This document shows positions 1 to 64,000 of a stretch of DNA of 64,000 bases, one piece after another. Within the stretch, counting starts at the first letter, position 1. Every line of letters starts with the position of its first letter. A model generated the notes under the pieces. The model was not told the DNA's origin. It saw only the letters and a list, made by a program, of their open reading frames with translations, and made no database searches. This DNA comes from an uncultured Gemmatimonadales bacterium. Its GTDB lineage: Bacteria > Gemmatimonadota > Gemmatimonadetes > Longimicrobiales > Gaopeijiaceae. Location: contig CAWELD010000003.1 of NCBI GenBank assembly GCA_963809895.1, positions 672,001 through 736,000 of the forward strand, in the 5' to 3' direction. Made by a program: the position numbers and the translations under genes.

Positions 1-610
1 ACGCATCAAGGCGCAGATGCTCCTTCCGCGGCACGGCGACGACGAGGACCAGGATCCCCGGGCCGAGCTGGTGCGCCGGTTGCTGGAATACGAGCAGATC
101 CGGGAGATCGCGCAGCGCCTGGAGACCTCGGAGAGCGAGCGGGCCCGCCACTTTCCCAAGGGGTTCGTGCAGCCCCGGCCGCGCCCGGAGCCTTCGGACA
201 CCCCGCTGGAGTCCACCTGGGACGAGGTCTTCGAGGCCGCTCTGGCCGTGGAGCTGCCCGAACGGGGAGAGCGCGGGCACCGGGTGCAGCTCCGCCCCGT
301 GGCCATGGAGACCAAGGTGGCGCTCATTCTGGAAACACTCCGGGAGGCGGCGCGCGTGGAGTTCAGTCAGCTCCTGAGGGGCCTGGAGGGGCTGCAGGCC
401 CGGATGCACGGAGTGATGACCCTTCTGGCATCACTGGAGATGAGCCGGCGCAGGACATTGTTTCTCAGGCAAGTACGGCCTTTCAGCGAGTTGTGGCTCT
501 ACCGCCGGGACGAGGACGAGCTCGATCTCGACGGCGAGTCTGCGACGCCGTGGCTGGGGAAAGCCGCCGCCCAGGACGAACCCTCCGACGAGATGCAGGA
601 GAATCCGTGA
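1..610 (+). CDS. scpA: Segregation and condensation protein A (5'-truncated by window edge)
   Basis: RIKAQMLLP...DPRAELVRRLLEYEQI and a C-terminal LASLEM winged-helix motif; directly upstream of scpB with GTGA overlap. Confidence 0.9.
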   Translation, partial: RIKAQMLLPRHGDDEDQDPRAELVRRLLEYEQIREIAQRLETSESERARHFPKGFVQPRPRPEPSDTPLESTWDEVFEAALAVELPERGERGHRVQLRPVAMETKVALILETLREAARVEFSQLLRGLEGLQARMHGVMTLLASLEMSRRRTLFLRQVRPFSELWLYRRDEDELDLDGESATPWLGKAAAQDEPSDEMQENP

Positions 611-1332
611 AGGCCAGCCAGATCGTGGAGGCCGTGCTGTTCGCCAGTGACGCACCGCTCAAGGCGGAGGAGATCGCCCGGGCCGACGAGTCGCTGGACG
701 AGGACCGAGTCGAGGAGGCGCTGAGGGACCTGCGCTCCTGGTACGACGAGTCCGAGCGCGCCTTCCAGATCGTCGAGGTGGCCGAGGGCTACCAGATCGT
801 GACGCGTTCCGAGTTCGCGCCCTACCTGGAGCGCTTCGACACCGTGCCCAGGCCGTCGCGCCTCTCCGGCCCGGCGCTGGAGACGCTGGCCATCATCGCC
901 TATCGTCAGCCCATCGGCCGCATCGAGATCGAGTACATCCGGGGCGTGAGCTCGGCCGGCGTCATCCGCAGTCTCCAGGACCGCGCCCTGGCGGAGGTCG
1001 TGGGCCGGGGCGAGGGCTTGGGACGGCCGCTTCTCTACGGCACCACCTCGCGCTTCCTGGAGCACTTCGGCTTCAACTCGCTGGACGACCTTCCGCGCCC
1101 GGAGGAGCTCCCGGTGGTGCTGCGCGACCGCATCCCGCTGGGGGACGACGACGACGATGACGAGGAGCGCGAGGCCGAGCCGGCGCCGGAGCTGGCGCTG
1201 GACGGCGAGCCGGTCGAGGGCGACGAGCCAGGCGAGGAGGCCAGGACGAGCGGGGTCGACGGCGTGGCCGACGAGAGCGCGGAGGCGCCGGTCGACGAAG
1301 AAGAGCCCGTGGCCGACGCCGGCGGGAGCTGA
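607..1332 (+). CDS. scpB: SMC-Scp complex subunit ScpB
   Basis: GTG at 607; VEAVLFAS, RLSGPALETLAIIAYRQPI, GRPLLYGTT..FLEHFG..SLDDLP; acidic tail. Confidence 0.95.
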   Translation: MKASQIVEAVLFASDAPLKAEEIARADESLDEDRVEEALRDLRSWYDESERAFQIVEVAEGYQIVTRSEFAPYLERFDTVPRPSRLSGPALETLAIIAYRQPIGRIEIEYIRGVSSAGVIRSLQDRALAEVVGRGEGLGRPLLYGTTSRFLEHFGFNSLDDLPRPEELPVVLRDRIPLGDDDDDDEEREAEPAPELALDGEPVEGDEPGEEARTSGVDGVADESAEAPVDEEEPVADAGGS

Positions 1333-1343
1333 GACCAAGGACG

Positions 1344-2070
1344 ATGGACGGGGAGGTCCGGATCCAGAAGCTGCTGTCCCGGGCAGGGCGTGGCCTCGCG
1401 TCGCGAGGCGGAGGCGCTCATGCTGCAGGGGCGGGTCCGCGTCAACGGCCGGGTGGTGACCACGCTGGGCACCCGGATCGACCCGGAGCAGGACCGCGTG
1501 GAGGTGGACGGACGGGTGGTCGAGGAGGCGCCGGTGCGCTGGGTGGCCTACCATAAGGTGCCGGGCCTGCTGACCACGCGCGACGATCCTCAGGGCCGGG
1601 CCACCGTCTACGAGGAGCTGCCCGGCGACCTGGCCGGTCTGGGCTACGTCGGACGGCTCGACCAGGATACGGAGGGGCTCCTGCTCCTCTCCAACGACGG
1701 CGATGTGGTGCACCGCTTGCTGCACCCCTCGTCCGAGGTGGAGCGGGAGTACGAAGCGGAGGTCGAGGGAGAGCCCGCGGCGCAGGCGCTGGAGCGTCTG
1801 CGCGCGGGGGTGGAGTTGGAGGATGGCCCCGCGCGGGTGCGTCGCGTCGAGCTGCGAGGCAGGCGTCACGGGCACGCGGTGGTGGGGCTGGTGCTCACCG
1901 AGGGGCGGAAGCGGGAAGTCCGCAGGCTGCTTGCGGCCGTCGGGCATCCGGTGGTCCGCCTGACGCGGATCCGGTTCGGACCGGTGACGCTCGGGGGCCT
2001 GAAACCGGGGCGCTGGCGCGAGCTGGACCCCGCGGAGATTCGAGCGCTGAGAACGCGGGTGGCCCCATGA
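1344..2070 (+). CDS. rluB: rRNA pseudouridine synthase (RsuA/RluB family), +1 frameshift at GGG 1386-1388
   Basis: S4 start RIQKLLSRAG joins VASRREAE in another frame; GRLDQDTEGLLLL catalytic motif; scpAB-rluB synteny. Confidence 0.85.
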
Positions 2071-2089
2071 CCGCCCGATTGGAGTCGAC

Positions 2090-3748
2090 ATGGATCTGAA
2101 GGATCGGACCGTCCTCATCCTGGGGGGCGCCGGACTGGTGGGCGTCGCCGTGGCCCGCCGGGTGCTGGAGCACGATGCGCGGCGCGTGATCCTCGCGTCG
2201 CTGCGCCCGGACGAAGCGCGCGAGGCCGTGGAGGCGTTGGCCAGGGAGTACCCGGACCACGCCGAGCGCCTGGAGCCCTTCTGGGGGGACATCTTCCTCC
2301 CTGACGCGCTCAAGGACCGGGACCGGGCGGCGATTCTGGGCGACGCCGAATCGCGGGCCCTGCTGGTGGACGACGTCTTCGGCGAGCTGACCCTGGAGGT
2401 GCTGGAGCGCTCGGCGCTGGGCCGGCTCCTCCTGGATGCGCGTCCGGAAATCCTGGTGGACTGCGTCAACACGGCCGGCGCCCTGGCCTATCAGAACGCC
2501 TTCGCGTCGTCGGCGGAGCTCCGCAGTCGAGCCCAGGAAGGAACGGTCGACACCGAGGCCGTGGATCGCCACCTGGCGACCCTCTACCTTCCCCGCCTCA
2601 TCCGGCACGTTCAGATCGTCCTGGAAGGGATGAAGCGTGCCGAGACCGCGGTGTACGTGAAGGTGGGGACCGCCGGCACCGGCGGCATGGGGCTCAACAT
2701 TCCCTTCACGCACTCCGAGGAGCGTCCCAGCCGCATGCTGTTGGCCAAGTCCTCGCTGGCCGGCGCCCACACGCTCCTGCTCTACCTCATGGCCCGCACG
2801 CCGGGCGCCCCGGCAGTGAAGGAGATCAAGCCCACGGCCGCGATCTCCTGGAAGTCGCTGGGCGTGGGGCCGGTCATGAAGGGCGGACGCCCCATGACGC
2901 GCTCCGATGCCCGGGGCCCGGTGTCCATCGCCGACGCCTTCGGTGCCGGGGCGAAGGATGCCTGGGTGCCCGTCGAGGGGCCCCTGGAGGGCGTCTTCCT
3001 CGACTCGGGCGAGAACGGTCTGTTCAGCCCCGCCGAATTCGAGACGCTCACGGCCCTGGGACTCATGGAGTTCGTGACGCCGGAGGAGATCGCCGAGAAC
3101 GTGCTGCGTGAGATCCTGGCGTACCCCACCGGCAAGGACGTGGTCGCGGCGCTCGACGGTGCTACTATGGGCCCCACCTACCGGGCTGGTGTGCTGAGAA
3201 GCCAGGTCCTGGATCGCATGGACGCCCTGGAGCGGGAGCGCGGCGCCCGCTCGGTGGCCTACGAGATGCTGGGTCCGCCTCGTCTCTCGAAGCTGCTCTT
3301 CGAGGGCGAGCTGCTCAGCCAGCTCTACGAAACCCTGGAGCGCGCCGCCGATCTCGATCCCGACGAGGCCGCCCGTCGGGCCCGCGAGCTGGTGGAGTCC
3401 GACGACGATCTGCGCCAGCGGATCTGTCCATCGGGCTGCCCATCCTGCTTCCCGACGGAGAGACCGTGCTGCGGGGTGCCGAGGTCAAGGTGCCCCCCGA
3501 GGCGGGGCTGCCCGTAGGACCACCCGCGCGTCGCCGACGCCGGCTGGGTCGACCTGCGCCCGTCGAACTGGGCGCGGTGGCGGGAGCGTCTCGCCGGCCT
3601 CCGGGACGACATCGCCCGCCGGCCGGGCCTCGAGGAGGGATCCCGGGCGGACGACGACTATGGCGACGGCGAGGGCCGCCTGCGGCCCGGGCGCCTGGCC
3701 GCCTGGATCTTCCGATACGAGGACAAGGGCGAGCGGATCAAGCGATGA
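2090..3748 (+). CDS. Uncharacterised ~550-aa Rossmann-fold (atypical SDR-like) protein, two compensating frameshifts (~3424, ~3516)
   Basis: N-terminal VLILGGAGLVG; the frame shifts into LSIGLPILLPDGE...VPP and returns to DHPRVADAGWVDLR...[13 protein letters not shown] overlap with upp. Confidence 0.7.
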
Positions 3749-4409
3749 GCGCGGAGACCGAGGTGACCCGCGGGGGGGTTCCCGAATCTGCGGGTGGTGG
3801 ATCATCCCCTCATCCGCCACAAGCTGTCGTATCTGCGCGCGCGCACGACGCCCACCAAGGAGTTCAAGGAGCTGGTAGACGAGATCGCCATGCTCATCAC
3901 CTTCGAGGCGACCCGCGACCTGGCCACGGAGCCGGTGGAGGTGACCACGCCCCTGGAGCGCACGACCTGCCACCGGATCCGCGGCAAGAAGCTGGTGCTG
4001 GTGCCGATCCTCAGGGCCGGCCTGGGGATGGTGGAAGGCGTGCTGCGCCTCATGCCGGGTGCCCGCGTCGGTCACGTGGGCCTCTACCGGAACGAAGAGA
4101 CGCTGGAGCCGGTGGAGTACTACTTCAAGATCCCCCCGAACCCGTCGAGCCGGGAGTTCCTGGTCCTGGATCCCATGCTCGCAACCGGAGGGATCCGCTT
4201 CGGCGGCGGTGAAGCTCCTCAAGGACCGTGGCGCCACCTCCATCCGCTTCCTCTGTCTGGTGGCGGCCCCCGAGGGCGTGCGGCGCATGCTCGAGGACCA
4301 TCCCGACGTCCCGGTGCTGGCGGCGTCGCTGGACCGGCAGCTCAACGAGAACGGCTACATCCTGCCGGGTCTGGGCGACGCGGGGGACCGCTTGTTCGGG
4401 ACGCGGTAG
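3745..4409 (+). CDS. upp: Uracil phosphoribosyltransferase, +1 frameshifts at G7 3772-3778 and GGG 4190-4192
   Basis: [43 protein letters not shown]. Confidence 0.95.
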
Positions 4410-4452
4410 TCGGGGGTAGCGGCGCGTCGGAGCGGCCGCGCCGCCCGGCCGC

Positions 4453-5121
4453 TCACCCACTGGGGTCGATCTCCCGGGTGAGGCGTGCCAGCGTCTCCTC
4501 GTGGCCGGCGACGATGGCGATGTGGGACTCCGTGAGCGGCGTGTCGGGGTCGGGCACCACGTTCCACGCCTCCTGGAGCACGTCGTAGAGGGCGACCACC
4601 TGGACGCCGTGACGGGTGGGCAGGCCGAGGTCGCGCAGCGTGCGGCCTACCCAGGCATCGGGAATCGCCATCTCCTGGATCGCGTGGTCCTTTCCCAGGT
4701 GGATGTAGTCCAGCACCGTCGTGGAGGCGATGCGCCGGGCGAGGCGCTCCGCCGCCTCACGCTCCGGAAAGATCATCTCGTCGACCTCGAAGCGCTCCAG
4801 CGCGCGGGCGGCCCGGGTGCTCGCCACCTTGGCGTGGATGCGGTTCACGCCCACCTCCTTGAGCGCCAGGATGGCCATGATGCTGGCCGCCAGGTCCTCG
4901 CCGGTGCTGATGACGGCGGCGTCGGCGTCGGCGGCTCCCACGCGGCGCAACACGTCGGGGTCGGTGGCGTCACCCACCACACCCCGCGTCACGCCGTCGG
5001 CGTAGCGATCCACCAGGGTCTCGTCGAGGTCCAGGGCGATGACCTCGAAGCCCTGGGTGTAGAGCGCCTGCGCCACCCAGGAGCCGAATCGCCCGAGTCC
5101 GATCACCACGAATCGCTTCAT
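4453..5121 (-). CDS. ktrA: KtrA/TrkA-type RCK K+ uptake regulatory subunit
   Basis: [13 protein letters not shown]-binding motif, FPERE motif, TrkA_C domain, 222 aa. Confidence 0.85.
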
Positions 5122-5140
5122 CGTCGTCTCCAGAAATGCA

Positions 5141-6552
5141 TCAACCCAGAATCACGTCTTCGTGCCCGTAGCGAAGCTCGGCGCCGCCGTGCCGGGCCGA
5201 CACCATGGCCGCCACGATGGCCGCCGGGCCGACCCTTCCCAGGAACATGAGCAGGGTGATCACCAGGCGGCCCGGCACGCTGAGCACGGTCGTGGCGCCC
5301 ATGGAGAGCCCGACGGTGCCGAATGCGCTGTGCGTCTCGAACAGGATGCGCACCAGGCCGTCGCGATTGGAGGGTCCGTGGGCCAGTGCCTCGGTGGCCA
5401 TGAGCACGAACACCCCGATCCCCAGGATCGCGGCCCCGCCCACCACCAGGCCGACGCCCCGGTGCACCGATTCCCAGGGCACGGTGCGGTCGAAGATCGC
5501 CACGTGACGGCGGCCGCGCAGGCGGCTCCACAGGAGCAGCGTGAGCAAGGCCGCCGGCACCGTCTTGATTCCGCCGGCCGTGGAGCCGGGCGAGCCCCCG
5601 ATGGTCATGAGAATCAGGGTGAGCACCACCGCGGGGTTGGTGAGATGGTCGTAGTTCACCGTGTTGAATCCCGCCGTCCGGGGCGTCACGGACAGGAAGA
5701 CCGCGTTGAGCAGCTTCACGGGCCAGGACATGGGGCCCAGCGTGCGCGGATTGCGTGCCTCGAAGAGGAGGTACAGGAAGAATCCCGCCAGCAGGAGGAC
5801 GCCGGTGGTTACCAGCACCAGCTTGGAGTGCACCGTAAGTCGACGGGTGGCCTTGCGCACGTAGCAGGCCCGCAGGTCCTCCACCACCACGAACCCCAGC
5901 CCGCCCGCGATGATGAGCGCGCTCACGGTGCCCACGGTGAGCGGTGAGGTGTTGAGGCTCACCAGCGAATCGGAGAAGGTGGAGAAGCCGGCGTTGCAGA
6001 AGGCGGAGATACTGTGGAAGACGGCGTGCCACGCGGGCGGCGAGCGCCCCGAAGCGCGTGCGCCACTCCAGCCACAACGCCGCGGCGCCGATGGCCTCGA
6101 CGGTGATGGTGAGCATCAGGACGGTCCGGAGCAGCGAGCGGAAGGACACGTTGCGCAGGTAGGCGGCGTGCCCGCCGGCGGCCTCCTCCATCTCCAGGTG
6201 GCGGCCCCCCATGATGGCGATGATCAGCGTGCTGAAGGTGAGGATGCCCAGGCCACCGGCCTGGATCAGCGCCAGGATCCACGCCTGCCCCAGCGGCGTG
6301 AAGTAGGTGGCGGTGTCGACCACGATGAGGCCGGTGACGCACACGGCGCTGGTGGCGGTGAAGAGGGCGTCCACGAAGCCCAGGCCCTCACCCCGATAGA
6401 GCCCCGGGATCACCAGGAAGCCCGACGGTGCCCACGGCAATCAGGCCCAGGAAGGACAGAACGAAGAGCTGCGCCGCGCTCAGGGCCCGGCTGCCACGGG
6501 GCCGGCCGGTCTCGTGGGGCAGCGTCAGCCGCAGACGTTCTCCCAGGATCAC
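5141..6552 (-). CDS. ktrB: KtrB/TrkH-family K+ channel subunit, +1 frameshifts at ~6422 and ~6036
   Basis: SAVCVTGL, SAFCNAGFS, PRTAGFNT, GGSPGSTAGGIK, SAFGTVGLSMG, MFLGRVGP; GTG start at 6552. Confidence 0.85.
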
Positions 6553-6571
6553 GACGGAATCGACCCGCGCT

Positions 6572-8051
6572 TCAAGCCACGGCTCCCCGCGTACGCCGGC
6601 GAGCCCAGGTCTCGGGGAGGAAGAGGAGGAGGACCGTGTAGATCTCGAGGCGTCCTGCGAGCATGAGGAAGGTCAGGATGCCGTGAGCCGGCGCCGGCAT
6701 CCAGCCGTAGTGCTCGGTGGCGCCCACGTTGCCCAGGCCGGGGCCGATGTTGCCCACGGTGGCGGCGCTGGCGCCCAGTGCGGTGACCAAGTCCATGCCC
6801 AGGAAGGTGAGGGCGATGGCGCCGGCGAGAAAGAGGAGCAGGTAGAGCATCACGAAGCCGATGACGTTGGCCAACACGTCTTCGCCGACCACGTGACGCC
6901 CCACCCGCGCCAGGAACACGGCCCGGGGATGCAGGTGCTTGCGCAGCTCGAGCCAGCCCTGCTTGAGCACCAGGAGCACGCGTACCGCCTTGATGGAGCC
7001 TCCGGTGGAGCCGGCCATCCCTCCGACGAACATGAGCGCGAACAGGATCATCTGGGCGGCCGGCACCCACTGCTCGTAGTCGGCGCGTGATGAATCCCGT
7101 GGTGGTGACCACCGAGGTCGCCTGGAAGAGGCCGTCCCGGAGCGCCCGCTCCATGCCCGCTCCATTCAGCGCGTAGGTGCCCGCGGACAGGTTGATGGCC
7201 GTCAGCACCAGGCCTCCGCCGAGCACCACGGCGGTGAAGAAGCGCCATTCATGGTCCCGGAAGTAGTCCAGCTTTCCGGTGGCAGCCCGGAAGTGCAACG
7301 CGAAATTCACGCCGGCGAGGTACATGAAGACGATGGTCACGTACTGGAGATAGGCCGACGGATACGCGCCCAGCGAGGCCGTGCGCGTGCTGAATCCCCC
7401 CGTGGCCAGGGTGCCGAAGGTGTGGGTGACGGCGTCGAAGAGCGTCATGCCGCCGGCGAGATAGAGCGCCGTCTGGATCACCGTCAGCCCCACGTAGACC
7501 AACCACAGGAGCTTGGCCGTCTGCGTGATCCGCGGGCGTAGACGCTCCGGCGTGGGCCCCGGGACCTCGGCGCGGAAGAGCTGCATCCCGCCCACGCCCA
7601 GGAAGGGCAGCACCGCGATCACCAGCACGATGATCCCCATGCCCCCGAGCCAGTGGGTCAGGGAGCGCCAGAAGAGGATGCCGTGGGGCAGCCGCTCGAT
7701 GTTGTCGAACACGGTGGCGCCGGTGGTGGTGAACCCCGACATGGACTCGAAGAGCGCCGCCCAGAAGGAATGCAGCACGCCGGTCCACAGGTAGGGCAGG
7801 GCACCGGCCACGGCGGTGCCGAGCCAGGCGAAGGTCACGATGAGGTAGCCTTCGCGGGGGGTGATGTCTCCCTCCACACCGGTCAGGCGCCAGACGACCC
7901 CGCCCACGGCGGTCGTCACCAGCCCCGAGAGCAGGATGCCGGTGGCGTCGCCCTCGCCGTACCCCAGCGCCACGAGCCACGCCAGGCCCATGGCGATACC
8001 GACGAAGACCAGGAGGAGGCCCACGACGTTGAGGACGTGCCGGAAGGACAT
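6572..8051 (-). CDS. trkH: TrkH K+ uptake membrane protein, +1 frameshift at ~7087
   Basis: FESMSGFTTTGAT, WLGGMGII, ATGGFS, TTTGF, GGMAGSTGGSIK, GNIGPGLG, GRLEI. Confidence 0.9.
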
Positions 8052-8091
8052 CACACGCCCGCACGCATGTCGAGATGCCGGAGCGCCGGAG

Positions 8092-9437
8092 TCATGCGAA
8101 CTGGCGCTCGATCTCGGAGATGGCTTCGGGCAAGCGCGAACACGATCACCTCGTCCCCGACGAGAATAGCGTCGTCGCCGCCGGGGATCAGGATCTCACC
8201 GTCGCGGAGGATGGTTCCCACCAGGGCGCCGGCCGGGAAGTCGAGATCCCGAAGGAGGCGGCCGGCCACCCGGGCGTCGGGCCCCACCGCGAACTCGATG
8301 GCCTCGGCCTCGATGCCCTTGAGCGCCGCGACCGTCATCACCCGGCCCCGGCGCACGTAGCGCAGGATCGCGTTGACCGTGGACATGCGGGGAGACACGG
8401 CGGCGTCGATGCCCACCTTGGGCACGATGGGCAGGTAGTCGAACTTGTGGACCATGCTCACCACCTTGCGGGCGCCCACGGTCTTGGCCAGCAGAGAGGC
8501 CAGCAGATTCGTCTCGTCGTGCCCGGTGCAGGCGACGAAACCGTCGATCCCGGCGACGCCCTCCATCTCCAGGAGCTCCAGGTCGGTGGCGTCGGCGTGG
8601 AGCACCAGCGAGCGTGGCAGGCGCTCGGCCAGCTCCAGGCAGCGCCGGCGGTCGTGGTCCAGGATGGTGCATTCGATCCCGTGCTTCTCCAGAAGCTCGG
8701 CCAGGTATTCGCCCTCGGCGCTGCCGCCGGCGATCATCACCCGGCGCAGCGTGAAGCGCTCGTAGCCCGCCAGGGGAGGGATGGCGGCCACCTCCTCGGT
8801 GGGCGCGAGAGTGTAGATCTGATCGCCGGCCTCGATGCGGTCATTACCCCGGGGGATGATGGTGCGGTCGTTGCGCACGATGGCGACGGTCACGTACCGG
8901 AACTCGCGCAGCTCCTGGCCGAGCTCGGCAAGCGTCTTCCCGGCCACCCGAGCGCCCTCCCGCACGCGGAGACCGAGGAGTTGCACCCTGCCGTCGGCGA
9001 ACTGCGCCACGTCGGTGGCCGCGGCGCTCTGCAGGAGCTGGTAGGTCTCGAACGCGCACTCCCGCTCGGGGTTGATGAGGAGGTCGATGCCCAGCGCCTC
9101 GCGCGACAGCACGCTCCCGGGCTGGTAGTACTCCGGGTTGCTGATCCGGGCGATGGTGTAGATTCACCCCCATGCGGCTGGCGGCCAGGCAGGAGATGAG
9201 GTTCACCTCGTCGGTGCTCGTCACGGCCAGGAGGAGGCGCGCGCCCCGGATGCCGGCCCGCTCGAGGACCGGAAGCGACGCCCCGTTGCCCACCACGGTC
9301 ATCACGTCGAGTTGCTGCCCGGCGAACTCGGCCCGCTCGGGATCGGCCTCGATGAGGATGACGTCCTGGTTCTCTTCGGACAGGCGCTGCGCCAGGTGGA
9401 ATCCAACCTCGCCGGCGCCGACGATGAGGACTTTCAT
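8092..9437 (-). CDS. trkA: Trk system K+ transporter TrkA (double RCK), +1 frameshifts at ~9163 and ~8131
   Basis: MKVLIVGAGEVGFHLA, INPERE, second RCK domain; the corrected end is VFALPEAISEIERQFA*. Confidence 0.9.
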
Positions 9438-9644
9438 GCGCGTCGTTGAGGGGGGGCGCGGGGGGCCGCCGGGCTCCCGGTGAAGGAGGGCGGCGACGGG
9501 AGTTCGGGAAAGCTAGACACGCCGCCCGTGGCGGGCAAAGGTCCGGGGAACTCCGGCGAGGTTCGGGGGCACCATAGATGAGACCCTTCCCTCCACTTGC
9601 CGTCGGGGCAGGTGTCCCGGCGGGCCGACGCGGAGAGTGTCCTC

Positions 9645-10754
9645 ATGATGACCCATCAGCGCCTCGTGGAACTGTACCGGGATCTCAAGGATCAACCGGT
9701 GCTCAGCGTCTACATGGACGTGGACCAGCACGATCCCGCCGAACGCGACGCGTGGCGCCGCCGCCTGGAGCGCGCGGTGGCGGAGGTGCGGCGGCAGGCG
9801 GAGACGGCGGGCAACGGGCATGGCGTGGACGCGTTCGACGCCGCGTGGGCCCGGCTGCGAGGGGAGCTGCAGAGCTTCGACGGCTTCCTCCCGGGCCGCG
9901 GATGGGTGGGATTCGCCACCCGTGACGACGTGCGCTACGCGGAGGCGCTGCCCGTGCCCATGCCGGACCTGGTGCGCTGGGAGCAGGGGATTCGCGCGGC
10001 GCCCTACGTGCGCGGGCTCAAGCAGCTTCGGCCGGTCGTGGTGGTGCTCGCCGATCGACAGCGCGCCCGTCTCCTGATCTATCGTGACGGCGAGATCCGG
10101 GAGCCCGAGGACCTGCGGGCCGACACCGCGCTCGGTGACCTGAGCGACGTGAACATGGGTAAGCGCGGTGCCAGGACCACGGGCATCCGGGGCGCCACCT
10201 CGACGGACCAGGCCCAGCGCCTGCTCGAAGTCAGCTCGGAGCGCATGTGGAAGGCGCTGGGGCAGCGCGTGTCGGAATACGCGGGCTTCAACGGTTATGT
10301 GGTGCTCGGGGGGACCCCGGAGACCGTGAGCAGGCTCGCAGGCTATCTGCCCGAGAGCTTCTCGGACCGGATTCTCGAGCGCCCCTCGCTCCATCTGGCG
10401 ATGACGCCGGCGCAGGTCCTGGAGGCTGCCGAACAGGCGGCCCGTGAGCTCACCGAGGCCCGGCTGGAGGTGTCGGTGGACGAGGTGGTGGACCGGGCCC
10501 GGAGCGGCGGCCGGGCGGTCCTGGGCCGGCAGGGGACCGAACGGGCGCTGCGTGAGATGCGGGTCGATCTCCTCCTGCTTTCGCGCGGGTTCATCGACGC
10601 CCACCCCGACTTCGCCGACCGCTGCGTCGGCACGGCGCTGGCGCAGGACGCCTCGGTGGAAGAGGTGCCCGGCGAGGGCGCCGCGCGCCTGGACGCCGAG
10701 GGAGAGGGGATCGGCGCCCGGTTGCGCTACCGGCTGGACGTCGACGGCGCCTGA
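9645..10754 (+). CDS. Bacterial aeRF1/Pelota-like (baeRF, Balon-like) protein lacking GGQ
   Basis: VLSVYMD N-domain, VVVVLADRQRARLL middle domain, VVLGG, AVLG...LREMRVDLLL and C-terminal GIGARLRY typical of the eRF1-like L7Ae domain; ~369 aa. Confidence 0.7.
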   Translation: MMTHQRLVELYRDLKDQPVLSVYMDVDQHDPAERDAWRRRLERAVAEVRRQAETAGNGHGVDAFDAAWARLRGELQSFDGFLPGRGWVGFATRDDVRYAEALPVPMPDLVRWEQGIRAAPYVRGLKQLRPVVVVLADRQRARLLIYRDGEIREPEDLRADTALGDLSDVNMGKRGARTTGIRGATSTDQAQRLLEVSSERMWKALGQRVSEYAGFNGYVVLGGTPETVSRLAGYLPESFSDRILERPSLHLAMTPAQVLEAAEQAARELTEARLEVSVDEVVDRARSGGRAVLGRQGTERALREMRVDLLLLSRGFIDAHPDFADRCVGTALAQDASVEEVPGEGAARLDAEGEGIGARLRYRLDVDGA

Positions 10755-10775
10755 CCCGGGGACGAGGGAACCCGT

Positions 10776-10781
10776 TAGATT
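10776..10781 (+). promoter_or_regulatory. Putative -10 element for a leaderless transcript
   Basis: TAGATT lies 7 nt before ATG 10789, with no SD in between. Confidence 0.4.
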
Positions 10782-10788
10782 TCCCTCC

Positions 10789-11529
10789 ATGGAGCCACAT
10801 CTCGACTTCGAGATCCAGGCGCAGCCGGATGACGTGACGTGCGGTCCTACCTGTCTGCACGCCGTCTACCGCTATTACGGTGATGACGCCCGCATCTCGG
10901 ATCTGATCCGCGAGGTGACGGTCCTGGAAGACCGGGGCACCCTCGCCGTCTACCTGGCGTGCCACGCGCTGCGCCGGGGATACGACGCCACGCTCTGGAC
11001 GTACAATCTGGAGTTGTTCGATCCCTCCTGGTTCCCGGTGGGGCCCGAGGGCTTGGCCTCCAAGCTGCGGGCTCAGGCCGCGGTAAAGCACGAGGGGAGG
11101 CTTCAGGTGGCCACCGAAGCCTATCTGGAGTTCCTGGAGCTCGGAGGCCGGGTCGAATACCGTGAACTGACGCCCGACCTGATCCGCGGGCCCCTGAGGC
11201 GGGGGCAGCCGATCCTCACCGGGTTGAACGCCACCTACCTCTACGGGTGCGCCCGGGAGATCGATGAAGGCCGCATCGAGTACGACGACATTCGCGGGAC
11301 CTCCATGGGCCACTTCGTGGTGTTGCACGGCTACGATCCCGACACCCGCGAGGTCCTGGTGGCGGATCCGCTCCGGGACAACCCGCGCTACACGGGGCAG
11401 CGCTACCGTGTGACGGTGCACCGGCTGCTGGGCGCCATCCTGCTGGGCGTGCTGACCTACGACGGTAGCCTCCTGGTGCTGGAGCCCCCGGAGGTCGGGG
11501 GCGAGACCGCGGGACGGAGCTGGCCATGA
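10789..11529 (+). CDS. Peptidase C39-like (papain-fold) protein
   Basis: QPDDVTCGPTCL, GHFVVLHGYD, VLVADP (Q-C-H-D arrangement). Confidence 0.8.
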   Translation: MEPHLDFEIQAQPDDVTCGPTCLHAVYRYYGDDARISDLIREVTVLEDRGTLAVYLACHALRRGYDATLWTYNLELFDPSWFPVGPEGLASKLRAQAAVKHEGRLQVATEAYLEFLELGGRVEYRELTPDLIRGPLRRGQPILTGLNATYLYGCAREIDEGRIEYDDIRGTSMGHFVVLHGYDPDTREVLVADPLRDNPRYTGQRYRVTVHRLLGAILLGVLTYDGSLLVLEPPEVGGETAGRSWP

Positions 11530-13001
11530 GGGCGTTGGTGGTCATGGAGAGCCCGTCGCGCTGGCCCCTGGAGCTCGAAGGCGCCGAGGTCGTCCCCGCC
11601 CGTGCCTATCTCACGGAGCCTCGCTATTCCGAGTTGCGCCGGGCGACGGTCTACAACCTGTGCCGGGACTATTCGTACCAGAGCATGGGGTACTACGTCT
11701 CCCTCCTGGCCCAGGCCCGGGGGCACCGCCCCCTGCCGTCGGTGGCCACGCTACAGACGCTGTCCAGCGCCGCGGCCGTGCGCACCGCGGCGCAGGACCT
11801 GGACGACCGCATCCGGCGGAGCCTCGCCGCCACGCCGGGGCCGACCTTCGAGCTCCCCATCTATTTCGGCCGCACGCCCGTCGAGGGTCAGGAGCGGCTG
11901 GCTCGCGCCCTGTTCGCGCTCTTCCCCGCGCCCCTCCTTCGGGCGCGCTTCGCCTTCGACGACGACGACCGCGCCTGGGAGCTCCGCAGCCTGCGCCCCA
12001 TTCCGGCCCGGGACGTGCCGGACGGCGACCGGGATTTCGTGGCGGCCCGGGCTCGCGAGCACGTCCGGCATCCCGAGCGGGAAGGCACCTCGCCTCGCAA
12101 GGAGACGCGCTACGACCTCGCCATCCTGTGGTCGCCGGACGACGACGACGCCCCCTCCGACGAACGCGCCATCGCCCGCTTCCGGCGGGCCTGCGACGGT
12201 GTGGGAATCGGCACCGACATCGTGGATCGGGAGGACATCGGCACCCTGGCCGAATACGACGCCCTCTGGATCCGTGAGACCACCCAGGTCAATCACCACA
12301 CCTACCGTTTCGCCCGCCGCGCCGCCGCCGAGGGGCTGGTGGTGATCGACGACCCCGAAGCCATCATCCGCTGCTCCAACAAGGTCTATCAGACCGAGCT
12401 GTTCCATCGGCACGGCGTACCCTTGCCTCCGACCCTGGTCGCGCACCGGGACAACGCCGGCGAGGTCCTTGCCGCCGTGGGTCTGCCCTGCGTGCTCAAG
12501 CGCCCCGACGGATCCTTCTCGCGAGGCGTGGTCAAGGTGGCCACCGAGGCCGAGCTGCGAGCGACGTTGACGGAGCTGCTGGAGGAATCGGAGCTGGTGG
12601 TGGCCCAGGGCTGGGTACCCTCGGAGTTCGATTGGCGCATCGGGGTGCTGGACCGCAAGCCCCTGTTCACTGCCCGCTATCACATGGCGCGGGGCCACTG
12701 GCAGATCATTCGCCAGCAGGAAGGAAAGCAGGCGCGCTACGGCAAGGTGGAGGCCGTGGCGCTGGACGCCGCGCCCGAAGGCGTGGTGTCCACCGCCGTG
12801 CGGGCTGCCTCTCTGATCGGCGATGGCCTCTTCGGGGTGGACCTCAAGGAGGTCGACGGTCGCTTCCTGGTCATGGAGGTGAACGACAACCCCAACATCG
12901 AGGCTGGCTACGAGGACACGGTGCTCAAGGACGACCTCTACCGGGCCCTGGCACGCTGGTTCCTGGACCGACTCGAGGCTCGCGGCCGGGGGACGGCGTG
13001 A
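11526..13001 (+). CDS. RimK-family ATP-grasp ligase with N-terminal RLAN domain
   Basis: NLCRDYSYQSMGYYVSLLAQARGH (RLAN), IRETT, CSNKVY, KRPDGSFSRGV, EFDWRIGVL, EVNDNPNI. Confidence 0.9.
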   Translation: MRALVVMESPSRWPLELEGAEVVPARAYLTEPRYSELRRATVYNLCRDYSYQSMGYYVSLLAQARGHRPLPSVATLQTLSSAAAVRTAAQDLDDRIRRSLAATPGPTFELPIYFGRTPVEGQERLARALFALFPAPLLRARFAFDDDDRAWELRSLRPIPARDVPDGDRDFVAARAREHVRHPEREGTSPRKETRYDLAILWSPDDDDAPSDERAIARFRRACDGVGIGTDIVDREDIGTLAEYDALWIRETTQVNHHTYRFARRAAAEGLVVIDDPEAIIRCSNKVYQTELFHRHGVPLPPTLVAHRDNAGEVLAAVGLPCVLKRPDGSFSRGVVKVATEAELRATLTELLEESELVVAQGWVPSEFDWRIGVLDRKPLFTARYHMARGHWQIIRQQEGKQARYGKVEAVALDAAPEGVVSTAVRAASLIGDGLFGVDLKEVDGRFLVMEVNDNPNIEAGYEDTVLKDDLYRALARWFLDRLEARGRGTA

Positions 13002-13834
13002 GCGGGGGTGACGACGTGGGGGCTCAGGGTCCAGCGCGCGCGGGGGCCGTGATGGTTCCGGGAACCCGTGTTCCGGTACGAGCGTCGTACCTCGCCGAGC
13101 GCATCGACCCCGCCACGAGCGAGAGCCGTCGCGTCGGCGCCCGCCGGCCCACACTGGTGGACCTGGGCGACGGCCGCTGGGCGGTGACCTTCCGGCACGG
13201 CGCGGTGGTGACCTTCGGGATGAGCGACGCCGAGGAGGCGAGCTTCGTGTCGGGCCTGGGAGCCCGCTTGGTGGACCCCATCGCCACGCCCGAGGTGGAG
13301 GAGGCGGACCTGGTGGTCACGGGGAGCGAGGAGGGACCCGAGCCCGACGCCATCCGGGTTCGTGACCTGTCGGCCGGGCGGCTGCTGGTGGTGGCCGAAG
13401 TACTGGCCCGCAGCGCGGCCCTGGCCTACCACGAGGGCCGGATCGCCGAGGCCTTCGATCGCATGGAGCCGCTGGCCGAGCGCCTGCGCACGGGGCACCG
13501 CCCCGCCACCGGCGCGCGCGCCCTCCTTCGCCAGCTCGGCGACGCCCTCCTGACCCAGACCCGGACGGTCGGGCGCGTGGAGATCGCCGACAAGCCCGAG
13601 GTGTTGTGGGATCGTCCGGAGTTGGAGCGTCTCTGGGAGCGGTTGTCGGTAGAGTACGAGCTCAGCGAGCGCGACCGGTCCCTGGCCCGCAAGCTCGAAC
13701 TGGTCTCGCACGTCACGAGCACTCTCTTCGACCTGCTCCAGGAGCGCCAGGTGCTCCGGGTGGAGTGGTACATCGTGGTGCTCATCCTCGTCGAGATCTT
13801 TCTGACGCTCTGGGGCATGTTCGTCGGAGGTTGA
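12998..13834 (+). CDS. RMD1/YagE (DUF155) family protein
   Basis: FRHGAVVTFG, LARSAALAYHE, DKPEVLW, YELSER, RVEWYIVVLILVEI C-terminal TM; GTGA overlap. Confidence 0.85.
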   Translation: MSGGDDVGAQGPARAGAVMVPGTRVPVRASYLAERIDPATSESRRVGARRPTLVDLGDGRWAVTFRHGAVVTFGMSDAEEASFVSGLGARLVDPIATPEVEEADLVVTGSEEGPEPDAIRVRDLSAGRLLVVAEVLARSAALAYHEGRIAEAFDRMEPLAERLRTGHRPATGARALLRQLGDALLTQTRTVGRVEIADKPEVLWDRPELERLWERLSVEYELSERDRSLARKLELVSHVTSTLFDLLQERQVLRVEWYIVVLILVEIFLTLWGMFVGG

Positions 13835-13895
13835 CCCCACGGCCCGGGCCGCCGCACGTTGACCCCCCTCGGTTTCACCTTCGCCCCGGGATTCC

Positions 13896-15392
13896 ATGCT
13901 CGACGCACTCCAGATTCGCTGCCAACCCCTCGCCTTCCTCCTCGTGGCCACCCTTGTGCCCCTGCGGGCGGCCGCGCAGGACCACCGGCTCCCGGTGGAC
14001 ACCATGGTGGTCACGGACCACGAGGTGACCATCGAAGGCCAGCAGGTGCCCTATACGGCCGAGGTCGGGACCCAGCCCGTCTTCGGCGAAGACGGCTCTC
14101 CCATCGCCTCGCTCCTCTATACCTACTACGAGCGCACCGACGTGCAGGACCGCGTGTCGCGTCCGCTGGTGATCTCGTTCAACGGTGGGCCCGGGTCGGC
14201 GTCGGTGTGGATGCACATCGGCTACACGGGGCCGCGCCACGTGATCATCGACGCCGAGGGTTTCCCCATCCAGCCGTACGGCGTGGAGGACAACCATCAT
14301 TCGATCCTGGACGTGGCCGACATCGTCTACGTGAATCCCGTGAACGTGGGCTTCTCGCGGATCGTGGGCGACGCGGAGCGGTCGCAGTTCTTCGGTGTCA
14401 ACGAGGATATCGCCTACCTGGCCGATTGGATCGGGACCTTCGTCAGCCGCCACGCCCGCTGGCGCTCACCCAAGTTTCTCATCGGCGAGAGCTACGGCAC
14501 CACGCGCGTGTCCGGGCTCGCCGAGGCGTTGCAGGCGAACCAGTGGATGTACCTGAACGGCGTCGTCCTGGTCTCGCCCACGGGTCTGGGGGTGGACCGG
14601 CAGGGGCCGGTCGGCGAGGCCCTGGCGCTGCCCAACTTCACGGCCACCGCATGGTACCACGACGCTCTGGAGCCCGGGCTCCAGGAGCGGGACCTGGAGG
14701 AGATCCTGCCGGAGGTGGAGCGCTTCACGCTGGACACCTTCCTTCCCGCGCTCGCCCGTGCCGGGTCGCTCACGGATGCCGAGCGCCAGGAGGTGGCCGA
14801 CCAGGTTGCGCATTGGGCCGGCGTTTCGGCGCAATGGGTGCTCGATCACAACCTGCGTCCGTCGGTGGGGGAGTTCCGGAAGGAGCTCCTGCGCTCGCGA
14901 GGGCTGACCGTGGGCCGTCTGGACGCCCGCTACCAGGGGATCGATCGTCGGGACGCCGGTGAGTCCTACGACTACGACCCGGCCCTGACGGCCTGGAACC
15001 ACGCCTTCGCTCCGGCCATCAACTACTACATGCGCCAGGAGCTCGGCTTCGACACCGACCTCCAGTACTGGATCTTCGGGCCGGTGAATCCCTGGAACCG
15101 CAACGGGGACCAGACCGGCGAGAACCTTCGCCAGGCCATGTCGGAGAACCCGTACCTGCACCTGTTCGTCCAGTCGGGGTATTTCGACGGAGGCACGGAC
15201 TACTTCAGCGCCAAGTACACCATGTGGAACCTGGACCCGGCGGGGCGCCTCCAGGATCGCATGCGCTGGAAGGGGTACCGGAGCGGGCACATGATGTACC
15301 TGCGCGCCGAGGACCTCGCCCAGGCCAACCAGGACATCCGGGACTTCATCCGGTGGTCCATGGAGGCGGTGGAGGGTCCGGCACGCTACTGA
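13896..15392 (+). CDS. Secreted serine carboxypeptidase S10
   Basis: Signal peptide, FNGGPGSAS, GESYG, SGHMMY. Confidence 0.9.
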   Translation: MLDALQIRCQPLAFLLVATLVPLRAAAQDHRLPVDTMVVTDHEVTIEGQQVPYTAEVGTQPVFGEDGSPIASLLYTYYERTDVQDRVSRPLVISFNGGPGSASVWMHIGYTGPRHVIIDAEGFPIQPYGVEDNHHSILDVADIVYVNPVNVGFSRIVGDAERSQFFGVNEDIAYLADWIGTFVSRHARWRSPKFLIGESYGTTRVSGLAEALQANQWMYLNGVVLVSPTGLGVDRQGPVGEALALPNFTATAWYHDALEPGLQERDLEEILPEVERFTLDTFLPALARAGSLTDAERQEVADQVAHWAGVSAQWVLDHNLRPSVGEFRKELLRSRGLTVGRLDARYQGIDRRDAGESYDYDPALTAWNHAFAPAINYYMRQELGFDTDLQYWIFGPVNPWNRNGDQTGENLRQAMSENPYLHLFVQSGYFDGGTDYFSAKYTMWNLDPAGRLQDRMRWKGYRSGHMMYLRAEDLAQANQDIRDFIRWSMEAVEGPARY

Positions 15393-15415
15393 ACCCGGCA
15401 CCCGGGGGAGTGACG

Positions 15416-17065
15416 ATGGCACGGGCACGGTCATGGATCCTGATACTGCTCCTGTCCGGCGTCACCACACCCGGACTCCGAGCGCAGGCGCCGGACGACC
15501 CGGTCTCCGAGGCCATCCGCCTCCGCCTCGAGCAGCTGAGGGAGCAGGGCGAGATGGCGCTCGCCGGGGTGGCGCTGGATGCGCGCTCGGGACTCGCGGA
15601 GCTCTACGAGCTGCGAGGGTTTCGGCCGCTCTGGACCAGCGCCGACCGGAGCGAGGCCCTGCGCCGGTTCGTGCATGGCGTGGAGGCCGACGGGCTCCGG
15701 CCCGCCGACTACCACGCCGGGGTCCTGGACGCGGCGGCACGGATCGGGGGATCCCTCGATGCCGAAGACGCAGCCGAGTTGGATCTTCTTCGCACCGATG
15801 CCTTCATCCGCGTCGCTCACGACCTTCACGGCGGACGCGTGGATCCCTCGGTCCTGGATCCCACCTGGCACGTGGACCGCGCTGGCGGCGCACTCTCTCC
15901 CGAGGCGCTGGACAGCCTGGCGTCCCAACCTTCGGTGTTGCGAGCGCTGGACTCGTTGCGTCCGCAACATCCCATCTATCGCGGGATGATGCAGGCGCTC
16001 GAACGGTACCGGCGACTTGCGTCCGACGGTGGCTGGCCGCGGCTCCCCGATTCGCTCTTCCTGGGGCCGGACTCGGTGGGACCCGAGGTGGAGGTGCTGC
16101 GACGGCGGCTGGTAGTGGAGGGGTTCCTGCCCCCGGGATCCCGAGGATCCCAGACGTACGATGCGCGCCTCGAGGATGCGGTGAAGGCCTTCCAGCACCT
16201 TCGGGGCCTCAACGAAGACGGCGTCGTCGGGCCCAGTACCGTCAGCGCGCTGAACGTGCCCGCGGCGGCGCGGGTCGAGGCGTTGCGCGTGAATCTCGAG
16301 CGGGCTCGCTGGGTGCTGCGCGAGCTTGAGGATACGGCGGTGGTGGTGAACATCGCCGGCCAGAAGGTCTACGTTCTGGAGGGAGACTCGGTGGCCCTGG
16401 AGATGCGGGCCGTGGTGGGCAAGGGGTACACGCGCACGCCCGTCTTCTCGGCCGCCATGCGCTATCTGGTCCTGAATCCCACCTGGACCGTGCCCAGGAG
16501 CATCAATGGTGAGATCCTCTCGCACATCCGTCGGGACCCCGGCTACCTCGCTTCTCAGGGATTCCAGATCCTGGACGCGGCGGGAGAGGAGGTGGATCCC
16601 GACTCGGTGGACTTCGGACGGTACAGCGGCGCCAGCTTTCCCTTCGTATTCCGCCAACGCCCCGGGCCCACCAACGCCCTCGGGCGAATCAAGTTCATGT
16701 TCCCCAACACCTACAACGTCTATCTGCACGACACGCCCGAGCGGAGCCTCTTCCAACGTGAGGAGCGGACCTTCAGCCACGGCTGCATTCGCGTGCAGGA
16801 TCCCATGGCGTTGGCGGCGGTGCTGCTGGGCCCCGAGAGCATGGCCCGGGCCCGTGAGGCGCTGGCGGGCCGGGAGACGCTGACGTTGGACCTGCCGGTA
16901 CCCCGGCTCGTGCTCGTGCTCTACTGGACGGCAGCCGTGGACCTCGACGGGGACGTGCACTTCTACCGCGACGTCTACGGACGCGACGGCGCCCTCCTGG
17001 AGGCGCTGGACGCTCCCGAGCCTCAGTCGTCGTCGACGTCGGGGAGCACGCCGGCTTCGCGGTAG
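15416..17065 (+). CDS. Murein L,D-transpeptidase (YcbB/LdtD-like)
   Basis: Signal peptide, PG-binding AVKAFQ..GL..DGVVG, NPTWTVP, YLHDTP, SHGCIR. Confidence 0.9.
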   Translation: MARARSWILILLLSGVTTPGLRAQAPDDPVSEAIRLRLEQLREQGEMALAGVALDARSGLAELYELRGFRPLWTSADRSEALRRFVHGVEADGLRPADYHAGVLDAAARIGGSLDAEDAAELDLLRTDAFIRVAHDLHGGRVDPSVLDPTWHVDRAGGALSPEALDSLASQPSVLRALDSLRPQHPIYRGMMQALERYRRLASDGGWPRLPDSLFLGPDSVGPEVEVLRRRLVVEGFLPPGSRGSQTYDARLEDAVKAFQHLRGLNEDGVVGPSTVSALNVPAAARVEALRVNLERARWVLRELEDTAVVVNIAGQKVYVLEGDSVALEMRAVVGKGYTRTPVFSAAMRYLVLNPTWTVPRSINGEILSHIRRDPGYLASQGFQILDAAGEEVDPDSVDFGRYSGASFPFVFRQRPGPTNALGRIKFMFPNTYNVYLHDTPERSLFQREERTFSHGCIRVQDPMALAAVLLGPESMARAREALAGRETLTLDLPVPRLVLVLYWTAAVDLDGDVHFYRDVYGRDGALLEALDAPEPQSSSTSGSTPASR

Positions 17066-18462
17066 GTCATCAGCTTGCGGTACAGCGTGCGGCGACTGAT
17101 GCCCAGCGTCCGGGCCGCCAGGCCCTTCTGCCAACGGCAGCGCTCCAATACCTGGAGGATGTACTCCTGCTCCAGGTGGGCCAGATCCCAACCCTCCTCG
17201 TGGGCCTTCTCGGTGAGTCCCGTTTCGGCACTGTCCAGCGCCGTTCGGGGCTCGAAGCGCAGGGGCTCCCCGTCTCCGGCCATGATCACCGCACGCTCCA
17301 TGGTGTTCTCCAGCTCGCGCACGTTTCCGGGCCACGAGTAGGCCATCATGCGGGAGAGCGTCTCGTGCGGCAGCTCAGGCGGATCCAGACCGTGCTCTTC
17401 GGCGAAGCGAAGACGGAAGTAGTTGGCCAACAAGGGAATGTCTGTCGGCCGTTCACGTAGAGGTGGAACTTCCACCGGGAACACGTCCAGACGGTAATAG
17501 AGGTCCTCCCGGAAGCGCCCCTCCCGGACCAGCGCCGCCAGGTCGGTGTTGGTGGCCGCGATGAGCCGGAAATCCACGGCCACCGGCGTGCGGGAGCCGA
17601 TGCGCTGAACACGCCGTTCCTGGAGCACCCGCAGGAGCTTGACCTGGATGTCCTCGGAGAGGGTGCTCACCTCGTCCAGGAAGAGGGTGCCGCCTGCCGC
17701 CTCCTCGATGAGGCCCGGCCGGCTCTGCACGGCGCCGGTGAAAGACCCCTTCATGTGCCCGAAGAGCTCCGACTCCAGCAGGGTGTCGGGAAGCGCCGAG
17801 CAGTTGACCGCCACGAAGGGGCGGCGGGACCGGTCCGAGAGGTCGTGGATGGCGTGCGCCACGAGCTCCTTCCCGGTGCCGGTCTCCCCGACGACGAGCA
17901 CCGTGGCACGCGTGGGGGCGACGCGCTCGATGGTGCGGAAGAGCCTGCGCATGGCCGGGGACCGCCCCACCAGGTCGCGTAGGCGATCCGAGGTCGCCAG
18001 GCGGCGGAGCTCGGCCACTTCGCGTCGCAGGGCCGCGTCTTCCGCGGCTCGCGACACCAACAGGAGGAGCTCGTCTTCCTTGAAGGGCTTCCGGATGTAG
18101 TCCCACGCGCCGAGCTTCATGGCCTCCACCGCGGATTCCACCGTGCCGAAGGCCGTCATCACGATGAAGCGGGCGTCGGTGCGCACGGACGGAAGCGCCG
18201 CGAGCACGTTCAGTCCGCTGAGGCGGGGAAGCTGGAGATCGAGGAGGACCACGTCGAAGGACTCCTGGTCCAGAGCCTTCAATGCTTCCTCTCCGTCGTC
18301 CACAGCCGTGACGCGGTAGTGGACCTCCTCGAGGACGTCGCTGACAAGCGACCGGATGGTGGCGTCGTCCTCGACCACCAGGACGCGGCCCGCGGACGGT
18401 GCCGTGCGGGGGTCGTCGGGTGCGGCGAAGTCGGACCTCGGCTGGTGATCGCGGACTCGCAC
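17023..18462 (-). CDS. Sigma54-dependent response regulator (REC-AAA+-Fis HTH, NtrC family)
   Basis: VLVVEDD, LLDLQLP, GETGTGKE, ESELFGHMKGSFTGA, LFLDEV, FREDLYYRL, WPGNVREL, LGISRRTLYRKL; start GTG 18462 is a best guess. Confidence 0.92.
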   Translation of the reverse strand: MRVRDHQPRSDFAAPDDPRTAPSAGRVLVVEDDATIRSLVSDVLEEVHYRVTAVDDGEEALKALDQESFDVVLLDLQLPRLSGLNVLAALPSVRTDARFIVMTAFGTVESAVEAMKLGAWDYIRKPFKEDELLLLVSRAAEDAALRREVAELRRLATSDRLRDLVGRSPAMRRLFRTIERVAPTRATVLVVGETGTGKELVAHAIHDLSDRSRRPFVAVNCSALPDTLLESELFGHMKGSFTGAVQSRPGLIEEAAGGTLFLDEVSTLSEDIQVKLLRVLQERRVQRIGSRTPVAVDFRLIAATNTDLAALVREGRFREDLYYRLDVFPVEVPPLRERPTDIPLLANYFRLRFAEEHGLDPPELPHETLSRMMAYSWPGNVRELENTMERAVIMAGDGEPLRFEPRTALDSAETGLTEKAHEEGWDLAHLEQEYILQVLERCRWQKGLAARTLGISRRTLYRKLMTYREAGVLPDVDDD

Positions 18463-18501
18463 GGGCTCTGCCGGAGTGCGCACCCTGCCTCCTGCGTTGG
18501 G

Positions 18502-18533
18502 TGGACGTCTGGACACCTGAGACAATCTGTCCC
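18502..18533. promoter_or_regulatory. Tandem putative enhancer/autoregulatory sites between regulator and kinase
   Basis: GAGACA-ATC-TGTCCC (18519-18533) and TGGACG-TCT-GGACAC (18502-18516) resemble the motif found beside the sigma54 promoters. Confidence 0.5.
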
Positions 18534-18687
18534 CGTTGCGCGCCCGGAGACTGTCGGGTGGGGGAGGGTGGCCGGTGTGGGGAAGCTCCCCACAGCCGAT
18601 GCCGGGGCCGGGACGACAGACGCGCTGCCCGAGTCGGCCATACTCTCCTTGTGGAGCTTCTGCGCAGATCCACGGGCGGAGACACCC

Positions 18688-20910
18688 ATGAACGGGTCCG
18701 GCACCGATCGGCGCCCCTGGCGGCGTGCCGATCCGAAACGGCGCATGGCGGCGGCGGGCCTGGTCCGCACCGTGGCCGAGGTCGCCAACGCCGCCACCTC
18801 TCTGGAGGACGGTCTCGCCGGCGTCCTCCCGATCCTCTGCAGGCACCTGGGCTGGCCGGTCGGCCACGCGTTTCTCGTCGAGGGCGACACCCTCCGCTCC
18901 ACGGATCTCTGGTACCTGGAAGGCGATCCCGCGCGCTTCGAGCGATTCCGCGAGCGCACCGGTGCCACGCCGGGGTGCCCCGACGCCTGCCTGGTCGCGG
19001 GAGTCGTCCACAGTGGCCGCGCCTCGTGGATCCCCGACGCGCGCACCGAACCGGGCCTCCTTCGCGCCGGATCGGACGCTGTCATCCGTAGCGGGCTACT
19101 TTTGCCCGTCCGGTGTGACGGTGAGATACCGGCGGTGCTGGAGCTGTGGGCCGACGAGGTGGTGGAGCGTGAGGCGGAGATCCTGGAAGTCATGGAGGCC
19201 GTGGGGACCCAGCTCGGCGTGGTGGCACTCCGTGAGCGGTCCCGGGCGTTCCTGGAGGCGTCGGAGGCCCGTCTGGGAGAGATCCTGGACATTTCCGCGG
19301 ATGCGGTGCTCGCCCTGGACTCCGAGGGTCGGATCGCACTGTTCAACGCGGGCGCTGAAGCCACCTTCGGATACTCCCGGGAGGAGGTCCTGGGGGAGCC
19401 TGTGGAGCGCCTGGTGCCCGATGGGCTGCGAGACACCCGTGCGGAGGGAGTGCGGGCCGTCGTCTCGGCCGACCAGGACTCCGGATCCGTCGTGGGCGGG
19501 CCGGGGCTGGACCTCCGGGGCCGCCACCGCGACGGGCACACCTTCCCGGTCAAGGCCCGGATCGCGCGGGTCACGGGCCCGCCTGATCCACTGTACGCCG
19601 TGGTCCTGCGCGACGTCACCGAAGAGCGTCGGGTCGCGGCGATCCAGCGAGCGCTGGCTGAGGCGGGTGAGGTCTTCGCGTCGTCGTTGGACGCGGTCGA
19701 GACGGTAAGGGGCGTCGCTCGAGTGGCGGTGGGGCATCTTGCCGAGTGCTGCGGAATCTACCTGTTCGACGAGACGGGCGGCGTCGAGCGGGTGGAGTTC
19801 GCCTGCGCCGAGGGAGGCGCCGGCGATTGCCACCTCGCCCGAGGGTGGCGGGCGTCCGAGGCGACGTCGCGCCTCGTGTCGGGCAGTGCGGGGGGCGCTC
19901 CCGTGCTCCTGACCCGTGACGAGACGCGGAATCTGCTCGGGAGTGACTCGGGAGCAGTGGGTACGGTCCTTCTGGTGCCCGTGATCGCGCATGAACGCCC
20001 GCTGGGCAGCATGGTCTTGATCCGGCGGGCGGGTCGGGAGTCCTTCGGGGACGGTGAGGTGGAGTTGGCCACGGAGCTGGCCCGTCGGACCGCCATCGCC
20101 CTGGAGGCGGCCGAGCTCTTCCAGACCACCCGGCGGGCGGTGCACACCCGCGACGAGATCCTGGGGATGGTGTGCCACGACCTGGGGACGCCGGTGAGTG
20201 CAGTCGCCATGGTGGTGGACCGGCTGCTGCGTCAGGCGCCCGAGGACGACCGGCGCGTACGCACACGGAGCTATCTGGAGGGGCTTCGCACCTCGGTGAG
20301 CCAGATGGAGCGGCTGATCCGCGACCTGCTGGACGTCCGCCAGATCGAAGCGGGGCGCTTCGTGGTCGAGCCCATCGCGCAGCCTCTGAACCCGATTCTG
20401 TGGGCTGCGGTGTCGGGGATGGAGGCGCGGGCGGGCCAGGACGCGGTCGAGGTGCTCAGCCCGGACGATGGGCTGCGCGTGCGGGCGGACCGGGACCGGC
20501 TGATTCAGCTCCTCTGGAACCTGCTCAGCAACGCACGGCGCGTGTCGCCCCCCGACAGCCCCGTGCGCGTGGAGGCCATCGAGGCTGGCGACGAGGTGGT
20601 GATCACGGTTCTGGACAGGGGCCCGGGCATTCCTCCCGACCAGGTCCCGTACCTCTTCGACCGCTTCGCCCAGGCGCGCAGGGTTCGGCGCGTGGGTGCC
20701 GGGCTGGGGCTCACCATCGCCCGCGAGATCGCCGAGGCCCACGGCGGTCGGATGTGGGTGGACACCGAGGTGGGGGTGGGGAGCGCTTTCCGGTTCACCC
20801 TTCCTCGGGTGCGTCCCCAGGCGCTCGAACGGGTTCCGCGTCCCAAGGCGGTGGCTGGACGAAACGACCCATCACGGGTCAGGCGCCGGGGACGGAACGA
20901 CCCTCGGTAG
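18688..20910 (+). CDS. GAF-PAS-GAF sensor histidine kinase (cytoplasmic)
   Basis: PAS (FNAGAEATFGY), H-box CHDLGTP, N-box NLLSNA, DRGPGI, GAGLGL; no TM segment; divergent from the response regulator. Confidence 0.9.
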   Translation: MNGSGTDRRPWRRADPKRRMAAAGLVRTVAEVANAATSLEDGLAGVLPILCRHLGWPVGHAFLVEGDTLRSTDLWYLEGDPARFERFRERTGATPGCPDACLVAGVVHSGRASWIPDARTEPGLLRAGSDAVIRSGLLLPVRCDGEIPAVLELWADEVVEREAEILEVMEAVGTQLGVVALRERSRAFLEASEARLGEILDISADAVLALDSEGRIALFNAGAEATFGYSREEVLGEPVERLVPDGLRDTRAEGVRAVVSADQDSGSVVGGPGLDLRGRHRDGHTFPVKARIARVTGPPDPLYAVVLRDVTEERRVAAIQRALAEAGEVFASSLDAVETVRGVARVAVGHLAECCGIYLFDETGGVERVEFACAEGGAGDCHLARGWRASEATSRLVSGSAGGAPVLLTRDETRNLLGSDSGAVGTVLLVPVIAHERPLGSMVLIRRAGRESFGDGEVELATELARRTAIALEAAELFQTTRRAVHTRDEILGMVCHDLGTPVSAVAMVVDRLLRQAPEDDRRVRTRSYLEGLRTSVSQMERLIRDLLDVRQIEAGRFVVEPIAQPLNPILWAAVSGMEARAGQDAVEVLSPDDGLRVRADRDRLIQLLWNLLSNARRVSPPDSPVRVEAIEAGDEVVITVLDRGPGIPPDQVPYLFDRFAQARRVRRVGAGLGLTIAREIAEAHGGRMWVDTEVGVGSAFRFTLPRVRPQALERVPRPKAVAGRNDPSRVRRRGRNDPR
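20856..20903 (+). promoter_or_regulatory. Two direct-repeated palindromic upstream activator sites
   Basis: TGGACGAAACGACCC (20856-20870) and GGGACGGAACGACCC (20889-20903), 33 bp apart, ~85-130 bp upstream of a sigma54 promoter. Confidence 0.6.
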
Positions 20911-20986
20911 CCGGGAGGGCCCTTCATGGAGACGACGAACGGCCTGGCGACACGGCGTTCCGCGTCGGTCGGACCCGCCGGAGTTC

Positions 20987-21002
20987 TGGCACGATCGGTG
21001 CA
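20987..21002 (+). promoter_or_regulatory. Sigma54 -24/-12 promoter
   Basis: TGGCACGATCGGTGCA (GG-N10-GC). Confidence 0.7.
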
Positions 21003-21012
21003 CTCAATACGC

Positions 21013-21274
21013 GCACAGGCTCGCCGACCCGGTGAGGTCGCCCTGGTCGACGACGAGGTCCTCGGGAGTCTGACTCCGAGACCCGGTTGCGAGCGCGCCG
21101 GTCGCAACGCCGCCTTCTCGGAAGAGGAGGCCACCTGACCTCGTTGGAGGAAGGGCAAGACAGACCGATCAGGCCGCCGCACGCGACGGTGTCAGACCGA
21201 GCGGATCGGTAGATCGCCGGCGGTTGGAAGCCCTCGGGGGATGCGTGAACGAACCCGGGGGCTTCCTTCGTTGT
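21013..21274 (+). ncRNA. Candidate sigma54-dependent structured non-coding RNA
   Basis: Lies between a sigma54 promoter and a 13-bp terminator-like hairpin; four-way junction plus further stems; no credible ORF inside the predicted transcript. Confidence 0.5.
21226..21274 (+). terminator. Intrinsic-terminator-like hairpin
   Basis: GGAAGCCCTCGGG (21226-21238) / CCCGGGGGCTTCC (21254-21266) followed by TTCGTTGT. Confidence 0.6.
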
Positions 21275-21451
21275 GGTCAGGGCGGGCGACGCACTCCCGT
21301 GGCGGGGCGCTTGCCCCCAGTGAGTGGTCCGCGTCAGTTGAGGAACATCGCTCGCCGCGCGCGGGCCAATCCCTCCTCGCTTCGCGTTGTCGTGGCTACG
21401 ATTCCTCCCACCTCCTCCGCTTCGGCACCGGGGCCACCCCCGGCGCACCGC

Positions 21452-22681
21452 ATGCCGCGACTCCCCAGGACCGTATGGGCTCTCGGCGTGGTGAGCCTGC
21501 TGACCGATCTGGCCAGCGACATGGCGTATCCGGTCCTGCCGGCCTTTCTGGTCGGGACGTTGGGAGCCACGGCCGTGGCCGTGGGGCTGATCGAGGGTGT
21601 GGCCGAGGCCACGGCCTCGCTCTTCAAGCTCGTCTCGGGCCGGCTGTCGGACCGGGTGGATCGGCGCAAGCCACTCGTGGTGACGGGCTACGGCCTGTCG
21701 GGGCTGGTGAAGCCGCTTCTGGCCCTGGTCACGGGCCCGTGGCAGGTGCTGGCCGTGCGCTTCGCGGATCGCACGGGGAAGGGGATTCGCTCGGCGCCGC
21801 GAGATGCGCTGCTGGCGGCGCACGCCCGTGGCGTGGGCCCCGGACGCGTATTCGGGCTGCACCGCAGCATGGATACCGCAGGGGCCATTGTCGGGCCTCT
21901 GGTGGCCACGGTCGTGCTGGCCCTGGCCCCGGGCCGCTTCCGGCTCCTGTTCGCCCTGACGCTGGTGCCGGGTCTGCTGGCCTTGGCGGTGCTGGTGGCC
22001 TTTGTCCGGGAAAGGCCCTATCGGCCACCGAGGGAGCCCGCCACCACGGCTGCGGTGGAATCGGACCGGCAGGAGCCGCGCCCGGCGGATCGCAGCCGTG
22101 TGCGCGACGTGCTCCGGCGGGAGCTGGTGGTCATCCTGATCATCACCGTGGTGTTCTCGGCCGGGAACTCCAGTGACGCCTTCCTTCTCCTGAGGGCCCA
22201 GGATCTGGGGGCCCCTGCCGGCCGACTCCCGCTGCTGTGGATGGTGCTCAACGTCGTGTATGCCTCCACGGCGTGGTGGGCGGGCCTGTGGAGTGACCGC
22301 ATCGGACGTCGTGCGGTCCTGGCGCTGGGCTTCGCGGTGTACGCGGGCACGTACCTTCTGCTGGCGAGTGGCACGGCGACCTCGGGACTCTGGGGCGTCT
22401 TCGCCCTCTATGGGCTCTACTTCGGCCTCACCGACGGTGTGCTGCGCGCGGCCGTCGCCTCGGCGGCGCCCCGAGCGCTGCGGGGGACGGCCTTCGGGAT
22501 CTACCACGCCCTCACCGGTGTCACGCTGCTCGGCGCCAGCCTGCTCGCCGGCTTCCTGTGGGAGCGAGTCGGGCCGCATGCGCCCTTCGTGGTGGGCGCG
22601 GCGACGGCCGGGGTGAGCGCGGTGCTGTGTCTCGTCCTGCTGCGGCCCCCCCGCTCGGAAGCCGAGGCCGTCGGCGCCTGA
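21452..22681 (+). CDS. MFS transporter
   Basis: VSLLTDLASDM, GRLSDRVDRRK, DRTGKGIRSAPRDAL, HRSMDTAGA; multiple TM segments. Confidence 0.9.
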   Translation: MPRLPRTVWALGVVSLLTDLASDMAYPVLPAFLVGTLGATAVAVGLIEGVAEATASLFKLVSGRLSDRVDRRKPLVVTGYGLSGLVKPLLALVTGPWQVLAVRFADRTGKGIRSAPRDALLAAHARGVGPGRVFGLHRSMDTAGAIVGPLVATVVLALAPGRFRLLFALTLVPGLLALAVLVAFVRERPYRPPREPATTAAVESDRQEPRPADRSRVRDVLRRELVVILIITVVFSAGNSSDAFLLLRAQDLGAPAGRLPLLWMVLNVVYASTAWWAGLWSDRIGRRAVLALGFAVYAGTYLLLASGTATSGLWGVFALYGLYFGLTDGVLRAAVASAAPRALRGTAFGIYHALTGVTLLGASLLAGFLWERVGPHAPFVVGAATAGVSAVLCLVLLRPPRSEAEAVGA

Positions 22682-22748
22682 GCGGGTCCGGATCCGGTAT
22701 ATTGGGAGCGCAGCCTCGCGACCGCTCACCGCGCCCCTGCCATTTGCC

Positions 22749-25700
22749 ATGCCGAACCGCCGTTCCCGCAGGAAGAAGAAGCGTTCGGACAACACTCGCC
22801 CGGCCCCCGACGGCAAAGGGCGTCGTCGGCGGTACCTCCTGTGGGCGTTCGGGGTCGTGGTGCTCGTCGGGGGCGCCCTGCTGGTTCTCGAGCTTCGGAC
22901 CTCCACGCTCCAGGCACGCTTCCTCTCCAGCGTGGGACGCCGGCTGCAGTACGAGGTGGCGGACGGACCCAGCCCGCGAATCCGGTTCCCGAGCTCGGGC
23001 CCCTACGATCAACGCCTCGGCTACACGGCCATTCCCCGGCTGCAGGGCGTCCTGGACCAGGCCGGGTTCCACGTCACGCAGCAGGCCCGCATCTCGGAGG
23101 AGCTGGCTCGATGGGTGGATCGCGGCCTCTTTCCCATCTACGAGGAGAAGCTCCAGGGTGGACTGACGCTCCGCGACCGTTCCGGCGAGCCGTTCCACCG
23201 GACACCGAGTCCCGCACGGGTCTACGTCGCGTTCGATTCGATACCCGAGCTGGTCTGGCGCAGCCTGCTCTTCATCGAGAACCGGGAGTTCCTGGACGAG
23301 CGGCATCCACGGCGGAATCCCGCCGTGGAATGGGACCGCCTGGCCAAGGCGGTGCTGGAGATGGGACTGCGGGCGGTGGGGAGCGAACGCAACGTTCCCG
23401 GTGGCAGCACCCTGGCCACCCAGCTGGAGAAGTTCCGGCACTCCCCGGAGGGCCGCACGGGCTCGGCCAGGGAGAAGCTCCGCCAGATGGCGTCCGCCTC
23501 GCTGCGTGCCTACCGGACCGGACCCGTCACGCTGGACGAGCAGCGCAGGATCGTACGCGACTACCTGAACTCCGTCCCCCTGGCGGCTCAGCGGGGCCAC
23601 GGCGAGGTCATCGGCACGGCCGACGGGCTGTGGGCCTGGTACGGGGAGCCCTTCGAGCGCACCAATCACATCCTTCGCGGCGTGGATCTCACTCCGGCTG
23701 AGGCGGCCGAGCGTCCGCGGGTGTTCAGAGAGGCGGTGAGCCTCCTGGTGGCCCACAGGCGGCCCTCGTACTACCTGGCCCAGGAGCAGGGGCGCGCCGA
23801 GTTGCGCACTCTCACGGACAGCTATCTCCGGCTGATGGCGGGCTCCGGAGTGGTCGACGACTCGCTGGCTCGGGCAGCGCAGGAGGCGAGCGCCACGCCC
23901 TTGGTGCGAGCGCCGGAGCGGCCTCCGGTGCCGTTCGTGGAGCGCAAGGCCGCCGACCAGCTTCGCACGTACCTGTTGAGCCTCCTGGAGGTGGGGAGCC
24001 TCTACGACCTGGACCGCTACGATCTGACCGTGTCCGCGACCCTGGACATGCGGGTGCAGCGGGCCGTGGCGGCGCTCTTCGACTCCCTCACCGACGCCTC
24101 CTGGGTCCGGCGCAGCACCTTCGCCGGTGACCGGCTCCTGTCCAGGGGCGATCCGGCCCAGGTCATCTACACCTTCACGCTGCTGGAGACCACGCCGCTG
24201 GGAAACGCGGTCCGGGTGCAGACGGACAACTACAACGGACCCCTCAGCCTGAGCCAGGCCGGTCGTCTCGAGTTGGGCTCTACGGCCAAGCTGCGCACGT
24301 TGGTCACCTACCTGGAGGTGATGGCCGGTCTGCATGCACGTTTCTCGGTGCTCCCGACGGACTCGCTGGCCCGGGTCGTCGTCCCGCCCCAGGACCGTCT
24401 GGCGCGCTGGATGCTGGAGTACCTGCGAGCGAATCCCACCGTCGATCTGCGCACGACGCTGGCGGCGGCCATGCAGCGCACCTACTCGGCCAGCCCCGCC
24501 GAGCGCTTCGCCACCGGCGGGGGCGTGCAGACCTTTTCCAATTTCGATGCGGCCTACGACGGCAGGACCATGACGGTCCTGGACGCGTTCCGGAACTCGG
24601 TGAACCTGCCGTCGGTCCGGGTGATGCGGGACATCGTTCAGCACTACATGTACGGTGACGGGTCCACCGCCCGCATGCTCGAAGACGTGAACGACCCCGC
24701 TCGGCAGGAATACCTGGCGCGCTTCGCCGACCGCGAAGGGCAGACGTTCTTGCGACAGTTCTACGCCAAGTATCGGGGACACACGCTGGCCGAGATCATG
24801 GAGCTGCTGGTGCGGGACCGTGCCCTCGGGCCGCTCCGGACCGCCTACGCCTTCCGGGCCGTGGCGCCCGATGCGGACCTGCCGGCCTTCGCGTCGTTCC
24901 TGGAGACCCACACGCCCTACGCCACGCTCACGCCGGCGGCGGTGGAGGCTCTCTATCGCCAGAGCGATCCCTCCTCCTGGACGCTGAACGACCTCGGCTA
25001 CCTGGCCCGCGTGCACCCCCTGGAGCTCTGGCTCGTGCGCGAGCTGCTCGAGACTCCTGAGCTCACGGCGAGCCAGGTCGTGGAGCGGAGCGCCGACGTT
25101 CGCCAGGAGGTGTACGCCTGGCTCTTCCGAACCCGGCGCAGAAACGCCCAGGACCAGCGCATCCGCACCATCCTGGAGTTGGAGGCCTTCCAGGAGATCC
25201 ACCGCGGCTGGAAGCGGCTGGGGTACCCGTTCGACAACATCGTGCCCTCGTTCGGCACCGCGATCGGGAGCTCGGGTGATCGACCGCTGGCCCTGGCAGA
25301 GCTCGTCGGGATCATCCTGAACGGGGGAGTGCGCTACCCCGTGGTGCGGGCGGCCAGCCTGGACTTCGCCCACGGCACGCCGTTCGAGACCCGCTTCCGG
25401 CGGGATCAGGCCGCGGGCGAGCGGGTGCTGGATCCGGTGGTGGCCCAGGTGGCGAAGGAGGCGCTGTCCGAGGTCGTGGAAAACGGGACGGCGCGCCGCG
25501 TGAAAGGGGCGGTGCCCGGCCCGGACGGACGGCCCCTCGCCATGGGCGGCAAGACCGGGACCGGAGACAACCGTTATCGGGTCTTCGGTCCCGGTGGGCG
25601 CCTGGTGGAATCGCGCGCGGTGAATCGCACGGCCACCTTCGCCTTCTTCATGGGAGATCGCTGGTTCGGCGTCGTGACGGCGTATGTGCCCGGGGGTGCT

Positions 25701-25784
25701 TCGGCCGACTACCGCTTCACCAGCGCGCTACCCACGGAGATCCTCCGGGTGCTGGGCCCCGTTCTCGCGCCCCAGGGGCCGTGA
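22749..25784 (+). CDS. Large class A PBP-like transglycosylase (GT51)/transpeptidase
   Basis: N-terminal TM; IENREF and GGSTLATQLEK (GT51); STAK (SxxK), SVN (SxN), KTG. Confidence 0.85.
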   Translation: MPNRRSRRKKKRSDNTRPAPDGKGRRRRYLLWAFGVVVLVGGALLVLELRTSTLQARFLSSVGRRLQYEVADGPSPRIRFPSSGPYDQRLGYTAIPRLQGVLDQAGFHVTQQARISEELARWVDRGLFPIYEEKLQGGLTLRDRSGEPFHRTPSPARVYVAFDSIPELVWRSLLFIENREFLDERHPRRNPAVEWDRLAKAVLEMGLRAVGSERNVPGGSTLATQLEKFRHSPEGRTGSAREKLRQMASASLRAYRTGPVTLDEQRRIVRDYLNSVPLAAQRGHGEVIGTADGLWAWYGEPFERTNHILRGVDLTPAEAAERPRVFREAVSLLVAHRRPSYYLAQEQGRAELRTLTDSYLRLMAGSGVVDDSLARAAQEASATPLVRAPERPPVPFVERKAADQLRTYLLSLLEVGSLYDLDRYDLTVSATLDMRVQRAVAALFDSLTDASWVRRSTFAGDRLLSRGDPAQVIYTFTLLETTPLGNAVRVQTDNYNGPLSLSQAGRLELGSTAKLRTLVTYLEVMAGLHARFSVLPTDSLARVVVPPQDRLARWMLEYLRANPTVDLRTTLAAAMQRTYSASPAERFATGGGVQTFSNFDAAYDGRTMTVLDAFRNSVNLPSVRVMRDIVQHYMYGDGSTARMLEDVNDPARQEYLARFADREGQTFLRQFYAKYRGHTLAEIMELLVRDRALGPLRTAYAFRAVAPDADLPAFASFLETHTPYATLTPAAVEALYRQSDPSSWTLNDLGYLARVHPLELWLVRELLETPELTASQVVERSADVRQEVYAWLFRTRRRNAQDQRIRTILELEAFQEIHRGWKRLGYPFDNIVPSFGTAIGSSGDRPLALAELVGIILNGGVRYPVVRAASLDFAHGTPFETRFRRDQAAGERVLDPVVAQVAKEALSEVVENGTARRVKGAVPGPDGRPLAMGGKTGTGDNRYRVFGPGGRLVESRAVNRTATFAFFMGDRWFGVVTAYVPGGASADYRFTSALPTEILRVLGPVLAPQGP

Positions 25785-25817
25785 CGTCGGCCTGTACCCA
25801 CCCGGAGGATCGCACCG

Positions 25818-26270
25818 CTACTTCTTGACGATGTCGATCTTGCGGCCCATGGCCTCCTTCTTCTTCGGAAGGTGGACCGTCAGGACGCCGTCGGCGAACT
25901 CCGCCTTGATCTTCTCCACGTCCACGGCCCTCGGCAGGGCAAAGCTGCGCTCGAAGGAGCCGTTGCTCCTCTCGAGGAGGTGCCAACGGCCCTCCTGCTC
26001 CTCGCGCTCGGTCTTCTTCTCACCCTTGAGCACGAGCATGTCCTTGTCGACGTCGATCTGCACGTCGTTGGCCGTCATGCCGGGCAGCTCCGAGGTGAGG
26101 AGGTACTCCCCCTCGACTTCCTTGAGGTCGGTGGCCGGGAGCCAGGCCACGGTCTCGGCTGCGTTGAAGGTGGGGAGCGAGAGCCCGAAGACCCGGTTCA
26201 CCCGGTCCTGAAGGCTCTCGAGCTCCTGCCACGGGTTCCGGGTGCGGGTCCACGGTGTCAGCGCGTTCAT
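25818..26270 (-). CDS. Small heat-shock protein Hsp20/alpha-crystallin
   Basis: ELPGM, LKGEKK, ERSNGSFERSFALP, DGVLTVHLPK. Confidence 0.95.
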   Translation of the reverse strand: MNALTPWTRTRNPWQELESLQDRVNRVFGLSLPTFNAAETVAWLPATDLKEVEGEYLLTSELPGMTANDVQIDVDKDMLVLKGEKKTEREEQEGRWHLLERSNGSFERSFALPRAVDVEKIKAEFADGVLTVHLPKKKEAMGRKIDIVKK

Positions 26271-26340
26271 GATTCACTCCTGGTTCGGTCGGGTGCCGTC
26301 CGTCCTCGTGGACGGAGGCCGCATCAGCACCTGCAGGGAG

Positions 26341-26356
26341 CGCATCGAGCGTGCCA
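26341..26356 (-). promoter_or_regulatory. Sigma54 promoter for hsp20
   Basis: Minus strand TGGCACGCTCGATGCG (GG-N10-GC). Confidence 0.7.
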
Positions 26357-26416
26357 CGCGGCGGGGCCGGTGCGTAGCGCCGGCGTCGGGGCTCCTGTGG
26401 CGGAAGGGCTCGCCCT

Positions 26417-26431
26417 GGGACATCCTGGCAC
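26417..26431. promoter_or_regulatory. Putative enhancer site upstream of the hsp20 promoter
   Basis: GGGACA-TCC-TGGCAC matches the shared motif. Confidence 0.5.
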
Positions 26432-26493
26432 CGGGCTGCGCCGGGCTCTTTCGTACGCCTCGAACCGAGGACCGGGGCGCCGGATGCGTCGGG

Positions 26494-27915
26494 TCAGAGC
26501 AGAGGGGCCACGAGCCGCGTGAGGCGTTCCAGTAGTCGCTCCAGCCACGGGCGAGAGCCGTGGAGGGCCAGGGATTGCTCCACGGCACGGGTGAGATCGG
26601 CGTGGAAGAGTGAGTCCATGGTGGCACCCACCCCGGGGTCGTCCACCAGCAGCGCCGACTCGTCGTTGAGACGCAGGGAACGGTTGTCCAGGTTGAGGCT
26701 CCCGATGCTCACCCACCGCCCGTCGGCGACCACGGTCTTGGCGTGTATCATGGTGGGCTGGTATTCGAAGATGCGCACGCCGCCCGCCAGCAGCTCGTCG
26801 TAATAGGCCCGCCCGGCCCAGCGGGTGCTGGGCACGTCCGTACGGGCGCCGGGCACGAGAATGCGCACGTCCACGCCGCGATCGGCGGCCTCCAGGAGGA
26901 GGCGGCGCATGGTGGGCGTCGGCACGAAGTAGGAGTTCGTCAGGTACAGCGTGCGCCGTGCCGACGCCAGCGTGAGCGTGAGATAGCGGTCCGCGGGTCG
27001 GGTGCCGACGCCGGGACCCGACACCAGATACCCAGCGCGGACGGCGCCGTCGGCGGGCGGTGGGTCCTTCGGTACCCCCTCGAGCGTGGGCGCCGCGCCA
27101 AAGAGCAGCGTGTCGGCCCGGAGCTCTCCCGTCGCCTCGGCCCAGGCGGCCGTGAAGACTCCTTGCACGACGGCCACCACCGGCCCCTGCACGCGTGCGC
27201 TGGTGTCGCGCCAGGGCAGCTCCCCCGGCGCGTCGCCCAACCAGCGATCGTCGAAGCCGAATCCTCCCGTATACGCGACCGTCCCGTCCACGACCACGCT
27301 GCGGGCGTGATGCCGATGCTGGACGCGGTGGAGGGTGGACCAGCGCACGGGCCGCAGGGTCGCCACCCTGGCTCCCGCTCGCGTCAGGTCATCGGAGATG
27401 GCGTCCAGCATGGTCCGGCACCCGAATCCGTCACCCAGCAGCATCACTTCGATGCCGGCTCGGGCCCGTGCGGAGAGGACCGCACTCAGTGAGTCCGCCA
27501 GAGCGCCGGGGCCGCAGTAGTAGGCCAGGACCGTGATGGAGCGCCGCGCCGCACGCAGATCCTCGAGCATGCTCCGGAAGGTGTGGGCGTCGGTCAGGAC
27601 CTCGACGTGGTTCCCTTCCACGAGCGGAGTCTCCGCGACGCCCCCGGCGAGGGCCGCGAACCCCGAATCGCCGGGTGCCGGGAGCCCTGGGGTAACGACG
27701 CTTCGCACAGGCGATCCCCGGGTGATGTCGGAGACCCGATGCACCGCCTCGCCGGCCGCCACCACCGCGACCAGCGCGAGAAACGCCAGCGCCAGACGAC
27801 GTCGGACCGGGATCGGCGGCGGCACCGACGGGGTATCGCAGTCGACGGTCGCGTCTGCGGGCGCGGCCGAAGGGTCCGTGCCCGGACCTGTCGGATGGGA
27901 GTCCAGAGAAGACAT
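26494..27915 (-). CDS. Cardiolipin synthase-like phospholipase D
   Basis: C-terminal HAKTVVAD...GSLNLDNRS; N-terminal motif is the variant HARSVVVD...GG; one TM segment. Confidence 0.85.
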   Translation of the reverse strand: MSSLDSHPTGPGTDPSAAPADATVDCDTPSVPPPIPVRRRLALAFLALVAVVAAGEAVHRVSDITRGSPVRSVVTPGLPAPGDSGFAALAGGVAETPLVEGNHVEVLTDAHTFRSMLEDLRAARRSITVLAYYCGPGALADSLSAVLSARARAGIEVMLLGDGFGCRTMLDAISDDLTRAGARVATLRPVRWSTLHRVQHRHHARSVVVDGTVAYTGGFGFDDRWLGDAPGELPWRDTSARVQGPVVAVVQGVFTAAWAEATGELRADTLLFGAAPTLEGVPKDPPPADGAVRAGYLVSGPGVGTRPADRYLTLTLASARRTLYLTNSYFVPTPTMRRLLLEAADRGVDVRILVPGARTDVPSTRWAGRAYYDELLAGGVRIFEYQPTMIHAKTVVADGRWVSIGSLNLDNRSLRLNDESALLVDDPGVGATMDSLFHADLTRAVEQSLALHGSRPWLERLLERLTRLVAPLL

Positions 27916-29008
27916 GGTCAGGATTCAATCACGTGTGCGTCCCCTCGTTCTCGGCACCGTGTTGGCGGCCTTGAGCGTCGTCAGCGGTTGCGCGTCGACG
28001 GGACTGCGCGCGCGCCCGCAGCGAATGGAGGTCCCGCCTCGCGCCGGCACCGGTGGCCTCACCTGGGTCAGCGCCGCCCCCGAAGGAGACAGCGCCGACC
28101 TCACTTCGTGGCGTGGGGCCGTAGGTCCGGCCGTCCGGCTCTCGCCCGGGGGGCTGACGGTTGCACCGCCCGCGGACCAGCTCGCTGTGGTGAGCTGGAA
28201 CGTCCACGTGGGCGGAGGGGACCTGATCCGCCTGGTCACCGACCTGCGCAGCGGTGAGCTCACCGGTGGTACTCCGGTCCACGACTTCGTGCTCCTTCTC
28301 CAGGAGGCCTACCGGGCAGGAGAACAGCCCCTCGGCCCGCTCTCGGGGTCGCAGGCCCCGCGGCGCATCGACGCGGCGCCGCCCCGGGGTCCCCGGCTGG
28401 ACGTCGTGGAGGTCGCCCGGACGCTGGGTCTCGAGCTTCTCTACGTACCGTCCATGGGCAACGGTGACGGGTCGTCGGGCGCCGAGGACCGGGGCAACGC
28501 CATCCTGTCGACGCGGCGGCTCTCGAACGTCACCGCCATCGTGCTTCCGTTCGAAGGCCAGCGGCGCGTGGCCGTTTCGGGCCACGTCGCCGGGCGTACG
28601 TCGTCGGGCTCGCCGTGGCGACTCCGGGTGGTGAGCGCCCATCTGGACAGCCGCACGCGCTGGAGTCGCATCCTGGACAGCTTCGGGTCGGCCCGGGCTC
28701 GTCAGGCCCGTGCACTTCTGGATGCGCTCCCGACCGATCCAACGGTTCTGGGCGCGGACCTCAATACGTGGGGCCCTCGCTTCACGGAGAACGCCCCCGA
28801 GGTGCTCGGTCGGCGATTCCAGGGAGTCCAGCGAGGTCCCGGCGGCACCTTCACGCTGGCCGGCGTCGTGCAGAGGCGTTTGGACTACCTGGTCTTCGAC
28901 CGGGCGGTGACCGCCTCCACTGGAATGGACGGCGCGGCGGTGGTCCGCGTGGAAGACCGTTACGGCTCCGACCACCATCCCCTGGTGACGATCCTCGACC
29001 TGGGCTGA
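27914..29008 (+). CDS. Endonuclease/exonuclease/phosphatase family lipoprotein
   Basis: Lipobox VSGC; SWNVH, LLQE, GNAILS, GADLN, RLDY, SDHHP. Confidence 0.85.
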   Translation: MVRIQSRVRPLVLGTVLAALSVVSGCASTGLRARPQRMEVPPRAGTGGLTWVSAAPEGDSADLTSWRGAVGPAVRLSPGGLTVAPPADQLAVVSWNVHVGGGDLIRLVTDLRSGELTGGTPVHDFVLLLQEAYRAGEQPLGPLSGSQAPRRIDAAPPRGPRLDVVEVARTLGLELLYVPSMGNGDGSSGAEDRGNAILSTRRLSNVTAIVLPFEGQRRVAVSGHVAGRTSSGSPWRLRVVSAHLDSRTRWSRILDSFGSARARQARALLDALPTDPTVLGADLNTWGPRFTENAPEVLGRRFQGVQRGPGGTFTLAGVVQRRLDYLVFDRAVTASTGMDGAAVVRVEDRYGSDHHPLVTILDLG

Positions 29009-29017
29009 CCGGCCCGA

Positions 29018-29317
29018 TCAGTCCTCCGCCAGCTCCACTTCGATGGAGCAGTTGGTCACGAGGGCGGCGATGGCTCCCAGGGCTGCCCACACGGGCGCCA
29101 CGACGGCGCCGACCACGCCCACCGTGAGGGGCGCCTCGATGAGGGTGTTGCCGTCGTCGTTCTTCACGATGATCCGGCGCACGTTCCCCTGGTGGACCAG
29201 CTCCTTCACCTTGGCCAGCAGCGTGTCACCACGGACCCGATGCTCCTCGCGGGTCAACGTGGCGTGCTCTCCGGCTGATCTTCCGATCTCCGGGTCCGGG
29301 GTCGCATAGGTCTCCAT
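29018..29317 (-). CDS. DUF4342 family protein
   Basis: KVKELVHQGNVRRIIVK...EAPLTVGVVG...AALVTNCSIEV. Confidence 0.85.
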   Translation of the reverse strand: METYATPDPEIGRSAGEHATLTREEHRVRGDTLLAKVKELVHQGNVRRIIVKNDDGNTLIEAPLTVGVVGAVVAPVWAALGAIAALVTNCSIEVELAED

Positions 29318-30003
29318 GGTTCCTTCCTCGAGGGTGACGTGGAGAGGGTCGTGGACAGATAGCGCGAAAACCAGGCGGCGGCATGGTTCGCCACGGCGTC
29401 CAGGGCGCCCGGTTCCTCGAACAGGTGTGTGGCGCCCGGGACCACCACGACTTCGGTGGGCGCCTTCATCAGCGCCCTGGCCTGTCTGTTGAGCTCGAGC
29501 ACGGTGAGGTCGTGTCCGCCCACGATCAGGAGGGTGGGTGCGAGGACCGCCGGCAGCGCCGCGGCCGCCAGATCGGGGCGCCCGCCCCGGGACACGACGG
29601 CGTCCACGAGGTGGGGGCACCGGGCCGCGGCCACCAGCGCCGCCGCGGCGCCCGTGCTGGCGCCGAAGAGGCCGATCGGCAGCGCCTCGGTCACGTGCCG
29701 CCCCGCCGCCCACTCCAGGAGGTGCACGACACGGTCCGAGAGCAGGGCGATATCGAACCGGATGTGAGCGCTGGTCTCGTCCACGGCCTCCTCGGCCGGC
29801 GTGAGCAGGTCCGCCAGCAGGGTCCCCAGGCCGTAGGCCCGCAACTCCGCTGCCACGTGACGATTCCTGGTGCTGAAACGGCTGCTGCCGCTCCCGTGGG
29901 CGAAGACCACCAGTCCCCGAGGGTCTCGGGGAATGATGAGGTCGCCTCGCAGGAAGACGTCGCCGGCCGGGATGTGGGCTTCCATCTCCTCGTACGGGTA
30001 CAT
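29254..30003 (-). CDS. Dienelactone-hydrolase-like alpha/beta hydrolase
   Basis: FAHGSGSSRFSTRN, RFDI, GASTG, SRGGRPDLA, GATHLFEEPG. Confidence 0.88.
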   Translation of the reverse strand: MYPYEEMEAHIPAGDVFLRGDLIIPRDPRGLVVFAHGSGSSRFSTRNRHVAAELRAYGLGTLLADLLTPAEEAVDETSAHIRFDIALLSDRVVHLLEWAAGRHVTEALPIGLFGASTGAAAALVAAARCPHLVDAVVSRGGRPDLAAAALPAVLAPTLLIVGGHDLTVLELNRQARALMKAPTEVVVVPGATHLFEEPGALDAVANHAAAWFSRYLSTTLSTSPSRKEPWRPMRPRTRRSEDQPESTPR

Positions 30004-30018
30004 GACATCCTCCTCGGG

Positions 30019-30483
30019 TCAGCGGGTGCTCTCCACCGTGGCGCGTCGGTAGGTCCCCTGCAGGCGCGCCTCACCCAGCACGTGCTCTCCCAGGGCCTTC
30101 TTCAGGTGGGCCGGGCTCGAGCCGGGCCGAAGCCCCAGACGGCGATCGAGGGCGAAGAGCTGGAACCGGTAGCGGTGCGTGCCCGGCGGTGGGCAGGGTC
30201 CCTGGTAGCGCGCGTTGCCCCAGGAGTTCGCTCCGTGGATTCCCGGTAGGCCGCCCGGTGCGGAAGCCGAGGGAAGGGAGCGCGTGTCGGGAGGGATGTC
30301 CCACAGCACCCAGTGGGTCCACAGACCGGCCGGCGCATCGGGGTCGTCCAACACGAGCGCGAAGCTCTTCGTGCCCTCCGGCACCTCGGTCCACTCCAGC
30401 GGAGGTGAGCGGTCTTCGCCGTCGCACGTGAACTCGGGCGGAATCGGACCGGCGTTCGGGAAGGCGGGGCTGGAGAGCTTCAT
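30019..30483 (-). CDS. YbhB/YbcL (PEBP/Raf kinase inhibitor-like) protein
   Basis: SSPAF, SPPLEW, DDPDAP, HW, GPCPP.GTHRYRF. Confidence 0.92.
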   Translation of the reverse strand: MKLSSPAFPNAGPIPPEFTCDGEDRSPPLEWTEVPEGTKSFALVLDDPDAPAGLWTHWVLWDIPPDTRSLPSASAPGGLPGIHGANSWGNARYQGPCPPPGTHRYRFQLFALDRRLGLRPGSSPAHLKKALGEHVLGEARLQGTYRRATVESTR

Positions 30484-31157
30484 GGCGTTGGCTCCGGGAG
30501 CTTGGGTTGGCGGTGGGTCCCGGCGCTCCGCAGCAGCCGGCGGACCTCTTCGTCGTCGAGTTGGGGGAATCGTTGGTACCACAGGCTGACCGCAGTCAGG
30601 GAATCCGCTTCGTGCACGCACACGACTTCGTCTGCCACGTCGCGCAGCGCGTCGGCAACCGCGGGAGCCGCCACCGGTGCGGCGACCACGACCCGGCGGG
30701 CTCCCCTCTGCCGCAATGACCGAATGGCGGCTCGCATGGTGGCGCCGGTCGCGATGCCGTCGTCCACCAGGAGCACGGTGCTGCCCTCCACGGATAACGG
30801 GGGACGCCCTTCCCGGTAGGCCTCTTCGCGTCGGCGGAGGTCCACCTCTTCGGAGTCCGCCAGCTGGTCCACGTCGGACGGCGTAAGCCCCAGATGCTGC
30901 ACCACGTCGGGGTTGAAGACCCGAACCCCACCCCGTGCCACCGCGCCCACGGCCAGCTCGGGCTGGCCCGGGGCGCCCAGCTTTCGCGCCAGGAGAATGT
31001 CCAGGGGTGCGCGCAACGCGTGGGCCACCTCCGCACCGATGGGCACACCACCTCGCGGAAGCGCGATCACCACCACGTCGTCACGACCCCGGAATGCGCC
31101 GAGCAGATCCGCCAGCTGGCGTCCGGCGTCGACACGATCCTCGAATTGCCGGAACAT
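30480..31157 (-). CDS. Phosphoribosyltransferase (Rv0571c/Rv2030c N-domain type)
   Basis: FEDRVDAGRQLA, LPRGGVP, RKLGAP..PELA, VDDGIATGATM. Confidence 0.9.
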   Translation of the reverse strand: MFRQFEDRVDAGRQLADLLGAFRGRDDVVVIALPRGGVPIGAEVAHALRAPLDILLARKLGAPGQPELAVGAVARGGVRVFNPDVVQHLGLTPSDVDQLADSEEVDLRRREEAYREGRPPLSVEGSTVLLVDDGIATGATMRAAIRSLRQRGARRVVVAAPVAAPAVADALRDVADEVVCVHEADSLTAVSLWYQRFPQLDDEEVRRLLRSAGTHRQPKLPEPTP

Positions 31158-31160
31158 GAC

Positions 31161-31583
31161 TCAGACGTGGACCTGCGTCTTCAGCAGCCGGCCGATCTCG
31201 GCCGTCTCGCCCACGAGCGCCTGCAACACGTCGTCCAACGAGAGAAGGCCCACGACCCTGAAGTCCAGATCCCTCACCACGAGCCTCCGGATCTCTCCGT
31301 CGGCCATGATGGCGAGCGCCTCCTGCACGTCGGCGTCGGCAGCGATGGACTTGACCGGCTCCGTCATGACCTCGGCCACCGATACGTCGGAGGGACTGAA
31401 CTCCCGCGCGACGCAACGGGTCACGATGTCGCGATCTGTGAGAATTCCCTCGGGCCGGCGCGCCTCGTCCACCACGACCAGCGTTCCCACGTGGTGGGCC
31501 GCCATCTCGAGCGCCGCCTCCAGCAGGCTCTGCATGCGCGTGATGGTCTGCACGTCGCGGGTGCAGATGTCGAGAACCGTCAT
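31161..31583 (-). CDS. CBS domain pair protein
   Basis: HVGTLVVV, GILTDRDIV, IRRLVV, GLLSLDD. Confidence 0.92.
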   Translation of the reverse strand: MTVLDICTRDVQTITRMQSLLEAALEMAAHHVGTLVVVDEARRPEGILTDRDIVTRCVAREFSPSDVSVAEVMTEPVKSIAADADVQEALAIMADGEIRRLVVRDLDFRVVGLLSLDDVLQALVGETAEIGRLLKTQVHV

Positions 31584-31617
31584 GGCTACCTCCAGCCCCT
31601 GCGGGGCTCTGCTCGGG

Positions 31618-32289
31618 TCAGTACGCGGCCGGCAGCCGGTTGGCTACCGTCAGCTCGTTGTGCACGAATGAGATCCCCGGCGCCGACCAGGCGGCCCGCC
31701 CGGCTTCCTGCTTCTCCGCCCAGGAGCCCACCATCCCGGTGAGCCACACCTCCGAGGCCTCCACCCGGACATCCACGTGCTCGGCGTCCACCTCGGCGCT
31801 GCGCGTGAAGGCGGCCCGGATCTTCTCCCGGATGTCGATGGGGCGGGCTCGCGGCCGGATCGCGATGCGGTTGCTCACCCCTCGTACGCCACGAAGCTCG
31901 CGGACCAGGCTCTCGGCTCGGGTGCGCTGGAACTGCCACTCCACCTCGCCTTCCAGGGCGACGAAGCCGTTGACGACGACGACCCGGATGCGGTCTTCCG
32001 GCACGGCGTCGCTCATTTCGAGGGCGAGGACCGCCTCGCTGGCGATGTCCGTGTCGGTGCGCGTCCGACGTGGACCGACCTGCACCTCCAGGTCGTTCGC
32101 CACGGCTCGCACCCCGCGCACCCGGCACGCGGCCCGTTCGGCGGCGTGCTTCTGCCGATAACTCGCCACCTCACCGTGGAGTGTCACCACGCCCTCGGTG
32201 ACGCCGACGCCGATGCCCGCGGCGTCCAGGCTCGCCTCCCAGGCGAGCTCCTCTTCCACTTCCGTTCGGATCTTGTCGTCGGCGTCCAT
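31618..32289 (-). CDS. Triple BON-domain (OsmY-like) protein
   Basis: [34 protein letters not shown]. Confidence 0.92.
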
Positions 32290-32337
32290 GGCCGGGTCCC
32301 TCCTGGTGATCGGTGTCGAGGTCCTGCCCTTGACGCA

Positions 32338-32353
32338 GGCATTTCCCGTGCCG
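32338..32353 (-). promoter_or_regulatory. Sigma54 promoter for the BON-CBS-PRTase operon
   Basis: Minus strand CGGCACGGGAAATGCC (GG-N10-GC). Confidence 0.65.
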
Positions 32354-32408
32354 TGCATGCGGGCCCGCCAGGCCCCGTCATACAGAGCACCAGTCGCCTG
32401 GATCGAGG

Positions 32409-32423
32409 GGGACAGAATGACCC
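32409..32423. promoter_or_regulatory. Putative enhancer site between divergent sigma54 promoters
   Basis: GGGACA-GAA-TGACCC. Confidence 0.55.
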
Positions 32424-32484
32424 GTAGAGGGCCGTCCTGACATCCGATGCCACACGATCGTCAGGCGGCAGGCCCTGGGAGCTT

Positions 32485-32500
32485 TGGCGTGCTTCTTTCA
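32485..32500 (+). promoter_or_regulatory. Possible variant sigma54 promoter for the USP-cgs operon
   Basis: TGGCGTGCTTCTTTCA (GG-N10-TC, non-canonical -12). Confidence 0.4.
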
Positions 32501-32583
32501 GGGTTGGTGGCGGGAATCCTCATAGATCGCTTGTCTGGCCGGAGTGCTGGTCGGCATCCGGAACCCGGTCACGGAGGTGGACG

Positions 32584-33558
32584 GTGCTGAGTCGCATCCT
32601 GCTGCCCCTGGACGGCTCTCCACGTGCGGAACGTGCCATCCCCCTCGTAGAGACGCTCGCTCAGGCGTTCGGAGCCGACGTGATCCTCGTGCGGGTGGTG
32701 GAGGGTGAGTCCGCCTCGCTCAACAGGTGGACGGATCCCGTCCATTGGCGGCTGGAGCGGGCAGAGGCCACGACCTACCTGGAGGGAGTGGGAGCCCGGC
32801 TGCGAGAGGCGGGCGTGCACGTGGACCTGGACGTGGGTGTCGGACGCCCCGCCGAAGAGATCCTGGAGATCACTCGGGCGCGGCGCGTGGAACTCCTGGT
32901 CCTCACGAGTCACGGGCTGGGGGATGCCACCGGTGTCCATCTGGCCGGAACAGCCCACAAGGTGCTGGCGGGCGCGGAGACGTCGGTGCTGTTGGTTCCC
33001 GTGGATGCCGACGAGGTCCATCCCGGCGAGCGCCCCACGCGGATCGTCGTACCGGTGGACGGGTCGCCCCGGGGCGAGTGGGCCGTGGGCCTGGCGGCGA
33101 TCGTCGCACGGTTCTCGGGGGCACGTTTGGAGGTGGCCTTCGTGATTCAGGAGCCCGAGGCTCCCAGGGGGCGCTCCGGCGAACGGGTGCGCGCACTGGC
33201 CAAGCAGTTCGTCGACGCCAGCCGGGACTGTGCGCGGGAGTACCTGGTGGCACTCGTGGACAGACTGAGTGCTTCGGACCTGAAGATCTTCACCCGGGTG
33301 GAGACTGCGAGTGGTGGGGGCTGCAGGCTGGGGCAGAGGCTGGCCTCGCAAGGTAGCGATACTCTGCTGGTCTTGGGATGCTGCATGGGTACGGACCAGG
33401 GGCATCTGTACGGGATCGCCTCCGCTGCCCTGTCCGAGGGCTGCGGCTCGCCCCTGCTCCTCCTCAGGACGGCGCCTCTTCCAGATCCGAGTCCTCTGAA
33501 ACCCGTCCCTGCGCGGTCGCGGTGGAGCACCCGCAGACGGCCCGCTTCGACCGAGTGA
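32584..33558 (+). CDS. Tandem universal stress protein
   Basis: RILLPLDGS, SHG, RIVVPVDGS; GGAGG RBS. Confidence 0.9.
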   Translation: MLSRILLPLDGSPRAERAIPLVETLAQAFGADVILVRVVEGESASLNRWTDPVHWRLERAEATTYLEGVGARLREAGVHVDLDVGVGRPAEEILEITRARRVELLVLTSHGLGDATGVHLAGTAHKVLAGAETSVLLVPVDADEVHPGERPTRIVVPVDGSPRGEWAVGLAAIVARFSGARLEVAFVIQEPEAPRGRSGERVRALAKQFVDASRDCAREYLVALVDRLSASDLKIFTRVETASGGGCRLGQRLASQGSDTLLVLGCCMGTDQGHLYGIASAALSEGCGSPLLLLRTAPLPDPSPLKPVPARSRWSTRRRPASTE

Positions 33559-36500
33559 GGGCTGACGCACCGGGCCTGGTAGCCCGAGCACAGGCCCTCG
33601 CTCGAGCCCGGCCCGGCCAGCGCGCCAAGGGCGCGCCGCGGGCCTTTCGGCGGCGGGTGCGCGGGCTGCGCGATCGCGTCGCCGCGTTGATGGCGTCCAT
33701 GGCCGCTCGCGAGGCGCGGGAACAGGTGCCTGGCGTGGAGTGGCTCCTGGACAACCAGCACATGGTTCGCGCGGCCGTGGAGCAGACCGTGGAGGACCTG
33801 CCGGAGGCGTTCTACGCGGTCCTTCCCAAGATTGATGGAGGTCCACTCACCCGCGCCGAAGCCGTCGTTCGCGCCGTGCCGCGGAACGGGTCCGGCTTCC
33901 TGAGCGTAGAGGTGGCTCGGGACTTCGTGGCCGCATTCCAGAAGGTACGCCCCTTGGAGATGGCCGAGCTGTGGGCGATACCGGCCCTGCTCCGGCTCGT
34001 GGTGGTGGAGGACATCCTCGCCGAGGGGGCCGCGCGCGTTTCCGAACAGGACGGGGCAAGAGAGGATCGGTGGGGCGAGCGAATCGCCGCCGGCATCACC
34101 ACCCTTCGGGGCTTGGAGGAAGCCGATTGGAAGGGCTTCTTCGAGTCGCTGAGCGTCGTGGAGCGTTGCCTGCGGGGCCTCGATCCCGCGGGGGCGTATG
34201 CGGAGTTGGACTTCCCGACCCGCGACCGTTACCGCAAGGCGGTGGAAGAACTGGCGCGCCGGGGTGGAGGGAGCGAGTTGGCCGTGGCCAGGGCGGCCGT
34301 TCTCATGGCCCGGGGAGAAGGCCCGCAGCAGCATGTGGGGCCCTTCCTGATCGGCTCCCGCAGGGAGTGCCTGGAGGAGCATCTCGGTTGTCGGGTGCCC
34401 TGGCGCGCGCGGGTGCGACGACGGCTGTATCAGAGGGTCGGATCGGCGTACTTCGCCTCGGTTGCGATCCTCAGCTCGGCTCTCGTCGTCTTGATGACCT
34501 GGCCGACGCGCGGCGTCGGCCCCTGGATGGTGCTTCTCGCGGTGGTGGCGGCCCTTCTTCCGGCATTGGCCCTGTCGGTCGGTGTGGCGAACGCGATCTT
34601 CACGCGCCTGGTTCCGCCGCGCACCCTGCCCAGGATGGAGCTCGCGGATGGCGTGCCTCCCCATGCCCGCACCGTCGTCGCCGTGCCCGTCCTCCTGACC
34701 CACCTGGACGACCTCACCGCGACGCTCGGTCGCATGGAGACGAACTATCTGGGAAACGCGGACCCGAACGTGTGCGTTGCCCTGCTGGCGGATCTCCCCG
34801 ATGCCGACCGCGAGCAAGAGCCAAGAGACCGGGTGCTCCTCCAAGCGGCCACGACGGGCGTGCGCGAATTGAACGCGCGTCACCGTGAGGAAGGACCCGG
34901 ACCCTTCCTTCTCCTCGTCCGCCGCCGCCGCTGGAACCCCGGTGAGCATCGTTGGATGGCGTGGGAACGGAAGCGGGGGAAGCTCGACCAACTCAACCGA
35001 TGGATCCTCACCGGTGACGGTCAGGACCTCGAACTGGCGGAAGGCGACGGCTCACGTCTCGATGGAGCGCGCTACGTCCTGACGCTGGATGCGGACACGA
35101 GCCTGCCCCCCGACGGCCTCGTACGCCTGGTCGGTGCCTTGGAGCACCCGATGAACCGGCCGGTGTTCGGCGCGGACGGATCTCTGGCTGCGGGCTACAC
35201 CGTCCTGCAGCCCCGCGTGGAGACCGTCGCGGACACCGGTGCCTCCACCTGGTTCCAGTCGGTGTTTCACGGGGAGGAGGGCCTGGACCTCTACTCCCAC
35301 GCAGTGTCCGACGTGTATCAGGATCTCTTCGGCGACGCCATCTACGTGGGAAAGGGCCTCTATGACGTCGAGGCCTTCGCCCGCTGCCTCGACGGGCGGG
35401 TTCCCGAGAATACTCTCTTGAGCCACGATCTCTTCGAGGGCGGGCATGGCCGTGTCGGTCTGGTCACGGACGTCACGGTGCTGGAAGGGTTCCCGCCTGG
35501 AGCGGTGGCGTTCTTCCGAAGGGTCCACCGCTGGGCTCGCGGAGACTGGCAGCTCCTTCCATGGTTGTTCCGGCGCGTCCGGGACGCCCACGGTCATCGG
35601 GTCCCGAACGGCCTCAATCCGCTGGCCCGATGGAAGCTTCTGGACAACCTGCGGCGAAACCTGCTGGCGGTCTCGCTCCTCTTTCTGGCTGCGGTGGGCT
35701 GGCTCGTGTTACCCGGGTCTGCCAAGTGGTGGACGGGGTGGGTGATTCTCGCCCCGGCCGTACCGATGGTGCTCGGGGCCCTGGGAGCGGTGCCGGCCAC
35801 CTTGGGGAGGCGACGTCACCGGAGTCGTTTCCGCCCCGGGTCGCGGGCGCCGTTGCTGGTAGCGGCCCGCGCCGCCACGTGGGTGGCCTTCCTGCCCTGG
35901 CGTGCAGCAGTGGAGGTGGACGCAGCGGTACGAACCCTTTGGCGGCTGGGGGTGAGTCGGCGCCACTTGCTGGAGTGGAGCTCGGCGGCACATACGGAGC
36001 GCATCGTGGGACGGCGGGTGAGCCTCCGCTTCCACCTGCGCTACGCCTATTGGGGTCCCTTGGTAGCCGCGTCCCTCGTGGGGCTCCTGACCATGGCGCG
36101 GCCCGGCTCCCTACCAGCGGCTGCCATCCTCCTCGGCCTGTGGCTGCTGTCGCCCATCGCTTCCTGGATGCTCGCCCGGCCATTGACCGGTGGGTCGGGC
36201 AGACTCCACGACGCCGACCTGTTGCGAATCAGAGCGTTCGCCAGGCGCACATGGGCGTACTTCGAGACGTTCGTCACCCCGGACGAGCACTGGCTGCCCC
36301 CGGATCACGTCCAGCTCGAACCGGATCGTGGTGTGGCGCACCGAACCTCGCCGACGAACATCGGATTCGGGATTCTGTCGGCGGTGGCCGCCCACGATCT
36401 CGGTTATCTTCCGCTGACCCACCTGGCGGCGCGGCTGGCGAACACCTCCGACACTCTGGAACGCCTGGAGCGGCACCGAGGCCACTTCCTCAACTGGTAC

Positions 36501-39500
36501 GACACCCGTGATCTCCATCCCCTGGCGGCCCGGTACGTCTCCACCGTCGATAGCGGGAACCTGGCGGCCTGCCTCCTGGCGACTGCTGCTGCGTTACCTG
36601 CCCTGGCCGGCGCACGGCAGCCTCGTGCATCTGATGCCCATGGTCTAGCGGACACCCTTCGCGCGACCGCTGACGAGTGTGCACGAGTGGGAGCCACCGA
36701 CGTGGCGTCGAGCCTGCGGCGCCGGGGCGCGGCACTGACCCGGGGCGACGCGCCCATGTCGTTTGGGGCGCTGGTGCGCTCGGCCCTCGAGGTGCGAGAA
36801 GCGGCGCTTCGCGTCACGACCGAACTCGAGGCCGGACCTGCCGATCCCAGACCGGATCGGGTCGCACTCAGGACGTGGCTCTCGATGCTGGACCGCCAGG
36901 CCATGCTGCTGGAGTCGGAGATTCGGACCCTCTTTCCCTGGACCCATCCGGCGCTGCGACCGCCCGACTCCCCGGGGGCGGGAGCCTGGTTCCAGGCCGT
37001 AAGCGCGACGGGGATCCCGACGCTACGCGAAGTACCTGCCATCGCGTCCAGCCTTCGCGGGCACCTCGACCGCCTGAGCGACGAGCTTCCCGATCCCTGG
37101 GCGACCCAGATGCGAACGGCTCTGCAGGCGGCGGCCACGACGGCCGAGGCGGCCCTGGCGGAGTTGTCCGAGGTGGAGGGAGCCGCCCGCCGGCTAGCGC
37201 GGGAGATGGAGTTCGGGTTCCTGTACGACCGCCGTCGCAAACTCCTGCACGTCGGATACGATGTCGATGCTGGCACCCTCGATCGCAGCTACTACGACCT
37301 GTTCGCTTCCGAAGCTCGCCTGGCGAGCTACGTGGCGATGAGCAAGGGAGACCTGCCCGTGGAGCACTGGCTCCGCCTGGGCAGGCCCTTCCGCCGCAGC
37401 GGACGCTCCACGGTGCTGCTCTCCTGGGGCGGGTCCATGTTCGAGTATCTGATGCCCTCACTCTTCCTGCACACGCCGCGAGGATCGCTCGGCGCTCACG
37501 CAGGAGCTCGGGCCGTGGACGCGCAAGTGGATTTCGCACGGCACAATCGTGTGCCGTGGGGGATCTCGGAGTCCGGATACGCGGAACTGGACGCCGGAGG
37601 ACGCTACCGTTACCGAGCCTTCGGCGTCCCCTCCCTCCGCATGCGTCGAGAGAGCGACGAGCGCATCGTGATTGCGCCGTATGCCACCGCGCTGGCGCTC
37701 GCCACGCACCCGCGGTGCGCCCTGGAGAATCTCGAGCGGCTGGACGACCTGGGGCTCCTGGGGCCACACGGGTTCCTGGAGGCCGCGGACTACGGTGCGC
37801 CGCCCACGCGCCCGCCGAGGCGGGTGGCCAGCGTCATGGCCCATCATCAGGGGATGTTCCTGGCGTCACTCCACCACGTGCTCACCGGAGGATCGATGGT
37901 GGAGCGGTTCCACAGCGCGCCGGCCGAGTCCACTCTGCAGTACCTCCTTCAGGAAGAGTCTCCAGTCCGGGTCTCGGTGACCCCGGCTCCGGTGTCCACG
38001 CTCCGATCCATGCCCGGCCGGAAGGAGCTCCCCGCACCACATTCCTGGGTCGTGGACAGCCGCGCGTTTCCGCCTGCCACCACCGTTCTCTCCAACGGTT
38101 CCCTACGGACGACCCTCACCGCGGCGGGGGCCGGAGGGCTCCGGTGGAACGGGCGAGAGGCGGTGCGCTGGCATCCGGATCCCACGGTCCAGGATCTGGG
38201 AATCTGGCTCTGGGTCCGGGATCTGGAGAGCGAGGACGTATGGTCGGCGACGCTGGCGCCGTCCTGGGTGACGCCGGATCGCTACGAGGTCCGCTTCGGC
38301 GGAGACCGCGTGGACTTCAACCGCGACGATGGTGGTCTGCGAACGCGCATGACCGTAGCGGTAGCACCGGGCAACGTCGAGGTGCGGCGGGTCACTCTGG
38401 TGAATGAAGGTGACCACGACCGATCGTTGGAGCTCACCAGCTATGGCGAGGTGAGCTTGGCACCGGTGGGCGAGGACTGGCGGCATCCGGCGTTCGCCCG
38501 GCTCTTTGTGGAAGCCGAATTCGTCAGCCGACACCAGGCGCTGCTGTTCCGCAGGCGCTCGGAAGGACTCCAGGACGGTCCCGCATTTCTCGCGCACGGC
38601 GTGGTGGGCTCCTCGGGTGGCGCGCTGATCCGCCATCACGTCGATCGGGGCGCATTTCTCGGCAGGGATGGACGCCCGGGGGTTCCGCCCGGCTTGACTG
38701 CGCAATGCGGTGCCGCTGCTCCTGCTGACGAGGTCCATGCGCCTCTGGACCCCGTCTTCAGCCTCACCTGGCGGATCCGGGTGCCCGCGGGTGGGGAAGT
38801 TGCAGTGGGATTCCTGACGGCGGTGGGCTCGTCTCGACGCTCCGTGCTTCGTGCGTTGGATGACCACCGCTCCATGGACCACATGGACTGGGTGTTCAAC
38901 CGGGCTCGTGAGCAGGAGCGGCTCCAGCTCCACGCCGTAGGCGCGATTCCGAAGGAAGTGCCACTCTTCCACCGCCTCCTCTCGGCCCTGATCCACCCCT
39001 ACCATCGACTGCGGGCCGGGGGCCCGGCCGCCGTGAAGGAGCCGCTCCGAAACGTACTCTGGCCGATGGGGATCTCGGGCGACCATCCCGTGGCCATCCT
39101 GGTGGCGGACGATTCCGACGACCTGAGCGGGGTGGATGTGCTTCTCCGGGCCCACGACTATTGGGAGCGTCGTGGCGTGCCCTTCGACCTCGTGGTGGTG
39201 GGCCGCGTGGGCGATGGGTACGAGGACCCTGTGGAGGAGCGAGTGGCCCGTCGCCTGGCCGAGGCGGGCCGCATGGACCGGCTCAACCGCGGTGCCGGCG
39301 TGCACCTGGTATCCAGAAGCCGACTGGGTGCAGAGCGACTCGGCCGACTTCTCCAGGCCGCCAGCCTGGTACTCCAGGGTGACGGCCGCAGCCTGGAGGA
39401 GCTTCTCCAGACCGTTGACGCGCCTCGAGAGGAACCCCCGCCCCTGATCCCCATCCTCTCCTCGCCGCCGGCCGAATATCCGGCGGATCCGCTCGGGCCC

Positions 39501-41972
39501 CCCGACGGGCTGCTCTTCTTCAATGGCTTCGGGGGGTTCCGGCCGGCCGGGCGCGACTACGTGATGCACCTTCAGCCGGGCGAGAGGCCCCCGGCCCCGT
39601 GGGTGAACGTCCTGGCCAATCCCCGTTTCGGCGCGCTGGTCTCGGAGAGCGGCAGCGCGTGCACCTGGGCCGCCAACTCCGGGGAGTCCCGACTCACGCC
39701 CTGGTCCAACGATCCGGTGCGCGATCCTGCTGGGGAGGCCCTGTACCTGAGGGATGAGGAGACCGGCGAGTTCTGGTCCCCGACCCCCGGCCCCGTTCCA
39801 GCCGATGCTCCGTATCGGGTGATCCACCGGCCAGGGCGAACGCGGTTCCGCCATCGGAGCCATGGCCTGGACCAGCGGGTGGACGTGTGGGTGCTGGCGG
39901 ACGAAGCGGTGAAGGTGACGGAGGTGAGGCTCGAGAATCGATGGCCGCGGCCCCGGCGAATCACGCTCACCGCCTATGCGGAGTGGGTGCTCGGAGGCCG
40001 GCGTTGGGAGCAGGCTCCGTACCTCGTCACCGAGCTCGGCGAGGCCGAAGACGCCCTTCTCGTCTACAATCCCTTCGCGCCGCAGAAAGGGCTGGCAGGG
40101 GCGTTTCTCGCGACCGACGCTTCCATTCACGGATTCACCTGTGACCGGCACGAGTTCCTGGGATTGGAGGGAGACCGGGCACGGCCCGCCGCCCTCTCCC
40201 GGATCGGCTTGTCCTCCACGACGGGCGGCGGCCTGGATTCGTGCGGCGCTCTGCAGGTCCACGTCGATCTGGAGCCGGGCGCGAGCCGGACCCTGCGGTT
40301 CTTCATGGGCGCCTTCCAGGAACGGGTCCAGGTGGCTCCGTTGGTGAGCCGCCTACGGGAGGAGCGGACGCTGCGGAAGGAGAGGGCCCGGGTCCGAAAG
40401 CACTGGTCCGGGCTCTTGAATCGCACGCGGGTGAGGACTCCCGAGCCGTCCATGGACATCCTCCTCAACGGTTGGCTCCTGCACCAGACGCTGGCTTGCC
40501 GCCTATGGGGGCGCACGGGCTTCTACCAGTCCAGCGGTGCCTATGGCTTCCGCGACCAGCTGCAGGACTCGATGGCGTTCCTGGGCTGCGCTCCCGAGCT
40601 GTGCCGAGAGCGGATCCTCGATGCCGCCGCGCACCAGTTCCCGGAAGGTGACGTGTTGCATTGGTGGCACCCCGACACCGAGCTGGGTGTGCGCACCCGC
40701 TGTTCCGACGATCGTCTGTGGCTGCCTTTCGTGACGGCGGCGTACGTGGAGGCCACCGGCGACCAGGACATCCTGGACGAGACGGTTCCATTCCGGATGG
40801 CGCCCCCTCTGGCGGCGGAGGAGAAGGAGCGCTTCGGCGCCTACACCGAGACCGGCGCTCCGGCATCGCTTCACGAGCATTGCTTGCGCGCCCTGGAGCG
40901 ACCCGGAATCCTGAGTCCCCGCGGGCTGCCTCTCATGGGCACCGGGGACTGGAACGACGGCCTGAATCACGTGGGTCCCGCAGGCCGTGGCGAGAGCACC
41001 TGGCTGGCCTGGTTCCTCGTGCGGCTCTTCCGCGACGTGGGCGGCATCTGCGCCACCCGGGGTGATTCGGAGCAAGCCCGTGCGCTGGCGGACCGGGCCG
41101 ACGCGTTGGCCTCGGCCATGGAGCAGCACGCCTGGGACGGCGCCTGGTACGTGCGCGGAACCTACGACGACGGGCATCCTCTCGGCTCCGCCCGCAACGA
41201 GGAAGGTCGGATCGACTCCCTTCCGCAGAGTTGGGCCGTGCTTTCCGGGGGGGGAGATCCGGCTCGGGCACGCAGGGCGATGGAGGCTGTATGGCGGGAG
41301 CTCGTCGACCACGAGCGGAGCCTGTGCCTCCTTCTCGCCCCACCGTACCACCGGACGAGCAGGGATCCCGGCTACATCAAGAGCTATCCGCCCGGCGTGC
41401 GTGAGAACGGTGGTCAGTACACGCACGCGGCGGTGTGGGTGGCCTGGGCTTTCGCGGCGCTGGGCGATGGGAACCGGGCGGGTCGGTTGTTCCGGTACCT
41501 GGACCCGGTCCTGAAGTCCGATTCCCGCGAAGCCGCGGAGCTCTATCGTGTGGAGCCCTACGTCTCGGCCGCCGACGTGTACGCTGGCCCTGAGCACGCC
41601 GGGCGGGGAGGCTGGACCTGGTACACGGGCTCGGCGGCCTGGCTCTATCGTCTCGGGTTCGAGGCGATCCTGGGGATTCGCTTCCGGCCGGGCGCCCTAC
41701 GCATCGATCCCTGCGTTCCCGCGTCCTGGCCGGGCTTCCGGGTCCGCCACCGCCATGGATCGTCCTGCTACGACATTCGTGTGCGGAATCCCGACGGGGT
41801 GGAGCACGGCGTGATCTCGGCGTCTCTGGACGGCGACGAGGTCGACGCCGACGAGATCCCGCTGGCCGACGATGGGCGTACGCACCGGATCGAGGTGGTG
41901 CTGGGTCGGCGGAGGCCGGTGGCCACGGGCGCCACGCCGGCAGGCGGCGCCGGGGAGTCGGGTGTGCCATGA
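33555..41972 (+). CDS. ndvB: Cyclic beta-1,2-glucan synthase (NdvB/ChvB/Cgs; GT84 + transglycosylase + GH94)
   Basis: 2805 aa; WERKRGKL, TLDADT, LSHDLFEG, RWARGDWQ, RTSPTNIG, STVDSGN, PWGISES, SSGAYGFRDQLQD, GDWNDG, ENGGQYTH, WYTGSA. Confidence 0.93.
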   Translation: MRADAPGLVARAQALARARPGQRAKGAPRAFRRRVRGLRDRVAALMASMAAREAREQVPGVEWLLDNQHMVRAAVEQTVEDLPEAFYAVLPKIDGGPLTRAEAVVRAVPRNGSGFLSVEVARDFVAAFQKVRPLEMAELWAIPALLRLVVVEDILAEGAARVSEQDGAREDRWGERIAAGITTLRGLEEADWKGFFESLSVVERCLRGLDPAGAYAELDFPTRDRYRKAVEELARRGGGSELAVARAAVLMARGEGPQQHVGPFLIGSRRECLEEHLGCRVPWRARVRRRLYQRVGSAYFASVAILSSALVVLMTWPTRGVGPWMVLLAVVAALLPALALSVGVANAIFTRLVPPRTLPRMELADGVPPHARTVVAVPVLLTHLDDLTATLGRMETNYLGNADPNVCVALLADLPDADREQEPRDRVLLQAATTGVRELNARHREEGPGPFLLLVRRRRWNPGEHRWMAWERKRGKLDQLNRWILTGDGQDLELAEGDGSRLDGARYVLTLDADTSLPPDGLVRLVGALEHPMNRPVFGADGSLAAGYTVLQPRVETVADTGASTWFQSVFHGEEGLDLYSHAVSDVYQDLFGDAIYVGKGLYDVEAFARCLDGRVPENTLLSHDLFEGGHGRVGLVTDVTVLEGFPPGAVAFFRRVHRWARGDWQLLPWLFRRVRDAHGHRVPNGLNPLARWKLLDNLRRNLLAVSLLFLAAVGWLVLPGSAKWWTGWVILAPAVPMVLGALGAVPATLGRRRHRSRFRPGSRAPLLVAARAATWVAFLPWRAAVEVDAAVRTLWRLGVSRRHLLEWSSAAHTERIVGRRVSLRFHLRYAYWGPLVAASLVGLLTMARPGSLPAAAILLGLWLLSPIASWMLARPLTGGSGRLHDADLLRIRAFARRTWAYFETFVTPDEHWLPPDHVQLEPDRGVAHRTSPTNIGFGILSAVAAHDLGYLPLTHLAARLANTSDTLERLERHRGHFLNWYDTRDLHPLAARYVSTVDSGNLAACLLATAAALPALAGARQPRASDAHGLADTLRATADECARVGATDVASSLRRRGAALTRGDAPMSFGALVRSALEVREAALRVTTELEAGPADPRPDRVALRTWLSMLDRQAMLLESEIRTLFPWTHPALRPPDSPGAGAWFQAVSATGIPTLREVPAIASSLRGHLDRLSDELPDPWATQMRTALQAAATTAEAALAELSEVEGAARRLAREMEFGFLYDRRRKLLHVGYDVDAGTLDRSYYDLFASEARLASYVAMSKGDLPVEHWLRLGRPFRRSGRSTVLLSWGGSMFEYLMPSLFLHTPRGSLGAHAGARAVDAQVDFARHNRVPWGISESGYAELDAGGRYRYRAFGVPSLRMRRESDERIVIAPYATALALATHPRCALENLERLDDLGLLGPHGFLEAADYGAPPTRPPRRVASVMAHHQGMFLASLHHVLTGGSMVERFHSAPAESTLQYLLQEESPVRVSVTPAPVSTLRSMPGRKELPAPHSWVVDSRAFPPATTVLSNGSLRTTLTAAGAGGLRWNGREAVRWHPDPTVQDLGIWLWVRDLESEDVWSATLAPSWVTPDRYEVRFGGDRVDFNRDDGGLRTRMTVAVAPGNVEVRRVTLVNEGDHDRSLELTSYGEVSLAPVGEDWRHPAFARLFVEAEFVSRHQALLFRRRSEGLQDGPAFLAHGVVGSSGGALIRHHVDRGAFLGRDGRPGVPPGLTAQCGAAAPADEVHAPLDPVFSLTWRIRVPAGGEVAVGFLTAVGSSRRSVLRALDDHRSMDHMDWVFNRAREQERLQLHAVGAIPKEVPLFHRLLSALIHPYHRLRAGGPAAVKEPLRNVLWPMGISGDHPVAILVADDSDDLSGVDVLLRAHDYWERRGVPFDLVVVGRVGDGYEDPVEERVARRLAEAGRMDRLNRGAGVHLVSRSRLGAERLGRLLQAASLVLQGDGRSLEELLQTVDAPREEPPPLIPILSSPPAEYPADPLGPPDGLLFFNGFGGFRPAGRDYVMHLQPGERPPAPWVNVLANPRFGALVSESGSACTWAANSGESRLTPWSNDPVRDPAGEALYLRDEETGEFWSPTPGPVPADAPYRVIHRPGRTRFRHRSHGLDQRVDVWVLADEAVKVTEVRLENRWPRPRRITLTAYAEWVLGGRRWEQAPYLVTELGEAEDALLVYNPFAPQKGLAGAFLATDASIHGFTCDRHEFLGLEGDRARPAALSRIGLSSTTGGGLDSCGALQVHVDLEPGASRTLRFFMGAFQERVQVAPLVSRLREERTLRKERARVRKHWSGLLNRTRVRTPEPSMDILLNGWLLHQTLACRLWGRTGFYQSSGAYGFRDQLQDSMAFLGCAPELCRERILDAAAHQFPEGDVLHWWHPDTELGVRTRCSDDRLWLPFVTAAYVEATGDQDILDETVPFRMAPPLAAEEKERFGAYTETGAPASLHEHCLRALERPGILSPRGLPLMGTGDWNDGLNHVGPAGRGESTWLAWFLVRLFRDVGGICATRGDSEQARALADRADALASAMEQHAWDGAWYVRGTYDDGHPLGSARNEEGRIDSLPQSWAVLSGGGDPARARRAMEAVWRELVDHERSLCLLLAPPYHRTSRDPGYIKSYPPGVRENGGQYTHAAVWVAWAFAALGDGNRAGRLFRYLDPVLKSDSREAAELYRVEPYVSAADVYAGPEHAGRGGWTWYTGSAAWLYRLGFEAILGIRFRPGALRIDPCVPASWPGFRVRHRHGSSCYDIRVRNPDGVEHGVISASLDGDEVDADEIPLADDGRTHRIEVVLGRRRPVATGATPAGGAGESGVP

Positions 41973-43288
41973 AGCACTTCGTCGCCGGTGCCCTGTGGAC
42001 CGTAGGGTACCTCGCCGTGGTTTCGCTGCCGGTGACGGCACTCCTTCTGGGTCCGGTACCACCGGGGCTGGGCTTCTGGTGGGACGGATCCATGGCGGTG
42101 GCCTTCGCCGGACTGGCGGTCATGGGCGCACAGTTCGGGCTGACGGCTCGGTTCCGCCGTGCCACCGCGCCCTTCGGCATCGACATCATCTACTACTTCC
42201 ATCGCTGGATGGCCGTGGGCGGTCTCAGCCTCGTGCTGGCGCACTACGTGATCTTGCGTGCCACGGCCCCCTCCGCGCTCCAGCCCTGGACACCCGGCTC
42301 CGCGCCGTGGCACATGACGGCCGGGCGCATCGCGTTGCTGCTGTTCACCGTGGTGCTGGTCACGTCGTTCTGGCGCAAGGCGCTTCGATTGGAGTACGAC
42401 CGGTGGCGGTGGCTCCACGGCGCCTTGTCGGTGGCGGCCGTCGGGCTCGCCGTGGCGCACGTCGTGGGGGTCTCCTACTACACGCGCGTCCCCTGGAAGC
42501 GAGCGCTCTGGGGCGCCTACGGCGGGGCCTGGGTGATGCTGCTGGCGTACGTGAGGGTCGTGAAGCCGTGGAGAATGATGAAAGCTCCCTGGCGTGTCGT
42601 GTCGGTGCGACCGGAGGTCCCACGCGTGTGGACCGTCACCCTGGAGCCCCAGGGCCACCGGGGCCTGAATTACCTTCCCGGCCAGTTCGCGTGGCTCACA
42701 CTGGGTGGGACTCCCTTCGGCGGGCGCGAGCACCCCTTCTCTATTTCGAGCGGCGCCCCGAGCGACGAGCGCATTGCGTTCACCATCAAGGAACTTGGGG
42801 ACTTCACCCGCACGATAGGTGACACCCGCGTGGGGGAGTCTGCGTGGGTGGACGGCCCGCACGGGACCTTCACGGTGGACCGATATCCGGGCGCGGCGGC
42901 GTTCGGCTTCATCGTCGGCGGCGTAGGCATCGCACCGGTGATGAGCATGCTCCGCACTCTCGCGGCGCGGAGGGACGCGCGCCCGCTGTACGCGGTGTAC
43001 GGCAACGACCGCTGGGACGAGGTGCTGTTCCGTGAGGAATTGGAACGCCTCCGATCGGTGCTGGATCTCCGGATGACGCATGTGATCCGCCGACCGCCGG
43101 CGGGATGGACGGGAGCCTCCGGCCTTCTCAGCGAAGCACTGTTGGAGAGGGCCCTGGCCGGCGCTCCGGCGCGCACCGTGTATTTCCTCTGCGGCCCGAG
43201 GCCCATGAGCGAGACCGCGCAACGCGGGCTGCGACGGATGGGGGTGCCGCTGCATCGGATTCACTACGAGATGTTCGACATGGCCTGA
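41969..43288 (+). CDS. Ferric-reductase-like transmembrane FAD/NAD(P)H oxidoreductase
   Basis: TM domain with His pairs (FHRW...AH; WLHG...AH), EHPFSISS, GGVGIAP, CGP..M, HYEMF; ATGA overlap with ndvB. Confidence 0.88.
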   Translation: MKHFVAGALWTVGYLAVVSLPVTALLLGPVPPGLGFWWDGSMAVAFAGLAVMGAQFGLTARFRRATAPFGIDIIYYFHRWMAVGGLSLVLAHYVILRATAPSALQPWTPGSAPWHMTAGRIALLLFTVVLVTSFWRKALRLEYDRWRWLHGALSVAAVGLAVAHVVGVSYYTRVPWKRALWGAYGGAWVMLLAYVRVVKPWRMMKAPWRVVSVRPEVPRVWTVTLEPQGHRGLNYLPGQFAWLTLGGTPFGGREHPFSISSGAPSDERIAFTIKELGDFTRTIGDTRVGESAWVDGPHGTFTVDRYPGAAAFGFIVGGVGIAPVMSMLRTLAARRDARPLYAVYGNDRWDEVLFREELERLRSVLDLRMTHVIRRPPAGWTGASGLLSEALLERALAGAPARTVYFLCGPRPMSETAQRGLRRMGVPLHRIHYEMFDMA

Positions 43289-43320
43289 GCTCGGAACGCG
43301 GTTCCGGGGAGGTAAGGTTG

Positions 43321-43746
43321 GTGCGTGAGCGATTGGCGGAGCTGGTCAGCGCGCTGGTGGTCTCGATCCTCTTTCTGCTCTCGGCGGCCTTCGCCCGATC
43401 ACAGAACCCGTCGATGCCTCGCGAGTCTGGGGAGCCGACGCTGCCCGTCGGTGGTGCCGGCGCCGAGGTCGTGACGGACACCGTTCCGGGTCGCGACGTG
43501 TACGCCCGGCTCGGCTGCTCCCGGTGTCACAGCATCGGTGGCGTCGGAAATCCCCGGGCTCCGCTCGACGGTGTGGGGGGCCGTCGCACGCCCGAGGAGA
43601 TCCGGGCGTGGACCGTGGGAAGCGCCGCCCTCCAGGATTCCCTGCCGCCGGCAGCGTTCCGGGCGAAGCAGCAATTCGCCACGGTCCCGCCGGCAGAGCT
43701 GGACGCTCTGGTGGCGTATCTGGCTGCACTGAGGCCCCCAGACTGA
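43321..43746 (+). CDS. Monoheme cytochrome c
   Basis: N-terminal hydrophobic segment; CSRCH; ELDALVAYL. Confidence 0.8.
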   Translation: MRERLAELVSALVVSILFLLSAAFARSQNPSMPRESGEPTLPVGGAGAEVVTDTVPGRDVYARLGCSRCHSIGGVGNPRAPLDGVGGRRTPEEIRAWTVGSAALQDSLPPAAFRAKQQFATVPPAELDALVAYLAALRPPD

Positions 43747-43748
43747 GA

Positions 43749-43784
43749 GACGAGCCCCCGCACGGTATCGCGCGGGGGCTCGTC
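43749..43784. terminator. 13-bp hairpin between convergent cytochrome c and tRNA genes
   Basis: GACGAGCCCCCGC / GCGGGGGCTCGTC. Confidence 0.75.
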
Positions 43785-43786
43785 CA

Positions 43787-43859
43787 TGGGCCCGGCAGGG
43801 TTCGAACCTGCGACCTACCGATTATGAGTCGGCTGCTCTAACCGCTGAGCTACGGGCCC
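43787..43859 (-). tRNA. tRNA with CAT anticodon, most likely tRNA-Ile2 (lysidine); no encoded CCA
   Basis: GGGCCCGTAGCTCAGCGGTTAGAGCAGCCGACTCATAATCGGTAGGTCGCAGGTTCGAACCCTGCCGGGCCCA; cloverleaf, ileX-like sequence, no fMet features. Confidence 0.92.
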
Positions 43860-43866
43860 GCGCCTC

Positions 43867-44988
43867 TCATTCTTCCACCAGCATGAGGAGTTGGTCCACG
43901 TCCCAGCTCTCGTCCCGCACCGGGGTGAGGCTGGAGCGGATCCACCGGGGATCGTGGTCCGTCGACGATCGGATCGCCAGGTCCAGCGCCGGGACGGTCT
44001 CACCGGCCACCGCCTTTGACAGCGCCGTCCGGAGACTCCTCTGTCCGTCCTCGTCCAGAAAGTCGGCCAGGGGGCGGGCCAGGAGATCGGTGTGAGCCTG
44101 GCCCATGAGCTTCCGCGCGGGCTCCGTCGCCTCCAGGACGCGCCCTCTGGGATCCAGCACCAGAAGTCGGATGGGGAGGTCCCGGAAGAGCGAGCGAAAG
44201 CGCGCCGCCTCTTCCCGCACGCGGAGCACGCGATCATGCTCGGTGACGTCCTCCACCGCGCCCTCGATGTAGACGATGCCTTCGCCGGGGACCCGGTGGG
44301 CCCTGGCGGTGTTGCGCACGAGGAGCGGGCGCCCGTCGGTGCGATCGAGCCAGGTCTCGAAGGCGCGCACCACACCCTCGGTCTCCAGACCCTGACGGAA
44401 GCGGTCCACGTCGGCGGGCGACACGTAGAACGTGCGGGCGTAGCGTTCCTGCAGGGTCTGTGGGTCGGGCTGTCCGAGCAGTCGCACCAGCGCCGGGTTG
44501 GCCTCCAGGAAACCGCCCTCGGGCGAACAGCGATACAGGCCGATCGGGAGATGGTCGAACATCTCGCGGTGGCGGGCCTCGCTCGCCCTCAAGGCCTGGT
44601 CGGCTCGGGCACGCTCCAGCGCGTAGCGGATCGTGCGTTCCAGCAGGTCCGGGTCGTAGGAGCCCTTCACCAGGTAGTCCGAGGCCCCCGCGCGCATGGC
44701 GTCCATGTCCACCGAGCGCGACCCCCGGCCGGTGATCATGATGATGGGCGTGCGGATGCGCCGCTCCCGGGCTTCGGCGAGCAGGTCCAGCCCGGTGCGG
44801 TCCTCCAGGAAGTAGTCCACCAGGAGCAGATCGTAGCCACCCGACGTAAGCCCTTCCACGGCATCGTCGTAGGTGGAGGCCCAATCCAGGGTCAGGGGCG
44901 GATCCGGGATCTGACCGAGCATGGCACGGTTGGCCTCGTAGTCCGCGAGATCGTCGTCGACCAGGAGGATGCGGATGGGCTCGTCCAG
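43867..44988 (-). CDS. Response regulator REC-PAS-PAS with no output domain
   Basis: IRILLVDDD, LLLVDY, GASDYLVK, two PAS domains; probable CTG start at 44988. Confidence 0.85.
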   Translation of the reverse strand: MDEPIRILLVDDDLADYEANRAMLGQIPDPPLTLDWASTYDDAVEGLTSGGYDLLLVDYFLEDRTGLDLLAEARERRIRTPIIMITGRGSRSVDMDAMRAGASDYLVKGSYDPDLLERTIRYALERARADQALRASEARHREMFDHLPIGLYRCSPEGGFLEANPALVRLLGQPDPQTLQERYARTFYVSPADVDRFRQGLETEGVVRAFETWLDRTDGRPLLVRNTARAHRVPGEGIVYIEGAVEDVTEHDRVLRVREEAARFRSLFRDLPIRLLVLDPRGRVLEATEPARKLMGQAHTDLLARPLADFLDEDGQRSLRTALSKAVAGETVPALDLAIRSSTDHDPRWIRSSLTPVRDESWDVDQLLMLVEE

Positions 44989-45059
44989 AGGGACCTCTCG
45001 GATGGGGTGGGCGGGCGCAGGATTCTACGGAACGGTCGACGTCCCCTCAAGGGTGCGAT

Positions 45060-45422
45060 TCATCCACCATCCACCTCGGGAGGCTTGCGGAGCTTCTTCA
45101 GGCGCCCACGCTGGCGTTTGTTCTCGAGGCGCCGTCGCTTCTCCCGCGCCGGAACCCGGGTGGGAACGCGCGGCGCGTCTTCGTGGACCAGCGCTTCCAG
45201 CTTCGCGCGCAGCCGTTCGAGGGCGATCTGCCGGTTGCGATGCTGACTGCGCTCCCGGCGGCTCTCCACACGAATGCCCGAGGGTCGGTGCACCAGACGC
45301 ACGCCGCTGTCGGTGGTGTTCTGGTGCTGGCCACCCTTGCCGCCGGCGCGGAAGGTCTCGACGCGGCACTCCGCGAGCAGCGCGTCGTCGTCGTCGGGAA
45401 TCGTAATGTCGGCGTCGGTCAT
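45060..45422 (-). CDS. arfB: Alternative ribosome rescue peptidyl-tRNA hydrolase (ArfB/YaeJ-like)
   Basis: GGKGGQHQNTTDSGVRL, RSQHRNR, basic C-terminal tail. Confidence 0.8.
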   Translation of the reverse strand: MTDADITIPDDDDALLAECRVETFRAGGKGGQHQNTTDSGVRLVHRPSGIRVESRRERSQHRNRQIALERLRAKLEALVHEDAPRVPTRVPAREKRRRLENKRQRGRLKKLRKPPEVDGG

Positions 45423-45554
45423 CGTTCGGGGGATCGGCGGGAACGAAGGGGCGTCGCCGGGGTTGCGAGGTGGAGGCGCGCCTCCGCCTATGGCTTCGCC
45501 CCGGATGCTTGAATACCATTGGGCGTTCCCCGTGCTCACGCCACCTCCTCGCCG

Positions 45555-46643
45555 ATGATCATCGACCGCACCGAGCAACACCCGGGCGCGCGCTTCCTCC
45601 TGGTGGCGGCCTGCAGTGTGGTGGTGGTGTGGGGCCTCCAGTTCGCGGCCCCGATCCTGCTGCCCTTCGCGCTGGCGCTCTTTCTGGCGGTGCTGAGCCT
45701 TCCGCTCATGCTCTGGCTGCAGCGCAAGGGCGTGCCGGCGCCGCTGGCCATCGCCCTGGCCGTGTTGGTGGACGTGGCGGTCTTCGGCCTCCTCATCCTC
45801 ATGGCGAGCCAGTCGGTGACGGAGCTCCAGGAGGTTCTGCCCCGGTACATCGCCCGGCTCCAGGACCTGCAGCGGGGCTGGATCAACGCCCTGGAGCAGC
45901 GGCTCAACCTGCCCGGGTATTTCGACGCCGGATTCCTGGATCCGCAGGCCATGGTGGAGTTCGCCGGGAACACGATCCAGCGCGCGGCTTCGCTGCTGTC
46001 GCAGGCGTTCCTCGTGTTCCTGATCATGATCTTCATCCTCGCCGAGGCCGCGGTCTTTCCCGGAAAGCTGCGGGCCATCGTGGGCGAGACCCCGGCCTGG
46101 GAGGACCGCCTCGCCAAGGTGGTCCGGGAGATCCAGGAATACCTGGGGATCAAGACGGTGGTGAGCCTGATGACGGGGCTCATCCTGGGGCTGTGGTGCT
46201 GGGCCATGGACCTGGATTTTCCCATCCTGCTGGGACTTACGGCCTTCGTGCTGAACTACGTCCCGACCGTGGGATCCATCATCGCCGCGGTGCCGGCCAT
46301 CCTGCTCAGCTTCATCCTGCAGGGCACGCTGAGCCACGCGCTCCTGGTCTCGCTGGGGTACGTCCTGGTGAACACGGGCTTCGGCAACATCCTCGAGCCC
46401 AACCTCATGGGGCGCCGCCTGGGGCTTTCCACCCTGGTGGTGATCCTGTCGCTGCTCTTCTGGGGATGGACGTGGGGGCCCGTGGGTGCCCTGCTGTCCG
46501 TTCCCCTGACCATGGTCCTGAAGATCTGGCTGGAGAACACCCAGGACCTGCGCTGGGTTGCGTTGTTGCTGGACAAGCACCCGCCGCAGCAACAACCGGC
46601 CGACGGAGGACCCGCGAACGTGGACGACGATCCCGGAGTGTGA
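45555..46643 (+). CDS. AI-2E family transporter
   Basis: YLGIKT, LNYVPTVGS, GNILEPNLMG, FWGWTWGPVGALLSVPLT. Confidence 0.9.
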   Translation: MIIDRTEQHPGARFLLVAACSVVVVWGLQFAAPILLPFALALFLAVLSLPLMLWLQRKGVPAPLAIALAVLVDVAVFGLLILMASQSVTELQEVLPRYIARLQDLQRGWINALEQRLNLPGYFDAGFLDPQAMVEFAGNTIQRAASLLSQAFLVFLIMIFILAEAAVFPGKLRAIVGETPAWEDRLAKVVREIQEYLGIKTVVSLMTGLILGLWCWAMDLDFPILLGLTAFVLNYVPTVGSIIAAVPAILLSFILQGTLSHALLVSLGYVLVNTGFGNILEPNLMGRRLGLSTLVVILSLLFWGWTWGPVGALLSVPLTMVLKIWLENTQDLRWVALLLDKHPPQQQPADGGPANVDDDPGV

Positions 46644-46644
46644 C

Positions 46645-48288
46645 GTGCCGAAAGTGCCTTTCGACAACCTCCCCGACGACGCCCGACTCTGGATCTTCCC
46701 GGCCGATCGGCCGCTGACCGGCGGTGATGCCGAGCGACTCCTGACACGGGTGGATGCGTTCCTCGCGGACTGGAAGGCCCATGGCCAGCCCCTGACCGCG
46801 GGCCGCGACTGGCGCGACGACCGCTTTCTCCTGGTGGCCGTGGACGAGCGCTCGGCGCCGCCCTCGGGGTGCTCCATCGACGCCCTCCTGGGCGTGCTCA
46901 AGGCGCTGGAGCCCGAGCTGGGCATGACCATCACGGATCACGGTCACGTGCAGTACCGCGACGACGGGGGCGAGGTGGCGTATGCGACCAGGGGGGACTT
47001 CGCGCGCCTCGCCGAGGAGGGCGCGGTCAGCACCGACACGCGCGTGTTCGACGCGACCCTCACCCGCCTGGGCCCGCTGCGCGAAGGTCGCTTCGAAGTG
47101 CCCGCCAGGGAGTCCTGGCACCGGAGAGCCTTCTTTCGCGGACTGGCCACGCTGGCCCTGGCATTCATCACCGGCCTCGGCGCGTGGGCCTGCGGAGAGG
47201 CGGCTGGTCCGGCTCCTGAAGAGGCGGGTTTCGTGACCACTCTGGGCCAGGACACCATGGCGGTGGAGCGTTTCCGGATCCGGCCCGGGCGTGTGGAAGC
47301 CGACGTCCTGCTGCGGAGTCCTCGAGTCACGTTGGGCCACTACGTCCTGGAAACCGACGAACAGGGTCGTCTTCAGCGCTATCAGGCCGAGATCCGTCCG
47401 CCGGATTCGCCCGAGGGGGCACCCGTGCGGAGCGAGACCATCGTGGCCGATCAGGGTGGCTACACCCGGACCGTGAGCTCCGACGACGGCGAGACCAGCG
47501 AGCCGTGGGAGGGGGATCCCATGGCGCTCCCCTTCATCGATCTGGCCCACTGGCCCTTCGAGGTCGCGCTGCGGCGGGCGGTCGACAGCCCCGCAGACAC
47601 GGTCGTGCAGCCGTTCTTCACCGGATCCAGGGGGATGAGCTACCGCCTCATCCGTCGCGGGGGAGGGGAGTGGGGCCTCCGGCATCCCACCCGGGGCACC
47701 AGCGCGGCCCGCGTGGACGCCCAGGGGCGGCTACTGTCACTGGATGGGTACGGCACGACCCGGGCACTGATCCTGGAGCGCACGGAATGGCTGGACCTCG
47801 AGCCGCTGGCCGCGGGGTTCGCCGGGCGCCCCACCGGCGAGCTGTCGGGCCGGGGCGAAGTGGAGGCCACGGTGGACGGCGCCACCCTGACCGTGGACTA
47901 CGGGCGTCCACAGAAGCGCGGCCGGGACATCTTCGGCACGCTGGTCGAGTACGGCAGCGTGTGGAGGACCGGCGCCAACATGGCCACGCACTTCTCCACG
48001 GATCGTGATCTCGAGCTCGCCGGCAGCCTGCGTGTGCCTGCCGGCGAGTACACCTTGTTCAGCATCCCCGGAGAGGATCGGGCGATCCTCATCGTCAACC
48101 GCCAGACCGGCCAGACCGGCACCGCCTACCAGGAAGAGCTCGATCTCGGGCGGGTCCCCATGCGGCGGGACACGCTGGACGATCCGGTGGAGACCTTCAC
48201 CATCGGCGTGCGGGACACCGACGACGGTGGCGTGCTCGAGCTGCTTTGGGATCGGACGGCGTACCGGGTGGCCTTCGAGGTGCGCTGA
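46645..48288 (+). CDS. Conserved hypothetical domain fused in frame to a DUF2911-type protein
   Basis: N-terminal ARLWIF..WKAHG..PSGCSID domain; internal RRAFF-hydrophobic-AWAC segment; C-terminal YGRPQKRGRDIFG..VWRTGAN..GEYTLFSIP. Confidence 0.7.
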   Translation: MPKVPFDNLPDDARLWIFPADRPLTGGDAERLLTRVDAFLADWKAHGQPLTAGRDWRDDRFLLVAVDERSAPPSGCSIDALLGVLKALEPELGMTITDHGHVQYRDDGGEVAYATRGDFARLAEEGAVSTDTRVFDATLTRLGPLREGRFEVPARESWHRRAFFRGLATLALAFITGLGAWACGEAAGPAPEEAGFVTTLGQDTMAVERFRIRPGRVEADVLLRSPRVTLGHYVLETDEQGRLQRYQAEIRPPDSPEGAPVRSETIVADQGGYTRTVSSDDGETSEPWEGDPMALPFIDLAHWPFEVALRRAVDSPADTVVQPFFTGSRGMSYRLIRRGGGEWGLRHPTRGTSAARVDAQGRLLSLDGYGTTRALILERTEWLDLEPLAAGFAGRPTGELSGRGEVEATVDGATLTVDYGRPQKRGRDIFGTLVEYGSVWRTGANMATHFSTDRDLELAGSLRVPAGEYTLFSIPGEDRAILIVNRQTGQTGTAYQEELDLGRVPMRRDTLDDPVETFTIGVRDTDDGGVLELLWDRTAYRVAFEVR

Positions 48289-48292
48289 CGGC

Positions 48293-51208
48293 TCAGGACC
48301 CTCCCGCCGCGCCCTGCTCGGCGGCCTTCTCGCCGGTGACCAGGTCCAGGCCCAGGCTCTTCCCCTTGAGCACCGCGGGCACGCCCTCTTCCATCCAGAC
48401 GGGCGAAGGCGCGTCCTTGAGGTAGTGGTCGAAGAACTGCTGCATGCGAATCGCCCAGTCCTTCCGGTCCGCCTCGCTGCGCAGCCCGTGCGGCTGGCCG
48501 TTGTAGTTGAGGAGCCACGCCGGCTTGTGCAGCCGACGCATGGCGCTGAACATCTCGATCCCCTGATACCAGGGCACCGCCGTGTCCGCGTCGTTGTGCA
48601 TCATGAGGAGCGGTGTCTCGATCTTGTCGGCCGTGAAGAGGGGCGAGTTCTCGATGTAGAGGAGGGGGGCCTCCCACAGCGAGCCGCCGATGCGTGACTG
48701 GGTGCGCTCGTACTGGAAGGCGCGACTCATGCCCGTGCCCCAGCGGATGCCACCGTATGCGCTGGTCATGTTGGCCACCGGGGCGCCGGCCTCGGCCGCG
48801 GCGAAGACGTTGGTCCGGGTCACCATGTAGGCGATCTGATACCCTCCCCACGAGTGTCCCTGCACGCCGATGCGTGCGGGGTCGACGAAGCCCTGCTCCA
48901 CCAGCGCCAGCACACCGGGGACCACCGCGTCCAGGGCGCTTTCACCGGGGTGACCGATCTCGTAGGGAATGTCAGGAACGAAGACCAGGTATCCTCGGCT
49001 CACGTAGAAGCTGAAGTTGATGCTCGAGCTTCCGGCCGCCGGGATGTGGTACCGGTGCAGCCCGTCCGACATGCGCTCGTAGAAGTACACGAGCATGGGA
49101 TACTGCTTCGAGGGATCGAAACCCTCCGGCTTGTAGAGGATGCCCTGAAGCGGGATGCCGTCGTTGGAGATCCACTCCGTGAGCTCCGCCGTGCCCCAGC
49201 GTACCTGGGACTGAAGCTCGGCATCGATGCTGGTCAGCTTGCGGCGCCCGCTCAGGTCGCTGCCGCTGACCCAGAGATCCGGGAAGTTCTCGAAGGTCTC
49301 CCGGGTGAAGAGCAACCGGTCGGCATCGTCCGCCTTGCGGGGGAACCCGAAGGAGGCATCCTCCAGCACCAGGCGCTGCGGGGGCCGGTCGCCGGTGACC
49401 CGATCCCTGTAGAACCCGTCCTGCTTGGTCTCGAGCTGGAATGCCGACAGCAGCAGGGGCGCATCCGTGGGGATGGTCTCCTCTTCCGGGTCCAGGCGAA
49501 CGTACCGGAAACGGAGGTCCTCACGGCGGCCCACGCCCTCGGTGATGTCGCGGGCGCGGGCGGGATCGCGGGGATCCACGGCCCAGATGTCGTGCTGGTC
49601 GTAGATGAGCACCATGCCGTCGTCGTCCGTCCAGCCCGCCATGCCGTAGCTCGACGGGGGCTGCGGATGGTCGTCCAGAACGTCGTAGACCGGCTGCGTG
49701 ACGGCGGCGGTCAGGTTCACCGGTTCACCGCCGACGGCCGGTCGTGCGAACCAGGCGCGCTCGCTCCCGTCCCACCAGTAGATCCACTGGCCTCCGGGTG
49801 ACAACGACGCGCCGTCCCGGATCGCCTCCTGGGCCATGTGTCGCTGCCCGGTCGCCACATCCACCAGCCACGCGTCCACGTAGCGCCCGTCCCAGCTGAT
49901 GAGTTGCCGATAGGGCCCGTCGTCGAGTGCCAGGGCCACGTCGGCGTCTCCGTCCTCACCCACGCGTACGTTCTCCAGCTCCGGTGTCTCGAGCTGCACG
50001 ACGTCGCCACCCGCGAAGGGCGCCCACGCCTGGTAGGTCCGGTTCAACTCGTCCTCGCGCTCCAGGAGCTGCATGGGCTGCAGATACGGGTCCTTCCAGT
50101 TCCAGACGTCGACCTCCACCTTCTCCTCGGGCAGCGGCTCGGGAGCGTCGTCGTCTTCCGGCTCCGGACGGGGGCGGGTTCCGAAGAAGACGCGCTCGCC
50201 GTTCCGGGACACCGACAGGCTTCCTTTCTGGGCGATCCACCACCCTGCGGGAATGCCCGCGGAGGCCGGAGTGGCCACGGCGTGCGCGGCGCCGCTGCCG
50301 TCGGCCGCGTACAGGGCGAACGCCGGCTGATCCGCCTCGCGATCGTCGCGGTCGCTCACGAAGGCCATGCGGTGCCCGTCGGGCTGGACCGCCAGGCCCA
50401 GATAGCGGCCGTCGCCGGTCAGGAGAGCCGAGGCTTCGCCCGACGCGGTCGAGACCCGGAACGCCCCGTCCGCATCGCCTTCCGGCGACGACGCCGTGTA
50501 GTAGAGGAGCGCTCCATCGTCACTGAAGCGGTAGTCGGCCACGTGCTCGTAGCGGTGCTCGGCGCCCTCGGTCAGGGTGCGGAGGACCAGGGTGGTGCCG
50601 GGGTCGAGCCGCGGCTTCTTCTTCTCGGTTTCCTCTTCACCGGCCTGCTGCTCTTCGCCGCGCCGGCCCTGCTGGTCACGGGTCGAATCGGCGGCGGGCT
50701 CCTTCTCCAGCAGGTAGGCCAGCACGGCCCCGTCGTCGGGTAGCCGGAAGGACTTCACCCGCGCCACGCGCGTGATCCCCCCCTCCTGAACGGTCCCGTC
50801 GGCGCCGAAGGCCCGTGACAGGTCCACGATCACCAGGGAGTCCTTCGGCAGGGCGTCGGATTTCACCTTGGCCCGTCGCAGCGCCTTCACGGTGTCCTGG
50901 GCCGGGCTCACCGATGCGACCACGAAGCGATTGTCGCCGGTGAATCGGGGGCCGGTGCCGCGGGCGATGCTCAGCGAGGCGTCGCCGTCGACGCTTCGGA
51001 TCACGAGGGTCCCGTCGCCGTCGCCGGGCTGGACCACGTACGCGAGCCACTCGCCGTCTGGCGACAGCGACCGGTCACTGATGCGCTGCCAGCGGTCGTA
51101 ATCCTCGTGCTGGAGGGGTCGCTTGGTGGTCTGGGCGGCAACCGTGGACACGGCAGCGAGAGAAAGGACCAGGACGGTGGTGGCCGTGCGTCGCAGGATC
51201 GGTAGCAT
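48293..51208 (-). CDS. Secreted S9 prolyl oligopeptidase family protein
   Basis: Signal peptide, propeller region, GHSWGG, HNDADTAVPW, HGL. Confidence 0.92.
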   Translation of the reverse strand: MLPILRRTATTVLVLSLAAVSTVAAQTTKRPLQHEDYDRWQRISDRSLSPDGEWLAYVVQPGDGDGTLVIRSVDGDASLSIARGTGPRFTGDNRFVVASVSPAQDTVKALRRAKVKSDALPKDSLVIVDLSRAFGADGTVQEGGITRVARVKSFRLPDDGAVLAYLLEKEPAADSTRDQQGRRGEEQQAGEEETEKKKPRLDPGTTLVLRTLTEGAEHRYEHVADYRFSDDGALLYYTASSPEGDADGAFRVSTASGEASALLTGDGRYLGLAVQPDGHRMAFVSDRDDREADQPAFALYAADGSGAAHAVATPASAGIPAGWWIAQKGSLSVSRNGERVFFGTRPRPEPEDDDAPEPLPEEKVEVDVWNWKDPYLQPMQLLEREDELNRTYQAWAPFAGGDVVQLETPELENVRVGEDGDADVALALDDGPYRQLISWDGRYVDAWLVDVATGQRHMAQEAIRDGASLSPGGQWIYWWDGSERAWFARPAVGGEPVNLTAAVTQPVYDVLDDHPQPPSSYGMAGWTDDDGMVLIYDQHDIWAVDPRDPARARDITEGVGRREDLRFRYVRLDPEEETIPTDAPLLLSAFQLETKQDGFYRDRVTGDRPPQRLVLEDASFGFPRKADDADRLLFTRETFENFPDLWVSGSDLSGRRKLTSIDAELQSQVRWGTAELTEWISNDGIPLQGILYKPEGFDPSKQYPMLVYFYERMSDGLHRYHIPAAGSSSINFSFYVSRGYLVFVPDIPYEIGHPGESALDAVVPGVLALVEQGFVDPARIGVQGHSWGGYQIAYMVTRTNVFAAAEAGAPVANMTSAYGGIRWGTGMSRAFQYERTQSRIGGSLWEAPLLYIENSPLFTADKIETPLLMMHNDADTAVPWYQGIEMFSAMRRLHKPAWLLNYNGQPHGLRSEADRKDWAIRMQQFFDHYLKDAPSPVWMEEGVPAVLKGKSLGLDLVTGEKAAEQGAAGGS

Positions 51209-51364
51209 GACGAGTCGGGGCAGGAGGCACTCGTGGGCCCGGGGGAGGGGTCCGGACCCGACTTCAGTGGGCGAGACCATAGAGGTCAGGCTAGGTGATG
51301 AATGACCCCTGAGCAACCGCCAGCGTTGAGGAGTCGCCGGCCGCTCGCCTCTCGGTACGAGCAA

Positions 51365-51401
51365 GAGCGCCGCCCCGGCGCTCCTGGCCGGGGCGGCGCT
51401 C
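51365..51401 (-). terminator. 14-bp hairpin downstream of the cold-shock gene
   Basis: GAGCGCCGCCCCGG / CCGGGGCGGCGCTC. Confidence 0.7.
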
Positions 51402-51442
51402 CGAAACCTCTCCGGACCTGCCGGAGCGGTGGGGTGACGCGA

Positions 51443-51655
51443 TCAGGCGCCCACGCGCGCGACGTTCTCGGCTGCGGGCCCCTTGGGGCCCTCGACCATG
51501 TCGAACTCCACGCGGTCACCTTCGGCCAGGGACTTGAACCCGTCGCCCTGGATCGCGGAGTAATGCACGAAGCAGTCCCGGTCCCCCTCCTCGGGAGAGA
51601 TGAATCCGAATCCCTTCGCGTCGTTGAACCACTTCACCGTTCCGGTGGTCCGCAT
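51443..51655 (-). CDS. csp: Cold-shock protein
   Basis: [33 protein letters not shown]. Confidence 0.97.
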
Positions 51656-51801
51656 GCTGCCTGCTCCATCCGTGAATCAGAATGCAGGGACGCCGCGCAC
51701 ACGACATCCCACGTCCGCGTTGGCGACCCCCCGGGGGGCCACCGTGGGCACAGGGTACCCGGCTCGTGCCGTGCCGGTCAAGTGACGCGCGTGCGGTCGC
51801 T

Positions 51802-53313
51802 TCAATCCACCTTGGCCGTGACCCGCTTGAAGACGGGGCTCAGAAGGAGCGCCACCAACCCGGCCGCGCCGACGAACAGGGCGACGGTCCGGAAGAGATC
51901 CGTCGGGGGCAGCGTCTCCAACTGTCCGGCCATGAGCCCGGCGAACACGTTCCCCAGCGCCGCCCCTACGAACCAGATGCCCATCATCTGACCCACGCGG
52001 CCCTGTGGCGCGAGCTTGGTGATGGCCGACAGACCCACCGGCGAGATGGTCAGCTCTCCGCAGGTGTGCAGGAAGTAGGTGACCACGAGCCAGGCCGGCG
52101 ACACCAGGTTGCCGTTGGCCGAGTTGGCGGCACCCCAGGAGATGACGAAGAAGCCGGCGGCGAGCCCCAGGAGGCCCAACCCGAACTTCACCGGCGTCGA
52201 CGGATTCGCCTTGCGCTGTGCCAGCCACACCCAGAGCGAGCCGAACACCGGCGCCAGCAGGATGATGAGGATGGGATTGATGGATTGGAGGAAGGAGGCG
52301 GGCATCTCCCATCCGAAGACCATGCGGTCCGTGCGCTCGGCGCCGAAGAGGTTCAGCGACGAGCCCGCCTGCTCGAAGCCGGACCAGAAGATGGCGATGA
52401 GCACGAACAGCCACAGGATCACGCCCAGGCGCTTCTTCTCCTCCGTGGTGTGGCCTCCGAAGAGGACCAGGTAGAGGAAATAGATGGCGACGATCACGAG
52501 GATCCCCACGCCCAGGGCGGTGGCGATCTGCGGCAGCGTCACGGGGATCACGCCCCGGGACACCAGCACACCGAAGACGGCCAGGAGCGCCACCAACCCG
52601 AAGAATCCCCCGAAGAACTTGCGGGCCATGGCCGAGACCTGGCTCGCCGAGCGCTCCGTGTGCAACGTCCCGGCGTCGCCGAGATACTTGTCGCCGGCGC
52701 GGTACTGGATCAGGCCCAGCACCATCCCGATTCCGGCCAGCGAGAATCCCCAGTGCCAGTTGTAGCCCTCGCCGAAGAAGCCGGTCACGAGCGGGCCGAT
52801 GAACGCCCCGAGGTTGATCCCCATGTAGAACACGGAGAACCCGGCGTCACGGCGCGCGCCGCCCTCCGGGTACAGCTCCCCGACCATGGTGCTCACGTTG
52901 GGCTTGAGCAGGCCGGTGCCGGTGACGATCAGGATCAGCCCGAGAAAGAAGGTGACGTCGCCGGGGATCGCCATGCTGAAGTGGCCCGCGGCGATGATGC
53001 ACCCGCCCACGAAGACCGCTTTGCGTTGACCCCAGAGGTTGTCGGCGACCCAGCCCCCCGGCAGCGCCAGCAGGTAGACCATGCCGGTGTAGAGCCCGTA
53101 GATGGCCGCGGCGGTGCCCACGTCCATCCCCATGCCCGGGTTCTCGCCCATGGTGGCGGCGGTCATGAAGAGGATGAGCAGGGCGCGCATCCCGTAGTAC
53201 GAGAAACGCTCCCACATCTCCGTGAAGAAGAGCGTGGCCAGGCCGCGCGGATGACCGAAGAATGTCGGTCCGCGCTGAACCGGGCCGCCCTGGGCCGTAG
53301 CGCTGGTGCTCAA
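51802..53313 (-). CDS. POT/PTR di-/tripeptide:H+ symporter
   Basis: GHPRGL, EMWERFSYYGMR, FYMGINLG, ELTISPVGLS. Confidence 0.95.
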   Translation of the reverse strand: MSTSATAQGGPVQRGPTFFGHPRGLATLFFTEMWERFSYYGMRALLILFMTAATMGENPGMGMDVGTAAAIYGLYTGMVYLLALPGGWVADNLWGQRKAVFVGGCIIAAGHFSMAIPGDVTFFLGLILIVTGTGLLKPNVSTMVGELYPEGGARRDAGFSVFYMGINLGAFIGPLVTGFFGEGYNWHWGFSLAGIGMVLGLIQYRAGDKYLGDAGTLHTERSASQVSAMARKFFGGFFGLVALLAVFGVLVSRGVIPVTLPQIATALGVGILVIVAIYFLYLVLFGGHTTEEKKRLGVILWLFVLIAIFWSGFEQAGSSLNLFGAERTDRMVFGWEMPASFLQSINPILIILLAPVFGSLWVWLAQRKANPSTPVKFGLGLLGLAAGFFVISWGAANSANGNLVSPAWLVVTYFLHTCGELTISPVGLSAITKLAPQGRVGQMMGIWFVGAALGNVFAGLMAGQLETLPPTDLFRTVALFVGAAGLVALLLSPVFKRVTAKVD

Positions 53314-53382
53314 GTGCCGTCCTCCGTCGGGGTCGCGTTCGGACAGGAGGATCGCAAGACGCCCCTGCCGGATCGCAGCAAC

Positions 53383-54399
53383 CTAGGACGGAGAGAGCGC
53401 TCCGGCCAGGAAACGGGCCGCAGACTCTTCGGCCCAGAAGCGCGGCCGCCCGGGAGAGCCGGCGACGAAGCCGACGTGTCCTCCCCGTGGAGTCAGGACC
53501 GGGTGGAGGCACGGGTTCGAGCGCATCGCCTCGACCGGCACCGCATCCTGCGGCAGGAACGGATCGTCCATGCTGTGCAGGAGGAGCGTGGGCACCCGGA
53601 TGCCGGAGAGAAAGCGCGCGGAGCTGCACTGGCGGTAGTAGTGGGACGCTCCGTGGAAGCCGTGGACCGGCGCCGTCACCTCCTCGTCGAACGCCCGGAT
53701 CGTGCGGACGTCGTCCAGCGCGTCCAATGTCACCTGATCCGCCAGCAGATGGGCCTTCTCTCGCACCTTCGTCATCAGGGAGCGCAGGAAATAGCGCGTG
53801 TACAGGCGCCCGAAGAGGCCGCGCTCCAGCTTGGCGGCGCCGGCGGCGAGATCATAGGGCACCGAGATGGCCACGGCGGCCCCGACCAGCGCCTTCCCTC
53901 CGTCGTCGCGCTCCCCCAGGAGCTTGAGGAGAACGTTGCCGCCGAGAGAGAACCCCATCACGCCGAGTGGCCGTCCTGGATGCCGCTCCTGGAGCCGAGC
54001 CAGGACCCAAGCCGGGTCCTCCGTCTCGCCCGAGTGATAGGAGCGCGCGCGACGGTTGGGCTCGCCTCCGCAGGAACGGAAGTTGAGCCCCACCGGCGCC
54101 ATGCCCCGGGCCAGGAGCGCCTGGTAGGCGAGCATGCAGTAGCCGCGGCGCGCCGACCCTTCGAGTCCGTGGAGGACCAGGACGATAGGAGCGCCCGGCC
54201 CCGGATCGGGACCGAAATCGAGATCCAGGAAATCCCCGTCGGGGGTCTCCCAGCGGACGCGTTTCAGCGTCACCCCCCTCGTCTGACGAAGGAACTTTCC
54301 CGCCAACGTCTGCGAATGTGCGCCCAGGGCCCACCAGGCGGGTCGGAAGGCGCGGGGCAGCGCCGAGGGCGAGACGGGGTACAGGCCGGGCTCTCCCAC
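53383..54399 (-). CDS. YheT-family alpha/beta hydrolase
   Basis: DGDFLDLD, HGLEGS, NFRSC, GFSLGG, DDPF, GGHVGF. Confidence 0.9.
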   Translation of the reverse strand: MGEPGLYPVSPSALPRAFRPAWWALGAHSQTLAGKFLRQTRGVTLKRVRWETPDGDFLDLDFGPDPGPGAPIVLVLHGLEGSARRGYCMLAYQALLARGMAPVGLNFRSCGGEPNRRARSYHSGETEDPAWVLARLQERHPGRPLGVMGFSLGGNVLLKLLGERDDGGKALVGAAVAISVPYDLAAGAAKLERGLFGRLYTRYFLRSLMTKVREKAHLLADQVTLDALDDVRTIRAFDEEVTAPVHGFHGASHYYRQCSSARFLSGIRVPTLLLHSMDDPFLPQDAVPVEAMRSNPCLHPVLTPRGGHVGFVAGSPGRPRFWAEESAARFLAGALSPS

Positions 54400-54401
54400 G
54401 C

Positions 54402-54970
54402 TCAGGGCGCCCCGTGATGGATCGGGCCCACGGGGGTTCCAGTGCCAGGATGCGCTCGGCCACCGGACAGCCGTCGACGTGGGCGCCGGGCAGGTATCCC
54501 GTGCTGGTGAGGAACTCCCCGGTGATCTCGCCCCCGGTGAAACGGAAGGTCTTGCGGAAGAGCCGGACCCACTCGGCGCGCGGCCGAGGATGGTGGGCGT
54601 CGAGCCAGTCGGCGAAGGAGCCGTAGTCGGTGCGCAGGTCGAGAATGACGCCGGCGTTGTGGATCGCGGCAGCCACCTTCAGACGATTGCGCACGATGGC
54701 GGGGTCGGCGAGCAGGCGCCTCCGCTCCACGTCTCCATAGGCAGCGACCCGTTCCACCGAGAAGCCGTCGTAGGCCCGCCGGAAGCCCTCGCGCTTCTTG
54801 AGAATGGTGAGCCAGGAGAGGCCCGCCTGGTTGATCTCGAGCACGAGCCGCTCGAACAGGCCGTCGTCGCTTCTGAGGGGAAAGCCGTACTCGGTGTCGT
54901 GATACGGCCCGTGCCACGGATGGCCTCGGGCCGCTGCGCAGTAGCTGTCGGGTGTCTCCGGTGCATCCAT
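54402..54970 (-). CDS. tag: DNA-3-methyladenine glycosylase I (3' end uncertain, possible frameshift)
   Basis: YHDTEYG, FERLVLEINQAGLSW..ILKKR, RNRLK, GAHVDGC; as read, the frame runs ~550 nt into the hydrolase gene. Confidence 0.85.
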
Positions 54971-55069
54971 GCACTCAATGTCGCAGACGGCGCCCGTCGG
55001 TGAAACCGGGTCGGGGAGACGGTCGTAGGGGCCGGCGTGCGAGGGTGTGTGACCTCACAGGGAGTGACG

Positions 55070-56329
55070 ATGGGGATGATGCGATACGGTTACGTGGCTT
55101 TTGCCGCGGGAGCGCTGGCTCTGGCTCCCCGGCCCGCCCACGCCCAGGACCAGGACCGCCTCTACGGTCAGGTCCGCACCGCTTCGGGTGAGGTGTACGA
55201 GGGATACATCCGCTGGGACCGGAACGAAGGTGGCTGGGTCGATCTGCTCGACGGTAGCAAGGAGCTGGACCAGGAGCTGCTGGCATCGGTGGGTGAGGAG
55301 GACGAGTCCAGCCGCGAACGCAGCGTGGAATTCCTCGGCGTCCGCATCAGCTGGGAAGAAGACGACGACCTGCCGTCGTCGGCCGAGGCGGGCCTGCGCT
55401 TCGGGCACCTGCGCAGTCTGCGGGTCACCGGCGACGACCGGGCGATGCTGACCCTCAAGTCCGGCGAGAAGGTGGAGTTGTTCGGTGGCTCCACGGATCT
55501 CGGCGACGACATGCGCGAGCTGGTGATCGACGATCCGTCTCGCGATCTGGTGGAGCTGGCCTGGCGCGATCTCGACCGCATCGACTTCATGGCCGTGCCC
55601 GCTGGCGCGCCCGCTCCCCGCTCCCGACGGCTCTATGGCACCACCGAGGATCGCTGGGGCAATCGCTACACCGGCTACCTGGCCTGGGACCTGGACGAGA
55701 TCCTGGGCTCCGACATCCTCGACGGAGAGGAGCGGGGCCACGACAGGGACATTCCCTTCGACCGCATCGAAGGGATCGAGCGGGAGAGCTCGCGCTCGGC
55801 CCGGGTGTTTCTCAGGGGTGGCGAAGAGGTCGTGCTCACCGGGACCAACGACGTAGGCGAGGGTCACCGCGGCGTCCAGATCTCGGACCCCGCGCTGGGG
55901 CAGGTCGACGTGGGTTGGGACGAGTTGGCGTCGGTGCGCTTCCAGGATCCGCCGCCGGCCGCGTCGTTGGGCGCGGACTACGACGCGTTCGGCCGGGGTT
56001 GGCGCTTGCGCGGCACCGTGGAGACCGAAGACGGCGAGCGCTACAGCGGCCAGGTGGTGTGGGATGTCGACGAGTCCTGGTCGTGGGAGATCCTCGACGG
56101 GAACTGGCGTGACGAGAGCTTCGACATCGAGCTGGGCAAGGTGGATCGGATCGAGAAGCGCTCCTCACGGAGCGCCGAGGTCACCCTCCTGGACGGGCGC
56201 TCGTTCGAGCTCGAAGGCTCCAACGACGTGGACCGCACCAACAAGGGGATCGTGGTGGAGCTGGACGACGGGGGCAGGGTGGTGGTGGACTGGGAGCGTT
56301 TTCGCAGCGTGACCTTCGAGCGTCCGTAG
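55070..56329 (+). CDS. Secreted hypothetical protein with three tandem ~105-130 aa beta-rich repeats
   Basis: Signal peptide ending AHA; repeat starts RLYGQV..YEGYIRWD, RLYGTT..YTGYLAWD, RLRGTV..YSGQVVWD. Confidence 0.75.
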   Translation: MGMMRYGYVAFAAGALALAPRPAHAQDQDRLYGQVRTASGEVYEGYIRWDRNEGGWVDLLDGSKELDQELLASVGEEDESSRERSVEFLGVRISWEEDDDLPSSAEAGLRFGHLRSLRVTGDDRAMLTLKSGEKVELFGGSTDLGDDMRELVIDDPSRDLVELAWRDLDRIDFMAVPAGAPAPRSRRLYGTTEDRWGNRYTGYLAWDLDEILGSDILDGEERGHDRDIPFDRIEGIERESSRSARVFLRGGEEVVLTGTNDVGEGHRGVQISDPALGQVDVGWDELASVRFQDPPPAASLGADYDAFGRGWRLRGTVETEDGERYSGQVVWDVDESWSWEILDGNWRDESFDIELGKVDRIEKRSSRSAEVTLLDGRSFELEGSNDVDRTNKGIVVELDDGGRVVVDWERFRSVTFERP

Positions 56330-56406
56330 GAACCCGACACGGGTGGGACGTGTCTCTTCACGACGTGTGCCGTCCCGCCGTCCGTGGATCGAGGGAGTGA
56401 GATGAG

Positions 56407-58692
56407 ATGAAGCGGGGTCTTCTCGTGACGGTCCTGTGGCTGTCGGGGCTGAACGTGGTCGCGGCGCCATCGCTCGGCGCTCAGGCCACCGACGACGCCT
56501 ACCTGGATCCCGCTGCCCGGGAGCTCTACCAGTCGGCCGCGGCCAACTGGCAGGATATCGACGAGTCCGTGGTGCGCTACACGGCGCTCATCCGGCAGCG
56601 CATCGCCGCGCGCCTGCGCACGCCGCTCAAGGACCGCACCCTCTACCGGAACGAATCCGCGGCCCGGGTCATGTGGGATCGTGACCACCCACCGCTGGTT
56701 CAGGTGCTGGGCGCCCGCGCCCAGTATCCCGGACGGGAGATCGCCAAGAACGAGGGCGACCTGGACCTGCTGGACGACCTCACCATCGACGGCGCCTTCG
56801 ATCCCGGCGGTGACAAGCTCATCTTCGGGGTGAACGACGAGGACGGCGACGCCACCAATCCCGACAGCAACGACTTCTGGTTCGCACATCCCCTCGCTCC
56901 GGGAGCCGACACCCTCTACCAGTTCCGCTCCGGCGACACCCTCACGCTCACCCTCCCCGATGGCCGCACGCTGACCACGGTGCGGTTGGACGTGCTGCCC
57001 CGCGTCGCCGACGTGCACCGCCTGTCGGGGACGCTCTGGATCGAGCCCGAGACGGGCGCTCTGGTGCGGGCCGTGTATCGCCTCGCCAGCCAGCTCGACG
57101 TGATGCGGGACATCCCGGACGTGAAGGAGGAGGACGAGGACGGGGAGTTCAAGTACGTTCCGGGACTTCTGAAGCCGTGGACGCTGGACCTCAACCTGGT
57201 GGCCGTCGACTACACCCTGTGGAACTTCCGGGTGTGGCTGCCCCGGTCCATGCGCCTCGAGGGCGAAGTGGCGGCGGGCATCCTGAAGATGCCCGTGTCC
57301 TTCGACCTGGCCTACCGCATGGAGACCGTGGTCACGGAAGACGACCTGGCGGACCTGGCCGACGCGGTGCCCGTTCAGGACGAGGTCCACTTCAGGACCC
57401 GCTCCGAGGCCATGGCGTACATGGCCGAGCTCGCGAGCCGTCAGGGCGTGGCCTACGAGCGCTACACCCAGGGCCGCTCGCCCAGCTCCGGGCGCAGCTC
57501 CCGGTTCCTCGTGCCCCAGGATCCCTCCGTGCTGGAGGACAGCCCGGATCTGCCGCCGCCCATCTGGGACGACGCGCCGGGCTTCCAGTCCGAGGAAGAG
57601 CTGTCGGACCTGTTCGGCACCCTCGCCGATCTGCCGCAGCCGGCGATCCAGGGCATCCCCTGGGCCGCCAACTGGGGCTGGCAGCGGCCCGATCTGATCC
57701 GTTACAACCGGGTGGAGGGACCGTCGGTGGGCGGACGCTTCCAGGCCCGACTGGGCAGCTTCGCGGGCCCGCTTTCGTTCGAGGCCACCGGGTTCTTCGG
57801 GCTGGCCGACCTGGAGCCCAAGGCCCGTCTCTCCCTGGAGCGTGAATCGCTCCGTAGCCGGGTGGCGCTGGCCGGGTACCGCGACCTGCGCACCATGGAT
57901 CCACAGGGACGGTACCTGGGATTCGGGAACTCGCTGAACGCGCTGCTCTTCGGGCGCGACGACGGCGAATACTACCTGGCCACGGGGGCCGAACTCTCCA
58001 TCGCCCCGCCTTCGGCGCGCCGGGACAGCTGGCGCATTCGCCTGTACGCCGAGCGTCAGGACGCCGCCGACGTGCACACCAACTTCTCGCTGGCCCACGC
58101 CTTCGACAGTGGCTGGCGCTTCCGGGACAACCTGGAGGCCGACCTGCTGGAAGAGGCGGGGGCGCAGTTGAGCGTGTCGCCGTGGTGGGGTACCGATCCC
58201 CTCCTGCCCCAGTTCGGATTCGAGCTCGGCGTGCAGGGCGCGGCCACCCGTGACGTGGATACCTCCGACACCGGCGACTACGCCCGAGCCCGCCTCGTCC
58301 TGCGGTCGGCGCTGCCGCTGGCGCAGGGCCGCTGGCGCGTGGGTCTCGAGGCCGGTGGCGGAACCTCGTGGGGCGACGTGCCGGTGCAGCGACAGTGGGT
58401 GCTGGGAGGACCGCTCACGCTGCGCGGGTACGGGGCGACCAGCGCCGTCGGCACCACCTACGGACGGGCCCGCATGGAGGTGGCGCGGGTGTTCCCGGCA
58501 TGGACCCTCACGCTCTTCGGAGACGGCGGTTGGGCGGGAGACCGGAGCGAGTACGCGCCCGACGACGTGCTCTGGGGCGTCGGCGCCGGGGCGAGCCTCC
58601 TGGATGGGCTGATCCGCTTCGACATCTCCCGGGGACTCACCGGGCCCCTGCGCGACACGCGGGTCGATCTCTACCTCGACGCCATCCTCTGA
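56407..58692 (+). CDS. Putative outer-membrane beta-barrel protein
   Basis: Signal peptide, RYNRVEG motif, alternating beta-strands, LRGY, C-terminal RVDLYLDAIL. Confidence 0.65.
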   Translation: MKRGLLVTVLWLSGLNVVAAPSLGAQATDDAYLDPAARELYQSAAANWQDIDESVVRYTALIRQRIAARLRTPLKDRTLYRNESAARVMWDRDHPPLVQVLGARAQYPGREIAKNEGDLDLLDDLTIDGAFDPGGDKLIFGVNDEDGDATNPDSNDFWFAHPLAPGADTLYQFRSGDTLTLTLPDGRTLTTVRLDVLPRVADVHRLSGTLWIEPETGALVRAVYRLASQLDVMRDIPDVKEEDEDGEFKYVPGLLKPWTLDLNLVAVDYTLWNFRVWLPRSMRLEGEVAAGILKMPVSFDLAYRMETVVTEDDLADLADAVPVQDEVHFRTRSEAMAYMAELASRQGVAYERYTQGRSPSSGRSSRFLVPQDPSVLEDSPDLPPPIWDDAPGFQSEEELSDLFGTLADLPQPAIQGIPWAANWGWQRPDLIRYNRVEGPSVGGRFQARLGSFAGPLSFEATGFFGLADLEPKARLSLERESLRSRVALAGYRDLRTMDPQGRYLGFGNSLNALLFGRDDGEYYLATGAELSIAPPSARRDSWRIRLYAERQDAADVHTNFSLAHAFDSGWRFRDNLEADLLEEAGAQLSVSPWWGTDPLLPQFGFELGVQGAATRDVDTSDTGDYARARLVLRSALPLAQGRWRVGLEAGGGTSWGDVPVQRQWVLGGPLTLRGYGATSAVGTTYGRARMEVARVFPAWTLTLFGDGGWAGDRSEYAPDDVLWGVGAGASLLDGLIRFDISRGLTGPLRDTRVDLYLDAIL

Positions 58693-58801
58693 GCGCGGGT
58701 CGCGGCCACGGCCCGCGACTGGCGGCGCGACGCTCGCCGGGGCATGATGGGGCGCGGTCGCCGGAGCCTCCGGCGGCGCCCACCAGCCCCTGATCCGTAC
58801 C

Positions 58802-61459
58802 ATGCCGTCGTACCACTCCGCCGTCGCCCCGTCGGCCGTCCTCCTCGCCTGTCTGGTCGTGCTGTCGTGCGAGCCGGCCCCCGGGCCTTCCGACACGTCC
58901 ATGGGCGTCTCCCAGGCCCTGGCGTCGCAGCGCGACAGCACGCTCGCCGAGGTGTCCTACAGCGTGCGGCTCCGCATTCCCGAGGCCCGCTCGGAGCCGC
59001 TCACGGGCACCACGGCCATCTCGTTTCGGTGGGACGACCCCGCGGGGCGCGATGTCGTGGTCGACTTCAAGGATCCGGACCCGCGGGTGCACGCCGTGCG
59101 CGCCAACGGCCACGACGCTCCGTGGAGGGCCGAACAGGATCACGTCGTGGTGCCCGCGGCCAGCCTGGCGCCCGGTGGAGACAACGTCGTGGAGATCGAC
59201 TACGACGCCGGCGACGACGCCCTCAACCGCTCCGACGATTTCCTGTACACGCTGTTCGTGCCCGACCGGGCGCACTTCTCCATGCCCGTCTTCGACCAGC
59301 CGAACCTCAAGGCCCGCCTGACGCTGGAGCTCACCGTGCCCGAGGGATGGTCCGCCGTCGCCAACGGACCCGAGGTGGGGCAGGGGGAGACCGCCGCCGA
59401 CGGAGCCACCGTCCACCGCTACCGGGAGACGCGGCCGCTGCCGACGTACCTGTTCGCTTTCGCCGCGGGCCGCTTCCAGGTGGAGGAGGCGGAGCGCAGC
59501 GGACGCACCCTGCGCATGTACCACCGGGAGACGGACCGGGACAAGGTGGCGCGCAACCGCGAAGCCGTCTTCGATCTGGTGGACCGGGCGCTGGGCTTCA
59601 TGGAGGACTACACGGGGATCCCGTTTCCCTTCGCCAAGTACGAGTTCGCCCTGATCCCACCCTTCCAGTACAGCGGGATGGAGCACCCGGGGGCCGTGTT
59701 CTACCGGCAGTCCTCGATCCTCCTGGACGAATCCGCGACCCAGGGCCAGATCCTCGGTCGGGCGAGCCTCATCGCCCACGAGACGGCGCATCAATGGTTC
59801 GGTGACCTGGTCACCATGGACTGGTTCGACGACGTCTGGATGAAGGAGGTCTTCGCCAACTTCATGGCGGCCAAGATCGTTCACCCCTCGTTCCCGGAGG
59901 TGGACCACGATCTGCGTTTCCTCCTGGCCCATCACCCCACGGCGTACGCGGTGGACCGGACCCCGGGCACGAACCCGATCCGCCAGCCCCTGGACAATCT
60001 GCGTGAGGCGGGATCGCTGTACGGGCCGATCATCTATCAGAAGGCCCCCATCGTCATGCGCCAGCTGGAAGCGCGCGTGGGGGAGGACACCTTCCGGGAC
60101 GGGGTCCGGGAATACCTCCGCCGCTTCGCCTACCGCAACGCGACCTGGCCCGACCTGATCGGAATCCTGGACCAGCGCGTGCCCGAGGACCTGGCGGCCT
60201 GGAGCCACGTCTGGGTCGAGGAGCCCGGCCGCCCGACGGTGCGGGTGCAGCTGGACGAGGACGGCGGCACCGTGCGGGCGCTGCGGATCCGGCAGGAGGA
60301 TCCCTGGGGACTGGGGCGCGTGTGGCCCCAGACCCTCCACCTGGTGGCGGCCTACGGGGATTCCCTGGTGCGCGACACCGTCGAGTTGGACGGACCCGAG
60401 CTCGAGCTGGCGGAGTGGGCGGGCCGGCCGGCCCCCGATTGGATCCTGCCCAACGGTGGAGGTCTGGAGTACGGGCTGTTCGTGCCCGACACGGCGTCCC
60501 TGCTGGCGCTGGAAGGCTCGGTGGGGAGCCTGCGGCCCGACCTGATCCGGGGGTCGGCGTGGCTGACGATGCAGGACGCGCTCCTGGAGGGTCGCGTGCC
60601 GCCTGAGCGCATGCTCGACCTGGCCCTGGCCGACCTGGAGCACGAGAACGACGAGCAGCTCACCCAGTACCTCCTGGGCATGGTGCGGCAGGTCTACTGG
60701 CGCCTCCTGAGCGACTCCACGCGGCGGACAAGGGCACCGGGCGTGGAGGCGGCGCTGTGGAGCGGGGTGGAGCGGGCCCCGTCGTCGAGCCTGCGAGCCG
60801 CGTGGTTCGGCGCGTATCGCTCCATGGCGCTCACGGAACCGGCGGTGGCCCGGCTCCGCCGAATCTGGCGCGGCGACGAGACCGTGCCGGGACTCACGCT
60901 CGCGGAGTCCGATCGCACCGAGCTCGCCTCGGAGCTGGCGCTCCGCCAGGTGCCCGATGCCGAGGCCATCCTGGACGCCCAGGCGGCGGGGATCGAGAAT
61001 CCGGACCGGCGCGCCCGCTTCGACTTCGTCCGTCCGTCGCTGTCGGCGGATCCGGCGGTCCGGGAGAGCTTCTTCGAGAGCCTCCGCGATCCGGCCAATC
61101 GCGAGCGTGAGCCCTGGGTCCTGGACGGGCTGGCCAACCTGAACCACCCGCTGCGTCGGGAGCACGCCCAGCGGTTGGTCGAGCCCGCCCTGGAGCTGGT
61201 GGAGGAGATCCAGCGCACGGGCGACATCTTCTTTCCGGGTCGCTGGCTGGACGCAACGCTCGACGGCCACAATCGTCCCGGGGTGGTGCGCACCGTGGCC
61301 GCCTTCCTCGAGGCGCGGCCCGACTACCCCTTCCGACTGCGGGGCAAGATCCTGCAGTCGGCGGACGGGGTGGAACGCGCCGCCCGCATCGTCTACGGAG
61401 ATTCCGTTCCATCGCTGGCCTCACTCCGTACCCCCGTTGAGGGGGAGGGCGGAGGCTGA
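58802..61459 (+). CDS. M1 family aminopeptidase (lipoprotein)
   Basis: Lipobox VLSC; SGMEH, HETAH-x18-E, IYQKA. Confidence 0.92.
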   Translation: MPSYHSAVAPSAVLLACLVVLSCEPAPGPSDTSMGVSQALASQRDSTLAEVSYSVRLRIPEARSEPLTGTTAISFRWDDPAGRDVVVDFKDPDPRVHAVRANGHDAPWRAEQDHVVVPAASLAPGGDNVVEIDYDAGDDALNRSDDFLYTLFVPDRAHFSMPVFDQPNLKARLTLELTVPEGWSAVANGPEVGQGETAADGATVHRYRETRPLPTYLFAFAAGRFQVEEAERSGRTLRMYHRETDRDKVARNREAVFDLVDRALGFMEDYTGIPFPFAKYEFALIPPFQYSGMEHPGAVFYRQSSILLDESATQGQILGRASLIAHETAHQWFGDLVTMDWFDDVWMKEVFANFMAAKIVHPSFPEVDHDLRFLLAHHPTAYAVDRTPGTNPIRQPLDNLREAGSLYGPIIYQKAPIVMRQLEARVGEDTFRDGVREYLRRFAYRNATWPDLIGILDQRVPEDLAAWSHVWVEEPGRPTVRVQLDEDGGTVRALRIRQEDPWGLGRVWPQTLHLVAAYGDSLVRDTVELDGPELELAEWAGRPAPDWILPNGGGLEYGLFVPDTASLLALEGSVGSLRPDLIRGSAWLTMQDALLEGRVPPERMLDLALADLEHENDEQLTQYLLGMVRQVYWRLLSDSTRRTRAPGVEAALWSGVERAPSSSLRAAWFGAYRSMALTEPAVARLRRIWRGDETVPGLTLAESDRTELASELALRQVPDAEAILDAQAAGIENPDRRARFDFVRPSLSADPAVRESFFESLRDPANREREPWVLDGLANLNHPLRREHAQRLVEPALELVEEIQRTGDIFFPGRWLDATLDGHNRPGVVRTVAAFLEARPDYPFRLRGKILQSADGVERAARIVYGDSVPSLASLRTPVEGEGGG

Positions 61460-61521
61460 CAGAATAGGGCTCGGTCGCGCGGTGGCGCGCCGGTACCGCC
61501 CTCGAACACGAGAGACCGCCG

Positions 61522-63564
61522 ATGGCGTCCGTGACATCGTCCGAGTGGATGCGCAGGCTGAGCGGGGTGACCCTCCTCATGACCGGGCTGATCGCGGCCG
61601 GGTGCGGAACGCCCGATGCCTTCCCGCGGCACGAGGCGGAGGCGCCCCGCCACCGCCCGGCGGATGGACTGCTCCAGCGTCCCGCGTTGCAGCTCCTGGT
61701 CCAGGCGGGCCTCCATCGCGACCGCGAAGCGCTGGTGCAGGGGCTTCAGGATCCCGATCCGCTGGTGCGCGCCCGCGCCGCCTTCGAGCTCGGGTCCGTA
61801 CAGGACAGCGCCGCCGTGGAAGGGCTCGACGAGGCCCTGGCCGACCCTGATCCGCGCGTTCGGGCCGATGTCGCCTTCGCCCTGGGCCAGACCCCCGGAG
61901 GGGCCGGGGGGGCGTTGACCGATGCCCTGGACCGCGAGGGCGATCCCGACGTGCGCCGGGCCCTGGTGGAGGCGCTGGGCAAGCGGGGTGACGAGGCCGG
62001 GCTGACGGCGCTCCTCGCGCTCTCCGACGACGACCTCCTGCCCGACGCCACCCTGGCGCTCAGCCGGGGGGTCATCCGGGGCGTCACGCCGCCCGGAGTC
62101 GTGGATACGCTGGTCATGCGCATGGCACACCCGGATCCGGCGGTGCGGCAGGCGGCGACCTACTTCATGGCCCGCAGCCGGGATCCCGGAGTCTGGTATC
62201 CGCACCGGCTGGACATCCGCCGCACGCTGGCCTCGTACGACCGCTCCGATCCCGCGGCCATGTACATCCTGCAGGGCTTCGGACGGGCCATGAGCCTGTT
62301 CAACCTTCCCACGGTCATCGACTGGCTGCGGACGTCGCCGGACTGGCGGATCCGGGCCAATGCCGCCGGCGCGTTGGCCGGCTCGGGCGAATTGCCCGGA
62401 CCCGGAGCCACGGCCCTCGTGCGGGCGCTGGACGACCTGTCGCCCCACGTGCGCAAGGTGGCGGCGACGGGCCTCACCAACGCGCCCCCCATGCCGGGGA
62501 CCCTGCAGGGGATCCTCACCTGGGTTCGGACCCATCCGGACGATCACGCCACCACGCTGCCCCTGCTCTCGATCCTGGCCCAGACCGGTCACGAGGAGCT
62601 CGTGCTGGACCGGGTCCGGATGATTCCGGAACACGAGGAGACGGAGTGGATCCAGGCGATCCAGGCCCTGGGGTATCTGCCCGGGGCGACGGTGATCGAC
62701 GAGCTGGGTGACATCGCGGTCTCCCGGCCCCCCAGGGTGCAGGCGGCCGCGGCCCGGTCGCTGGCCGACCGCTGGGCCATCGCCCGCGACGTTCCGGCCA
62801 CGCACTCGACCTTCCGGGAAGTGATGGCACGCGTGGCCCGGCGGGGAAGTCCGCGGGCCGCCGTGGCCGCGGCCGAGGTGCTGGCGGATCCGGCGCTTGC
62901 CGGCGAGGGCACCGCCGCCGACCTCACGGCCCTCTGGCGGCGCATGCGACCCGGCCAGGCACGGGACTCCCTGGCCCGCATCCTCGCCGTCTCCGCCGAT
63001 CCCGCGCTGCGTGCTCTCGTGGCCGATGCGGTCCCGGACACGGCCCGCGACGAGCGCGACGCCCAAGGGCAGGGGGGCGGTGGACGGGCCTTCCTGCCGC
63101 TGGACTGGGAGCGGCTGCGGAGCCTCGGCGCGCACCCGCGTCTGATCCTGGTCACGGAGCGCGGAACCATCTCCCTGACCCTGAGCACGGAGGAGGCTCC
63201 GGAGACGGTCCTGGGCGTCGCCAAGCTGGCCGACGAAGGACGCTACGACGGCGTGCCCTTTCACCGGGTGGTGGCCAATTTCGTCATCCAGGGAGGAGAC
63301 GTCTCGACGGGGAACGGCACCGGAGGGCCCGACTTCACCTTGCGCTCGGAGCTGACGCGCATCCCCTTCCTGCGCGGCGTCGTGGGCATGGCGTCGGCGG
63401 GCAAGGACACCGAGGGCTCCCAGTACTTCATCACGCACTCCATGCAGCCGCACCTGGACGGTGGCTACACCGCCTTCGGGTGGGTGACGCGTGGCATGGA
63501 CGTGGTGGACCGCATCATGCCCGGCGATCGTGTGCTCCACGCGAGGATCCTGCCCGGGCCGTGA
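61522..63564 (+). CDS. HEAT-repeat + cyclophilin peptidyl-prolyl isomerase (lipoprotein)
   Basis: Lipobox AAGC; DPDPLVRARAAF-type HEAT repeats; FHRVVANFVIQGGD, GKDTEGSQYFI, HLDGGYTAFG. Confidence 0.9.
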   Translation: MASVTSSEWMRRLSGVTLLMTGLIAAGCGTPDAFPRHEAEAPRHRPADGLLQRPALQLLVQAGLHRDREALVQGLQDPDPLVRARAAFELGSVQDSAAVEGLDEALADPDPRVRADVAFALGQTPGGAGGALTDALDREGDPDVRRALVEALGKRGDEAGLTALLALSDDDLLPDATLALSRGVIRGVTPPGVVDTLVMRMAHPDPAVRQAATYFMARSRDPGVWYPHRLDIRRTLASYDRSDPAAMYILQGFGRAMSLFNLPTVIDWLRTSPDWRIRANAAGALAGSGELPGPGATALVRALDDLSPHVRKVAATGLTNAPPMPGTLQGILTWVRTHPDDHATTLPLLSILAQTGHEELVLDRVRMIPEHEETEWIQAIQALGYLPGATVIDELGDIAVSRPPRVQAAAARSLADRWAIARDVPATHSTFREVMARVARRGSPRAAVAAAEVLADPALAGEGTAADLTALWRRMRPGQARDSLARILAVSADPALRALVADAVPDTARDERDAQGQGGGGRAFLPLDWERLRSLGAHPRLILVTERGTISLTLSTEEAPETVLGVAKLADEGRYDGVPFHRVVANFVIQGGDVSTGNGTGGPDFTLRSELTRIPFLRGVVGMASAGKDTEGSQYFITHSMQPHLDGGYTAFGWVTRGMDVVDRIMPGDRVLHARILPGP

Positions 63565-64000
63565 GCCGCTTCCCGCTGGGCCTGCGCTTCATGGCGGCGG
63601 GGGCCTTCTTCTTCTCTCTCATGAGCGCCCTGGTCAAGGTGGGCGGTGAGCGCTTTCCCACCATGGAGCTCGTGCTGGCCCGTTCGGTGGTGGTGCTGGC
63701 CCTCAGCAGCGCCGCCTTGTGGCGCTCGGGCACCGGCTTCGTCGGAAGGGAGCGGGGTCTGCTCGTGCTGCGCGGACTGCTGGGATTCACCGCGCTGTCC
63801 GGCTTCTACTACGGCGTGGTCCATCTGCCGCTGGCCGAAGCCACGGTCATCCAGTACACGAATCCGGTGTGGACCGCGCTCATCGCCGCCGCGGTCCTGG
63901 GAGAGTGGATCGGCGGCGCCCAGGTGGCGCTGGCGCTGGCGAGCCTCGCCGGGGTGGTGATGGTCGCCCGACCCGCGGCGCTTCTGGGCGTGGCCTCGGG
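63561..64000 (+). CDS. DMT/EamA family transporter (3'-truncated)
   Basis: GTGA overlap; FSLMSALVK, LVLRGLLG, LPLAEATVIQYTNPVW...LGE. Confidence 0.85.
   Translation, partial: MSRFPLGLRFMAAGAFFFSLMSALVKVGGERFPTMELVLARSVVVLALSSAALWRSGTGFVGRERGLLVLRGLLGFTALSGFYYGVVHLPLAEATVIQYTNPVWTALIAAAVLGEWIGGAQVALALASLAGVVMVARPAALLGVAS

Follow-up and report, generated by a model that had tools for sequence, protein, structure and literature searches.

A family of pseudoknotted RNAs from Gemmatimonadota with a sigma54-driven subtype in stress islands

We found a genuine gene for a structured RNA of ~255 nt (21013-21269) in the window, the whole stretch of 64,000 nucleotides that was analysed. The RNA belongs to an undescribed family from the Gemmatimonadota. 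Its fold is a row of hairpins tied together by three covarying pseudoknots, with a fourth in the non-sigma54 copies. The present copy represents a sigma54-driven subtype that lies in stress islands and tracks one NtrC-type regulator, and this subtype is new as well. With a probability of about 0.5, the RNA is an abundant molecule whose folded shape acts in trans while growth is arrested, in the manner of raiA/ModT. A sequence-only reading of this DNA had proposed an unannotated structured RNA with a sigma54 promoter, and its conservation across relatives and its covariation agree with that proposal. The features are collected in Table 1.

Table 1. Features of the RNA gene, its upstream region and its surroundings (window coordinates)
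Feature	Position	Strand	Basis or remark
baeRF10	9612-10751		
NtrC-type sigma54 activator (receiver, AAA+, Fis HTH)	17023..18378	-	Pfam; start from codon model
GAF-PAS-GAF histidine kinase	18691..20910	+	Pfam
Distal enhancer-like site, imperfect GGGAC-N5-GTCCC type	20856..20870	.	2 mismatches to palindrome; within 3' end of kinase gene
Proximal enhancer-like site	20889..20903	.	1 mismatch to palindrome; 98 nt upstream of promoter
sigma54 -24/-12 promoter	20987..21002	+	Sequence; same place in G004 and G009
Non-coding RNA gene	21013..21269	+	Model R2 match 21054-21269 (this copy belonged to R2's training set) and RNA-run contigs; ends predicted
P2, 5' hairpin of sigma54 subtype, variable	21026..21048	+	6/7 pairs; similar hairpins by eye in G004 and G009
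P3 hairpin	21057..21083	+	Loop 21069-74 pairs with 21191-96 (pseudoknot A)
P4 hairpin, near-invariant loop	21086..21108	+	21096-21102 pairs with 21216-22 (pseudoknot B)
P5 hairpin, variable loop	21112..21131	+	GGAA tetraloop private to this copy
P6 (3 bp) enclosing P7 (21139-42/21147-50)	21134..21155	+	
P8 stem enclosing P9 (21173-78/21185-90)	21164..21210	+	P9 loop 21180-85 pairs with 21242-47 (pseudoknot C)
3' hairpin, 13 bp, short U-rich tail	21226..21266	+	Conserved loop joins pseudoknot C
MFS transporter	21452..22681	+	Pfam; not a conserved neighbour (relatives' neighbours differ)
Stress-island core	25818..32289	.	Hsp20, phospholipase D, DUF4342, hydrolase-like protein, PEBP, phosphoribosyltransferase, CBS, BON
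sigma54-like promoters in island	26356, 32353	-	
USP and GH94 glucan enzyme	32584-41969		After island core

The RNA gene and its family

Metatranscriptome contigs from four studies, taken from RNA runs only and chosen using this stretch, cover the RNA region (spans 21024-21236, 21024-21233 and 21051-21219). In three of the four runs the sole contig is the one on the RNA, and uncovered flanks are not evidence by themselves. In the fourth, contig depth is 14,704-25,000 on the RNA versus 2.2 on the kinase gene, 4.2 on the MFS gene and 8.7-20.9 just downstream. This depth, thousands-fold above the flanking genes in one run, is a hint of high abundance, given that such contigs show neither strand nor transcript ends, report levels unreliably and sum the depths of related organisms. 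The region also folds better than shuffled controls, as the sequence-only reading would have it (z = -2.88; 3 of 200 shuffles equally good). That reading gave the MFS gene a TACGAT -10 of its own; the hexamer is present at 21397 without a matching -35, and no sigma70 site was found in 20700-21600.

Protein conservation of the open 70-codon frame at 20926-21138 had been named as grounds against a non-coding RNA. We rejected this frame as a protein gene: it begins before the promoter, matches no Pfam family and is not kept in the relatives G004 and G009. A reading frame shared among members was not found either (best common start column, 29 of 74). An mRNA for this small protein, or a base-pairing sRNA of the Qrr type, which the sigma54 control might suggest, is thus very improbable; as for the latter, the conserved unpaired stretches are consumed by internal pairings, and Hfq (PF17209) was not found in the 95%-complete source genome (G000).

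BLAST, which the sequence-only reading had recommended, and an exact pattern gave only 2 relatives, so that models were needed. With these we obtained 165 full-length matches comprising 130 non-redundant members, nearly all from Gemmatimonadota plus three from Steroidobacteraceae. The distribution is patchy, with a full-length match in 21 of 150 phylum genomes. Rfam 15 gives no match in the window, in 20700-21600 to E 10 or in eight other member loci to E 0.1, consistent with the earlier remark that the RNA belongs to no recognised family. We found no description of the family in the literature, where the supplements of two 2026 preprints, of PMC11109978 and of PMC5737381 might list it; 'Gemmat' does not occur in the available main text of the two preprints. 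The 150 genomes scanned in G654's phylum gave no match. Taken as chance were a match of 24.9 bits in 150 genomes of G653's phylum, another of 25 bits among 120 other genomes of G529's family, the six weak ones to R1 (L056-L061) and the two partial ones to R2 (L083 and L084); L053 (27 bits, with some of P4/P5 missing) served for context only.

The source genome carries a second copy between lipB and rnhA, a position stable across genera, and the two paralogues are identical at 107 of 211 aligned positions. Genomes have one or two copies, several of them two, and tandem copies occur at L235 and L402. In a tree of 74 cores the sigma54 copies do not form one clade, the RNA being short, the deep branches weak and no clade test applied. 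In 34 of 66 loci the downstream gene lies on the strand opposite to the RNA, a convergent arrangement unlike the same-strand genes of one function expected of a riboswitch or cis leader, and the flanking genes come from many unrelated families; the family as a whole is therefore not a leader. No protein gene travels with it, and a partner protein or target was not found. The patchy presence, the many sites, the doubled and tandem copies and a jump into one Steroidobacteraceae clade could fit a selfish or mobile RNA element that relies for its movement on proteins from other loci and whose abundance would reflect nuclease resistance and not function. We consider this quite unlikely, in view of the stable lipB-rnhA position, the low copy number and the own promoter of each copy. 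Furthermore, no nuclease, transposase or reverse transcriptase gene stands beside the annotated loci, and no model match was found in the 83 viral-contig loci scored (80 of 120 loose-pattern loci and 3 strict-pattern loci). Twelve viral loci of one pattern were dismissed as chance by eye and HMM.

Conserved fold and long-range pairings

Covariation in the family reaches 0.447, against 0.232 after shuffling and 0.09-0.18 when the partners are slid, which bears out the covariation expected earlier, and the P7 columns covary although they are not part of the model. Pseudoknots A and C were assessed in 112 members outside model building, with near-null controls: A reaches 5.46 versus 4.38 bp and C 4.61 versus 3.80 bp, and in neither case were any of 300 shuffles as good. 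For pseudoknot B, pattern-found loci are uninformative because the search pattern itself demands it. Pseudoknot D joins the P7 loop to a 5' loop in the non-sigma54 copies (5.53 versus 4.83 bp in 70 members; best of 200 shuffles, 5.26); it does not hold in the eight sigma54 members tested. The sigma54 copy of the source genome is shorter and lacks this fourth pairing. All three others are complete in this copy, a combination that shuffled partner segments give once in 20,000, with segments picked after the alignment had been inspected. The sequence-only reading had overlooked these three pairings.

This copy and G181 share one compensatory change at pseudoknot B. In these two of the 43 members found without the pattern, three positions change jointly, as expected for a base triple. 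Together with the compact multi-pseudoknot fold and its short invariant core, this might point to a ribozyme or a metabolite- or ion-binding RNA working in trans, with the P4 loop and pseudoknot B as active or binding site. Such a role is possible but rather unlikely: there is no Rfam ribozyme or riboswitch match, positions at least 90% conserved are few beyond the P4 loop and its partner, and the RNA-run contigs examined contain no joints. A pairing of the invariant loop with the anti-Shine-Dalgarno sequence was also discarded, since this copy has no GAGGU.

The hairpins 21086-108 and 21112-31 and the stem 21164-70/21204-10 of the sequence-only reading are confirmed. Its four-way junction is not the family fold; the bases in question are used by the longer conserved P3 and by P6/P7. 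The 10-bp stem that would close this junction (21051-60/21137-46) pairs fully here and is peculiar to this genome: across the 73 further aligned members, 167 of 483 cells in these columns are paired (35%). With pseudoknots unscored, the earlier fold is favoured over the nested conserved fold by 15 kcal/mol in this copy. As to the proposed terminator, the 13 pairs exist (21226-38/21254-66) and the terminator scan made no call there. The hairpin is probably a leaky terminator, and its conserved 15-nt loop pairs with another loop.

These observations raise the alternative that the sigma54-subtype RNA is also, or mainly, a cis leader. The 3' hairpin would terminate transcription conditionally, its loop being captured in pseudoknot C, and a switch between the conserved fold and the 10-bp stem would set read-through into the island genes. 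Besides the alternative fold available in this copy, low-depth contigs extend past the hairpin to 21411 in one run, and the downstream gene is on the same strand in eight of nine sigma54 copies versus 24 of 57 others. We nevertheless judge a leader unlikely, as the alternative stem is unconserved, 33 of the 57 other members have the same core in front of a convergent gene, and the genes downstream of sigma54 copies vary (MFS, PolX-like, RtcB, PPDK and ABC transporter).

The sigma54 subtype, its candidate regulator and the stress island

The sigma54 promoter and the two upstream sites named in the sequence-only reading are all present. The -24/-12 motif has its GG at 20988-89 and its GC at 21000-01, and its position predicts a transcription start at ~21013. 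Its strict form occurs nine times across the 5.3-Mb genome, and the motif keeps its position in G004 and G009 while the flanks have diverged. Enhancer-like sites with at most two mismatches are found in six of ten sigma54 copies versus three of 66 other copies and 4.8% of random windows, the pattern having been derived from two of the ten. The GGGAC half-site is found in 19 of 21 sigma54-like upstream regions of these islands, versus 41.5% in the background.

The adjacent regulator is one of ~19 such activators in the source genome. Its orthologues in G004, G009 and G002 (68-69% identical) are adjacent and divergent to the RNA gene, whereas the kinase gene lies in between in G000. An orthologue (E<=1e-140) is found in seven of nine genomes with a sigma54 copy versus 42 of 141 others, counts in which kin are not independent. 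Most of the 49 regulator-bearing genomes among the 150 of the family have no detected sigma54 copy, and in G152 and G452 the detected RNA copy has no sigma54 motif. Absence of the regulator from five of five non-sigma54 genomes, used as a control, was weakened by the wider search. Judging from gene order and the orthologue counts, the regulator is plausibly the activator of the RNA, as one half of the proposed two-component link would have it. The other half, a link of the kinase to the RNA, is not supported: the kinase was not found in G004, G009 and G002, with 37-38% matches in G470 and G438. Nor is a dedicated output of the adjacent pair supported, since the sigma54 promoter is confined to 11 of 130 members and most regulator-bearing genomes show no sigma54 copy. 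The PAS domain of the kinase is closest to that of FixL, in which the His of the RHDS stretch is a haem ligand. This His aligns to an Arg here, so that oxygen sensing by the kinase is unsupported.

At least two island marker families lie within ~10 kb of eight of ten sigma54 copies versus three of 21 other copies and three of 260 bins of the source genome, the markers (USP/CBS/BON/Hsp20/RtcB) having been picked from the sigma54 loci themselves. The sigma54 copies of G471 and G438 are outside such islands. The regulator likely activates the island together with the RNA. According to the available part of the account, similar gene sets are induced by low oxygen in Burkholderia and overlap the DosR regulon; the lxa locus of Burkholderia cenocepacia shares with the island USPs, a small heat-shock protein, a phospholipid-binding protein, a cation ATPase and ribonucleotide reductase (PMC3721108). 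The DosR regulon, as far as its account is accessible, shares phosphoribosyltransferase, USPs, ctpF and nrdZ (PMC7753917) and includes a stable small RNA, DrrS (PMC5360333, in part). An oxygen regulon under NtrC-type and sigma54 control, as proposed here, is described for NmpR of Myxococcus xanthus in the accessible text (PMC11841059). The activator site here is unlike NmpR's GCGCA-N5-TGCGC and unlike the lxa motif, and the accessible lxa, DosR and NmpR accounts contain no structured RNA of this kind.

Proposed role and comparison with known RNAs

We propose that the ~255-nt independent transcript folds into one compact particle, P3-P9 plus the 3' hairpin, locked by the three long-range pairings. 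In cells that have stopped growing, its surface may act in trans as scaffold or decoy towards a protein or a large assembly, for example the ribosome; this mode of action would be like that of raiA-motif/ModT without relationship to it. The usual form of the family is a sigma70-type gene at varied sites, here the one between lipB and rnhA. The present copy is a second, shorter paralogue with a sigma54 promoter in a dormancy or low-oxygen stress island, presumably under the NtrC-type activator and with low oxygen or growth arrest as the probable signal; this placement suggests that the cell can make much more of the RNA under that stress. A bolder version, which we hold to be unlikely although conceivable, is a new class of large bacterial RNA machine within the dormancy programme that has no dedicated protein gene. 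It would exist in two forms, one with four knots for housekeeping and one with three knots induced through sigma54, reach very high levels beside RtcB, archease, release-factor-like and USP genes, and bind and protect or park ribosomes, or form RNA-only oligomers via loop pairings, in oxygen-limited arrest.

The list of large, well-folded bacterial RNAs whose function is unknown is short (raiA/ModT, OLE, ROOL and GOLLD), and its entries come mostly from Gram-positive bacteria or phages. The present family adds one with strong covariation from a phylum widespread in soil and sediment. Its sigma54 subtype supplies a candidate regulator and a candidate regulon, which are usually missing for orphan RNAs, and thereby a condition to test. 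The source genome's two paralogues, of which one has a long-range pairing that the other lacks, offer a natural comparison, and the size of ~250-310 nt makes the RNA a ready target for probing and cryo-EM.

Several known classes can be set aside. ARAGORN detects no tmRNA, with its tRNA-like ends and its tag frame, in the window and places the one of this genome elsewhere. RNase P RNA and SRP RNA models have no match here, and both RNAs are encoded elsewhere in the genome (SRP below cut-off). 6S RNA is a long rod with a central bubble, expected here beside zapA-rny, whereas this fold is branched and knotted. The idea of a 6S replacement was dropped: no family among the four that bear the RNA gave an Rfam 6S match, whether or not its genomes carry the RNA, so that the profile is uninformative. 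A short rod was noticed by eye in the zapA-rny gap of the source genome.

CrcZ and Qrr have a sigma54 promoter and upstream activator sites beside an NtrC-type regulator, and the present subtype resembles them in this arrangement. CrcZ, Qrr and CsrB/RsmY/RsmZ are loosely folded, depend on Hfq or CsrA and expose either a pairing seed or several repeats of a single-stranded motif, whereas this RNA is compact. A sponge for CsrA/RsmA or Hfq, along the lines of the protein sponge considered in the sequence-only reading, could draw on the promoter beside an NtrC-type activator, on the half-site common to island promoters and on the eight GGA motifs in this copy's core. It is largely refuted and extremely improbable: CsrA, like Hfq, was not found in the 95%-complete source genome and is not enriched with the RNA (4 of 21 RNA-positive versus 31 of 129 RNA-negative genomes). 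Seven of the eight GGA positions are kept in at most five of 73 relatives, and the motif averages 6.4 per core versus 5.6 in shuffles and is not kept in loops.

The accessible descriptions of ROOL, GOLLD and OLE likewise show structured orphan RNAs that contain pseudoknots and kissing loops. One covarying loop pair of ROOL turned out to be intermolecular (PMC12286853, in the part available), and by analogy such pairing could apply to this RNA. Compared with these three, it is less than half their size and has no tRNA or prophage context, no partner gene and no Rfam match. Rfam also holds a raiA model, which has no match in the window or in the eight other member loci. The available raiA-motif/ModT accounts describe an independent, very abundant RNA of ~200 nt with two pseudoknots that acts at the transition to stationary phase (PMC10861870; PMC11706538). 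Like it, the present RNA is a stand-alone gene product with several covarying helices and pseudoknots. On the other hand, raiA/ModT belongs to Bacillota and Actinomycetota and this family to other phyla. The latter has three or four long-range pairings, one of them through the loop of the 3' hairpin, is multi-copy, includes a sigma54 subtype and shows no fixed raiA/comFC neighbourhood.

An RNA gene, its transcripts and its family

We regard the RNA gene behind the GAF-PAS-GAF kinase as practically certain to be real. All features listed in a sequence-only reading, which proposed a sigma54-driven non-coding RNA of no recognised family, are present. The predicted fold of 21013-21280 has z = -2.88 against shuffles (3/200 equally good), and the best Rfam 15 match in 20700-21600 has E = 1.3. 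Rfam holds no corresponding family, and no paper on one was found in a literature search whose reach ended short of the supplements of large motif surveys. In the whole window, a tRNA is the sole Rfam 15 match; the tmRNA, RNase P and a weak SRP match of this genome (G000) lie at other places than the RNA locus. The zapA-rny gap of G000 carries a promoter-like site together with a short rod interrupted by a bubble. Rfam finds 6S RNA in this gap in distant families of the phylum and gave no 6S match in 121 of 121 genomes from four families; the rod is possibly a shrunken 6S RNA overlooked by Rfam. In the window, the codon model splits the potassium transport genes TrkH/TrkA into several pieces.

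Positions of the features (window coordinates unless contig C3 of G000 is named)
Feature	Position	Strand	Remarks
TrkH/TrkA pieces	4456-9112		two TrkH C-terminal parts, two TrkA parts
Stress island	~9600-43300		baeRF10, Hsp20, PLD, DUF4342, phosphoribosyltransferase, CBS, BON, USP, 2,771-aa GH94 enzyme
NtrC-type activator	17023-18378	minus	neighbour of RNA
GAF-PAS-GAF kinase	18691-20910	plus	neighbour of RNA
sigma54 motif	GG 20988-89, GC 21000-01		predicted start ~21013
RNA gene	21013-21269 (predicted ends)	plus
Long-range pairings	21069-74/21191-96, 21096-102/21216-22, 21180-85/21242-47		all three complete
MFS gene	21452-22681	plus	downstream of RNA
tRNA-Met	43787-43859
zapA-rny gap	C3: ~803845-803930
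Second copy (L085)	C3: 1350764-1350986	minus	between lipB and convergent rnhA

Part of 20700-21600 is present in 12 metatranscriptome runs from nine studies, and contigs of four runs (four studies) were placed on 19601-22600. Three runs gave a single contig each, all covering the RNA (21024-21236, 21024-21233 and 21051-21219) with no more than two letters different. In the fourth run, the contigs listed between 21054 and 21219 reach depths of 14,704-25,000, against 2.2 in the kinase, 4.2 in the MFS gene and 8.7-20.9 just downstream; its kinase and MFS contigs differ at 5-6 letters in ~240, so its source is a near relative. These contigs, which are strandless, lack true ends and gauge level poorly, hint at a discrete, very abundant RNA.

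A BLAST search of 40 relatives returned two hits that are true homologues, in G004 and G009. A model of primary sequence, run on 150 family genomes, picked out 14 plausible members. The structured model R2, built from 14 sequences, matched over its full length in 21 of 150 genomes of the phylum, spread over four families, and in 10 of 20 genomes at genus level. A pattern scan of GTDB contigs returned at least 120 loci, 48 of these 120 being confirmed by the model (by title 44 Gemmatimonadota, 3 Steroidobacteraceae, 1 unclassified), a distribution from which the phylum of the window is inferred. A scan of metagenomes returned 84 loci, 82 of them confirmed. Altogether, 165 full-length matches reduce to 130 non-redundant members. 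As a negative control, 80 viral loci containing the two most conserved motifs gave no match to the model. The second copy in G000 is identical to the window copy at 107 of 211 aligned positions and has no sigma54 motif. The Steroidobacteraceae members (L236, L216 and L263; three separate assemblies, identity 65-90%) share their flanks, namely def, a LysM protein, the RNA, then a PLP enzyme; in a sample of that family, only 1 of 121 genomes has the RNA. These syntenic copies are likely to reflect transfer out of Gemmatimonadota. In eight loci (L067, L071, L073, L076, L365-L367, L369), which form a subtype, ~150 nt of additional hairpins lengthen the 5' part; four of these loci sit downstream of rplU-rpmA. 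At L235, L402, L431 and L268 with L310, two copies share a contig or lie no more than 2 kb apart.

In 34 of 66 loci, the gene that follows lies on the opposite strand, and the neighbours belong to many unrelated families, with no fixed downstream gene, which argues against a general leader role; such a role for the sigma54 subtype is rather unlikely. No shared reading frame was found among members, and the frame 20926-21138, considered earlier as a possible conserved protein, starts upstream of the promoter and is not kept. An mRNA is thus very improbable, and so is a pairing sRNA, as the RNA has no free pairing seed.

Fold and long-range pairings

In a plain MAFFT alignment, an unguided search for complementary columns ranked highest the 3' hairpin, P4, P9 and three crossing helices, the latter 92-96% paired. 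The full structure, derived from these same sequences, pairs 86.7% of cells against 74.8% in 500 shuffles. Covariation for this fold, with the same derivation, is 0.447 against 0.232 in 500 shuffles and 0.09-0.18 with slid partners. The 10-bp closing stem proposed earlier is the minimum-energy fold of the window copy, but only 35% of its cells are paired in other members.

Pairings were also compared in 112 members outside the model, using each member's own partner or that of another member (relatedness uncorrected). Pairing A gave 5.46 vs 4.38 bp and pairing C 4.61 vs 3.80 bp, each with 0/300 shuffles as good, whereas for two control pairs the values were 3.54 vs 3.41 (9/300) and 3.70 vs 3.64 (72/300). 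A fourth pairing, of a 5' loop with the P7 loop, appears in non-sigma54 members (5.53 vs 4.83, n = 70) and was not seen in 8 sigma54 members. The window copy and that of G181 (L074) share three joint changes in an otherwise invariant loop and its partner (window 21096 and the 21099-21219 region), a pattern that hints at a base triple.

The sigma54 subtype, its candidate regulator and its islands

The sigma54 motif is found in 11 of 130 members; most others have sigma70-like elements by eye. The RNA had been placed directly behind a two-component system, which holds for the kinase; the regulator is oriented away from it, so the RNA sits behind the kinase only. In G004 and G009, the promoter is retained and the activator orthologue is directly divergent from the RNA with no kinase in between. 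This orthologue is adjacent in four genomes of the genus. At E<=1e-140 it is present in 7 of the 9 genomes that carry a sigma54 copy, compared with 42 of the remaining 141; the match in G471 is partial and interrupted, and none was found in G477 (76% complete). These counts suggest that the activator tends to accompany the subtype without predicting it. Three genomes in which the activator is adjacent gave no kinase match, which speaks against the RNA being the output of the adjacent pair. In G438, a 38% relative and the activator are separated by ~2 kb. The kinase PAS is closest to FixL, yet Arg replaces FixL's His.

Annotation within 10 kb either side of ten sigma54 copies shows USP, CBS, BON, Hsp20, phosphoribosyltransferase, hydrolase-like protein, erythromycin esterase, RtcB with archease, RtcA, LonB, dodecin, PolX-like, PPDK and cation ATPase genes. 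RtcB, archease and release-factor-like genes are members of the DosR regulon. Eight of 10 sigma54 copies have at least two of 16 marker families nearby, compared with 3 of 21 other copies (Fisher p 0.0007, uncorrected for kinship or marker choice) and 3 of 260 bins of G000, two of which are the window island. This island ends ~500 nt short of the tRNA-Met, its G+C equals that of the flanks, and two further sigma54-like promoters within it face Hsp20 and a BON-CBS operon. A GGGAC half-site precedes 19 of 21 island sigma54-like promoters, several of which are not true promoters or are close-kin duplicates.

Many non-sigma54 copies (for example L269, L251, L307, L080 and L072) carry a palindrome of the type TCRGG-N5-CCYGA ~105-111 nt before the core, at a fixed spot immediately ahead of the -35 region. 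Allowing one mismatch, it occurs in 23 of 79 upstream regions against a 5.6% background, and it is a candidate site of a second regulator. Three copies with this palindrome are also within stress islands.

The gene set of the sigma54-copy islands resembles that of the Burkholderia lxa locus, which low oxygen induces and which overlaps with the DosR regulon (PMC3721108); PMC7753917 lists DosR-related genes. Myxococcus xanthus NmpR is likewise an NtrC-type, sigma54-dependent regulator, controlling an oxygen regulon, but its site differs from that of these islands (PMC11841059).

Proposed mode of action and comparison with known RNAs

The earlier idea of a protein sponge has not fared well. Neither CsrA nor Hfq was found in G000, and in one sample 4 of 21 RNA-positive genomes have CsrA, as against 31 of 129 RNA-negative ones. 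GGA content is close to the composition expectation, and of the eight GGA positions just one, located within the P3 stem, is retained by more than 5 of 73 relatives. A sponge is therefore very unlikely.

The RNA is compact, conserved, probably very abundant and has its own promoter, and it has no coding role, fixed downstream gene or free pairing seed. For these reasons, we favour, at a probability of roughly 0.5, that it would act through its folded shape upon a protein or complex. A ribozyme or ligand binder is unlikely, and a selfish element quite improbable. For action through shape, the closest working model, by analogy, is raiA/ModT (PMC10861870, PMC11706538). In ROOL RNA, according to PMC12286853, covarying loop pairs are able to join separate molecules.
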